The notes under the pieces: generated by a model
What the model was told of the DNA's origin: nothing
The model's database searches: none
What the model saw: the letters and a program-made list of their open reading frames with translations, nothing else
DNA from: Amoebophrya sp. A120
Lineage: Eukaryota; Protista; Dinoflagellata
Length of the DNA: 64,000 nucleotides
Assembly (NCBI GenBank): GCA_905178155.1
Contig: CAJINV010000012.1
Location: 1,368,492-1,432,491 of the forward strand
Direction of reading: 5' to 3'
In this document: piece after piece, positions 1 through 64,000 of the stretch
How positions within the stretch are numbered: the first letter of the stretch is position 1
Layout of the letters: each line of letters opens with the position of its first letter
Program-made: the position numbers and the translations under genes

Positions 1-18
1 AAATTATATTCACTCCAG

Positions 19-1440
19 GCACCGACGCATCGATGGCCACCCACATCCAGACCATCGGTGACAGAAATTACGTGGAGATTACCGGGGGAAGGCGGCTGAT
101 TCCGACGAAATTGGGCATAGCGCTGGTTCACGGCTATTCGCTAGTGGACAACGAGCTCTGCGTGCCTAGGCTGCGGCAAGACATGGAGGCGAGCTGCACG
201 GCGATTGCAAAAGGGGAAGCGTCGAAAAAACAGGTAGAGAACAAGGACTACTTTTCATGTTGATACGACAATTTTTTTTGTTGGTACCAAGAACAAGAAA
301 GGTTCTCCCCGTGAAGATGCAAACCTGCACGACATTCCAGAAGATAATTCGATCTAGCAGCGCAAGCTTCTGCATCAATCACAATCACACCCCACCGCAT
401 AGGTCGTGCGCCACACTTTGGAAACGTTCAAGGCGAAGTTTGATTTTTTCGAAAAGCACATTTCCTTCATGGACCAGCTGTTCCAAAAAGAATACGAGTT
501 CGTTGGCGCGGCGGGGGGTTTGCTGGGCGGCAGCAACGCAACCTCGACCATGAACAGTCTGAATAACAAGGGCAAGGGGAAAAACGACACGGGGCCCAGC
601 ATCGACGAATTGCGCGAATTGCAGAGGCTCGGTCTCGGCAAGGGCGATTTCCAGCACAAGCTGGATAAAGCGAATGGGAAAGGTAGTAGGGTTTTTTTTT
701 GTACAAAGAATAAATTCCGATATAATTCTTGCACCGCTACACTCATAGAATTACGTTTTGGTCGTGCCATTACAACACATCATTAAAACCACCCAAAAAA
801 AATCGGACCTCCCCACTCCTAGGCGGCAAAGGCAGCAAGAAGGGCAAGGGGAAGAAGGGCAAGGACCGCGACGACGAAGATGGTGGGAGGAAAGGCAAGG
901 GAAAACGCGACCGGGACGACGATTACGTGCCGCCAGACGAGCAGTGCTACATCGCGTCAAACCAGAAATTATGCATTGCAAATATGTCTGGACGTCTGGA
1001 AACCTGTGATGCGAGGAAGGGACTATTGAGCACACTGTAATGCGCTGCCAAGCATGCCAAATATTTCGGCGCTTCTGAGTTGCGTACTCCGCATGAGAAG
1101 CTGCGTTTTTGCATGACAGCCAAGAGAAGCTCTACTTTGTGGCCACGCAATACAGAGCTCGGAGTCATACCAGACTAGCACGACAAAGCTCGCAATCTCC
1201 CAGACATCCAGGGATATTTGCATTTGATAGAAATCGGACCCGGGTTTGGGGATTGTGGTTGTCTCCGCCAAGGAGAAAAAAGCGAAAGAGCTGGAAAAGA
1301 AGTTGAAGGAAATCGACCGGTTAGAGGATTCTGTTCTCGCGGAGGGGAAGGTGTTAGACGCGGCGCAAAAGAAAAAAGTCGCCATGCGGGGAGAATTGGA
1401 AGAGGAACTGCGGAAGGTGTTGGGGAAATTCAGCGGGTGA
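19..1440 (+). CDS. TOP3B: DNA topoisomerase III beta, 3' part (5' end outside window); exons 19-233, 403-682, 823-969, 1235-1440
   Basis: Spliced translation GTDASMATHIQTIGDRNYVEITGGRRLIPTKLGIALVHGY...ELCVPRLRQDME...IAKG...QVVRHTLETFKAKFDFF matches the TOP3B type IA core end (GTDAS..HI..I..RNYV..GRRL.PT.LGI.LVHGY). Two GT-AG introns and one introner are removed in frame; TGA at 1438-1440. Confidence 0.9.
234..402 (+). other. canonical GT-AG intron (TOP3B)
   Basis: CAG|GTAGAG...CGCATAG|GTC joins KKQ to VVRHTL in frame, matching the TOP3B sequence. Confidence 0.85.
683..822 (+). other. canonical GT-AG intron (TOP3B)
   Basis: AAAG|GTAGTA...CTCCTAG|GC; AT-rich interior; frame preserved. Confidence 0.75.
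970..1229. mobile_element. introner family A (TIR TAT.CA.TGCAAA.ATGTCTGGGTCTGGAA)
   Basis: TSD GAAAT/GAAAT; removal gives NQK|SDPG. Confidence 0.9.
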
Positions 1441-2318
1441 ATATAAAGGAAAGCCGCGCTCTTTTTGCCATGCCGAAGTTGACGAACGACTGTAACTACT
1501 TACGCGAAATTATCATGGGTTGTATGTTTCACCGATAAGATGAAATCAGGTTTTTTCAGTTCAATGCGACAATACTAGTAAGTAAGTACCAGCATCCTCG
1601 AGAGCGGTTCTTACTCAGGGAAAGACGTTGGAAAAATGAAATCACGGCAGAGGAGTGATTCTCTTACTTTCATCAGAGGCAAGTGCTTCTAGAGACGCTT
1701 GCAATTTTCGACTTTCAGCTTTTAGCTATCTTTACTATGTTTGAACAATTATCGCGAAAGGAAGCTGCCACAGTGTGGGCTTTTCATCAACATTTTAACA
1801 TCATCATGCGAGAAAATGTACACGGATTCGAAACCGAATCAGATTTTCTAGAAAATTTCGAAGAAACGCAATAAACGACGGTAATACCGGCGGACCGCAC
1901 ATCATAACTGCCTGGCCCTGGCCGGCTGCATCAGCAAAGAAATCCGGTGCTTTCTTCTGGAGCAGTAGCTAGACCTTTGTTTGTTTGAAAGTCAATGGCT
2001 GTCAAAGTCGTAGGTATTTTACCTGCTGGAGCTAACCTCAGATCATGGATCAAATCAGGTTATCGACGACGTGACACGATCTTCACATGTAACGTCATTT
2101 GAAGAGGTTTTTTTTTTCCGTATTTACGGCCATCTTTTCACTCGGTTTCATCGTGTTGGTAATTCGGTTTCCGTTTTATATATGAATAACCGTTTAGACT
2201 AAAAACGGGAACAGGCGGCTACGCGTTTTTTTATATCCCTAGTAATAATACAGTTGATTCCCCCGCCTTCCCCAGCCGACCACCATGTTGTGAATTTCAT
2301 CTTGAAACAAGATGAACC

Positions 2319-5300
2319 ATGCCCGCGCGCGGTAAGAAATACCCATCTAAGAACAAAGACCAAGATGATTCCTCAAATAAACTATCACCGAAAATAAAAG
2401 CGGCCTCAGATGTCGGTTCGCACAAGAGTTCTTCGGGAACAGCATTCTGCCACCAGCGCCAAGGAGCCGCTGCAACATCTGCAATCGAAGTTGATAACTG
2501 CTGTAGCAGCAGCGGAGGTACTGGCGGCGGAAAACAAGTCGCTGCGCGTGATAGTTCATCGTCGGGCAGAGGTACGAGAGAGAAGCAGCAAGTCTCGACA
2601 GCGACGCTGCTCCCCGATAGTCGACTTGGGGCTGTACTATCGGCGAAGAACGAAGCTATCACGAACGGAGGCGCGAAAAATGCGGTCCCGAAAGAATCTA
2701 CCTCATTGCGAAAGACGACCGCTATCGGCGCCACTGCGGAACTACAAGGGCAGCTCCAGCCGCAACGAGGGCAAACCAATATTGGAAATTGCAAAAAATC
2801 TGGAGCTACTAACACGGAAGAATGCCACAGGCACGCGCGCGATTCAAAGAACAAAAAGAGCAGCAAGAACTACTGCAAACAGAGTACTGCTACGAACAAA
2901 CACGGCTCGTCGACAACGAGGCACCTCAACTGTAGGAACAGCAGACACGACCGATATAAAAATCAAGCAACTTGCAGTGTCATCGGAAAGCTAGGCCGAT
3001 GCATGCAGGACTGGCGCGGTCTGCTGGTCTGCTTTTACATGGTCGTGATGATGCATTTAAAATCGATGGTGGTACTGCACCGAGCGGTGGTCTCGGCGAG
3101 TGCTACGAGTGTACCACTTTCATCCGCAACTGTAGTGCAGCACTCTTCTGGCTTGGAAAACGTGGCGTTTTTGCAGGGCCCGTCGTGGAGACTTGACGTG
3201 GATTTGGTGGAGAACAAGGGCCGAAACTACGGAATAAAGAACCACCCGCAGGATGACCACCACCTCCATGATGGTGCTCAACATAATTCAGGAATAAACA
3301 TAAAAGACGTGACCAGAGTGGATGAGGAGATGCTAATCGACGCAAACTTGGAGACCACCCTATTACAGTAAAAAATACCTCCACCCCGAAAGTTGCAATG
3401 ATTTGTGATGCGAAGTTTCCAAATGAAAATTTTTTGTGTTGCATGAAAGCACTATGAATCTTTCTGATGAAGAGTCTGGTAGTATACAGCGTTGCTAGTA
3501 CTATGACAAGCGCCACTCTTGCTGGGATCTTTTGCAATGCAAACTTTTGCTATTCACGACTGGAGATCTGTGATGCTGATACATGCAAGAGGGCGAGCGT
3601 TTCCATTGGAAAGGTTTGCAATGCAAATGTTCTTAAGTTCCGGGGTGGGGGCGTTTTTCATTGTAATACATCTGGCGAAAGCTGACTTTCGAGCCCGAGC
3701 TGGTCATCGGGCTGACCTCCGTTTTCCGGGTTTCCGGCGGTGGGGACTACCTTTTTTTGACCGTTTCGCGCATCTTCACCGACGCCTTTAACCCGGCGAG
3801 AACGGTCTTAGTCGTCGCCCTAACGGACGTGGAAAACGTCTCGTGGGTGATCGAGACCCGTATGCTAATGAAGAAAGCTAGCGTGGTAGATTTGTAATGC
3901 GAAAACTACAACTACAGGTCGTGCACAGAATTGTCATTGTCATGCTATCCGTTTGAGGACATGCGAATGGCAAAGAATTTATTCTAAACAGCTTTTTTTC
4001 TCTGTGATAACCCGGCTCCGTCTGATCCGCGCGTTTCCGCAGTACTACAAGAACGGGAATTTGCACATTGTCGTCCCTCCACGGGTATCCAGTGCAAAAG
4101 TTCAAATATCGTACTAAGTAGTAGAATCCCCATGACAAATTGTCTCAGCACGACGAAATATTATGGGCATTTGTCATGCGGATTTACTTTAATAAAGGAG
4201 ATTTGTGATGCGTACTTGCAATATAGTACGAAGTTGATACTGTTTTGCAATGCATAGCGCCGGTTCTACCCGCACCCCTGGTTCTTCATCAAGCACAAAT
4301 ACAAGGACGACGACAAGCGGGCGAAGTGGCGGACAATATGCATCGCAAATATGTCTGAGTCTGGAAAAAGTCAGACACTTGTCATGCAGCTTCTGCATCT
4401 TCACAGAGGTCTGTAATGCACGCAGAGCATGACAAATTCTTGGGAGGCTTATTCATGCCGAGCCCGCATGAGAAATACCCTCTCCCGAAGACATAAAGTG
4501 GGCATCTCTTGCTGACCACGCAACACAGATTTTTGCCTGTTCCAAAATCCGCATCACAAGTTTGCATCCTTCCAGACCCAGACATATTTGCATTTGATAG
4601 ACAAAGCAGAACTATGACGTTTCGTTTCTGCTGCTTTACTGCAGTTACGCGCCCGAGTCCGCGAAGTGGTTTCTGATGCTCGAAGACGACATTGCGACCA
4701 AGCCGAAGTTTGACGAGAAGGTGTTGAAATACCTGAGTAACCGGCGAACGGACTTTATCCACGCGCAATTCACCTATTTAGGCTTGATTGGGAAGCTGTA
4801 CCCGATGGAGACGATCCTGCTTTTCTCGAAATATTTGTTCCATTTCGCCGAGGAGCAGCCGGTCGATTGGCTCATCTGGATTTTCTTCGAAATGGTCACG
4901 CAGTACCCCGTGACGCCCCGGATTGTGCAGGAGAGCTACGAGGAACTCAGAAGCGACTTTGCCACCGTGCAGTCCATGCCACGACACACAATGCTCGGCC
5001 AGAGAATCGCGTTCGTGCCGAAGTGCAACGTCAACTACTCGGTGGTGCAAAATTTACCCCACCTAACCGCGAAGGAAGTGGATCTGCAGGGCATGGAAAG
5101 CGGGTTCCAGTCCACGTATGGGAGCGCGATGAGTACTTTTAGGTTTATCATTTGGCCGCTTGGTGTTGACATGATATACGTCCACGCAGAATGATTTTCA
5201 CGACAAACATCAACATTGTTTTTGCATAAAATCCAATATGATCAATTCAAAACAATCCTCCCCGCAGCTGACCTCTCCGTGAAATTCCCCGAGGCTGCAA

Positions 5301-8300
5301 AAGCCGTCGACCCCTCTATCCTCGACGACGCCCCCTATCTCGAGCCGCGCTGCATTCGTCACACGTACTCAATCAAGTTTGAAGCGGGGTGCAACACGGG
5401 GAAAGATGCGAAGTGCTCCCACTTGCGCTTCAAGCTCGGCGACGGGACCGGGCCAAATCAGGCACGGGAAAGTGTGACGGGGATCACGACGATTTTTTCC
5501 AATCCCCCGAATGTCCACGTGAAAATCTACGGAACGGTCAACCCCAACGACTGCAACAATTCCGGGGCGGGCACCGGGAGCCTGCCGAAGCAACTGCTGT
5601 TATCAATTGCAAATATGTCCTCTGGGTCTGGGAGATTGCGATATTTTTCATGCTAGTCTGGGATGACTCTGAAATCTGTATTGCGTGGCCGCGAAGAGCC
5701 CCTCTCGCCTGTCATGCAAAAATGCAGCTTCTCATGCGGAGTACGCAACTCAGAAGCACGGAAAAACTTGCCTTGCTGTGCAGCGCATCATAGATTGCTC
5801 ACTCTTCCCTTCTTTGCATCACAAGTTTCCAGACCCAGACATATTTGCATTTGATAGCTGTTTCAGCATCACAAAAACTGGAAAGCGCGGAGCTGGACCG
5901 GGTACGTGGAGTTGAACTGTTTGGTGCTAGTCTGGACGGTATGCATTGCAAATATGCCTGGGTCAGGAGGGAAGCAACTTGTGATGCTGGATGTGGATTC
6001 TACAATAAATTTGTACTGCATGATGTTGAACAGCATCAAAAGAGGTGTCCAGTTTTTGCCGTGGCGAGAGGGCATGATTTCTGATGCGGTATAGGCATCA
6101 GGCAGCCCTCATAAAATCTGTGATGCTAGAGCATGCGTCACAGATCGATCAGGAGTCATGCAAAATGTGCATGAGAAACCTTGCATCCTTCCAGACCTAG
6201 ACATATGTGCACTTGATAGACGGGCTTACAATCAGCGCCGTTCAAACTGAAGGTGATGCTGTATCGGTCCAAGCACGTGCCGGCGTATTCTGGGAACAGT
6301 CCCCAAGTGTCGTATTGAAAGGAAAAATCCCCCCTCCCCATAACGAAATTTCTGATGCTGGATTTGTGTACACAAATTCGAGCTGTCTTGCTGGAAAGCA
6401 CTACAGGCCCATACTAAGTGCGAGCAGAGGGGTTTCGGCCTAAGCGCGTAGCATGAAAAACGTCCGCGCTGTAGGCCCAGCAGCATGACAAATTGCCTGC
6501 AAAATGCGGCGGAGCCTTCGGGGTTGCCTTCTTGCAAGACAGACGTGATTTGTGGCCACAAATCAGCATCACAAGAAATTAGCTCCATCAAAAATATACA
6601 TTTTCAGTATGGGGAGGGGGGATTTTTCCTTTTGATATGTCGCAGAAGGTGAACTACGAGCTGCACAAACTGAAGGAAACCGGGTTGGTTGCCGCCTACC
6701 CGTATCAAGTGCAAAAATGTCTGGGTCTGGAAGAATGCCAGACTTGTCATGCAGATTTTATATGACTCATGAGGTCTGGTATGTAGGACAGAGCATGACA
6801 GATTCTGTGAGAGTTCTGTCATGCCTATCCTGCATGAGAAACTGCCTCTCGATTAGGTCAAAAGTGGACAGCTTTTGGTAATCATGCAACACAGATTTTT
6901 GCATGCTTCAGATTTAGCATGACAAGTTGCATTCTTCCAGACCCAGACATTTTTACATTTGATAACCCGGAAAAGCGCGTGCTGTACAGCACGACACAGG
7001 CGCGGCAGTTTTTCCGGGCGCAGAATCAGTACTACTTAAACCAAATGCTGGCGGGGAGTGGGGGGAAAATGCCAGTGGTGTATGGAGGAGAGGGGGCGGG
7101 TGAGAAAGATAAAACTGGCTCTACTTGGGTCCGCGTGCAGCCGAAGGAAGTCGTGTCTAGAAGTATTGAGAGGAAAAATCCGCCCTCCCCATATTGAAAA
7201 GATATGTTTCCGAACATTTGTGTTGCTGATTTGTGACCACAAATCAGGTTTGTCTTGCAAGAAGACAAGTGCAGAGGCATCCGCCCAATTGTGAAGCGAT
7301 TTGGCATGCTGTTGGTTCTAGAGGGTAGCGGTTTGCAATGCTGAACAACTAGACCTGAGCGCTCCCACCGAGGCTGCGGATCTGGCAGGAGTGCCGTACT
7401 GCAAGACAAGTCGGATTTGTGTACACAAATCAGCATCAGAAGTTTCCATTTTGATATGGGGAGGGGGGATTTTTCATTGTGATAAGAATTAGTTCCTCTA
7501 CTTCGCAAACAGTCGTGGATCAAGGCACCAATGCGGAACTGAATACAGCATCTGGACCAGGAGATGTTGAACAAAGTAGAACGAGTCATACTGATGTATC
7601 ACAGGCTTCAACAACAACAACCGTTAAAACTTCTTCATCCAAAACTGCGATCAACTCCGCCTCCCGCAGAGAGCGCAACAAACACCAGTACGCCGAAGCC
7701 AGTTCGCACATCAAGTGGTATGATAATGCGCACCAGCACCAGCACCCGGGGTCGCATTCTGCGGTAGGAGGGCAGCAGCAGAAGGGTACTACTGAAGACT
7801 ACGACGCCAGTGGGGCGTTGCAGGTTGTACTAGCAAACCAAAAATCAGTGTCAGGCACTTCGGACGTCGCTGCTAGTAGTTCTTCCAGTGGGCGTGCAGG
7901 TGCAGATACCAACTCCGGTACTTCTCCCGGTTCGGGCTTCACGGCCAGCCACGTTGTCACTTTGGGCCTTTCCGGGGAGCAGCTGTCTACCGCCAGTCTC
8001 GCGATGACGAAAGAGAGTTCATCTTCTTCGCCCGTAGACGACGCTGCAGAGAAACTGGTGGAGTACTACCTGATTGCCTACTATGGATGTGTCACGATTG
8101 AAATCGACAGAGTTCAAATAATTTGTCATGCATAAAATGCAAGGCATGAAATGCCTGTCTTGCCGGGATGGCAAGTGAGGCAGATTGTGAGCCTATTTAG
8201 GGTTAGGGATAGAGCTGCTGAAGGAGCATGACAAAAGCGGTCTTCTGTGCCCAAACAGCATCACAAATTGGATTTTGGCTCTACCCGAATTTATCATGTG

Positions 8301-11300
8301 CCGCTTGAAAATTGGGCTTCCAACTGGTATCCATTTTATGCATGACAAATCATTTCAACTTTGTCGATTTCAAACCTGACGCTTCCATACCTACACCTAC
8401 TTCTGCCTGGAGGTGATCGCGGGCGTGGGGCTTTTGCTGCTTTTGTACAAGTATCAATTGCAAATATGTCTGGTCTGTAAAGGTGCAACGTTTGTCATGC
8501 ATCTCGTGGAACACAAAGTTGGTCTGTGATGCGCCTACATGCATCACAGATTGTGCAAGAAGTCCTTCACGCGTATATCGCATGAGAAATTCGTCCTCTT
8601 TGTGGCTAGAAGTTGGTAGGAACTTTTGCCGTCCATGCACCTACACAGATACTTGTCTACTCCAGACGTAGCATCACAAGTTCCAATATTCCAGATCCAG
8701 GCATATTTGCAGTGCATAGCAAGTTCCTTGGGCAGGCGTTCTTCATCCACCGGGTGTTGCCGAAAGTAGTGTCCGGGGGCGAGGTATCCACTGCAAATAT
8801 GTCTGGGTCGGGAAAAGTCGGGGTTTGTCATGCACATTTGGCATGACCCGTGCGGTCAGTGATGCAGGTCCTAGCATCACTTATTTTTGGATAGCTTCTT
8901 GATGCTTATCACGCATGAGAAATGCCCTCTCCGTGCGCTAAGAACTGGACTCCTTTTGCTGCTCATGCAACACAGATATTTTTAGGATCCGCAGACAGCA
9001 TTACTCCAGACCGAGACATATTTGCAGTGAATACGAGGGGGCTGTTTTTCTCCATACAGGAAGGGAAGATGATGGTGTTCGTAGCGGTGAGGAGGAGATG
9101 GCGCCGATGGTCGAAGAAGAAACAGCTGCTGTTGGGAAGATTTCTAGCAAGAGAAATTCTTCTGTCCGTGACAGCACAACAAATCACGATCAGGAACTGG
9201 AACTAGTCGAAGAGCCAGTGTTGGAAGTTTTAGACGAAATCACCGGCGAGCCGCGGATCGTGCATTCCTCCGCGGCGAGTAGATTATCTTCGAGCATGAC
9301 CAGAAGGACGTCGTCAATCAATGAACTGGCAGGAACTCCACAGGAAACAACTACGGGCAGAGGTACTACTGAAGATTCTTCGCCTCTCGCCGGTGCAACT
9401 AGACATTCATCATCTCCCAGCCGAACGCCAAGCCAAGGACGAGATCGTCGTAGTAACAGTTCTACTCCCTCCTTCCAGCAACTCCAGCAGGCGGAGCTGA
9501 ATTCCACAAAACAGCTGGTCAAGCACTTTCTGTACCTGCTGATTTTCCAGGTGTTTCTGTTCGCCACCGAGACCGGGATCTTGGACATGTGGCTGATTCT
9601 CCACCTAGATCCCCAGTTTTCCGTCGCTTTGTTGCCGATGCTGAAGGAATTAGAGTCGAAAGAGAAGGAGTTAGCGACTTCGGTCATGGACGACTTGCGA
9701 AACAAAAAGTTCGACTACGGGAGCGGCGCGGGGTTGGCGACAGCCGCTGTATTAAACGCCCATCTTGCAGCGCCGGCTGCGACTGGTGCTCAAGGGAACA
9801 AATTAGCAGGAACTACTAGTTCTGCTTCTGGTAGTTCTACTATTAAAAGCGCGGAAGAAGAACTACCCAGTGGGGCAGGGGAGATGTTGGCAGAGAAAAA
9901 GTCAGAAGACGCAAACGGGGGGCACACTGGAGCTGGTACGAACCAAACTGCAGCGCACAGTACGGCCTCGGTAAGTGGTGCCTCTGTATCAACAAAAAAG
10001 CCCAGTAACAGAAACATCGTGAGCACTTTGACGGGCGACGACTGGATTAAGCTTCATTTCCTCCGAGCCATGTCCCGCCACTCCGGCTGGATGCCGCAGA
10101 CAGAGTCTTCGGACTTGACCGCAATAAGGCAAATCGTCGAGGATTTGCGGACAAAGGAGGAGGACGACGGTGGAGAAGACGACGACACAAGCATAATTAC
10201 CCCAGCGGATTTTGAAATATCAAAAAAGAGCTATAGGAAAAAAAAGCACGACTCTTCTTCTTCGTCAAGCAAAAGAACTTCCAAAAGCGGCCTCCACACG
10301 ATGAACAAACAGCGGCCGAAAGACCGCACCTCGTTTTCGGATCTTTACGAGTTCATCCCGTACTATGGAACTGTCAGGATCAAAATCGTCAAAGTTGAAA
10401 TGATTTGTCATGCAGAAAATCGATACCAGTTGGAGCCTCAGTTTGTAAGTGGCGCATGACAAATTTCGCGAGCACCCAAATCCAGTCTCTCATGCTGTTT
10501 GGGCAAAGAAGACTGCGCCTGTTATGCTACTCTGGCAGCGCATTGCATACCCCTAAACAGGCCCACAATCGGTCTCATTTGCCTGCTCCGCAATACAGGC
10601 CTCCAGCGCCCTACATTTTACGCATCACAAATTTTTCGACTTTGATTCTGACACATCCATACGTACAAGAGGCCGAGAGTGAACCTCTGCGTCGCACTGA
10701 ACGGCTTCGACTTGCCACAATATGACTTGCCCAAGCGTTACAATCTCAAGCGGTACAATAGAATCTGGAATTTGTGTTGCATGATGAGCATGACAGACTC
10801 GCACAGCGTTCCACCTTTTGCAATACAAATTTCGCCAGATCCTCGTGGGGTTTGGGGCTCCGGAACTTGTCATGCGCAATCCTATGAGACTTGGCTAGAT
10901 CATGCACTCTTGCATCACAGATTTCCATATTCTATTGTAACGCTTGAGATTGTAACACCTGAGCGGGTTATACACAATTCCTCGCTTTTCTGCAGGAGGC
11001 GGAGCATTTTTTCCCGCTGCACAACGATCTGGCGGTATCATTTGTAAAAACGCTCCCACCGCCCCAGAGTTGTAATGCAAATCTGCATGCTGAGCATGTT
11101 TTTCATGCGGAGACCCATGAGAAGCAGTTTCTAGTCGCGTTTTGGGATTTGTGATGCTAGAAGAAGCATGACATGCTAGATCTGTGATGCTGCTGAGCAA
11201 GCTAAACAGGATTACACTACGAGAGGCCAAACTTGTCATGCGCAACAGCAAAAGCTGACAGATTTGTCTAGCAGATTTCCCAGCTTGACTCTGGTGTGGG

Positions 11301-14300
11301 GACGTTTTTACTCAGGATAGGCGGTCGTGATTGAAGTGGATTTGACGAAGGTTCTGGAACACCTGCTGGTGAAAGTCGTGTCTGAAAACCAGGCCGGTGA
11401 AGATCACGTGCCACCTAGACGGTCATTACAAGAACAGCCAGGAGGGGTCGTCGACGTCCAAACGGCAGAGCAAGCACAAACGGTCGTTACACACACCATA
11501 GCGCCCGCCGGTGGTCTTGCGGCAGGAGCAGCAACAGCAGTCGCAGCGGCATTACCCGCTTCGGCAGGTAGTAGTACTTTCGTCGAAAAAGGTAGTAGTA
11601 CCGCAGTACAGCATGCAGCAGCCGGTTCTCAGCTTGGTTCGAAAGCGTCCCCGGCCGACAAGGTTCTCGCAAGTGAAGCGGAAGAGGAGGAAGTTAGGAA
11701 AGTCGGCGCCGCGGCGGAACAAGAACATGGACAACCGACTACTGTAGCAGCAGCAACAGCTGCAACGACGGTAACGCCATCTACTGCTACTGCTGTGCCC
11801 GTACCACCACCAGCAGTTCCTGTAGTTTCACCTCCTGTGAGGAGCAAGAGGAAGAAAACGTTGGTGGATGCTTTTTTGCAAGAAACCAGCAATAACGTCG
11901 CAGAAGAGGACCACGCAGGTCCAGCTGGAGCTGCACTGTCGCAGGACAATAAATTCACCGTCTTGTTCAACGACCAGAAGCTGCAAGTGATGAAGAAAGC
12001 CATCCGGGAGGCGGGCTGTAAAATCATTCTCTTATGCATTGCAAATATGTGCGGGTCTGGATGAAGGATGTGGACTTGTCATGCGCGTTTCGCATGAGCC
12101 ATGATGTCTGTGATGTACGCCCTAGCATCACAGATTTTTTGAGGCCGTCTTGATGCCTATCCCGCATTACAAATGCCCTCTTCGCGTAGCAAGAGTTGGA
12201 CTTCTTTTGCTGCTGATGCAATACAGATTTTTTTAGAATCTGAACACAGCATCACAAGTTGCACTCTTCCAGACCCAGACATATTTGCATTTGATATCTC
12301 TCCAAGTCCGACAACCTGAGCGGATGCTATCCTGAGCAAAAACGTCCCCACCCCATAGTCAAGATGGGAAATCTGCTAGACAAGTCCCCAAGTTTTGGCT
12401 GTTTTGCATGACAGGTTTGCCTCTGCAGTGTAGTGCTGGTTAGCAAGGGAAGCCGCATTAGAAAGCCACTTTCTAATCCTGCTTACAGCATTACAAATTC
12501 CAAAACACGATTGCAAATGCTTCTCATGGAGCTGCGCATTACAAACGTTCCTGTCATTGCGCATTTGCATTAGAACTCTGGGATGGGGACGTTTTTACAC
12601 AGGATAGCTGTCACGTCTTCTTCATCGACCCAACGGAATACCAGGCGTTTTCCCGGGGCATTCGGGAGCGGAAAACGAACGGAGCTCGGGGGAGTGGTGT
12701 TCTCGGGGTGCACAGAGACCTGGTCGCGTTCTTCTTCAGATCACTGTACTTATTGCATTTCAATTTTTTCCTTGAGTTACTACTAGGTAGTGTTAAAAAG
12801 CAATGTGCAAGTAGTGCATACCGTACAGCAAGGTACTACTTACAACAAAGACAATAAACCCGGCTGTTGAATAAAACCAGGTTTCATATCCCCACCCCGG
12901 CACAACAACAACAAGACGCGACGTCACAGAACCAGTTCCGTTCCGCCCGATACAATGGTAGTAAAGTGCACCAACATAATTCTGACCCCCTACCCGAAGT
13001 TTTCCCGAATCGGAACACCGACGTAACGCTTCTGTACGAAGCGGTGAAAGAGTGGAATCCGCAGTTTTACGTGGAGCTCACGCCGCGGATTTTTTTCCGG
13101 CATTTGCTGTTCAACGCGAAAGACCACGACCAGAAAAACACGTTTTGGGAACAGGTGATCAAAACTCACGTTTTATCCAATTCCGCGAACAACCAGCACC
13201 ACTTCATGACGAGCGTCGACGGCAAAGAACAGTTCCGGTTCCAACTGGCGAGTTTTGTGAATTTCAACCCGGACACGCCGAAGAATCTGGCGGGAAAATT
13301 ACTGATCAACACGACGGGGACGAGATTAGTCCGGCTTTTGTGGTTGTTGACGAACAATTTCTTTTACCAAAAACCCTGGCACTTGAAGCAGTTTTTGAAG
13401 AGCAAGAACGCAGCGGAGGACTTGGGGCTGGTGTCGAGCTTTGAGAAAAACATGGAAGAGAAAAACGTGTTGCACTTGACCAGCAACTATCAAGTGCAAA
13501 AATGTCTGGGTCTGGAAACTTGTAATGCTAAAAATGAATGATAGACGCACTGCAGTACGCAGCTATGCATGGCAAATTTTTTGGCTGCCATGTCTTACGT
13601 ATTCCGCATGGCAAACTGCGTTTTTGCATGACAGGTAAGAGGGCTTTTTCGTGCCTATGCAACACAGATTCTCGAGTCATGCCAGACAAGCATGACAAAC
13701 TTGCATTCTTCCAGACCCAGACACTTTCACATTTGATAGCAACTACAAAAACTTTTACACGGGGCTGCCGCAGAAGGAATATGCGGTCTATCTGTGGACG
13801 GAATCTATGCTGGATCGCGGAAAGCCTTCCCCGCCCAACGCGATCGGAATCTCCGAGCAGTGGAAAACGAACCCACTGGTCGTATGCAAGAAAAAAACTG
13901 TGTAAGTGTAAATCTGTGATGCAGAAAATGCAAAACAGTTACACTTGTCATGCCCAACATGCCTGATCGGCTCCCTTCCCAGGTGTTTTCCCTTCCTATC
14001 TGCGCATAACAAGTTTGTCCTGTGGTCGTGGCAGACAAACTTGTGATGCAGTTTTCCCAAAAGACTTACACTAACACAGTTTTTTTCTTGGATAGGTCGC
14101 GAGCTTCCAGGACGACAACCCGACCGAGACTTTGCTCGAGCACGTGGGGCACTTTTCGAGTTTGGAGAAGAAAATCCAACTCCTGCACGATACCCGGGCG
14201 GGGCTGGCAGCGTGGAACAAAGAACATTTTGACAGTTCTATCCCGAGTAAAAACGTCCCTGCCTTCCCAGAGTTGTCATGCAAATCTGCATGCCAAAAAA

Positions 14301-17300
14301 GTTTCTCATGTGGAGCCCCATGAGAAGGATTTTCTAGTCGCGTTTTGGAGTTTGTGATGCTAGAATCACCATCATGTGCTAGATCTGTAATGCTAATGAA
14401 CTAGCTGATGAACAGGATTACACGATCAGGGTAGATCACTTCTCATGGGAAACAACCAAAGTTGGTTGATTTGTCTAGCAGATTTCCCAGCTTGACTCTG
14501 GTGTGCGGACGTTTTTGCTCAGGAAAAGTTTCCCCGAGATGGAGCACGAGATCCACGTGAAAATGCCGGAAAAAGGGTCCCTATCAAATGCAAATATGTC
14601 TGGGTCTGGAAACTTGTAATGCTGAATGGTCATGATTGATTGCGCCTTTAAATGCAGTGGGGCATGACAAATTTTTCAAACGCTTTCTCATGCGCAGAAC
14701 GCATTCCAAATTGCGCTTTTGCATGACGAAAGTTTGGCGCTTTCCTTGCTGCTTATGCAATACAGATTTTTTAGATATGCGAAACACGCAATACAGGTTC
14801 GACCTTTCCAGACCCAGGCGTATTTGCATTCGATAGTCCATGAGCGTGGACAATAGCAAAGCCTTCGCTCGGATCGGGGTCCCGGTGGGGGAGAAGGGTT
14901 GGTCGCTGGAAATGAACTTCTTCAACAACATATCATTTGGAAAAACGTCCCCACCTTCCCAGAGTTGTGATGCAGATTTGCATTGACAGGAACATTTGCA
15001 ATGGGCATCTCTCCATGAGAGGTGTTTCTAGTCGTGTTTTGGTATTTGTAATGCTGTGACCAGGATAAGCAGATGTATTTGTGATGCGTTTGTCCTTGCT
15101 AACCTGCAATACCTTACGGACTGCAACTTGTGATGCGTGAGTCCCAAACCTTTTGGGTTTGTGTTGCAAAATCCCCATCTTGGCTATGGGGTGGGGACGT
15201 TTTATTTACACAGGATACAACAAACGCTGGCCGGGGCTGGAACAGATGTCGAGCAAGGCGTGGCCGGTGCAGTACATGGAGTTTACGACCGTTGCGAAAA
15301 AGTTCGAAGAGTGGTTCTTGGAAGTGAACTGTGTCAGGTCGAAAGAGTTGGTAGAAAAGATCAAGGCGGAGCTAGCCCGGTATGTGAGGATGCGAAGAAG
15401 AAGTGGGAAGGAAAATAGAAGTGGGTCTACTTCACTGTCATCTTCATCATCTTCCGCAGCAGCGTCGGCCAAACCTGGCCTCTCTCCCCCCAACAGCAAG
15501 CCCGAGCCGAAGGGTACTAAGCCGGGTCCTGCGCCGCCAAAACCCCCACCAGCGAATTCCGCAGTAGTTCCGACCGAAGAGCAGATTCACTATTTCGATC
15601 GCTTATCCGCCCCGGGTATCAAATGCAAATATGTCTGGGTCTGGACGAGTGCAGGAGTTTGTCATGCAGATTTAGGATGCCCCGCTTGGCCTGGGATGCA
15701 GTGGACAGCATCACAAGTCTTGCGAGGGCTCTGCAATGCATATCCCGCATGAAAAATATTCTTTGCGCATGGCCAAGAATGGGCATCTTCTGCTACCCGC
15801 GCAAGACAAATTTTGGTGTGATCTACAGGACGCATCACAAGTTCCAATCTTCCAAACCCAGACATATTTGCAATGCATATCGGAGCTGCAGGAACTCCTC
15901 ACCCACGGGGTCGCTTTGAGTATGAAGAAGTCCTACAAGCTCCGGGGGGGCCACCAGGTGTTCTGGTCCAACCCGTTTCGGTATGACAGTGCACAACTCC
16001 CCCTCCCCCTCATTTGAAGGGCATAAGCAGCAACACAAGTACTGGCATAAATTCAGCTTTTGCATGACAAATTCGCTACCGATTCTAGTGCTGTTTCAGC
16101 TTCCGGAACCTGTCATGCAAGGAGTTCTTAAGAGAAAGGGGTGGATTTGGTATTTTGCATGACAAATGAGGGGGAGGGGGAGTTGTGCGTTGTCATTTTC
16201 GGGACAAGCTCTGCGAGTCGATCCGGATCCAGTTTTTCTGCCGCAGTTATTCTGAGTAAAAACATCCCCACGACCCCAGAGTTGTCATGCAAATCTGCAT
16301 GCCAAAAAAGTGTCTCATGCGAAGCCACATGAGAAGCTTTATTTTCTAGTCGTGTTTTGGGATTTGTGATGCTAGAAATAGCATGATGTGCTACATCTGT
16401 GATGCTGCTGAACTAGCTAAACAGGGTTTCACTACGAGGATCGAAACTTGTCATGCGAAACAACCAAAGCTGGCTGATTTGTCTAGCAGATTTTCCATCT
16501 TGACTCTGGTACTATGGGGACGTTTTTACTCAGGATAGCAGTTGGCGGGATTTCGCTTTCGAGAAAATTTACCTTCGGTCGCGGCCGTTACCCGTCTTGG
16601 TGCCGATGTTTCAGACGCCAAGTATAATTTCTAGCCCGTTGATAGTAGCACCGACGGCGGGGGTGGCGGTTCCGGGTGGAGGTGGGGGTGCTGGCACGAC
16701 TGCCGGAACGATTGTTTCACCTCCAACTGCTGTGACAAAAATCAACGGAACATCATTTTATTCCAGCACAACCTTCACGACAGTGCACCCGGCCGCGGCC
16801 CAGGGGATGGGCAATTTCGCCACCCCGGCACCGGATTTGTTCGGAAAATTGATCGTGAACACCAGTAACACGGGACTGCAAGAACACGGGAAGTCGAGCA
16901 GTAATAGAAATTGGGTGCACATTAACCAAACAACAGGGAAAGTTACAGTTTCGCACCATCATCCCAACACCGAATATCAAAATGAAAAATCCCCCCACTC
17001 CATACTCAAACTGGAAATTTGTGATGCTGATTTGTGACCACAAATTACGTTGTCATGCTAGAAGGGAACAGATGCGAACTGTAGTGCTGGCTGACGTAGG
17101 AAGGCCTTGCCTGTTCAGCATGACAGGAGGCAACTGGAAGTGGGAAACAGCGTGACAAATTGCCTGAATACAAGGCCGGAACTGCGTCTCTTGCCATTGT
17201 AGCAATACAAACCGATTTGTGTACGCAAATCCAGCATCACAAAATTCCTGTGCGATATGGCGAGGGGGGATTTTTCCTCACAATACCGAAGTGTCGAAGT

Positions 17301-17970
17301 TTGTTCCGGGCAGCAACTCGGAAAGTTGCAGGCGAAAGAGGAATATCCTGTGCAAAAGTATCGTACTTCTAGTAATTGCATTTATGCACTACAAATCTCC
17401 TTCTCAAGGCAAATCAGCATTGCAAACTGCATTTGTGATACTGAGGAAATTTGTAATGCGATTCCTACTAGTACGATGCTTTTGCGTTTCATAAGGAAGC
17501 GAAAGGAGATGCTGGAACGAGGGCAAAACGCAGACGGGGGCATATCAAATGCAAAAATGTCTGGGTCTGGAAAGTTGGAACTTGTGATGCTAACTTTGGA
17601 CTCTAAAAAAATCTGTATTGCATGACCAGCAAGAGGAGCCACATTTGTGCTACGCGAGTAGGGCATTTGTCATGCGGAAATGGCATCAGGAAGCCTTCCA
17701 AAAATCTGTGATGCTGGGTCATGCATTACAAGCATCATGGGTCATGCCAGACAAGCATGACAAGCCTTCCACTCTTTCAGACCCAGACATATGTGCACTT
17801 GATAGGGCACTGTTGACCCGGCAGAGATAACTACTAACACCAACTCCAAAGAGCCGCAAAAAATCAACTTTTTCGTCGAGTCGTACCCGCTGCGCCCGGT
17901 GCTGATCTTTTTGCTCGCTTTCTTTCTAGCGCCGAAAACCTTTCCAGGGAGCGAGAGGCTGTTTAGCTGA
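2319..17970 (+). CDS. Large (~2,640 aa) membrane protein with MGAT4-like glycosyltransferase family 54 domain; 28 introners plus 2 probable canonical introns
   Basis: ATG 2319 to TGA 17968-17970. The frame stays open when each element plus one TSD is removed. Spliced GT54 motifs: ELVIGLTSVFR..DYL, HIVVPP..FYP, KWRTKQNYD, FLMLEDDI, QFTYLGLIGKLY, EQPVDWL. Several hydrophobic helices (~3020-3100, ~8060-8450, ~9525-9640, C-terminus). Confidence 0.75.
3361..3668. mobile_element. introner family D (TIR TATTACA.TGAAAAA.GCCCCCAC)
   Basis: TSD CACCC/CATCT; homologous to 52232. Confidence 0.85.
3861..4009. mobile_element. introner family J, degenerate
   Basis: TSD ACCCG/ACCCG; weak TIR; frame restored. 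Confidence 0.75.
4086..4256. mobile_element. introner family I (TIR TATC...TGCAAAAGT.TCGTACT)
   Basis: TSD degenerate ACGGG/GCGCC; frame restored. Confidence 0.75.
4337..4599. mobile_element. introner family A
   Basis: TSD GACAA; splits WRTK|QNYD. Confidence 0.92.
5133..5267 (+). other. probable canonical GT-AG intron (gene 2)
   Basis: GTACTT...CCCGCAG; AT-rich; phase fits the flanking frames; donor position uncertain. Confidence 0.5.
5601..5856. mobile_element. introner family A
   Basis: TSD GCTGT. Confidence 0.9.
5940..6218. mobile_element. introner family A
   Basis: TSD GACGG. Confidence 0.9.
6313..6637. mobile_element. introner family C (TIR TAT..AAAGGAAAAATCCCCCCTCCCCATA)
   Basis: TSD TGTCG. 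Confidence 0.9.
6703..6964. mobile_element. introner family A
   Basis: TSD ACCCG. Confidence 0.9.
7164..7484. mobile_element. introner family C
   Basis: TSD AGAAG/AGAAT. Confidence 0.9.
8082..8389. mobile_element. introner family E (TIR TATGGA...GTCA.GAT..AAATCG)
   Basis: TSD CCTAC. Confidence 0.9.
8452..8718. mobile_element. introner family A
   Basis: TSD ACAAG/GCAAG. Confidence 0.9.
8785..9033. mobile_element. introner family A
   Basis: TSD CGAGG. Confidence 0.9.
10364..10661. mobile_element. introner family E (opposite orientation to 8082)
   Basis: TSD CGTAC. Confidence 0.9.
10721..10972. mobile_element. introner family F (TIR TATAACCCGCTCAGGTGTTACAATCTCAA)
   Basis: TSD CACAA. Confidence 0.9.
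11036..11319. mobile_element. introner family B (TIR TATCCTGAGTAAAAACGTCCCCAC)
   Basis: TSD GGCGG. Confidence 0.9.
12033..12296. mobile_element. introner family A
   Basis: TSD TCTCT. Confidence 0.9.
12328..12606. mobile_element. introner family B
   Basis: TSD GATGC/GCTGT. Confidence 0.88.
12746..12880 (+). other. probable canonical GT-AG intron (gene 2)
   Basis: GTACTT...AAACCAG; AT-rich; phase fits; donor position uncertain. Confidence 0.45.
13488..13738. mobile_element. introner family A
   Basis: TSD GCAAC. Confidence 0.9.
13883..14094. mobile_element. introner family G (TIR TATC.CAAGAAAAAACTGT)
   Basis: TSD GGTCG. Confidence 0.9.
14239..14526. mobile_element. introner family B
   Basis: TSD AGTTC/AGTTT; right end AAA instead of ATA. 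Confidence 0.85.
14582..14835. mobile_element. introner family A
   Basis: TSD GTCCC/GTCCA. Confidence 0.88.
14931..15217. mobile_element. introner family B
   Basis: TSD CAACA. Confidence 0.9.
15617..15879. mobile_element. introner family A
   Basis: TSD CCGGG/TCGGA. Confidence 0.88.
15982..16197. mobile_element. introner family H (TIR TATGACAGTGCACAACTCCCCCTC)
   Basis: TSD TTCGG; right end ATT. Confidence 0.88.
16248..16537. mobile_element. introner family B
   Basis: TSD GCAGT. Confidence 0.9.
16975..17285. mobile_element. introner family C
   Basis: TSD CCGAA. Confidence 0.9.
17344..17493. mobile_element. introner family I
   Basis: TSD AGGAA. Confidence 0.88.
17543..17804. mobile_element. 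introner family A
   Basis: TSD GGGCA. Confidence 0.9.
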
Positions 17971-19464
17971 AGTTCTTGCCGTTTTGGCAATGCTGATAGA
18001 TGAACTATTGCAAATGTAAAGGTATTTTTGCTAATTTTCTGAACATTTACAATCGGTAGAAATGTAGACCTGATACTCTGTCTTGTCTTTATACTTGTCT
18101 TGATTCAAAGCTACTGCTTTCGTACGCAACTTTTCTCTCTACAACTACGCTCTAAATGTCTTAACATGCACGTTCTGTGCCCTGAAAATACCAAACTTGA
18201 GATGGAAACTACCCAGTTCTTCTTAACGTAAACACAGTGTCACCTTACAAGTGTCATGATATTAGCGATAACATCAAACGAAACCATAAGTGGCGTTTTT
18301 AGTGTCGCATCTTTCTTGGACGACTCTTCAGTACAGGCGTTGGCCCACGACGCAACATGCTGCTGCAGCTGCGATCTACTTCGATGGTGTTACTACATAA
18401 GATCACCTCATCTCACTGCTATAGTGTCGTGGCAGCAGCAGAACAAGTGCGCTAGTATGTATTCGTCATGATGTTGGTTCTTGTGTCGGATCTGAGATGA
18501 TCGCAAGAAGACTAACATTGTTTAGAACAGCCAGACTGTCCGCGTCTTTCCTTGGAGCTTCGTAGAGAGTATATCATCCATTTAACTCATCGACCTGGAT
18601 CTTCTCCCTACCGGGAACGCAAGAGGACCGCTGCAAGAGGATCTCTTTAGCGCTGATGCATGGACAGCAGTCGAGGATCAACGATATGCTGGATCTTCGT
18701 GGTAATAAGTATGTCAAGTGAGGTTCATCTCAGTAAAGGTGTACCCCTCACGCAAGGCCAAGGGAAGTGACGCATGACGGCGTCGGTGGTTGTAGGCCCT
18801 CCTCGGGGGTGAAAGAGATCATCACACGGTATCTTCGATATGATCACTGATTCTCAACGACGTCCAGGTGGTCGTGCAGACGAACGTGTTTTGGTTTCCT
18901 TGCAGCTGCTGCACAAATCCTTTATTTAGGTGAATGAGAGTGGTTTGGTAGGGAATTTTTATTCGGCAAACGCAAAGTTTCACACGACACAAATTTTTCC
19001 TCTTCGCCACATAATAGATTTACGACCATAGATTTCAATTATGTTGTAGTTTGACGTTTCGCCATTTTTGCATTCATAGATGAAAAGCCGCGGCTAGAGG
19101 TACGACACGATAGAATTTATTTTTCAGTTTCTTTCCCGCTCCTACGGAGCCTCATATGAATTGGTATACGTAGTGATTTGTTTGCTGTGCAGACAGACTC
19201 GCGGCACGACACTGCACTTTTTTTTTACGAATTTTAATTACGTGTAAGAAATTATGTTTGTTTTGGTCCGCTATATAAAACTTCCAAGAAGTAGTCACAA
19301 ATTTAACCATGCGGATCGATTATGAATTTACAAGCGAGATAGCATAACTCCTGTCGCTGAGCTGCAAAAGAACTTCCGGGAGTCGCGAGCTCGCTGCTAG
19401 TCGCTCTTTTTTTCCGCCAGCGCAAAACGACTTTCTGCACATCTTGCACAGAAAACTACTACCA

Positions 19465-22400
19465 ATGCAGTTTTTACCGTGGTCGAGCTCCACGAGTGGC
19501 ATCATGCTGGAGCAATCTGGTGGCAGCAGCAGCTCAAAGTCTGTTGCTGCTACCCATGCGTCGAAGATGCGGCCAATCTCCACCGATGGAAATTGTAATT
19601 TTCTGCAGCACCGCCACCGCGGTGAAGACATCAAGATCTCCCGGGGAAATGTTTCATCCCGAGCAGACCGCTGCAAGGAGGTTCTTGCAACAGACCACGA
19701 AAAGATCATCGCTTTACGACCCCTGACGTCGTCCCAAAGCCAAATGCTCGTCCACCGCAGTAGGGCAACGAAAATATTAGCCTATCCCGTCGAACACAAT
19801 AAAACCGCCCCCGAAATAAAACGGCTCTACTCCAAGAAGAAAAGCAGAAGAAAACGAACTTTCTTGATGCGGCTCGGTTCTCTCGTCGGCGCTGCCGTTT
19901 TTGCCACCGTTACGGGTCGTCGTGGGTTCAAAGCGCCCGGCACTAGCCTACCGGAACTGACGAGTGGAAGCGTCGCGGCGGGGGCGGATGCAGCAGCAGC
20001 ATCTTTCGCCGCGGCCGTTACGGGAAGAAGTGCTGATGTCGCAGCCGGCAAAGATGCCGTGGCAACAGCAGCCGCACCAGCGACCGAGGGACAGCCAGGT
20101 GAGAATAAGGGTCAAAAGCCACAGATTAACTCACATTTTCAACAAGCGCTAAAAGAGGGAACAACAAACACAGGTGGAACGAGAGGACTCGGAACCCTTT
20201 CTTCTGCGAGGAACAAAAACGCTCGGAACGACTACTTTGTGACCCATTTACCGGAATTTTCCCGCCTGTTTCAGAACTCGCTATTGAACTCTCCAATTTT
20301 CGCACAGTTCGAAGACGAAGAGGAACAGGGAAGAAAAGATCGACAAGAAGCTCGTGGCCCACAGCAGCAAGAAAACCCAAACCCCACTACTGCCAACGTG
20401 CCAGGACACCATCACCAGGAAATTGACAAGGAGTTGATTTTTTTCGTCGCGAAGACGTTTCAAGCGGAAGTGCAGGACCAGAACCGTTCGCAGTTTAGCA
20501 AAATTTTCAACGAAAACTTGCTCGATCTTGAGAAATACGGGCACGAAGAACTGAAGAAAAGGTTCGGCGCAGCAAAAATCAAAGACAAGGAGTGGATGGA
20601 AAGGGTCGGGGTCCACCAAGCGCGGCAGTTTGACATTAATTTGGACACCGATACGGCGTTTCTGGGTTTGATGGTGTACTGGCTCCACTTCCGGTGTGCG
20701 GAATTTTTGAATTCGGGGGCCATTCTAGGGTTGAGCGTCGATTACATCGACGAGTGCACATGCCTAAGCATTGCAAATATGTCTGGGTCTGGAAGAATGC
20801 AGGAGTTTGTCATGCAGATTTTGCATGACCCATAGGGTCTGTGATGCATGCCCCGGCATAACAAATTCTGTGAGATCTTTGCCATGCCTTTTCCGCATGA
20901 GAAACTGCCTCTCGGCTTGCTCAAAAGTGGACAGCTTTGTTGCTAATCATGCAACACAGATTTTTGCATGATTGAAATTTAGCATGACAAGTTGTCCCAG
21001 ACATATTTGCAGTTGATAATGCCCGAAATTGGAGGAAGCGGAGTTACGGAAACAGAGTCTGGCGAACCCAAATCCTGTATTGAAGCCGACGAGTACTAGT
21101 AGTGCAGGAGGAAGAGCTTCTACTGCTTCCGCAAGCGGCGAGCCTCGGCCAACTGGCTCAATAAATGCGACTTTCAACGTCCCTCATCCCGGAGTAAACG
21201 TCGCTTTCGCGCCGCAAACGGAAGAGGAAAAGCTGAGGCAGAAGCTGAAGGGCACCGCGCCCGACCGTTTAGATGCGGAGACGATGTTTGACCAATGGAC
21301 TGTTGTGGAAAGACGACAGAAGATGGTGCTTTTCGTCTCCTGTCAATCCATGCACCGGTTGATTAACCGGATATTGAAAGCGAGGAACAACCAGCACTTC
21401 TGGCGCATGCCGATGAGCGGAAACGAGTTGATGCAGATGAATTGGATCCCTGAGGACTCTATCATCGAAGCCCACCCCTGGCTGGCAAACAAGGGCATCA
21501 CCGCCTTAGTCTTAGCCGTCTACGAAGCCGTGATTGGGGAGGACGCTTTCAAGGAGGTCTCCGTGGCCGGCGCGCCCATGCAACATTTTTTACCCGATGG
21601 AAAACGGGAGTTGGGGCAAACCTTGACGAGCAAGGAGGTGAAGAAGCTCGCGGAGCTTGCTATCGCGGTGGAAAAAGGAGAAGTGGGAGCGTCAGGTGCG
21701 GTGACGAAAGGTGCTGGCGGTTCATCTGCCAGGACATCAAATAGGAAGCCGAAACAAGGTAGCAATTCGGGTAGTAGTGGAGGTGCTAAATCGTCCCGCG
21801 GCGGTGCAACATCTACTAGCAAAGCCACTCCGAATCTCACCCCCTTGCAGTTCGTCGCGAAATCTGTGCACCAGTTGACAAAGGCTTGGAGCGAGAAGAC
21901 GCAGCAGAAGTTGCGGTTCCGGATTGTGAAGTTGCCGAAGAGGATAACAGAGCTAAACGGCGCGAAATTCTTGAAGGAATACGCGGCGGAACGGTTGGAA
22001 TCAGTGGACGAAGCTATGAACTGGAAAGAACTGTCAAAAGATCCGGACTGGCGGCAAACCTACCACATCGACGGCGCCGCGAATATGCTGATCCACATGG
22101 CTGAGGAGGGCGATGAAGATGATCCAAGTAGAACTACATTGCCAGGAGCGGCCGTTGACGGTAGTCGTGATGTTAAGCCGCAAACTCCTATAATGCCACC
22201 TCCATCCGAAGAGGTGGAAAAATTTGCGCAAACTCTCGACCTCCGCTCGTTGCCGCAGGAAGCGGACGCGCCACTCGAGCTGTTGCCGCAAGTTTTTGAC
22301 ACGTTTAACGATGATGGCTCCACTTCGGTCGAGGGGGATATTAGTGAAGCGGGAAAAATAGGACATAGCGAATCTTTATACGACTGGTACGCACTTTGCG

Positions 22401-25400
22401 TGGAGGGCTTGCCGCAAGAGAAGCGCGACGACGACGACAGAGAAGGCGTTTCTCGGCGGGGCTATTTGGCGAGCGCGGACAGTGGAAAGCCTGTCTCGGG
22501 CTTGACTGCAGTTTCGTCCCAGGCACTGCAACAAGGCACTGCCCTATCAACTGTAAAAGTGTCTGGGTCTGGAAGATTCTGAGACTTCTCATGCACGTGT
22601 TGCATAAGCCATGAACATGATGTCTGTGATGCATGCCCCAGCATCACAGATTTTTTGAGAGCTTCTTGATGCCTATTCGGCATGACAAACGTCCTCTCCG
22701 CGTAGCAAAAAACGCGTTCCCTTTGCTGCTCATGCAATACAGATTTTTTTGGAATCCAAATGCAGCATCACAAGCTGCATTCTTCCAGACCCAGACACTT
22801 TTGCATTTGATATGCCCTCGACGTGGTCGAGACACGGGAGTCGCGGATTTTGCTCTTCAAGTCTAGTAGCAGAATGAACGTGCCGGAAGGTAGCAGAGCC
22901 GACACGGCGATCGAAATCGCGAAGTTCGGCGCCGTAGGGATTGCAAATATGTCTGGGTTTGGAAGAGTAGAACATGTAATGCTGTCTGCGGATTCTAAAA
23001 ATATCTGTGTTGCATGAGCAGCAAGAGGAGTCAGTTCTTGGCACGCGGTGAGGGCATTTCTCATGCGTAAGTAGCATCAAGAAGCTCTCAAAAAATCTGT
23101 GATGCTAGCACCAGCATCGCAGACCTCACGGGTCGTGCAAAATGTGCATGGCAAGCCCCGACTCTTCCAGAACCAGTCATTTTTGCAGTTCATACGCCGC
23201 GAACGCCTTTGTGTACCAGAGGCCGGCCTTCCGACGTGTGCCGAGGCGGTGGGTGCTGAACAACATTCCCGAGGAGAGTAGTAGTAGACAAGGGGCGGCG
23301 CAAGCCACTGCGGCAACTCCAACCGAATCAGGGACCACGATGAATAACAGACTTGTTGTTTTGAAGACCCAGCAGCCGGTTTTACTGACCAAAGCGAAGA
23401 TTTTTCAGCTCGCGAACTACCCAGATGAAAACCGGGAGTTTATCGTGATGGACAACACTTTCGATATGTACTGCGACTGGCTCGCGGACACGGAAAATCG
23501 GGACTTGATCAACGGATTTCTAACCACAGCGAAGTTGCTCAACCACCTGCAGAAACAGACGAACTTAGGAAGGGTTTCTCCCTTCTACCAGGAGTACGTG
23601 TACAGCAGCTCTTCCCGCTGGCGGCAGGACCTGTTCGTGCTGAAGTCGAAGCAGTACCCGCTCCTCGCCCGCATCGTCAACAGCGAGGACCCCTTTCTCC
23701 TCGGGGAGAAAGTCCCGGTCGAATTCCACGTTTTAGGCTCGAGGAAAGCGAGGGCGAGCGAGAAGAAGGCGGAGATCGTGAAAGAGTATTTAGGCGTTTG
23801 GGTGTATTACGAGCCGGACAGATTGCGGCAGATGTCCATGACAGTGCCTTCCGACGACTTCCTTTCGGGTGCTGGTGGGACCGCAAGTCAAACTTATCCG
23901 ACTTCTGCGGACCACTACCCGCTTCTCGTCCCCGGCGTGTTTCGTTTGCGCAAGCTGTATCACAGAAAAGAACGTGGTGGTGCTTCGCGATCCCCAGCAC
24001 CAGCATTTTCGGCAGACTCCACTGGTACTAGTTCTACTCTCGCGGACCGCCCGATTGACTGGGACCACGAGGCCCTTCTATTGGAGAAAAACGGCAACAC
24101 CATCCTGCAAGCCTTCAACTACATTGGCCCCACGCCCATGACCGCCGCGGAACATGCACAGGATTCCGAAGCGAAGAGATCTCTCGAAGAGGACGGGACA
24201 GTGGGAATCGACAGCCGGTTGGTGTTATTCCAGCCTGTGGGCGATGAGAACCAGTTTTCTTACGATTTCGAAGCGGCCACGGTGATTGGCAACAGCAACG
24301 GAAATGGCAATTATGCATCTGGGAACAAGATGAACACGTCGGGGGCCATAGGACAAGCGGCGGGCATTAAAAAGGAATACCACAAGGCAGAGAAGAAATT
24401 TTTCGGAGCGTCCAGTGGGGCGGCTGAGAGTGCAGCAGAGAAATCTTCAAATGGTGGAAAAAAACAAACTTCGTCCCCGGGCGTTAAATCCTACGAGAAG
24501 GAGAAACAGAACTGGTCCGAGGCCGACACCCTCGCCGGCATTTGGGGGTTTCCGGATTATGCGCAGTTCGAAAAGCATTTCTTCTCCGACATTGGAGACG
24601 CGAAGGCGTTCTTGGAATTCTTCTTGAATGAACCCCGTGTGAGAGAAACGTTTGAGAGTGTTTGGATGCCGTGGGGAGGTGCAACTGTTGCGGCTGCTGG
24701 TGCAGCCGGTGGAAAGGGAAGTGCGAGTAGAGCTGCCGCTGACCACGCTGAGGAAGATGGAGCCGCTGCCCCGGCTTCTACAGCCGGAAACAATAAACAC
24801 ATGCGGAAGTTTCTGAAAAGCAACCGGAAGGTGACAAACGGGAAAGTTGTCTATTCCCCTACCGCAACCCTCCTCGGCACCGCTTCTAATCCGATGCGGG
24901 TTTACTGGATGGAGGCTTTCTCGGGCGCGAACAAAATTTGCGCGGACAATTTGGATGGGAGTACTTTCATATGAGAGTGCACAAATTCCCCCTCGCCCTG
25001 ATTTGTATGGCATGAACAGCAATACAAACACAAGCACACGTGGAGCCGATGCATGACAAATTTGTGTGCGTAATGTAGTACTGTTTGGGCTCCTTCTGGA
25101 ATTTCTCATGCATAATAGTGACGCAAGGGAGCAACTGGAATTGTGGACTTTGCATGAGAAATGAGAACGAGGGGGAGTTGTGCACTGTCATATTTGACGA
25201 CGTTGACGCCAGCCGACCACGTGCCGCCGATTGAGCGGCTGCGCGACGGGTTGGGAGAGGAAATCACGATGCGAGACATGTACAATAAAGGCGCTCGGGG
25301 CGCGGTCACGGACAAAGCGGCGTCCTTCCAACTCGGTTTGCAAGAAATTCTGCAGGAGAGACTCTCGACCTGTTGGCGCGCGTTTCGCAACTTGTCGAAG

Positions 25401-28400
25401 CCGATGCAGGAAGCCTGGTTGGAATGGAAATTGTACACGAGACCGCTGCAAATCGCGGGAAGATTAGACAGCAACGGGCAGCCGACGCAGCTGCGGACCC
25501 GGGACGACAAAACGATCATGCAGCGCGCGAAGTCGTATGCATCGCAAGTATGTCTGGGTCTGGAAACTTATGATGCAAGTCGGTGAACAATAAGTGAACT
25601 GTAATGCGCAGCCAAGCATGGAAAGTTAGTTTTTTCGTGCTTCCGTGCTGCGTATTGCGTATGAGAAACTGTGTTTGATATGCATGACAGGCGAGAGACG
25701 CTGTTTGTGGCCACGCAATACACAGACAGTGCGGAGTCATGCCAGGCTAGCATGACAAATCTTGCAATCTTCCAGACCCAGACATATTTGCATTTGATAA
25801 GTCGCGACGCAGCACAATTCACCCATTCTTTAAAAAGGACACGCGGGGCGCAGTTCCGGTCGGCCCGGCGGTGGATTATAGGGCGAAGAGGCAAGAGGAT
25901 ATTAGCCACAACAACTTCGGAGACGACGTGGCTAAAGGCGTCGTTGATGAAGAAAGTATGGATCATCATGCTGCACCAGCACGACCCGAGGTAGAAGTAG
26001 AAGTAGAACCTCTTGAGCGTCCTGCAGAAGTCCCCGCTCCAGCAAAAGAGGATGAAACTCCCAAAGACGCCGACGTTCTAGCTGCGACGATGGCATCCAG
26101 CGCAGCGGTGGTGAAAGGACAGGCGAACCGGCTGAAATCCGATCTCGCACATGAACAGCATCAAGTTGTAGACTTCGTCCCATCTACTTCTTCTTCCGCG
26201 GCAGCACCACCCGAAGCAGAGGTCTCCTATTTGCAGCAGAGAGCGGTGAATTTTGATCCGGACAGACTAACGTTGTTGCAGACCAAAATCCACGACCACT
26301 ACCGCAAGTACGCGACGGAACAATTTGGGAAAAAATTGAAGGACAAAAATTTTATCAAAAACGACCTACCGAAGCTGTACTTCATGGTGAGTAAGGAAGA
26401 CGGGTTTGAAGTGGAAGGGTGGAGAAATTCCGTTGACAAACATTATTGGAACACAGTGGAGACCTGTGTTTTATCCTCCTCCATCACCACTAGTACAAAT
26501 TTGTCGTCGGAAAACCGGGATAACAATGAGAAATTAAAACGGAAAATGGAAAAGCTGATCACAAAAGCGTTGAACAAGCAGCTCTCCGTGCCGGAGTATG
26601 TGAGTATGAGACTGCACATCTCTCCCTCTTTCTCATTTGTATTTCATGAGCAGCAACACAAGCAACACCAGAAATGTGGCTTCTGCAAAACAAATCTGCA
26701 GACGGATTATAGTATTGTTTGAGGTCGTTCCAAAATTTGTCATGCGCACTGTGCTTAGAGGCAAGATGTGGATTTGGTATTTTGCATTACAAATGAGGGG
26801 GAGGGGGAGTTGTGCACTCTCATAGTGAGGCAAGTGCAGGAGTTAGCAGAACAGGTGGAACTAGGGTTGGACCGTGATGTGATGGACATCGGGGCGCAGA
26901 TGCAGCTGCAGGATTTGAACCACTTGATCGATGCGAAGGCGTTCATGATCAGCGACGACCAGAAGGCTGAAGTGGTGCAAAATGTAGTTGAGGATAAAAA
27001 GCTGCAGAAGGAACTACTACAAACAGAAACAGAGCCAGTGCGAGGAGGACCACAGCCCTCTAGTGCAGCCGGCGCAGGACTGTCCTCAAGTGCTTCTGTT
27101 CAGAAGGATGGGCCAGCTGCAGCAAAAGTAAGCGGGAAGAGAGACCATGACTTGCCAGCTTCGCCCTCCCCTGCCCGACCGGCCGCAGGGGCCACAGCCA
27201 AGACACTAGCTGAAAACAGTGAGCTACGCCAGGTACTACCATTCCTGCCCGACCCGGAGCAGCTTCTTTCCGACGCGGCCTTTCGACTGCAGCAACGGTT
27301 TGGCTCGCAGTGCAAGTTGTTACCCCGGTTTCTCTTACCGGTCAAGGAGACGGCGGCAAGCTCGAAAACGATAAGTGATGCCATGGACGATGCTTTGCAG
27401 TGGGTTGTGGACCAGCGAGAACATCAGGAGGAAAGGACAATGAACGAGATGGGGCAGGGCGATAGCATTGACGCGACACCAGCCGAGCAAACTAAGACGG
27501 AGGATAGATGGAACGACATGGCGACGGTATCCCAGAGGTTGCAGAAGGACAAAGCACAAATCGCCTCAGAAATCGAAACGGATATCAAACGCGTACCCGA
27601 CAGCGACTTTCTTCTGCTCTCCGACATGAGTTCCCAATGGCACTGGATCACACACTATCAATTGTAAAAATGTCTGGGTCCTCAGGAAGAATTGGAACTT
27701 GTGATGCTAACTTTCGTCCCTAAAAAAATCTGTATTGTTTGACCAACAAGAGGAGTCTCGTTTGTGCTACGCGGGGAGGGCGTTTGTCATGCGGAGGAGC
27801 CATCAGGAAGCCCTCTAAAAATCTGCGATGCTAGGTCGTGCATTGCAGACATCTTGGGTCATGCAAAACATGCATGACAAGTCTCAGAATTTTCCAGACC
27901 CAGACATTTTTACATTTGATACACACTCCCCAACGATAACCGGCGCCCCGACGAATGGGAACGTTAGAGAAGCGTTTGCCACACAACACCACTATTTGAA
28001 AGCGAAGCTGCAAGAGGCGGCCGATAACGCTTTGGTGGCAGCCGGTGAAATCAATCTCTACCGCGACCACAATTTACTCCGGGCTCGAAGATTGGTGCAT
28101 TACGAAACCGGTACTGTATATAAATTCTCGAACATCTCGGGCGGGAAAACAAAAAATGCAGCTAAAAGTGGTACTGAGGCTGAAATGAAAGTAACCCACA
28201 CGTATCGCCTCAGCTGCCCGGTGTTTTGGGGCGTGGTGCACAATTCTGCAATTTCTGAGGCGATGTTTCAGTACGCGCAGGAACATGGGTTTGACAAAGT
28301 AGTTTTCCCGGTCATCGATTCGGTGGACAAATTAAGAGAACTCCGGTTTCTACCAATCTGCTTCGACGTCAGTGGGTTGTGGCGAAGCTTGCGGGAGAAA

Positions 28401-31400
28401 TTGTTAGCGGAGGTCGATTTATTTGAGAGCGTGGAGGAACGGGAAAAGTTTTTGCACGAGGATATTGCCGACAGACTGGAGGACCCGGTGTACATGGGGA
28501 TCGATCTGGTCTTCTTCGACCAGGAAGGGAAAGAAGTGGTCCAGCCGTTCGAGTGGCGTTTTGGGATCTGGCAACAGGAGCAGGAAGACCTGGCTATTGC
28601 GCGGAGGAGGATGGAAATGGAGAAACAGTTGGAGAATGTAGTCGTGGAAGCAGTTGGAGTGGACGGTAAAGAGGAGAAGGAAAAAATTGCGAAGCAAATG
28701 GTAAGAACAGCGATTGATCTGGTGAAAGAGGCAGATAAAGGGAAAGTCGAAGCCGCTGGGGCGCTAGGGGAGAAAACTCCAGCTGTAGATGACCCGGAAA
28801 ATGTAAAAATTGCAGCAGCTTCAGAACCTCCTCCAGTGGAAGAGCACGACAAAAATGAAGACGCAGTAGATCAACACCAAAACAAGCAAAGAGTTGGCAC
28901 TTTTATGGTGTCGGAGAAGTCGGACACGGATTTGGATAATCTCCACCACGTGCAGGACAGCACGAAGTCCACCCACGTTTTTCTGCCTTTAGCTTTCCAA
29001 GTGCGGAAACTGGTTTCGGAGAAAACCTTTGGGGAGGAAAAAAAACAGGGAAAAAAGACGAAAGCAGAGGCGGACCTCCACCTTGAAGACCCGGAGAAGC
29101 TCCTCACCGTTGAAAACTTGATCAATATGGCAGATCTATACGTGAGACAAGCGGTCGCAGCGAAGGAGTTAGAAGAGGAACTGGAGCAGGCGAAGTTGCA
29201 GCTAGTACCATCTTCTGGTGGACCACGAAGAAGTACAGCGACAACTTTAACTGCGGGCGCAGCTGCTGCGTCTAGAAGTACTGCTTCTGCAGTTCCTACG
29301 GCCCCTCCACCACCACCTAAAAGTAAGAATAAAAGGAAGAAGGGTCAAGCATCGGCTGCGCCCAGTTCGACCATCGGCGAGGAGGTGGTTTCCGTAGTCT
29401 CTGCTACGCCTGGGATTGATGGTGAAGAAAGTACTAAAGCGCCGGAAAGTAGAAGTACTTTACCCCTTGCGAGTGCAGCAGCCCATGACAATTCACATTT
29501 AAATACTCCGCCCGAGCAGATGAAAAGGATGGCGCGGAATCTGAAGCGATTTTTGCGCGCCGCAAGGTACTACTTACCGGAAAGGGACGAGGACATCATC
29601 GAGCAGCTAGGGATGCTTAATGCGCTGAAAAATCGCTGGTCTGGACAGAAAAGCGGCGTCTTTGCAGCGGACGGGGATATCGGGGATTCGCGAGTGCGAA
29701 TCTGGGAGGAGGTATACTTTGTTTTTTTTTCAGCAATAATTTTTCGGTTTTCTTGAAAATAACGTGTCTCTTACACGATGAGAGTTCCATCGGCAGAAGA
29801 AATTGAAGTAGTTAATACAGCCACACTTTGATGTCGTCTTTGCATGTCTACTTAGTGCTATGTGTACGAGAATGAATAAGAAGCTGCATCCCACTTCTCT
29901 CCACGACCTCATTTCAGCTCGGCCAAGAGAAAGTTTTGAAACCTCCACCTATGACGTCTTCCTCCTCCCAGGGCAGCACCGCGGCGTCAAACAAGCCCGA
30001 GCCAATTCTATCGATTCGCGCTTGATAAAACGACGCAGCAGGGGAGCCGGCAAAAGGGGCGCCCGCCGCCTTTTTTTCTGGCGGTTTGGAGCGCCCAAAA
30101 AGGGGCGCCCAAAAAGCAGCAGCCCGAAAAAGACAGCGAATCCGCATGGTATGGGCCCCATTTATGCCCACACTCGGGCCCCGCAAAAGACGCCACCAAA
30201 GTCCGCCACGTCGGAGGCGGACTTAAGGCCAGAAGATGCGGCATTTTGACAAAAAAAACAAAAAAAAACAAAGGCCGCCAAAAGCAAAAAGCCAATCCGC
30301 ATGTTATGGGCCCGATTTGGGGCGTCCAAGGGGCCGGCCCTGGCGGGGCCTTAGCATGCGGAGAAGGTTTTTTGATTCGAAACCAAATTGAGGCCAGCGC
30401 TGGATCGAGATTTTTAGCGAACGCCGTGCCGCCGTGCATAACATTACGCACGATGGCATGGTGGGCAGAGAGTTCGCATCTTTTTTTGGCGTGAAGACAA
30501 AAAAAACCCCACTACCTCACTACCCCCGCTGAGGCGGCTATTGTATGCGTCACTGCCGCAGTCAGTGTGGTCGGTCCTCCTCTACCTGAGATGAATGTAC
30601 AAAAGCCACTTCCTCTCTCCACGACCTCATTTCAGCTCGGCCAAGAGAATATCAAATGCAAAAATGTCTGGGTCTGGAAGATTGCGAGATTTGTCATGCT
30701 GATCTGGTATGGCCTTTAAATCTGTATTGCGTGGCCACAAACAGCCTCTCTCGCCTGTCATGCAATAACGCAGTTTCTCATGCGGAATACGCGGCACAGA
30801 AGCACGAAGCAACTTGTCATGTTTGGCGGCGCTTTACAGTGCATTTGTTATTGACTGACTTGCATGACAAGTTTCCAGACCCAGACATTTTTGCATTTCA
30901 TAGAGAAAGTTTTGAAACCTCCACCTATGATGTCTTCCACCTCCCAGGGCAGCACGGCGGCAACGGCTCTAGCGGGAAGAGTACTACCTAGTGGAAGCGG
31001 CAGCAGCGGTGGTTCTACAACTCCCGGCACTACCCCCGATCTGTTTGCCCAGTTGAAAAACATATCCACCAAGGAGTTCCCGCAGGGGAATAGTAAAACC
31101 CACGCTCCGATTGTGCGGCGGGTGGCCGAAATTACCGATGAGACCAAGATCAACGCTTTGAACGTGATTTTAGGGTTCAGTATTCTGAGTAAAAACGTCC
31201 CCACCCCAGAGTTGTCTTGCATATCTGCATGCCACAAAAGTTTCTCATGCGGAGCCCCATGAGCAGCATTTGCTAGTGGTGATTTGGAATTTGTGATGCT
31301 ACAAGCGGCGCAATATGCTAGAGATGTGATGCTGCTGAACTAGCTAAACAGGACGACATTACGAGGACAAACTTGTCATGCGAAACAACCAAAGCTGGTT

Positions 31401-34400
31401 GATATGTCTAGCAGATGTCCCATCTTGGCTCTGGTGTGGGGACGTTTTGACTCAGGATATTCAGCGAGGCGGCTTTACGGGATCACCCGGACATGCTGCT
31501 CCAAACGTATCTCCGGAACAAAAAGCAAAACCCGGTTTCGAATGTCCTGAACGAGCACATTGTGAACACGGTGAGGGTAGTATCGAAAGGAAAAATCCCC
31601 CCTCCGCATATCGAAAAGGTATGTTTTCGAAAATTTGTGTTGCTGATTTGAGACCAGAAATCACCTCTGTCTTGCTAGAAGACAAATGCAGAGGCTTCCG
31701 CGCCATTGCGAAAGCGATTTGGCATGCTGTTTGGCCTAGGGGGCAGCCGTTTGCAATGCTAGGCAACTAGACCCCAACGCCCCTGCCCAGGCTGAGGATC
31801 TGGCTACGATGCCTTACTGCAAGACAGCGCGCATTTGTGCACGGAAGTCCAGCGTCAGAAACTTCGTCGCGATAATATGGGGGGGATTTTTCCTTACGAT
31901 AGGTAGATGCAATCCCGCCGGAGATCCAGCGGGTTGCGGCGGAAACGAAACTCCCAACGCACATCGTCGAGGCGATTGCGAGCGTTGATGTCGGGTCTAT
32001 CCTGAGTAAAAACGTACCCACACCAGAGTCAGGATGGGGATTTTGCAACGCAAACCTAGGAGTTTTAGGAGTCACGCATGACAAGTTTCAGTCCGTAAGG
32101 TAGTGCAAGTTAGCAAGGAAAGCCGCATCACAAATCGACCTTCTGATCCTGTTTACAGCATTACAAGTTCCCAAACACGATTGAAAATGCCTGTCATGGG
32201 GTTGCGCATTACAAATGTCCCTGTCATTGCAAATCTGCATGACAACTCTGGTGTGGGGACGTTTTTACTCAGGATAGGTTCGACATGGAAATTATCGAAG
32301 TATGACAAAACCATTTTGAAGCGGGTCGGGAAGGAAATTCGGTCCGCAAGCAGGAAAGGTCGGACGTTGGAGGACAGACGGAGGTTGTTGTGTGAGGCGA
32401 TGTATCAAATGCAAAAGTATCGTACTCATAGTAATTATCGCAGCCATGCATTTTTACAAATCTCCGTCCCAAGGTAGATCAGCATGACAAATTCCATTTC
32501 TCATGCTAAGCTGATTTGTCACGTGATTTGTACTAGTACGATAATTTTGCAGTTCATACGATGCTTCTATGGATCGAGAAGTTCGACGAGCCAGCGATTT
32601 TGGCGAAGATGGCGGAACAGATGTTGGAAGATGAAGACACTACTGCTTCTTCAAAACCGGCTGAAAAAACCGAATTGCCGGTAGCTCCCCCAATTGTGGG
32701 ACACTTGCCAGAAGTCGTGGTCCAGAACAAGCAGGAGCCGACCACAGCTACACAACTGCCGACCGAGTTAGCAGACGCGGCAAACGCTCTACTGGAGAAG
32801 AAAGAGGCCGCGATGCGACAAAAGGAAGAGATCGACGGGAAGCTGCAAGCGGTCAATAACGCACTGGATATGCTGTCTGCTGTTAAAGTGGAAACGGAAA
32901 ATAACAAGGCGAGCGAGGATCGTGTGTTACGGGTAGAAGAAGATCAGGCGCACGAAGAAAGTCAGCACGTCGGCGGAAGAAAGAAAAAAGTCGAACAACA
33001 AGAAGAAGAAGAAATCGAGCGCTACGGCGGGGTTCAGGTACCGAAGAAACTCGCGGGAGAGCTGAAGAAAGATATCAATTGTAAAAATGTAGTCTGGGTC
33101 TGGAAACTTGTGATGCTGGGTGGCGTCTCATGATGAAGCCACAAATGCTGGCTCAGCATGACAAGTTTCTGAGCTTCTAGGTGTTGCCTATTTTGCATGA
33201 CAAACTGCGTTTTTGCATGACAGAAAAATGGGGCTCTTGGGTAACGTGCATGACAGATTCTCGAGTCATGCCAGACAAGCATGACAAACTTGCATTCTTC
33301 CAGACCCAGACATTTTTGCACTTGATAAAAGAGCAGCGGAAACAAGTAGAACAAGGTAGTGAGACAAACACAAAGGATCTGGTCATGCGCATGGAGTTTG
33401 TGAATACCGACTCAGACCACGAAAAGTGCGGCGACGTTGACGACAATGGTTGGGAAACGTGTGAAGAAGACGGGGACGTGGAGATGCTGGGAGATGGAGA
33501 ATCTTCTGCTCCTCCGGCGATTGCGTCAACTGTCGTCGACGGGCGGGCTGCAGCCGCAAACGGAAAAGTAGATGAGACCAAATCCGAGGCTGCTACACAA
33601 AGTACTAAATCCGCGGCCGAGGCGCTTCTTTCCCAGGCTTCGGCGAATTTGCAGGAGGAGTTGAAAAAAAGAGGCATGGGTTCACAGGAATACAAAAAGG
33701 CGCAAGATCTTCTGAGTTCCATGGTCGAACACCAAAAAGTGGTGAACGCAACTACTAGAACCGTCCCCAGCCGGACGGAAACTGCTTCTAGTTTCGAGAC
33801 GGCGGTAAACGGCTCTGTAGAATTTGACCGAACGGTGTCGCCGGGGGACGAGCACTCCCAGGTCAGCGACGAGCCCACAAGTCCTGAACAACATTTTTCG
33901 GGAGCAGGCGTGCACAAGGACAGCACTGAACTCTTCAATTCTGAAAACAAGATTTCCGAAAAAAGCAGTTCTCTGTTGACGAGGGAAACAATTATGCTGG
34001 ACATCCAAGAACTACGTGAAGATCCGAAAAGAGCAAGTTCTGGTCCCAATACCAGCCCAGCAGGTCGGTCACCCGCGAAGCCCACAACGTCATCCACCCT
34101 TCTCGCGGCGGGGTCGGCCGCGGATTTGTGTCAGCAGGCGTCGACGGACATCCAAAAGCAGATTTTCGATCGGTTTTTGCAGATGAAGCAGAACTGTATC
34201 TTGTCCAAAGAGCAGATGGAAAAGGCGGAAGGGATTTTGGACAGATTGATCCATTTTCACGAGGCGCCGGCACTGTCCTCGTCGCCCAGCAGTTCTACTG
34301 CAGAGTCTTACATGGACGAAGTTGACAAAGAAGCGGGGATAACAGCGACTTCAACTCCCGAGTACAACCGCGCGGCGCGAATACGGCACTACAAGAACAT

Positions 34401-37400
34401 CTTACAGGAGCTGGATGAACTCGCTCCTTGCACCTGTGCGAGTAGTAGTGATGCGCACCACGACAGTGCCGGCGGTGCAAGTTCTTCGCCGAAGAAATCC
34501 TTGTGTCAACTTCCCCCAGTGCCGCCGATACCGCCTCCGGTAGTGGGGGGCAGTAGTGGTTGTGTTTCGAAACAACAGGACGGCGCGAGTAGCCCTAGAA
34601 GTTGTGGTCCTAGTGGTGGAGCAGAAGAATCACGTCCCGCTCCATCCGCTGCGGTCGTATCACAACGACCCGCCAGAACCTCTGCAATCGGAAAGACAAC
34701 ATCACCAGCCTCCTCGTCTGCGCGCGGCAGCACGTACTTGTTGCCACCGACCACGCTTTTACCAGAAGTGTACAGAAGTAGTGCCTCCTCAGCTTCAGCC
34801 AACGAAGACGATCATGACTCTAGTACTTTTCTCGTTGATCATCCTCCGCCTCTCATCTTCTCCACCATCCCAATCGAGCCACACCCGAGCCGGATTGTGG
34901 CGCAGCTCCGCGGGCACGCGAAGGAACAAGATTTATTCAACAAGGACGAGAGTCTTCAAAACGACACCAAGGACCTGTTTCTGATATGGATTGCAAAAAT
35001 GTCTGGGTCTGGAAGATTGCAACTTGTCATGCTAAATCCGAATCATGATAAAATCTGTGTTGCATGATTACCAAGAGAGGCCCACGACTTTTGAACAAGT
35101 TTAAAGGCAGTTTCTCATGCAGAATAGGCATGAAAGAGACCTCACAGCCTCTGTCATGCTAGGTCCCGCATTCCACACCTCAAGGGTCATGGAAAACCTG
35201 CATGACAAGTTCACACTCTTCCAGACCCAGACATTTTTACATTTGATATCTGAAGCGGGTCCGGCAAACCGTGAAAGACGAGGGAGTGCGTGCTATCAAA
35301 AGGAAAAATCCCCCCTCCCCATATCAAAACGAAGTTTCTGATGCTGGATTTGCGTACACAGATCAGCTTTGCATTCCTGGAGAGACTGCAGGCCTATACT
35401 AAGCCTGAGTAGAGAGGTTTTCTGCTAGGCGCTAAGCATGGCAAACGCCTAGTCTGTAGGGCCAACAGCATCACAAACCGCCTGCCGAATGCGGCGGAGC
35501 CGTTGTGGTTTCGTTCCTGCAAGACAGAGATGATTTGAGGTCGCAAATGAGCATTACAAATTTCCTGAGACGTGCCTTTTCGATATGGGGAGGGGGGATT
35601 TTTGCTTACGATACGTGCGGTGCGGGACATCCGGTTTTTGAAGTTTTTCCATTATCGCAAGAAAAAACTGTTTCACGGTAAACTTGTAATGCAGAAAATG
35701 CATCGCAGAAGTGTTTCTGTTGCTACACATGCAAGACAATTCATTTTTGGCCGTGTTTTCCCTTAGCAACCTCGCATGGCAAATTTCGGCTGTCATCTAA
35801 AACAAACTTGTGATGCAAAACAAACTTGTGAAACAGTGAAGCACTTTTTTCGTACGATATCCATTTTCTCGAATGGATTGCCCGGTACTTGCGGATCTTC
35901 GTCCGGGTGGCGAAGATTTTGGACGACGCCGTGAAGGGGCAGCTTCCGAAGGAGTATTACCAGAAGGACTTGGGGAAACGACAAAAAGATAGTATGCAGA
36001 ATATCCTGTGTAAAAACGTCCCCACACCAGAGTCAAGATGGGGATTTTGCAACACAAACCTGGAAGTTTTGGGACTCATGCATCACAAGTTCCAGTCCGT
36101 AGTGTAGTGCAGGTCAGCAATGGCAAACGCATCAGAAATCCATCTGCTTATCCTGGTTACAGCATTACAAATGCCAAAACACGACTACAAATTCCTTTCA
36201 TGGGGATGCCCATTACAAATCTTCCTGTCATTGCAAATCTGCATGACAACTCTGGGGTGGGGACGTTTTTACAAATGATACAGAAAATGTATCTCGAGCC
36301 GCAGATCGTCACCGGAAGAGATAAAGAAGCGCAGGAAGATATCCTGAGTAAAAACGTACCCACACCAGAGTCAGGATGGGGATTTTGCAACACAAACCTA
36401 GGAGTTTTGTGAGTCACGCATCACAAGCTGCAGTCCGTAGCGTAGTGCAGGTTCTTCGCAAGGCCAGCTGCATCAGAAATCCATCTGCTCATCCTGTTTG
36501 CAGCATTACAAATTCCAAAACACGACTGGAAATGGCTCTCATGGGGATGCGCATTACAAGGAAGTCTTCCTGTCTTTGCAAATCTGCATTACAACTCTGG
36601 TGTGGGTACGTTTTTACTGAGGATAGAAGAGTTACGAAAGGGCGCGCGAAGTCAGGTGGCGGATCAACATTTTACATTCGCGCCGTCAGATGTTGAACGT
36701 CAAAGGAGCGGCCACGGTAGTTCTGCTTACCCTCCGATCAACGCGAACCGGGTAGAATCGATGCAGAAGAAGGCCACCCGGTACAAATTGATCGCGAGCC
36801 TGATTGAAAATGCTGGAGTAGATTTGCGGTTTGAAGAGATTCGGAAACGGTATAGCTATCGGTATGGGCGGGAAAATGTGAAGGTTGAGTCTATGTTTGA
36901 CGAGGGTGGAGCAGCTCCGGACGGAAATAGCAGGCCAGAAGCTGCTGTTCTCGAAGATGAAAATTTCCTCGGCTCCGTTATCGCGAAACAACTTAAAGAG
37001 TACCAGTATCTGAATGACCCAGAGGCAAGTTTTTCCGTTACCGCCCGGACCGCACACGAATATGGAGGGTTTCGGTTTCAGGAGGGCAAGAGCCCCGATG
37101 TTTTTAGAGTAAAAACTTCGCAGCTGGACAACGTCGGATCGATGATTATGCAGGACGAGTGGCGGTTTGCCTCCTTGCTAGCTCTTGTCGCGTACGGGGA
37201 CAGTTTGTGGAGCTCTTCTGCCGTGTCTGGAAAAGGAGAAGAGGACGTTCTTGACGGGAAAGAAAACAACAGGAGATCATTTTGTGTCAACTCTTGTTTA
37301 ACGAAAAACACCCCGTTGTTCGAATCGGACAAAGAATCCTTTTTAAAACTCCTCAACGCCCCCATCGACCGACCACGGACCTTGAACGCGCCCTGCCGGT

Positions 37401-40400
37401 ACCCCACGAAAAAACTGTTTCGCTGTGAACTTGTGATGCATGGAATGGAACATAAGACTATTTGTCTTCCTACACATGCAAGACATTGGATTTATCAAGC
37501 TGTTTTCCCTTGGGAAGTGCGCATGGCAAATTTTCTGTGCCATGTGCAACAAACTTGTGATGCAGATCTTGCAAAGTCATCACATTGAAACAGTCTTTTC
37601 CTGCGATAGTCGGGTGGTAACCGCTACTGTGGCAAAGGTTCCGGATGACAATGGGGGGACGAGTATCCTATGTAAAAACGTCCCCACTCCAGAGTTGTCA
37701 TGCAAATCTGCATGCTGAAAATGTTTCTCATGCGGAGCCCCATGAGGAGCATTTTCCAGTCGTGTATTGGAATTTGTCATGCTCCAATCAGCGCGATATA
37801 CTGGATCTGAGATGCTGCTGAGCTAGCTCAAACAGAACTACAATACGAGTCCAAATTTGTCATGCAAAACAGCCAGAGCTTCTGGATTTGTCTAGCCGAG
37901 TCCCCATCTTGACTACGGGGTGGGGACGTTTTTACATAGGATAACGAGTTCAGTAGACCTGCAAAACCCGCAGGTGTTTCAGCCGACGACCCAGAATGTG
38001 CTGACGCACGACGGGAAAGTTTTGGAAAACAAACCGGGTAGGGAGTTGCATACGTTCACGTGGACGAAGCCGAAGGAGGGAGAGTCGGTGACCGCTCCAG
38101 AAGCTGTGGCAAGGAATCCCTCATCTGCCTCTGTGAGAGTTCCGAACGACACCTGTGTGGAGGTGGATAGGTTAGAGGAGGGCCTGATGTCGGAGTTTTC
38201 GCAGAAGGCATTTTTGACAAAAACCCGGAAACCGATTTTCGCCACCGGGAATGATGTTAAAAATGCCAGAACTTCTAATATGCGACCGACTGAAGGAGCT
38301 TCCCGTGCCGCTGTTACCGTCGACGAGAAAAAAGAAGATGAAGAGGGAGAATCCCAAGGAAGTTTTTTGGACTTTTGGCGTCGTGGAGTAACACGCAAAG
38401 CAGGACCAGCTCCTGTATTTCCTCCTGTAGCTTCCGATGCACCTCCAGAGGTTTTCTCCGAAGATGGAGCGGCTTCGGTAGATAGCTTCGTGCCCAGTCC
38501 AACAAGTCCCAGAGATAGTATTAAACCTCGTCCGCGACAAGTAGAGCCTGCTATATTACCGAAGGTGGATCTGCTTTTGCAGGAGGTGGAGGACAAGCTG
38601 TTTGCGAAGGTGAAGCATAGACACGGCATAAAGCCATCGAAATCACACGAACACGAACAGCCTGAGGAGGAAATAAAATCTGACAACATGATACACAACA
38701 AATACGCCGACCATTTCCTGGCCAAGAGGGAGTGTGCGTCGTCGCAGTTGTATCCAACGAAAAAACTGTTTCACTGTGATGATTTTGCAAGAACCGCATC
38801 ACAAGTTTGTTACACATGACACAGATAATTTGCCATGCGCGTTCCCCACGGGAAAACACGCTTGAAAATCCAATGTCTTGCAGATGTAGCAAGAAACGGG
38901 ACGCTTTGGTGCTTCATTTTCTCACCTCCAGGGGCCCTGGGCACCTCACCATTGATGTTTCACTTGGTGGAAGATGACAGGGTTCTACGAGCTATTATGG
39001 GTGTCTTTCTATTGTCTATTCATTTTCTGCATCACAAGTTCACAGTGAAGCAGTTTTTTCTTGCGATAAGTTGCTGGATAACGAGGAGATGGGTTTTCAC
39101 CAAAAATTCCTAAAAACGGTAGACCAGATTATGACCCGCTCAGGTGTTACAATCTCAAACGTTACAATAGAATAATGAAATCTGTGATGCAAGAGTGCAT
39201 GATCTAGCCAACTCTCATAGGATTGTGCATGACAAGTTCCGGAGCCCCAAACCCCACTACAAACTGGCGAAATTTGTATTGCAGAAAGTAGAACTCTCGC
39301 CGAGTCTGTCATGCTCCTCATGCCAGACAAATCTCAGATTCTATTGTAACGTTTGAGATTGTAACAGCTGAGCAGGTTATACAGATCCTCCGACTGCTGC
39401 AGGACGAGGTAGCGCTTTTCCCCGGCGCTGTACATCCAGTAGGAGCTGCGCCTGAAAAGGATTATGCATTGCGAATATGTCTGGTTCTGGAAATAATTTG
39501 TGATGCTAATTTATGAATGGTGGGGACACTGTAGTCGGCAGCCACGCATGACAAGTTTCTGGGCTCCTTTGTGTTTCGCTTTCCGCATGACAAACTACAT
39601 TTTTGCATGACAGGCAAGAGGCTCTGATCCTGCTCACGCATTACAGATTCAAGAGTCATGTGAGACAAGCATGACAAACTTGCATTCTTCCAGACCCAGA
39701 CATGTTTGCAATGGATAAGGATCACTTTGAGACGCATCTCGCCCGCGCAGTCGAAAGTTTCGCCCGGTCCGAATCGTCCTCCTCCGATGGAACGGCAGCA
39801 GAAACAAGCCCTTCTAGTCCTCACCAAAATCTTCTTCCGTCCGAGCCGAATAGTCACCAAGAAGAACCTCCGTTCGAGGTGGCGGAAAAGAGAGCCAACA
39901 AGAAAAACAAAAAAGTCGAGGAGAGAACAAGTAGACAAGTCCATCTGTTATCCGCGATCCCACTGGAACTGAAGAAACTTCCACTGATACAAGCTTGTAC
40001 CGAAAATCAGTTGTCGCAGGCACAATTATCCGACTACTCAAGTACGCGAATCGCGTACGCAATGGAGGTTTTAAACCGGGAGTTAAAACAGTACCAGAAA
40101 ATTGCTTCTGCCTGGGTGCTATCAAATGCAAATATGTCTGGGTCTGGAAAGAGTTAGAATTTGTAGTGCTAGGTTTCAATTGTACCTACGTGCAAAAACG
40201 CAGTTTCTCATGCGGACTGCCTATGAGAAAGCGTTCTGGAAAGTTGTCATGCTGGGCTGCGTTCGAAAGTGGTTCCATCATCCACATTTTAGCATCACAA
40301 GTTTCCAGACCCAGACATATTTGCAATGCATAGGTGCAGATCGTCCGGGACGTGCAAGAAGGGAAAACGGGAAGGGACGATCCGGATTTTGAACTCTACG

Positions 40401-43400
40401 GGTCGTACACTGAAAGTGTCACTTCCGAAGAAGCAGCAGAAGCGAGGCGCGAATTGAGTTTCGATTTTCTGTTAGAAGAGGCGTTGGGAACTAGAAGCCA
40501 ATTGTTGGGCGAGCAAAGAATCGTGTGGGCCGCGGAGAAAACAAGCGCGAGCAGCAGCTCGAGGAGCCCCGCGGATGAAGAAGACGAGGTCTTCTCGCAT
40601 GTGATCCTGAGGCCGAGTGAAGGGGGAATGGAAGTGCAGGTGGAAGGAGGAGAACCTGCTCAGATGGGCACGCCAGCCGGTTTCATAGCACCACCGCGAG
40701 CTGTCGCTCGTCCTGTGATGATGCAGCGAGACGATGACGCACCAGCAGCAAGAAAGCGATATTTCGACTCCGACACAGGGAAGGAGCTTTTCCTAAAACC
40801 CGACGTGTTGAAATTGAATCTACACACTGAAACTTTGCACGAAGCTGTTGCTTCTACCGCGCGAATACAGGTAAAAGCACTGCAGGTTGAAGACGGTGAC
40901 GACCCAGTGCACGCTTCGCAAACAGCTCCGATATCAAAAGCGGAGACGTCAAGCGAAGTTGAGAAGAAGTTGTCGAGAGAAGTAGCGGAAAAGATGCTAG
41001 AGGATGACAAGATAGAACAAGCGACTCTACAACAGTTCGGTTTTGCTAAAACTTTGCAGACCAAGGTCGACAAACTGGAGAAACTGGTTAATTTTGCGGA
41101 GGGGCAAGTGATACCAAATGTAAAAATGTCTGGGTCTGGAAGATTGCCAGGTTTGTCATGCACATTTTGCATGACTCCTGATGTCTGTGATGCATGCCCT
41201 AGCATCACAGATTTTGTGAGGGCTTTCTGATGCCTATACCGCATGACAAATGCTCTTTCCGTGTAGCAAAACCTGGACTCTCTTTGCTGCTCATGCAATA
41301 CAGATTTTTTAGAATCCAAAAGCAGCATGACAAGCTGGATTCTTCCAGACCCAGACATTTTTACAGTTGATAAGTGAAGGAATGCAAAAGCGAATTAAAG
41401 AAGGAAAGGGAAAATGAGGAGGAGGATCTGGTAAGGAAGAAAGACAAACTTTCCAAGTTGAGAGCAGCGGAGCAGGTGGTTTTGAATGCTTTAGCGATGG
41501 AAGAGGTGAAGGAAGAGGCGTTGCTGGAATTGCGAGAAGAGTGGAAGAACAACAAGACGGGGAAAAATAAGCACGGAACAGCAAAGGATCACGGAGATGA
41601 ACAATCAAAGGAACTACACGGTGCAGGGAGTGGTGACTCAACAAAGAAGGACCACGAGATGAACAAGCAGAAGACCTATCTTTTGTCCAAAAAAAAGACC
41701 CCGGAAACGGATGAGGAGGCATTGGAATTCGCGAAAGACCTCGCGGACTTGTATCACACGGCCTCTGGCGAGGGTGTCGAGGTAGTGGATGACGTTCAGG
41801 CTCTGGAATCCTTCTTCAGCAACATGTTCATTGGCGCCACTACTGAGGCGCAAAATATTTTAAACGAGGTAGAAGCGGGGAAGAAAAATAAACAGGCAGC
41901 TTGTTCGACCGCATCTCCCTGCAGTGCGGTGAAATTAGGAGGCCACAGTGGGGGAACTAGAGCTAGTACATCAGGTGCCGAGGCAGATGGTGATGACCAG
42001 AAGTTCATTTACAGTTCAACCGGCAAGCTCGCAACTGGCAACATCCTTACCGCTGCGAATGATGATGATTTCCCGGAGGCCCTGAGGCTGAAGTCCGACT
42101 GCAAGGCGATTGCCGTAGGACAGCGCACAACTCCCCCTTCCCCTCATTTGTATTGCATAAACAGCAATACAAACGCCAGCGACCCTGGAGCCTGTGCAGG
42201 ACAAGTTCTTTATGTGCCTACTGTAGTACTGTTTGGGCTTTCGGAATTTGTCATGCAAACAGTGCCACAGGGCAGCGACTGAGTTTGGAACTTTGCATCA
42301 CAAAGGAGAGGGAGGGGGAGTTGTGCACTGTCATATGCCGTCGATGCCCACCAGAACCGGCGGCCGTTGTACGGGCTCCGGAGAGCGGCGCTGCTGCATC
42401 TGTTTGGTTTGAATCAGAATGAGGCGAAAGCGGCGAAAAAGAAGGAGAACGTGGGACTCGTCATCAAAGACGCGGAGGCGCACGGGACTTGGTTCGCGAT
42501 CGCCGACGGCATCTTTCTGCGCGAGATTCACTTCGATGCGGTTCTGTTCGACGTCGACCAATTTGGGGAGCACCGGGTGACGGACGTAGCGGCGCGCGTG
42601 CACAGTTTTATCGCGAACGAACACGGCAAGTTGATGCCTGAATTAGCCGGGTACAAACCGCTCGACGCACTCCACCACACGACGGTCCAGTTGGAGACAC
42701 ACACGTTACTAAGGCGGTTTTACCCCCTGCGCTTCGTGGACAAACTCGTACCAGCACAAATGGTATGGATTGCAAAAATGTCTGGGTCTGGAAGGATACA
42801 AACTTGTGATGCATACTTGGATCACACAAAAATCTGTCATGCTTAGACAGCAAAGGGAGCTCCTTTTCCTGTCGCCGAAAGAAGGCGTTTGTCATGCGGA
42901 TTAAGCATAGGGAAACCGTCTCAAAACCTGTGATGCTAGGCCTTGCATGGCACACCTTCTGTGTCAAGCAGACACAGCATCACAAACCTCAGCAATCTTC
43001 CAGACCCAGACACTTTTACATTTGATAGATGGGCGGTGAGAGTGTGGAACATCACATGAGCCACCAGCATGGTGCACCAGCTGGTGGTCATAATTTCCAG
43101 CAACAACACTTTCATCATCTTCCGTCGAGAAACAAGCTCGATAACACCAGTTATTCGTCGAAGCAGTCCACTATGGATTTTTCCTTCAACGGCTATGACG
43201 GAACAAAAATCATGCGGGGCATCATCGCTTTCTTTCCAGAAATTTTCATGACCGACGACATGGTGGACCAGAGCGAGAAACAAGGCAATGACCCCGCTGT
43301 GATCGCGGATTTGGATCTTTTTTTTCTCCGACTTCTATCCGATACCCACATCAGCAACGCCGTCGATTTGTTTCTCCTGAACATGTATCAAATGAAAATA

Positions 43401-46400
43401 TGTCTGGGTCTGGAAGAATGCAAGTTTGTCATGCTTGTCTGGCATGACTCGCGAATCTGTGTTGCATAGGCGCGAAAAGGTCCTCTTACCTGTCAGGCAA
43501 AAACGCAGCTTGCCATGCGGAATACGTAAGACATGGCAGCCAAATGATTTGTCATGCGCAGCTGCGTATTGCAGTGCGCCTACCATTCACTTTTAGCATT
43601 ACAAGTTTCCAGACCCAGACATTTTTGCAATCCATAACATGCACACCGCGAATCCGAACGGCAATCCCCACGCGGCGGCAAACCACCACAGTCTGACCGC
43701 GCAGTCGTTATCAAATGTAAAAATGTCTGGGTCTCCTGGAACATTCTAAACTTGTGATGCTGTCTCTGGATTCTGAAAAAATTTGCATTGCATGACCAGC
43801 AAGAGGACTCCAGTTTGTGCTACGCGGAGAGGGCATTTCTCATGCGGTAGAGGTATCACAAAGCGCTCTAAAAATCTGTGATGCTACGGCATGCATCACA
43901 GACATCATGGGTCATGGAAAATATGCATGACAAATCTAGAAATCTTCCAGACCCAGACATTTTTGCATTGGATAGTCGCGGAGTGTCAACGAAAAGGGCG
44001 ACGCGAGACTCCCACCGGATTTACAGAAGGTGTCGGAGCTGTCGCATAATTTGTTCCAGTTAGTGCTCGGGCTGAAGCAGGGGAGACTCGGCGCGATTGG
44101 GCGGGCGGTGAACACTTTGAATGTAGAGACCTGGCGAAAGGAGAAGAAAAGAATCTCGACCGAGATCGGCCCGGAACTTTTGTATGAGAACCTGCCGCAG
44201 AAAGAATGGATCCTGCAGATCAGGAGGGTAGAGTTAGAGTGGCTGGATTACTGTGCGAACTTACAAGGTGGAACTGGGACCACTTCTGGCGCAGCGACAT
44301 CTGGAGCAGGAGTAGACCCGTCCAACTGCAGCGGCTCATCATTTCTGGAACAGAGCGGTTATGGAAGTAGCTCGGGAGGTGGTGGGCAGACTATCAAAAC
44401 AGTCGCTTCTTTGATCCCCCATACCTACGCCGACGCTTTCGACAAGCAAAATGCGATTTTTGCCGGGAAAGCGACAAACAATCCGAATGTTTTCATGGCG
44501 AAGAGCACAGCGCACATCAAACCTTCCGAGCAGCAGCTGTCTCCCGGCGAAAATAGTACTGACTTGAAACAGTACGCACAAGATCGGGAGTACGCCGCGG
44601 TGTATTTATTGAAGAAGGATTTCATCCTCCCTGTGGATATCAGCGGAGATAAGAAACTGCAAAAAACCGTGGACAAGCAAACCAAACATTTGAAAACCCC
44701 ACTGAAAACGGTAACTTTTAACCAAAAAATGGTGCGGGATCTGCTAGAGTTACATATTTTGAACGCGAAGCTACGGCAGTGGAACAATGAAAACAGTAGG
44801 AGGAAGCGGAATTACAGTCGCGGGGCGTGGATACGGTACGCGTTTGGGTACGAGGACGCGGTTCCGGAGCCGATCCCCTGCATGCCCATTATGAGGTCGG
44901 AGACTTGGAAGTGGTGGCCGGTGAACGTGCGGCATTTTGCCGGCGGCGACGGCGAGGAGCTCGCGGTCTTGCAGCGACCCGAGAGCTATCAAATGCAAAA
45001 ATGTCTGGGTCTGGAAGGTTGGAACTTGTGATGCTAACTTTGGACTCTAAAAAAATCTGTATTGCGTGACCAGCGAGAGAAGTCTAGTTTGTGCCATGCG
45101 GGGAGGGCGTTTGTCATGCGGAGTAGGCATCAGGAAGCCCTCTAAAAGTCTACGATGCTAGGTCGTGCATTACAGACATCCTGGGTCATGCAAAACATGC
45201 ATGACAAGTCTCAGAATCTTCCAGTTCATTGCACCCAATTTGTATGTTGCGCAAGTGATAGTATAAGTAGTAATAGTTAGTACCACCGGTGGACATTTTA
45301 GCATGTTTAATCTCTCTCTACATAGTGCATTCACGTAGTTCTCTTTTATTTTCTTTCTTCAAAAAGTTCAAGTCGTTCTCTTCCCCGTGCTGTACCAAGG
45401 TCTTGTTTCCAGACAAAACACCAGACATATTTGCAATCCATAAGAGCACAAGGATGGTGCTGCGGGCATATGACTACACAGAGGAGGACGAGGAGGACAA
45501 CAACGGTATCATTTGTAAAAACGTCCCTACCCCAGAGTTGTGATGCAGATTTGCAATGACAGGAACATTTGTGATGCGTATCTCCATGAGAGGCGACGTT
45601 TCTAGTCGTGTTTTGGCATTTGTAATGCTGTAACCAGGATAAGCAGATGGATTTATGATGCGTGTGTCCTTGCTAGCCTGCACTACACTACGGGCTGGAA
45701 CTTGTGATAAGTGAGTCCCAAAATTTCTAGGTTTGTGTTGCAAAGTCCCAATCTTGACTATGGGGTGGGGACATTTTTACACAGGATAAACGGCTGCTCG
45801 AAGTGGGCGGCCGAGGAAGCAGAGAACCACTTCTTCCCTATCACAAAAAGTGAGGAACCAGCCCAAAAATCACCGCCAGGTGGGTCGAGCAAGATTGTGC
45901 AAACGAAAACCGCAGTGAAGGTCAAGAGGTGGCTGTATTCCCGCCCAGCATGGCAGCAAGGGATGCCGTTGGAGAAGAAGGAAGGGAATCATAAATCTCC
46001 CCCAGCGGATATCACACAGAAAAAAGCTGGCGGGTCATATTTGTAATGCCAAAATAAATAGACAAAAAAGCTTGTATTGCATATCCTAAATAGCATGCTA
46101 TGAGGCCGCCCATGGCAGATTGTTCTGTGTATTTATTTTTGCATTACAAATACCAGCCATGCCCCGGCTGACGCCGGGGCGCTAGGCTGTTGTGGCGGGG
46201 CAGGACTATTTGCGGATCGGGACGCCGCGCCAGGGCTTTGGACGCAGCGCGACAGCCCCCCCCTCCAAGGAACATACTGTCGCCGTTTTGCGCCATGCAA
46301 ACCCGCAGGGTCTCCTGCGCGCTTCCCGCGCCTTCAGGCGCTATGCGCAGGGAGCAGCTGCAGCGAAGCTTGGGGGCAAAGAGAAGCCGCCTCGCCGTAA

Positions 46401-49400
46401 GTGCCGAAGCACAAGGGGGACCACGCTGCCCTGTGTTGATCACGCTCCCGCCCCCGCCCAATGGCTTCCCGGCCGACGGAACTGCTGGCGCAAGAGGGTA
46501 TCGCGAGAGGGTGGCGCGAGAGGGTGCGCGAGAGGGTGGCGCGAGAGGGTGGCGCGAGAGGGTGCGCGAGAGGGTGGCGCGAGAGGGTGCGCGAGAGGGT
46601 GCGCGAGAGGGTGGCGCGAAAGGGTGGCGCGAGAGGGTGCGGGCCCAAGCGACGCAAAAATCCCCAGAAGATCGGCCCTGTACCGGGCGGATTCGGGTTG
46701 TTTGTACCCTCTCGCAGACCCTCTTTTTTACCTCTCCCGAGAGGTGTTGCTAATAGTCCGGCTATACTCGCCGGTAGAGGTCTACAGAGGTGGCCGAGAG
46801 GTGGCCAGGAGGGTGCGCGAGAGGTTCGCCCTTATTCGCGCAACCTCTCGGCACCTCTGTCCCGCTCTCGCTTACCCTCTTGGCACCCTCTCGGCCCCCT
46901 CTGGTCCCTATAGGCGCGGCTTTAGGGTGAACGGTTCGGCTCGCTATACCCGCGCACCCTCTCGGCCACCCTCTCGAATGACCTCCCGCGCCACCTCTCC
47001 ACCTCTGTCGACCTCTTTTTGACCTCTGTTGACCTCTTTTTTACCTCTCGGCCACCTCCCTTCGACCCTCTGTAGACCTCTTTTTTCGCATGAATATAAA
47101 AGATAGTAATGCCAATGCCCTGCCAGCTTTTTTCTATGGGATAGCGGAAGCGGAAGCGGAGACTGATGAAAATGACTTTGATCACCTCTACAAGCACGGC
47201 AAGTGGCGGCCGAGCCGGGGCAGGCACGCGGTGGTTCAAAAACTTTCGCGACAAATGGACCAATCCGCGACGCTGGCAGCGCTTGATAGGGAGGACGCGG
47301 CGCTGTTCCTGAAGGTGTTGGTAGAGAAGCAGTTGAGCTGCGAGCAAATGTACGAAATGTTGCGACAGGATAGCAAGCTCGTGGAAGCGGCGTGTGGGAT
47401 TGGTGGGGCAAAGAACCCATCGTTTTCACAGACCTATTGTCCGGTTTTGGAACAGGAACTAACGGCAATGAAACAAGCAGGACCTGCACCTCTGGCAGGA
47501 GGTTCTACTTCGAAGCTGCCGGAAACTACAACATCTCTGCTGCTTCCGCCGCAACAAGCAACCGGGGCGCCTGTTGCTTTGTCGAAGAGCGCCGAGCGGA
47601 AGCAGAAACAAAGGGAAAAGAAGCTACAGGAGCAGCAGAGTAGATTTGCCAACAAATCTACTTCTGCGGGTGCGCAAAGCAAGGCGGGAGAAGCAGGAGC
47701 TCTAGGTGATGCTTTTTTTGCCAATGCGGATCATGGTCGTGACCACGCCGCCGAGCAGGGGAAAGTAGATCCACAGCAGGACATCAAAAGCAAATACTTC
47801 CTCCCGACGGATTTCTTCGAGCCGACCATTATCGGAGAGGGCGAAGACTATGAGTTCTTGGCGCCGAAATTGTACAAGCTGCGAGACTACGCACTGCAAA
47901 AGCTGCACAATCGTATTCCGTATAAATCGCATGAATAAAAATGTGTAATTTTCTGCAGAAGAACACTCGTGAACTTGTCATGCGGAAGATTCAGGTACTA
48001 GTACTTCTAGGGAAAAATCAGATTTGTGATCATGCGTGATTGCAGCCAAAAATAGTACCGGTGTGGTGCTTTTGGAGTGGATAGACCCGAGCAAGAGAAA
48101 AACGCCAGTCACATGCTCGCGCAGTTCAGTATGGGATTCTCAAGTGTTACATTCTCAGCTGTTACAGGAATTTGTTATGCAAAAGCATCATCATCATCCT
48201 CACGATCAAGCTGCTCCGCATGACAAATTTGTGAAGACCTAAACCGCACCTAAATCTGTGCGGAATTTGTAATGCTACGGGTGCAACCTTCCCCCTTCCA
48301 CTTTTCCAATTCTTGCATCACAAGTTTATGTAACAGTTGAGAATGTAACAGTTGAGAGCGCCATATTCAGCGACCTGGGGGCGTTGATGTCGATGTACAG
48401 TTTGAAAGCGGAAGCTATTTTCGAATACTTCGAATTCCAGTATCAGAAATTGATTCAAAGTGACAGTGCTGTTTCTGCCCCCGATGCAACCGCAGCTGCC
48501 TCGAGTGGTAATTTTCACGGCCCACATCAGCCACATCAGGGCGGGGTCAAACTCCAAGACCATCAGCTAGCCGCCCGGCCGCAAGGGAGATCAGAAAATG
48601 CAAAGCTTGCACGTATTTCTTCTCATGTTGCAGCACAGCAGCCGCAGTCGGAGAAGTCCTCAGATGCAATAGACACATCTAGCGAAGAGTCCACACCAGA
48701 ATCTTCCGGCGAAGCAGAAGAAAGCGGTGATAGCGTTGATGAAGACACAGCAAAGAGAAGAAGAACCCCGCAAGAGAGGTACGATATCGAGATCCAAAAC
48801 GTGCAAAAAAATGTGGAGCCGGAAGAGGTCACGAGTTTGTCCCACCACCTGTACCCCCGACCACCGGGAATGCTCCTGTACGAGGGGGAGTGGGTGGAGA
48901 AAATCCTCGAACCGAAGCAGAATCTGCAGTGGTTTCGCAATCGGAACAGCGGGTTGGTCCATTTAGCGAGGATCCACGTGGACAACAGTAGATTCGCGAG
49001 GATGATTCTCAAAGAAGACTTATCCTGAGCAAAATCGTCCCCACACCAGAGTCAAGATGGAAAATCTGCTAGACAAATCAACCAGCTTCGGCTGTTTCGC
49101 ATGACAAGTTTGCTTTTGTAGTGTAATCTTGTTTAGGTTGTTCAGCAGCATCACAGCTCTGGCCTATTATGCTGATTGGAGCATTGCAAATTACAAAACA
49201 CGACTTGAGAATGCTTATCATGGGGCTCCGCATGAGAAACATTTTGAGCATGCAGATTTGCATGACAACTCTGCGGTGGGGACGTTTTTACTCAGAATAA
49301 GACTGGGACGAATTACTGTTCGAATTCGGAGCGACGATGAGAACCGATTTGTACCTGCTGATGGTGAAAACGCAGGAAACGCTCGAAGTCTCGCCCGGCC

Positions 49401-52400
49401 AACTGTGGATCAACAAGGCGTTCATGCACGCAGAAAACACTATGCATTGCAAATATGTCTGGGTGGTCTGGCAGCATTCGAACTTGTGATGCGAATTCTA
49501 CATCATGAGAAAATCTGTCATGCACGGTCAGCAAAAGGCCACACTTCTTGTTACAGAAAGAGGGGATTTGTCATGCGGATCAGGCATTGCGATACCTGCT
49601 CGAAATCTGTGATGCTAGAACTTGCATGCCAGACGATCTGGGTCAGGCAAAAACTGCATGACAAATGTCTGCACTCTTCCAGACCCAGACATTTTTGCAT
49701 TTCATAAACACGGATTGGGTGCAATTTCTCGTGAAGGAAAGAAGAAACAACGGGGTTTTGGGGGTTTCGATTCACGACATGGACCAGGACATCTACTCGA
49801 CGGCGTTTTTGATCCCCTACTTTCTCTACCACAGTCCCGCGACCACGTTGCAGCGGGTTTTTGAGTATCAAATGCAAATATGTCTGGGTCTGGGAGATTC
49901 TGAACCACGGAAAAACTTGTCATGCTGAGGAGCGCATCGCCGTGTTCTCACTATTCCCTTTCTTGCATCACAAGTTTCCAGACCCAGACATATTTGCAAT
50001 GCATATCGAGATCTCCTTCGTCCGCTCCATGCCGTTCCGGAAGGAGTGGTTTCGGTTGTTCGAACGGATCTTGATTCCCGGGGATGAGGAGCTTCGTCGT
50101 GGGAACAACAGTGCGTACACTGCAGACGATGCTGAAGACCGTAGCTTGGACAATGAGGATGAAGAAAATACCAACCCCGCTGCGATAAACAAGCAGCCAC
50201 CGCTCCCCTACGACAAGATCACGGAGCTCGACGCTGTTTTGGCGTTTAAGCGGATCCAAACGGAGTTCCGTGTTCTCCTACCAGACTTGCTGGAAGACAT
50301 GATAGCTTCCTGGGACGGAATCTTAGAACCTCAGCTGATGGCCTCTTGGAGCTTCAACGCGGGGAAGCTGGAAAAGCGGGAGAAAAGCAGGAAGGAGGAG
50401 GAAAAGATAACGAAGCGCCTCGAGCGGGTAAAGGGAAGCTATGACGTTGAGCGGAGGACACAAGAGGTAGTAGACGCGGCTGCGGTTGCGGTTGCGGAAG
50501 TTGATAAAGCGCCGACAGATGTTGATCCTGAAGCACAAGATCCAGGTGAGGAAACCACTGGCGCTGGTGTCGAGAAACAACAGGAAAGTACTAGACCCCC
50601 AGTTGCACCAGACGGACCACGAGATGGACCTGCATCTTCCGATTTGACGCGCGAGAACGTGATGAGGCTGAATTTTTTCGCCGGCCTCGCCGAGGGGCTG
50701 ACCGGGAAACGAATCGGTAGCGTCACGGCCGTCCCAGCGAACTCCGGTTTAGTAGTACCTGCGGGGAAAGAGGTCGGTGGTCTTCTTCTACCCAGTAGTA
50801 CAAGTACTGAGGAAAAAGAACAACTACAGACTCTGACTCCAGCAGCCGGCGTGGCCGGTCAGACGGAGATGAATGCGACCCTGAAGCGGAAACTCCCTGA
50901 TTCTTTCGAACAAGATGAGAAAACCGGGGAGAAAATCCTCCAGCCGGTGCGCGTGGTTTACTCGCCAGGACCTACGGATAAGGCAGGGAAGAACACTCCT
51001 TCTAGTACAACGATGCAGGAGGAGCCGGAAATATCAACAAATACAGTAGTGCAAAATGCATCAACGTCCATTAACCGGCTTTCCCCCGAGCAGCTTGTCA
51101 TCCTGAATGCCAACGCAGCCGCGGCACTGGCGGCGCAAAGGAAAAAAGAATTGGCTTTGGACGTCGTGGAGAAAGCCTGTAGAAGCACGGGTGTGCTACG
51201 TAGTGAAGATCATGATGATGAAATAAACAGTGCCGTATCAAATGCAAATATGTCTGGGTCTGGAAGAGTCCGAACTTGTGATGCTGCATTTGGATTCCAA
51301 AAAAATCTGTAATGCATGACCAGCAAAGGGAATGCAATTTTTGCTACGCGGAGAAGGCATTTGTCATGCGGAATAGGCATCGCGAAGCCCTCGAAAAGTC
51401 TGTGATGCTACGGCATGCATTACAGACATCACGGCCCATGCAAAACGTGCATGACAAGTCTCAGAATCTTCCAGACCCAGACACTTTTGCATTTGATATG
51501 CCGCGAGTGTCCGCAACAACGCACCGTCGATCTGCTCGGCGGTGGGCCAAGGGTCTGTCATGCTAGCCACGACAAACCAGTCGGGAGGTTCGTCGGTGCG
51601 GGGCGTGTCTGAAGAGCAGACCGGGAAGATGAGCAGAACCGCAAGCACGGACAACATAGTTAAGGACGACGGGCACGGTGAATCGACCAGCGAAGGAGAT
51701 GAACTACAAGGGGGTGCTAAAAAAGCTAGTACTTCTGTGGGCGATGGAGATGATCATGATCATGCCGCAGCAGAGCTGCAGAAAACGGAAGCCACCAACC
51801 GGGGCCCACGGGAATTTGTACTAGAGCACAAAAGAACGTCGAGAAGTAGACGACTGGCAACTTGGTCCTCTCCCGGCCCTCCCGCCTTCGTGACAGCAGC
51901 CGACCCAGAATTGGTTGACGAGGCGGAAAAAAGTTTGTTTGACAGCCCGTCTACGACGCTAGGACCTAGTACTGGAAATAATAACCCGGACAGGGATGCA
52001 GTGCTGATCGAGGGCCTTTTTGGTGGAAATGCGCACAGCAAAAATGACGAGGAAGCGGACGGTGAGCAGAAAAAGAACCTAGAAGACGCGGCCAACAAGT
52101 TCTCGTCCGAGGCCTTCCGAGCCTTCCTCGACCCCGCGCTTGACATCATTCTGAAAGAGAACCTGCAGGTTCTGGAGAGGAGGCATAGCACGGTGGAAGC
52201 AGCGGTCCATCGCGTGGAGAAACGGTTCCACTATTACAGTGAAAAATGCCCCCACTCCCAGAGTTGCAAGAATTTGTGATGCGAAGTTTCCAAATAAAGA
52301 CTTTTTGTTATGCAGGAAAGGAGTATGAATCTCCCTGATGCAGAGCCTAGGCGTATATCGCATCGCTTGCAGGACAAGCGCCGCTCTTCCTGGGATCTTT

Positions 52401-55400
52401 TGCAATACAAATTTTTGCTCTTCACGATTGGAAATCTGTGATGCTGATAGATGCAAGAAGGCGCGTGTTTCATTTGGAAAGGTTTGCAATACAAATGCTC
52501 CCAAGTTCGGGGGTGGGGGCATTTTTCATTGCAATATCCACAAGTACTTATTCATCGAGCAGAAGGCGATAAAACAGCACGAAAAATACAAGCTCCGGAC
52601 GGCGTTTGTGGACATTGTGAAAAAATTAGAAACGAAAGAGAAGCAGTATTTGAAGAATCGGCAAGATTTGCAAAACGAATTTAAGCTTTTCCAGACGCAG
52701 TTCGAAGGGAGTCGCAACGGGTTTGACACGGTGTTGACGCTGTTAAGTGATTCTGGCAGGAACCTGTTCGATGGGTTCATCGCGGATAATACTGGTGTAT
52801 CGACGGCGGGGGCGATGATGATGAAATCCACTGGAAGTGGAGCAACTACAGGTGCTTCGAGATCATCATCAGCGCAGCCGACTTTCTCCGTTTGGGTGAA
52901 GGAGCTGTTTTCGAGTAAATCCCTTGCGGCTGCGGCTTCGGTAAACCAGGAATTGGGTAACGGTTTGAAACGGCTGTGGAATGCGCTCGTGGAGAAGGTT
53001 CGTGCGTTGCTGGTTACGATGCAGAAATACGAGTTGGGGGAGGAGAGTTCATCTGCGGGGGTTGATACCGAGACTCAGTTGAAAAATTTCACTTTTCAAC
53101 TGTTTCAACTTTTAGATCAAGTCCTCTACTACGTCGGGCCCGGGATTGCGGAGGTGCAGCAATTTAGTAGTTCTGTGGTGATCCTGGTATCCCCGCTGAA
53201 ACAGCTTCATGATACGAAGTTGTGGAAGACGCTTTTCCCGTCTGCGGGAAGATTGAAGGACAAGCTGCTGGAATCCAGGTTCCCGGCGAATGAGTTTCGA
53301 ATGATGATGAAGCAGTTTGAGTCGCAAATGCAATACCGGCTGTACGACGGGATTTTGAAGGCGGTTCTGGACAAAATGAAACTTATCGCAAGAAAAAACT
53401 GTTTCACTGTAAAGTTCTTGTGATGCAGAAAATGGATCGCAGAAGTGTTTGTCATGCTACACATGCAAGACAATGAATTTCTAGCTCCTGCGTTTTCCCT
53501 TAGGAACCCCGCATGGCAAAAAATTTCCGCTGTCATGTGAAACAAACTTGTGATGCAAAACTTGCAAAATCCTTACAGTGAAACACTTTTTTCGTACGAT
53601 AAAACTGGAAAAAAAGTTAGACGATCTGTTGGCGAGTGATGAAGACTTTTTTCACACAATCGAAAAGGGGGTGCCGGTGGTGGTTTCTGGAACTAATTTT
53701 GCTGTTGGCGCACATGGTGGCGCACATGGTGGTAGGGCTCGCGTGTTACACCAGTCGGCAGTGACAGTGAATTCAGAGTATGATGAAGAGGACGAGGATC
53801 AAGAAGCGGAGAGAAGCAACGCGGCCCATTTCTACGCGTTTGTGCAGAAGGAAGTGCTTGCAGAGGAGCGGAAGCTGTTTGGAAGTAGAGCCGACAGTTT
53901 ATCTTTTGCTGATGACGATACAGAGCACCAGTTTGATAATCCTGAGGAAGAAGCTCCGCCGGCGGTCGTTTTTCTCGGCGGACGGGCAGCCGCGACGGCG
54001 ACATCAAAATCTTTGAACCGGAAAGAACCATCAGCAACTGCGACGTCCTGGTTTCATTTCCCCGCGGTCTTAACCCTCGACCTTCTGCCCACTGTCAAAA
54101 ACCTTCTGGACGACGCCTCCGGCGCCCTCTCCCGGGCGAAGCGCCAGCAGCAGGGGGACACGGGGGACATGTCGTTTTTGTCTTCGAAGGTGTTTGGCGA
54201 CTTGGATTTCCTACAGCAGTACGGCGGGAAGGCTTTGGAAATGCTGAAAGCAGACACAAATTTTGAGAAAAGAAGCTTTCAAGAAGGAGCACGAAGCGCA
54301 GGACCACATCGTGGTAACGAGGTTGGCAAGGAAACACAACTTGCCGCTGCGCATCAGCACCTTGGTACAACGTCTTTCTCTGGTTCATCTCCAACAGAGA
54401 GCTCCAAATCGACCACGCCTCCCGGCGCAACGCCCGCGAGAAAGAAGTCACTGTCACTCAGCACCCCTTCTGGCGCGTCTGTAGTATCCAGCCGAAACGA
54501 GTCGCAGCAGTGCTCGGGGATTACGACACCGATTGGAACAGGCGCCGTGCAGGCCGTGCATCGGAAACACAGCGGGTCCTCCACGACTACCTACACCTCG
54601 GACACACTGCTCTCAACAGCAGCAACCTTGTACCCGCCGGGGGTCACAAGTAGCTCGGAATCGCTCCTGTTTTCATCTTCCCGTTGTGAGGAGGACAACA
54701 ACTCTCCGGCCGGTGAGAAGAGCCCGTCAGAAGAAGATAACAGCGTGGAAGACGGGTCGGGATTTTCGCACGACGGGGCCGCCGGGATTTTATCGCCAAC
54801 TACCCAGCAAGATGAGTTCGACGTCACCCGCGGAGGTCACCAACAAGCGCCGCGCGTGGTGAGCAGGCGGCCGAAAAAACTGAAACTTCCGATGGCGGGC
54901 ACTACTACTTCTATCGAAGGCGGTTCTCTTGCGACAGAGAGCAGTACTGGTGCTACTGCTACGCCAAAAACATCACTATACAACCAGGATGTATCATCGT
55001 TACAGCAGAGTGGTAGCTCGTCCTTCGCTACAATACCAGGAGTCGCCGGCGCGGGCACCGCATCATTTGGTACTACTCCACCTTCCGGTGACAGCACCAG
55101 TCAAAGTTCCGACAAAATCCTATACCAGCAATCCGTCGAGAAGTTTCACAAAGCCCACTACCAGCAGATCCGTTTGTGGCTGGAAGCCTGGAAGCAAGAC
55201 TTGAAGAACCTTTCGCAGGAACAGAAGGGGTTTAGCACGATCGTGAGCGACACGGAGAAGCAGCGGTTGCTTGCGCTCCAGAAGATGCAGCAGTTAGAAA
55301 CGTACTGGAAAGAAAAAATCGCGGAGGTGCAAAAAGAATTTCTCGAGAGAAGTAGTAGTACGGCAGCGGTAGTTCTTCCGGCGGAGAAGAATTCACCAGC

Positions 55401-58400
55401 GAAGGAAATTGGAAGTAGCTGCGTGCTGAAAATTGGGACAGCGCTCGAGAATGTCTGCGGGAGTGTAGTTGCTGCTGTCACTGTAGCTGGCGTTCTTGCA
55501 GCACCGACAGGAGCACCAGCAGTAACAACAGCTGGTGGTGGTGGGAAGAAGAAAAAGCAAAGCAAACAAGGGGAACTGCACGCAGCAGTACAACCACCGG
55601 GGGAGAGCCCGGCAGGTGCTGCTGCGAAGCAGGGAGTGACCACTCATCTCCCACGGGCGAAGTTGGAGCAGCAATTGGACCCTTTTCGCGAAAACTTGAA
55701 ACAGCTTTTGGCCGGCGTTTTTAGCAGCGGGAATGATTCTCATGAGAATGATGATGCTCCTGTTGACCACAGGATCAAGAATCTGCAACCAGCAGCAGAG
55801 ATGGAGTCTTTTCGCGCCTTGGAAGAAAAGTTCCTTACCCCGATCAAAGACGACGTTTTCTCGTGCCTCAATTACGTTTTGGAGAAACAAAATAAAGCGA
55901 GAGAGAATCATCATCTTCAAGAAGATTCTTCTGCAATAAATCACCAGCCTTTGTTGGGAAAGAAGCGGGGAAAGGCGAAGAAAAAAGAAAAGCAAAGGAA
56001 CAACGCGATGACAAGTTCCGCTGGTGTGGCGGTAGAAGTGGAAGATGGACACAATTCAACACAAGAAACCCACCTCTGGTTCCGGACGCACTGTCGAGCG
56101 GAGACCTTGCAGAAGCGAGTCTATGCGTTGGTGCAACAATTTCGACAGAGGTATCTGCTGCACTTCCCAGAAACGTCTGACTTAGGGAATTCCGAACGGT
56201 ATCCGAAAATCGCGGAAGTGCTGGAGCTGCCAATCGAGGAGGAAGGTAGTGGCATCGTTGGAGATGTTATTTCTGATACAGCGTTTGTATTTGAAGTAGC
56301 GCAAGAGAAATCGCGGCAAGTCAACAGCTTTTTGCACCCTTTAGCGGAGCTTTTCACCGCGAAGGAAGCGTTTTTACAGGAAGGCAGATTGGAATCATTT
56401 TTAGACAAGAGACAGTACCCCTATGCAGCACAACCTCTGCTAGAATCGGTGAAACAGTCGTACTCAGCACAAGATGAATTATGGGCAGACGCTGAGCAAG
56501 AAGAAAAGAGTAGCAACGACCGGAAGAGTTCTTTGCTAAGCTCTTTCGACCTTGCCACGAAGGAAAAGCTTCTGCAGACCGTCCGCCGACTGGGGGAGAA
56601 CTCCGGTTTCTTGACTTCGGTGGTGAATGCAGTGGCGGCCGTGCCGAACGGTTTATCCTCGCAGTTATCCGCCGCTGCTGCTTTTGAACATCAGGGCTTC
56701 GACATCCATTCCGGCTTGGTTCTACCCTCAGCTGCGCAGAACAATGGCAGCGGGAAGCAAGGGGGTGCATCTAAAAAGGGCAAGAGCGGCGCGACAAAGT
56801 CCGCTGCTTCCGCATCAAAATCAACAACTGCTGCTAGTACTACCTCTCTACGCGAGCAGGTGAAACAGTTTTACACTGCTCTATCAGCCTGGGACAATCG
56901 GATGAGAAACGCGATTCTCACGTTGTCGGCGTTTGAACACCCAATGGAGGAGGGCATCAGCGGTGGCAGAGGTCTTGAACGACCGGAATCGCTGCCCTCG
57001 TTTTACGCTAGGGAAGCTTCCGCAAAAATGGGAGACCACGAAGCCCCCAGCAGGAGCTTTCATTCCTTTGGCGCACAGTTTCGGGCGATTGCTAATTTCT
57101 ACAGATTTGAGCAGCCACGATTACTCGAGGAAACCGCGAAGAAACTTACCGAGGAGGTTCTACTTCCGCTTGAAACGTTGGTACAGCACTGGGCAGAGGA
57201 AGTAGAGGCCGCGGCACAGCAACTTGGCGGAGACGCAGCTGCGGCTGGTGAACAGAAAGCTTCCATTCGGGCGTTGGACACTGAACCTTTGGAGGTAGAG
57301 GCAGCTGCATCAGTGCCAGAAGTGACAGTTGTAACGCCACCCGGCGCAGTTCCTGTAGCTGTTACCATCGACAAGTCGGCGTTGCAGGCGACGTCTGCAT
57401 TGACCGTAACAAATGTGGAACCCATAGTTGGGGCCACTACAAAGGGCAGAAGTAAACAAGCTGCAGCAGCAAAAAAAGATGCTCTTCCGACAGGAGAAAA
57501 GCCACCCTCGCAAGAACTACCCGCCTCAGCACAACATCCTGTCAACCCGCCGACGGCGGTACAAGTGAAGCGCTGGGCCGGAGGTCCGGGCAGCAGTCCT
57601 CCTCCCGGTGCTGCTGTTAAGAAAGACTACCACGAGATTCCCAATCCCGTAGCTTCCGGCATTGCACAGACCACTGCGGCCGCAACGACCTACTACGCTC
57701 CTGCACCACCGGAAGCAGCAGCTGCAATTGACCAGGTCGTACACGGGACGAGCGCAGAAGTAGTGCGTCTTTCAGCAACTCCTGCACCACCTCCGTTCAT
57801 ACCGGAAGATTTAGATCAGGAGAAGTCTCTCCTGCTTCCCGGGATATTCGGCTACAAGCCCGAGCTTTTTTCCGCTGCAGTGGCGTCTTTACCCCTTCCG
57901 AATTCGGTCCCTCATTTGCAGGATCTGCAGAACCGAGGGAAAAATGGGGTGAGCGAGGCGTCTCTCAACCCACCTCTTCCGCATCCTGCGCAAGAGCCTC
58001 CTGAAAGTGACGCTGTTCCAACGGAAGCACAAGCGGTTTCTGAAACCGAAATCGCAAATTTTGACAAGCAAGCGGAACTCTTTCTCAGCGAAGGCCTACT
58101 CACCCAAGACCGCCTGCGGGAAATGAAGCAGGCCGAAGAGAGAGTCCGATTTTTCCTGTACGAAGCCTTGCTGCAGATCTTTTTGGAAAACGGGCCCAGC
58201 ATCTTCGGCGAGGTGAAAGTAAAAACGTCTAGAAATAACAGCAAAAGTGAGGAAGATCCTTTGCATGGAACAAGCAGAGGCGGAAGGAACCCATCCTCGT
58301 CTTCTTCTTTTGCGATTACCAGTAATCAATTTTTGGCCAAGCTTGTCGCAGAGGCACAGAAACTGGACGCGGTGCTTGGGACTTTGGTCAACGCAGTGAC

Positions 58401-61400
58401 CGAGGCGAAGAAGAAGTTACTAGCAGGAACTAATATCAAACAACAACAGCAGCAGAAATCCTTCCTGAAGACGACCAGTGGCAGACAGGTGAGCAGCCAA
58501 GGACCACCGGGAACAAATAACCTGCATTCCGGCTCGGTGGCTGTTCTACCGACAAAGGCCGACCCCTACGCACCGGCATACATTCAAATTGGTGCTGCAA
58601 GTACAACAATTCCTCCAGGTGCACAACAACACAATTCATCCCCTTTGCAAAAAGATCAATCAAACCCCGATTCCCACCTGGACGAAACGGAGTCTTCCAA
58701 CATCCAAGAACTGGAGAAGCAAACGTCCCTCTTTCTTCTCCGCGCTCGGAAACTCCAGGAGCAAATTGTGCACGAGTTGCAGAAGCGAATTTTGTTGATT
58801 CCACAAGGGTCGTTATACCAGAACACCGCCGTGGCGCTCGATGTGGATTTGGACTTCAAATTATACATCCGGGACAACTTCTGCATCTCCTACTTGCACA
58901 AGCAAATACTGGAGAAGATGCAGAACAATTCGCAGTTATTCCGTGTCCCGCCGCAAACACCCCAGCAAATCAACCACATGAGCATCAGCAGCGTCGAAGT
59001 GCTGCTCTCTAGTAGTGCACGACCGGATGATCTACGACATGAGGTGCGTAGTGCGGATAATACAGCAGCAACACCTTTTTCATCTCCTCAGCCTGTCAGG
59101 ATTGATCTCGTGCTGCAGTCTTTGCAGGAGGTGAACGTGCCTTCATCTTCTTCGGCACCTAGCAGTAGTTTATCCGCAGGGGTTCCAGGAGGAGGACATC
59201 ACCTCGGCGCGGGCGCCACCTCCGGCACTATTGCAACGGCATTTGCACAATATGCGAAGAAAAATAAAGTGTTACAGTTACACATTGTGTTGCGAAACAA
59301 GCAAGACAGGCAACCTTTGCCATGCAGGAAATGCTTGGCAGCCTCATTTCATTCGTGTTTTCCCTTATAGTCTGCGCATCACAGGTTTGCTTTGGAATGT
59401 CGAGCAACTTTGATGTAGCAACTCCAACAAATGTGTAACTGTAACACTTTTTTCGTGGGATACACAACCACCTTTGTCTACTACGGTTCCGGACTACGTT
59501 TTGTTGGAAGAGCAGCGTCGGGTTTCACTTGATGGGAGCAGGAGGAGCACCGGCGAGGCGCGGGAAGTAGATTCGTCTGCGCTAGGTTTGGACGTCGAGG
59601 ACCAGAGCGGTCTCGAGCAGGGCAGCTCGTCTTCGGTAGTTCGTGACGGCTTCTTCGGGACTACTTCTTTCTTCATGCCCGCGTGGTGGTCCTCCGGTCC
59701 TAAAGGCCGGACGCCGGCTCGGCGGTGGGGTACAGCAGCAGGCGCAAGTATTGTTCCCACTACTGTCCTCGAGGAGATCTTCGGCGCCGCTTGTCGAGGC
59801 TCTGCTAGTGAAGTACTAAATGTGGATGATTTAAAGAAAGCATTTGAACTTGCACACTTAGGAGCGCAGTCGGCAAGTAGTGTTCTGAACGTTGATATGA
59901 ACAAATCGCGAAGTGCCGCCGCTGGGTCTGCTGCATCCCATGGCTCTTCTTCCCACCAGCAGCTGCGCCACATTTCCTCCTCCGCCAGTCTGAGCACCGC
60001 CGCGAGCAGTAACAACGTGGAGCTATTTCAGCTGTGGGCGGTGCGAGACGAGACAAGCGGGGCAGGCTGCGAGGAGCACATCTCAAAGGAGGGGAAGATT
60101 CATTTCTCTAGTACCGCTGCTACTGGTACCACGCTTGTTTCAGGGATAAAACCGAGCCAGGTGTTGTCTCCCGCACAAGCGGCCGAAGCTCTGGCTGGAC
60201 CACCTCGTATCTCTCCGGTGAAGCTGTTGCACAATACAGAGAGTGCCACTCCTAGCGAATGTGGACAAAGCAAAGCTGCTATACAGGACCAGCAAAGAGA
60301 TTTGCACGTTGTGGATCGCGACCGGCTGCTGAAAACGCTACTCGACCAGATGCCAAAGATCACCCGGGAACTCATCCGCCTAATCAAGCGATGGTTCAAA
60401 ACCCGCATCTATTGTGAGGAAAAATCCCCCCTCCCCATATCGAAAACGTACGTAGCAGAAAATTTGCAATGCTGATTTGCGACCACAAATCATCTCTGTC
60501 TTGCAAGAAGGCAACTCCACAGGCTCCGCCGCTTTATGCAGGCGATTTGTGACGCTGTTGGGCCTACAGCGCAGACGTTTCTCATGCTAAGAGCCTAGCC
60601 CGAAACCTCTCGGCTCAGGCTTGGTATGGGCCTGCAGTCCTCTCCAGCAAGACAAATCTGATCTCTGTACGCAAATCCAGCGCCACAAACTTCGTTTTGA
60701 TATGGGGTGGGGGATTTTTCATTTTGATAGCATCAAGCTCGTCGGCAGCAGTCGCAGCGGAGGCTTGAACTCGGTTACACTGACAATCCTGGCGTTGAAG
60801 TTCCTTTTTGACTGGAACATCGACGTGTTTGCGATTGAAAAGAAAGTGGAAGAAGGTAGTAGCTGTCGGACTGGTAGTTGTACAACATCAGCGGGAGGTC
60901 TTGTAAATGCGCCAGTTGCAGCAGCAGCAGTACCTCCAGCACTAGGACATCAAGCTCAAGGGCAGCCTCTATCAGGCAACGCGGAGGATGAGATCATGAA
61001 GCCGAAAAGTAGAAGATTTTTCCATCTCGAAGTCCTTCGTCTCTTTTTCAAGTTTTTGCAGTATCTGTGCGAATTTTATGAAAACGCAGTGACACCTCGC
61101 CCAGGAGGAGTAGAGCAACATGCAGTGGAAAAACCGGCGGACTTTTCACCTAGCGGAGGAGTTACCAGTGGTGCAGCGAGTACGGAAACAATGCCTAGTA
61201 ACAACATCGTGCACATGCACAGGCTGGTGCTGAAGGATAGTAGTCACGTCGAAGGAGCCAATGCCAAAGAAGACCCTCAGGACCCCCGCCGCGATGATCC
61301 GATGTCGCCGTCAATGGGCGGGTTTCCTGCGTCGGAGCAAGAACGCATCATCAAAAACAACCTCCCCTACCATTTCGAGCACTCCCCGCTCCCGGTCGAC

Positions 61401-63576
61401 GATGCGAGTCTGTTGAACGAGAATATGCTCTTTTTCCTGCAGGACCCGGGAGTCGATTTTGAGAAGGAAGAGCAGATGAAGAGCATCGCATTAGGGGATT
61501 TTGTAGAGGAGTTGGCGACTGGAACTGGAACTGCTTCTGGGCAACAGCAGCAACACCAGCAGCTTCGCCGTGGAGTGGTCACGAAGATTATCAAACGCAA
61601 ATATGTCTGGGTCTGGAAGGATGCAAGGTCTGTCATGCACATTTTGCATGACTCCTGACGTCTGTGATGCATGCCACAGCATCACAGATTTTGTGAGGTC
61701 TCCCTGATGCCTATACCGCATTAGAAATGCCCTCTCGCTGTGGCAAAAACTGGACCTCTTTTACTGTTCATGCAATACAGATTTTCAGAGTATCCAAATG
61801 CAGCATCACAAGTTGCAACCTTCCAGACGCAGACATATTTGCAATGCATAAAGATTGTGTTGCAGCAGTCCGATGTCAATCACGACGGCCTAGACGGTAT
61901 CGTATTTAAAAACGTCCCCACCACATAGTTGTAATGCAAATCTGCATGCTGAAAATGTTTCTCATGCAGAGCCCCATGAGAAGCGTTTTCTAGTCGTGTT
62001 TTGCGGTTTGTCATGCTCCAATCAGCATGACATACTAGATCTGTGATGCTGCTCCTCAACTAGCTCAAACAGCAGTACACCACGAGTTGAAATTTGTCAT
62101 GCGAAACAGCCAAAACTTGTGGATTTGTCTAGCCGATTCCCCATCTTGACTATGTGGTGGGGACGTTTTTACATGGGATAGACGGCACCAGCTCTTTCTA
62201 CGGAGCTGGAGCAGGCGGGGTCACGAATTTCATTTCGCCACAAGGGGGATCATTATACGGTAGCGGCGGGATGATGAATTCCACCGGTTTATTGTCTGGA
62301 CTTTCTGCGCAAGGAGCGGCCCATGCTGCAAGCGGTAATAATAACCGTATCATCCAGATCACGCAGCCGGATTTTTTAGATAAGATTTATCAAAAGGAAA
62401 AATCCCCCCACCCCATATCGAAAACGAAATTTGTGATGCTGTATTTGAGTACACAAAACGAGTTGTAATGCTAGAAGCCCAAGAGCCGCAGGCGTGGCCT
62501 CGTTTGCAGGCAATTTGTCATGCTGTTTCCCACTTCCAGCTGCCTCCTGTCATGCTGAAGATGCAAAGCCATCCCACGCCACCCTGCACGACAGTCCGCA
62601 TCTTTTCCCTTCTAGCATGACAAGCTGATTTGTGACCACAAATCTGCATCACAGATTTCCGTTTCGATATGGGGAGGGGGGATTTTTCTTCTTGATAAGA
62701 TTGAGGTGAAGTTCTCGAGTAGTACTTCTACAGGTGGAACTATCCAAGAAAAAAACTGTGTAAGTGTAAATCTGTGATGCAGAACATGAAACAGAGTTAC
62801 ACCTGTCATGCCAGACATCCATGCAGTCCTCCTTTCATGTGTGTTTTCCCTTACAAATCACGCATGACAGGTTTTCTGTGTCATGTAGAGCAAACTTGTG
62901 ATGCTGTCAGCCAAGGAAAGTTACACTAGCACAGTTTTTTTCTTGGATAGGAACGAAAGGTAGTACAGCAAGTAGTACAACTACTTCTCAAATGATAAAA
63001 AAGGAATTCCTAGCCGAGGAAATTTGGAACGTCGAGGTTTTCCAACTGACAGAGCAGACCGCGTTGCACGACATGTTTCTGCAACAACCCATCGGGATTC
63101 TCGGGAAGGGGAGCAAAGTGCTAGTTTTGTCCTCGAAATCCTGCTCCCCCGAAGGGCCAGAGACCGACAACACGTGCGCCGCGGCCGGGAGCGAAGGCAC
63201 AAGCAGCAACTGCATCGTGAAGGTCCGGGTTTTGTCCGGGGTGGCGCCAAATGTGAATGCGGCGACGATCATGAGCAGTAGTTCGGGTGGAGGAGCTTCT
63301 TCTACGAATGCAGCAGGTAGAGGCACGACCTCGTCAGGTGTATCAGTCGCGGGTAGGAGGAAACTGAGCTCTGCTGCGCCGGAATTCTGCCCGGGAGCGG
63401 ACAGCGTCCCGGGATACGACCCGGAGTTTTGCTCCTACACGGGTGCTAGCGCTTCTATGCACGATCAACAAAGCATAGACTTTGCAGCCTTGCACCATCA
63501 TATGAGCGGCTTATCGGAGGAAAAAAGACGAGCTGCTTGTTTTTCACCACAACTTCTGTGGATGGGACGATTTTGA
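19465..63576 (+). CDS. Giant (~10,058 aa) protein with C-terminal non-canonical poly(A) polymerase/TUTase-like nucleotidyltransferase domain; 46 introners plus 1 canonical intron
   Basis: Every junction I translated stays in frame. Span 44,112 minus elements, TSDs and intron 29712-30635 gives 30,177 nt = 10,059 codons including the stop. The start codon is assumed to be the first ATG of the 19444 ORF. Confidence 0.7.
20765..21018. mobile_element. introner family A
   Basis: TSD ATGCC; left end TAA. Confidence 0.88.
22545..22812. mobile_element. introner family A
   Basis: TSD TGCCC. Confidence 0.9.
22935..23194. mobile_element. introner family A
   Basis: TSD CGCCG; left end TAG. Confidence 0.88.
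24970..25192. mobile_element. introner family H
   Basis: TSD TTTCA/TTTGA. Confidence 0.88.
25536..25799. mobile_element. introner family A
   Basis: TSD AGTCG. Confidence 0.9.
26605..26824. mobile_element. introner family H
   Basis: TSD GTGAG. Confidence 0.9.
27656..27921. mobile_element. introner family A
   Basis: TSD CACAC. Confidence 0.9.
29712..30635 (+). other. canonical GT-AG intron (gene 3) containing a duplicate acceptor/exon start
   Basis: GAG|GTATAC...CATTTCAG|CTC; a second, near-identical acceptor at 29916-29917. Confidence 0.7.
29895..29985 (+). repeat. duplicate of acceptor plus exon start (30613-30649 + 30908-30961), lacking the introner
   Basis: TCTCTCCACGACCTCATTTCAGCTCGGCCAAGAGAAAGTTTTGAAACCTCCACCTATGA.GTCTTCC.CCTCCCAGGGCAGCAC.GCGGC is present twice. 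Confidence 0.9.
30650..30902. mobile_element. introner family A (empty-site paralog at 29927-29931)
   Basis: TSD GAGAA. Confidence 0.95.
31181..31459. mobile_element. introner family B
   Basis: TSD TTCAG. Confidence 0.9.
31581..31901. mobile_element. introner family C
   Basis: TSD GGTAG. Confidence 0.9.
31998..32276. mobile_element. introner family B
   Basis: TSD GGGTC/GGTTC. Confidence 0.9.
32403..32558. mobile_element. introner family I
   Basis: TSD CGATG. Confidence 0.9.
33073..33327. mobile_element. introner family A
   Basis: TSD AAAGA. Confidence 0.9.
34985..35248. mobile_element. introner family A
   Basis: TSD TCTGA. Confidence 0.9.
35294..35613. mobile_element. introner family C
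   Basis: TSD CGTGC. Confidence 0.9.
35653..35859. mobile_element. introner family G
   Basis: TSD TCCAT. Confidence 0.9.
36002..36280. mobile_element. introner family B
   Basis: TSD CAGAA. Confidence 0.9.
36340..36625. mobile_element. introner family B
   Basis: TSD GAAGA. Confidence 0.9.
37400..37608. mobile_element. introner family G
   Basis: TSD GCCGG/GTCGG; left end TAC. Confidence 0.87.
37664..37943. mobile_element. introner family B
   Basis: TSD ACGAG. Confidence 0.9.
38751..39068. mobile_element. introner family G with nested 96-bp insert
   Basis: TSD AGTTG. Confidence 0.9.
39130..39381. mobile_element. introner family F (opposite orientation to 10721)
   Basis: TSD CAGAT. Confidence 0.9.
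39463..39717. mobile_element. introner family A
   Basis: TSD AGGAT. Confidence 0.9.
40120..40332. mobile_element. introner family A, internally deleted (213 bp)
   Basis: TSD GGTGC. Confidence 0.9.
41112..41372. mobile_element. introner family A
   Basis: TSD AGTGA; left end TAC. Confidence 0.9.
42116..42335. mobile_element. introner family H
   Basis: TSD TGCCG; left end TAG. Confidence 0.88.
42764..43027. mobile_element. introner family A
   Basis: TSD AATGG/GATGG. Confidence 0.9.
43386..43636. mobile_element. introner family A
   Basis: TSD ACATG. Confidence 0.9.
43709..43974. mobile_element. introner family A
   Basis: TSD GTCGT/GTCGC. Confidence 0.9.
44987..45442. mobile_element. introner family A with nested ~182-bp insert in right TIR
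   Basis: TSD AGAGC. Confidence 0.88.
45507..45788. mobile_element. introner family B
   Basis: TSD AACGG. Confidence 0.9.
46010..47143. mobile_element. introner family J (TIR TATC.CA.AGAAAAAAGCTGGC.GG) with nested ~950-bp GC-rich insert
   Basis: TSD GCGGA; removal gives PA|EAEAE in frame. Confidence 0.85.
46490..46640. repeat. GC-rich tandem array of 12-13 bp units CGCGAGAGGGTG(G), about 12 copies
   Basis: Read directly; complementary CCCTCTCG-like copies follow at ~46705-47070. Confidence 0.9.
47921..48083. mobile_element. degenerate introner, probably family I
   Basis: TAT...ATA ends; internal TTGTCATGC/TTGTGAT; TSD barely recognisable (TTCCG/GACCC); boundaries chosen to keep the frame. 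Confidence 0.55.
48130..48365. mobile_element. introner, family F-like (TGTTACA repeats in TIR)
   Basis: TSD TTCAG. Confidence 0.85.
49021..49299. mobile_element. introner family B
   Basis: TSD AGACT. Confidence 0.9.
49441..49706. mobile_element. introner family A
   Basis: TSD AACAC. Confidence 0.9.
49866..50005. mobile_element. introner family A, internally deleted (140 bp)
   Basis: TSD TTGAG/TCGAG. Confidence 0.9.
51236..51498. mobile_element. introner family A
   Basis: TSD TGCCG. Confidence 0.9.
52232..52536. mobile_element. introner family D
   Basis: TSD TCCAC. Confidence 0.9.
53384..53601. mobile_element. introner family G
   Basis: TSD AAACT. Confidence 0.9.
59251..59462. mobile_element. 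introner family G-like
   Basis: TSD CACAA. Confidence 0.88.
60410..60729. mobile_element. introner family C
   Basis: TSD GCATC; splits the nucleotidyltransferase helix. Confidence 0.9.
61589..61850. mobile_element. introner family A
   Basis: TSD AAGAT. Confidence 0.9.
61898..62180. mobile_element. introner family B
   Basis: TSD GACGG. Confidence 0.9.
62388..62697. mobile_element. introner family C
   Basis: TSD AGATT. Confidence 0.9.
62741..62949. mobile_element. introner family G
   Basis: TSD GGAAC. Confidence 0.9.
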
Positions 63577-64000
63577 TTTTGCAGGATCGGTATGGGAAAA
63601 ATAGTCGCTGTCACGCATGGCAAATAGACAGAATCTGGTCTGCTCGTGTTGTTCTAAGGATATGGAACCTGGCGACATCGAGCAGCGGTGTCTTTCGTAT
63701 TTTTTCTAGCGAAATTATGCAAATACCTCTGCGGAAATTCTGCATCGTCATATTGCATTCACGACCCATCGCACTGAAGAAGTTAGTAGAAGCAGTAATT
63801 TTTCCTCACGATGCAACTCCTCATGGGCGGACCATTTCAATGTCGCAGAGAGTTTCTCGCAAGAGGGCCACCCGTGGGACGCCAGCATGCACGATGGTGG
63901 CGGCGCTACTAGAGCGTCTCACTGGGGCACGGGTGTAGCGGCAGCCGCTGCATACGGCGATCCACACATGGCCAGCACTGCGACGAATGGCTCTACAGCC

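Follow-up and report, generated by a model that had tools for sequence, protein, structure and literature searches.

The 72 MITE-like elements found in the window (the whole stretch of 64,000 nucleotides of Amoebophrya sp. A120 analysed here) are the introner elements, i.e., MITE-derived non-canonical introns, published for this organism. The reading as a whole, in which these introners originated from transposons with terminal inverted repeats (TIRs) and are removed at the RNA level with borders set from the element ends, is given a probability of about 80%. The elements are assigned to the published ones because they share the TIR motif and the size, and because the genes are likewise orphan and co-oriented. 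Introner elements of A120 were described by Farhat and co-workers (Farhat et al., 2021; BMC Biol 19:1, PMC7789003) and were also treated by Gozashti and co-workers (Gozashti et al., 2025; PMC12130899). In the available part of the former account, the TIR motif is the one found here (TAT, 7 nt, and an A-run), and the mean length is 240 nt, compared to approximately 260 nt here. The same part reports non-GT-AG borders, hairpin-forming TIRs, direct repeats of 3–5 nt across the borders, tens of copies per gene, co-oriented and fast-evolving genes, and removal of the elements backed by RNA-seq; nothing essential differs from it here. According to it, the exon borders are brought together by the hairpin, and splicing follows a distinct mechanism that was left open. 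The original prediction spoke of an unknown mechanism, which still holds for the machinery, but the phenomenon itself has been in print since 2021.

A structural scan that required TA...TA termini together with a 20-nt TIR and a 5-bp target site duplication (TSD) gave 67 matches in the window compared to 0–1 in shuffles. Extra copies detected with family HMMs complete the set of 72, which takes up 19.7 kb (31% of the bases) with a median element length of approximately 263 bp. The elements have TAT...ATA termini, inverted repeats of 20–35 nt, and 5-bp TSDs that are perfect in 57 of the 71 elements lying within open reading frames (ORFs); the flanks and the TSDs show no consensus among elements. 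Insertion into coding sequence can be seen side by side in an empty and a filled paralogous site (Table 1). Removal of the elements is both necessary and precise. Deleting each of them together with one TSD copy (5 nt) yields plus-strand ORFs of 7,275, 2,872, and 1,797 aa. Reading through would meet an in-frame stop in 70 of the 71 in-ORF elements, the removed length is not a multiple of three in 55 of them, and the junction phases are uniform (25/24/22). The genes of the window are co-oriented, and Pfam and other sequence searches found no homologues for them; this includes a Pfam search with the exon 9039–10358 (zero matches) and exon searches with the 7,275-aa ORF.

Table 1. Elements, exons, reading frames, and paralogous sites in the window.
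Feature	Position	Strand	Remarks
Introner element, TATTGAGAGGAAAAATCC... family	7164–7484		Imperfect TSD AGAAG 7159–7163 / AGAAT 7485–7489
Family E element 8082–8389	8077–8394		Perfect TSD CCTAC 8077–8081 and 8390–8394, G-free
Family A-like element	8452–8718		TSD ACAAG/GCAAG, one mismatch
Family A element	8785–9033		TSD CGAGG; among the few able to slide to GT-AG
Long inter-element exon	9039–10358	+	Part of the restored 1,797-aa ORF; covered by RNA-derived contigs
Family E element 10364–10661	10359–10666		TSD CGTAC; reverse orientation relative to 8082–8389
Family F element	10721–10972		TSD CACAA; removed in RNA-derived contig
Family B element	11036–11319		TSD GGCGG; removed in RNA-derived contig
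Family A element	12033–12296		TSD TCTCT; removed in RNA-derived contig
Family B element	12328–12606		Degenerate TSD GATGC/GCTGT; opposite orientation to 11036–11319
Ordinary 135-nt GT...AG intron, GTACTT...ACCAG	12746–12880	+	Same transcript as the elements
ORF, 1,797 aa	5195–16014	+	Restored after removing 19 elements and one GT-AG intron
ORF, 2,872 aa	19348–29753	+	Restored after removing 7 elements
ORF, 7,275 aa	30495–63573	+	Restored after removing 39 elements
Empty paralogous target site	29896–29985	+	Single GAGAA; paralogue comparison
Filled paralogous site	30614–30961	+	Same flanks, element 30650–30902 between two GAGAA copies

The claim that removal is independent of orientation and proceeds without GT/GC-AG signals was borne out. 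Sliding the junction to GT-AG, GC-AG, or AT-AC is possible in 7 of 71 elements, which is the chance level since the mirror-strand control gives 5. GT-AG can be reached at exactly the four sites expected (8785, 13883, 31581, and 40120), GC-AG at 11036, and AT-AC at 14931 and 43386. The G-free TSDs CCTAC, CACAA, TCTCT, CACAC, TCCAT, AACAC, TCCAC, and AAACT were confirmed. Among 98 elements in plus-strand ORFs of the window and of 200 kb of another contig, each family with at least three members occurs in both orientations (12/15, 5/10, 6/8, 7/6, 2/7, 4/3, 2/2, 1/3, and 1/2), with zero inconsistent orientation edges. All opposite pairs named beforehand hold: in family E, 276 nt of the element 10364–10661 are 76% complementary to 8114–8389; in family B, 93 nt of the elements 11036 and 12328 are 85% complementary; the family F element at 10721 is opposed by 39130–39381, and family G has 35653 and 38751. 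In their border signals the elements differ from the canonical introners of Micromonas, Aureococcus, and Polarella (Huff, 2016; Gozashti, 2022; Roy, 2023). Those are also intron-creating TIR/TSD transposons inserted in either orientation; however, they have GT and AG of their own or acquire them, frequently one of the two from the TSD, and are ordinary spliceosomal introns, which is impossible for 64 of the 71 elements analysed.

The elements are lost at the RNA level and retained in DNA. In a contig of 4,156 nt from run X3, the elements 10364, 10721, 11036, 12033, and 12328 are all exactly removed, so that both orientations of family B are processed within one contig. Where the element 10364–10661 is absent the contig has a record gap of 112 nt, and another record gap measures 28 nt; both match the exon lengths expected for exact removal. 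The GT-AG intron is missing from this contig as well, with 12609–12745 joined directly to 12881–13300. The contig is read as RNA-derived because this canonical intron is missing too; the RNA nature of run X3 is a presumed label, and the argument leans on the missing intron and on published RNA-seq. The spliced form is an assembled path over six consecutive junctions at exon-level depth. DNA contigs of run X1 cross the exon–element borders and keep the elements as well as the intron (the latter in the contig 12579–13300), with a depth of 40–48 throughout, equal to that of exon-only sequence, and no element-free DNA was found among the listed X1 joints.

Two informative junctions place the cuts inside the TSD, at position 2–4. 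At the element 7164–7484, an RNA-derived piece begins exactly at 7485; TSD position 5 in the RNA thus comes from the right copy, and the cut lies at or before position 4. At the element 12328, the contig joins 12324 to 12609 with a slide of 2 nt across the 28-nt record gap, and the junction reads GATGT in RNA, so the cut falls after position 2, 3, or 4. Since the TSD of this element has two mismatches and removal is still exact, a perfect TSD is not required. The 5′ cut therefore lies 1–3 nt before UAU and the 3′ cut 2–4 nt after AUA, with offsets totalling 5. At the element 8785–9033, an RNA-derived contig piece picks up again at 9034.

The element termini are strongly constrained. Divergence from the family consensus is 0.8% at positions 1–3, 2–3% at positions 11–13, 8.9% over positions 8–25, and 21.5% in the core, and private substitutions are depleted at positions 1–3 (odds ratio 0.20, p = 2.5e-6) among copies that could be traced to no more than 8 positions from either end of the model. 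In both orientations every element starts with 5′-UAU-N7-AAAA and ends with UUUU-N7-AUA-3′. The expectation that a strand-specific polypyrimidine tract is absent was therefore half right: a short U-run is always present near the 3′ end because the TIRs are symmetric. A subterminal 9-mer common to the elements, of which the element 11036–11319 has three copies with one strand for all, cannot be a single-stranded RNA signal. In predicted minimum-energy folds, 61 of 62 elements form the terminal stem (median z −6.9); the family E element 8082–8389 reaches −126 kcal/mol in RNAfold (z −8.3) with 22 of 25 terminal pairs. Sense folds are marginally more stable than antisense ones (p = 0.023). Mismatches in the TIR stem lack a sense-strand wobble bias (58 G.U against 53 A.C) and hence do not directly point to an RNA helix under selection. 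The proposal that the TIR stem sets the borders stands insofar as the ends carry all recognisable signals and nearly every element folds the stem; orientation independence, however, does not prove it, because symmetric TIRs show identical linear ends both ways. Judged by these end sequences, the machine may read linear sequence instead of the stem.

In the proposed mechanism, non-autonomous TIR transposons enter coding sequence either way round, generating the 5-bp TSD, and the whole element is co-transcribed with the host gene. The RNA then loses exactly the element and 5 nt, which brings back the pre-insertion sequence. The borders would be taken from the element ends, i.e., the invariant UAU...AUA and the TIRs paired as a terminal stem, and not from splice-site dinucleotides. 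Orientation would be irrelevant since, with symmetric TIRs, the geometry and the end sequences are alike either way. The anatomy of the insertions, the necessity and exactness of removal, the loss in RNA-derived contigs with retention in DNA, the cuts within the TSD, and the constraint on the ends are all shown, whereas measurement of the stem itself and the kind of enzyme are inferred. By analogy with the nonconventional introns of euglenids, a structure-measuring endonuclease acting with a ligase, without classical recognition of 5′ and 3′ splice sites, is a tentative candidate at somewhat under even odds. The euglenid introns (Milanowski/Guminska; Nomura et al., 2025, PMC12501133) also lack a GT-AG or polypyrimidine requirement, have ends apposed by short terminal complementary segments, carry TSD-like border repeats with a suspected MITE origin, are cut at fixed offsets outside the stem (euglenid rule 5′-N3CDG...CH'GN5-6|R), and are found alongside conventional introns. 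However, they belong to Euglenozoa and not to Alveolata, they have a 3-bp CAG/CTG core instead of a UAU/AUA end with a TIR of 20–35 bp, and their offsets are 3 and 5–6 nt compared to 1–3 and 2–4 nt. In Euglena, circular products are known and the rules were genetically tested. Counting against a non-spliceosomal enzyme are a wholly canonical U6 (ACAGAGA and AGC intact; 10 or more copies), a nearly complete published set of spliceosomal proteins (83 of 89 for this genome), a U1-70K homologue reported in strain A25, and ordinary numbers of RtcB (one locus) and tRNA endonuclease (two loci) genes.

The same spliceosomal components speak for a relaxed major spliceosome, which is possible but somewhat doubtful. 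It would perform ordinary two-step transesterification, placed by linear TIR signals (5′ N|N-UAU(G/C), the U-run, and ...AUA at the 3′ end), and the hairpin would only appose the ends. The TIRs indeed hold fixed linear signals that are identical in every element either way round; UAU is similar to positions +2 to +4 of GUAUGU, and a cut after TSD position 4, compatible with the data, would give an N-UAU intron start with GU in 36% of elements. A normal GT-AG intron lies on the same transcript. There is also precedent in the MITE-derived non-GT-AG introns of Fritillaria/Oikopleura (Henriet et al., 2019; PMC13326754), where, as far as the available part of these accounts goes, the GT-AG rule is likewise broken by transposon-derived introns at genome scale, and a spliceosome able to handle 95% non-GT/AG introns has evolved; the tunicate introns are ascribed to a U2-type spliceosome in which U2AF and snRNA modification are altered. 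Nevertheless, known spliceosomes retain some terminal pattern, in tunicates for example AG-A(N), whereas in Amoebophrya the first and last intron nucleotides come from the TSD and are essentially random. The elements showed neither a branch-site nor a distance signal, a stem of at least 25 bp (predicted folds of approximately −100 kcal/mol) encloses both the termini and the U-run, and the authors of the genome paper, in its available part, judged the mechanism distinct from the usual machinery.

Programmed DNA excision, in which a domesticated transposase would act in transcribing nuclei with TSDs as pointers, is highly improbable. Like ciliate IESs (Paramecium TA-IES, Oxytricha pointers), the elements derive from transposons, here seen as genuine insertions with TIRs and TSDs, interrupt coding sequence, and are lost precisely with one repeat kept. 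Also in favour are the abundance of integrase-class DDE genes (at least 30 rve matches) and the possibility that the sequenced DNA stems from one life stage only. However, ciliate IESs are cut from DNA by domesticated transposases in the somatic nucleus, whereas the DNA here keeps elements and canonical intron at exon depth and the RNA-derived contig lacks both, so the IES-like reading put forward originally was not supported. Nor do the TA ends act as ciliate-like pointers: TA is lost with the element, and what stays behind is one copy of the 5-bp TSD. The element 12328 is exactly removed despite its degenerate TSD, contigs of the RNA run in which an element end is followed by unrelated flanking sequence could be unspliced precursors from other loci, and no piggyBac-like transposase match was found in a search whose control was also silent. 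A hairpin with flanking direct repeats, the arrangement of the elements, is a classic substrate for template switching by reverse transcriptase and is also found in translational bypassing (T4 gene 60, yeast mitochondrial byps). Equally improbable is nevertheless the absence of any cellular RNA removal (template switching at the hairpin combined with ribosomal bypassing, or RNA polymerase skipping the hairpin), given the spliced path at exon depth across six junctions, the implausibility of 39 bypasses of 150–450 nt per mRNA, TSDs that are not codon-aligned, as the junction phases show, and exact processing at a degenerate TSD, which opposes homology-driven switching.

The reading of the elements as introners removed from RNA extends the available part of the published account of A120 (PMC7789003) in several respects. 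Within families, both orientations are used nearly evenly, and the TAT...ATA class has a uniform 5-bp TSD. Cuts fall inside the TSD at position 2–4, and removal takes place despite a degenerate TSD. The termini show a deficit of private mutations, and the subterminal 9-mer is not a single-stranded RNA signal.

The region 8077–10666, like the window as a whole, contains many short, MITE-like elements that start with TAT, end with ATA, carry terminal inverted repeats (TIRs) of 20–35 nt and are flanked by 5-bp direct repeats, i.e., a target-site duplication (TSD). Scanning for TA...TA ends combined with a 20-nt TIR (up to five mismatches) and a 5-bp TSD (up to one mismatch) yielded 67 matches in the window vs. 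0 and 1 in shuffled sequence; a stricter scan gave 37 matches vs. 0, 0, and 0. Additional copies, with indels in the TIRs or decayed TSDs, were added by family HMMs, and the final census consists of 72 elements in the window, mostly of 200–325 bp, occupying 19.7 kb or 31% of its bases. Among 71 elements the TSD is perfect in 57, has one mismatch in 10, two in three, and three in a single case. That the 5-bp duplication is made on insertion is displayed by an empty and a filled paralogous target site located 0.7 kb apart (see the table). In a second contig of the same assembly (pieces L004–L023, G000:C2:3000001-3200000), one element occurs about every 1.7 kb (about every 2.2 kb when only the end scan is counted) vs. 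every 0.9 kb in the window, and a 150-bp family (TATCCTGTGCAAAAGTATCG...), rare in the window, is dominant. Within the restored 7,275-aa open reading frame (ORF) lies, where the GC content is unusually high (57%), a 1,134-bp element (46010–47143, TSD GCGGA) that appears to be an introner with a nested insert.

The phenomenon is already known and was published in 2021, and no new class is added here. That publication (Farhat et al., 2021; PMC7789003) reports that over 60% of the introns of Amoebophrya sp. A120 are non-canonical, with a mean length of 240 nt, and describes "introner elements" with inverted repeats of 8–20 nt and direct repeats of 3–5 nt. The direct repeats overlap the exon/intron borders, the inverted repeats of the intron ends form a hairpin, and the inverted-repeat motif opens with TAT, continues with a variable stretch of seven nucleotides, and then has three or more A. 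According to the same source, 29,850 introner copies make up 17% of the genome, genes lie in co-oriented blocks and encode fast-evolving proteins, U1 snRNA was not detectable while U2 was reported, and removal of the elements is supported by transcript data. The elements studied here share the non-GT-AG borders lacking a fixed terminal dinucleotide, the hairpin-forming inverted repeats, the direct repeats at the borders, and the TAT-N7-A-run motif, as well as the size, the co-oriented orphan genes, and the removal at the transcript level. Later papers (PMC11282704; PMC12130899; and a 2026 review, PMC12787238) treat such elements as known and give no mechanism. The original prediction was borne out in every particular of its observation; its proposal of an unknown, structure-guided removal was reasonable and matches the published view, but it is not a discovery.

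Removal of the elements is required and must be exact. When every element with one TSD copy, plus one canonical intron, was deleted in silico and open frames were counted, three giant ORFs were restored (see the table), while the longest ORF in the untouched sequence encodes 1,938 aa. If read through, 70 of 71 elements introduce an in-frame stop, the removed length is not divisible by three in 55 of 71, and the 71 junctions use all three codon phases (25, 24, and 22). The encoded proteins of 7,275, 2,872, and 1,797 aa are orphans, without Pfam or other sequence homologues in single-exon searches: Pfam gave no match for six exons, and neither word-indexed nor exhaustive HMMER searches, made exon by exon, found homologues of the exons, the only matches being to ORF tails encoded by elements.

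Coordinates of the features discussed (window positions unless stated otherwise).
Feature	Position	Strand	Details
X1 contigs spanning exon–element borders	7456-8145, 8363-8922, 8975-10412, 11295-12124, 12579-13300		
Pieces of the X3 contig	9770-10358, 11320-12027, 12609-12745, 12881-13300		contig of 4,156 nt
Ordinary spliceosomal intron	12746-12880		135 nt; GTACTT...ACCAG; absent from X3 contig, kept in X1
Restored ORF	30495-63573	+	7,275 aa; 39 elements deleted
Restored ORF	19348-29753	+	2,872 aa; 7 elements deleted
Restored ORF	5195-16014	+	1,797 aa; 19 elements and GT-AG intron deleted
Elements with GT-AG possible by sliding	8785, 13883, 31581, 40120		
Element with GC-AG possible by sliding	11036		
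Elements with AT-AC possible by sliding	14931, 43386		
Empty paralogous target site	29896-29985		single GAGAA
Filled paralogous target site	30614-30961		same flanks; element 30650-30902 between two GAGAA copies
Examples of 150-bp family (TATCCTGTGCAAAAGTATCG...)	3145-3295, 13015-13164		stitched positions of L004–L023

Sequencing runs were compared over the 5.9-kb locus 7400–13300 only. Run X1 contains 84% of the sampled words, and its contigs cross the exon–element borders at a depth of 40–48 and keep the GT-AG intron; X1 thus represents genomic DNA that retains the elements. In run X3, 56% of the sampled words are found, near the approximately 60% exon share of the stretch. The 112-nt gap in the record of its contig is the length left once elements 10364, 10721, and 11036, each with 5 nt, are exactly excised, and the 28-nt gap is that left once 12033 and 12328, again each with 5 nt, are exactly excised; two additional right-hand junctions are covered beyond these five. 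The run's label as RNA is a guess, and X3 is considered RNA-derived because its element-free contig also lacks the GT-AG intron. As this intron and five elements are missing from one contig, canonical and non-canonical introns coexist in one transcript, and the former can serve as an internal control, in the same transcript as the five non-canonical elements, in inhibitor experiments. The 2026 RNA-seq runs X9 and X10, which carry the same species label, gave zero reads for the locus and provide no test of removal; they are probably from another strain, too divergent to map.

The orientation of the elements does not restrict their removal. The four family pairs described earlier as opposite (8082 and 10364, 10721 and 39130, 11036 and 12328, 35653 and 38751) all proved to be so, and both orientations of family B (11036 and 12328) are removed within the one X3 contig, which also lacks members of families E (10364) and F (10721). 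For 98 elements in + strand ORFs of the window and 200 kb of contig 2, compared by internal sequence only, the families split 12/15, 5/10, 6/8, 7/6, 2/7, 4/3, 2/2, 1/3, and 1/2, with zero inconsistent edges. The use of both orientations follows from the biology of TIR transposons. In Farhat et al. (2021; PMC7789003) the word "orientation" is applied to genes only, so the near-even use of both element orientations within families may not be spelled out in print. As the TIRs are symmetric, each element opens with UAU-N7-AAAA (5′) and closes with UUUU-N7-AUA (3′) whichever way round it lies, and a machine reading linear sequence stays compatible with orientation independence.

Among the cis-signals, constraint is confined to the UAU...AUA ends, the A/U-runs, and the TIR. 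Base counts in the TIRs of 63 elements are T63/A63/T58 at positions 1–3, with A in 54–59 at positions 11–13. Across the same elements, positions 1–3 are paired in 58–63 and positions 8–24 in 48–62 (at least 53 except at position 8), and ungapped inverted-repeat stems are mostly 22–44 nt long. At positions 4–7 pairing often fails, as the ends come in two variants, TATGCATTGC and TATCAAATGC; in many copies the result is a small internal loop on the inner side of the closing UAU/AUA pairs. In the largest family, the two variants were observed in every left/right combination (e.g., 970, 12033, 40120, and 51236). Constraint was measured on 159 copies found with family HMMs (nhmmer) whose matches reach within eight positions of both model ends, an earlier test on TIR-detected elements having been discarded as circular. 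Differences from the family consensus amount to 0.8% at positions 1–3, 2–3% in the A-run (11–13), 8.9% at positions 8–25, and 21.5% in the core. Private substitutions at positions 1–3 occur at one fifth of the core level (odds ratio 0.20, p = 2.5e-6), and at positions 8–25 they are a little below it (odds ratio 0.78, p = 0.013). The flanks and TSDs of 109 elements show no consensus; the strongest signal, a depletion of T at TSD position 4 (p ~0.02 before correction for 30 positions), was treated as not significant. Compared with shuffled sequences, the RNA folds have a much higher stability (median z −6.9), and the terminal stem is present in the MFE structure of 61 of 62 elements; stem mismatches display no sense-strand wobble bias (58 G·U vs. 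53 A·C), and an RNA helix is therefore inferred rather than demonstrated. A 9-mer, TTGTVATGC or its complement, occurs 7.9 times per kb in elements of unrelated families vs. 0.37 per kb, a 20-fold enrichment over exons, usually about 40 nt from each element end (e.g., 8123–8131, 8340–8348, and 10405–10413). All its copies in family B lie on one strand, yet both orientations of the family are removed, so the 9-mer cannot be a single-stranded RNA signal; it is probably a transposase-binding repeat common to the families.

The cut position can be read from two elements with imperfect TSDs in the stretch 7400–13300. In element 12328 (TSD GATGC/GCTGT) the X3 contig joins 12324|12609, with a slide of 2 nt, and the RNA reads GATGT, in which the base at TSD position 2 is that of the left copy and the base at position 5 that of the right copy. 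In element 7164 (TSD AGAAG/AGAAT) the contig piece starts at 7485, so that here, too, position 5 derives from the right copy. On the assumption of a single rule, the cut lies inside the TSD, after position 2, 3, or 4, that is, 1–3 nt before UAU and 2–4 nt after AUA. The excised RNA consists of the element and five flanking nucleotides. Since 12328 is removed exactly despite its degenerate TSD, removal does not depend on a perfect repeat, and mechanisms driven by homology become less likely.

One of the mechanisms by which the approximately 30,000 hairpin introns of Amoebophrya might be removed is a spliceosome-independent pathway of a nuclease and a ligase, to which we assign, tentatively, a probability of about 0.3. 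It assumes that a nuclease docks on the TIR helix closed by UAU/AUA, which is identical in sequence to the double-stranded transposon end, and cuts both flanks at fixed offsets that sum to the 5-bp integration stagger; the exons would next be rejoined by a ligase. Such a pathway could derive from the transposon's own DDE enzyme. Genes of rve-type DDE enzymes are numerous in the organism's own genome, which fits the 5-bp TSD and the integrase-like TIR elements of Gozashti et al. (2025). The pathway would be either a convergent counterpart or a relative of the machinery acting on euglenid nonconventional introns, the closest analogy. For these introns, a genetic study placed the cuts at fixed distances beyond a short terminal stem (PMC12501133), and the products are reported as circles, not lariats (PMC11282704). 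The architecture is analogous, but code and lineage differ: the euglenid signature 5′-N3CDG ... CH′GN5-6|R is absent here, where the ends are UAU(C/G)... and ...(G/C)AUA and the offsets sum to 5.

An alternative is a relaxed spliceosome, and the inventory of U6, RtcB, endonuclease, and rve genes does not decide between it and an endonuclease–ligase route. U6 snRNA is present in at least 10 copies in the genome and is fully canonical. In piece L001 (1501–2372; G000:C1:320702-323807) a U6 snRNA, a tRNA, and an SRP RNA gene are found on one strand in a stretch of less than 900 bp and form a small Pol III gene cluster. Searches of the genome for U1, U2, and U5 snRNAs gave no match, but they were too insensitive, and the U1 result is uninformative, because U2 is reported in PMC7789003 and yet was not matched; an Rfam search of the window gave no family. 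Removal as conventional U2-type (GT-AG/GC-AG) or U12-type (AT-AC) introns is rejected. When all product-equivalent junctions of each element were listed by sliding across the repeat, 64 of 71 elements had no canonical option, and a canonical pair was possible at the frame-preserving junction in 7 of 71 vs. 5 of 71 in a mirror-strand control; the GT-AG cases are precisely the four sites named in the original prediction. A tRNA-type bulge-helix-bulge intron is also rejected, as the direct-repeat flanks cannot pair (position −3 is complementary in 0 of 63 elements), and of its enzymes only the standard two tRNA-splicing endonuclease loci and one RtcB gene, i.e., ordinary numbers, were found. In the RtcB gene (G000:C5:6115035-6117073, − strand) the Pfam model is matched in five pieces with gaps of 91–271 nt, and this conserved gene could calibrate junction positions by homology. 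DNA-level excision of the ciliate IES type, one of the candidates of the original prediction, is not supported, since the X1 DNA contigs retain the elements at exon depth and the element-free form is seen only in the RNA-derived X3 contig without the GT-AG intron, in a comparison that rare or stage-specific excision could escape. The piggyBac-type model PF13843, representing a candidate domesticated excisase, had no match in this genome, nor did it match in the control genomes.

The removal of tens of thousands of introns lacking splice-site dinucleotides is a problem common to Amoebophrya and euglenids, and the remaining interest lies in the enzyme behind it. What is added here are testable cis-rules, namely constrained ends, cuts inside the TSD, a dispensable perfect repeat, a 9-mer that does not act as single-stranded RNA, and both orientations in one transcript. 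With these rules, reporter and intermediate-mapping experiments that might lead to this enzyme can be designed more narrowly. If the spliceosome-independent pathway is correct, eukaryotes would have a second general system of mRNA splicing.
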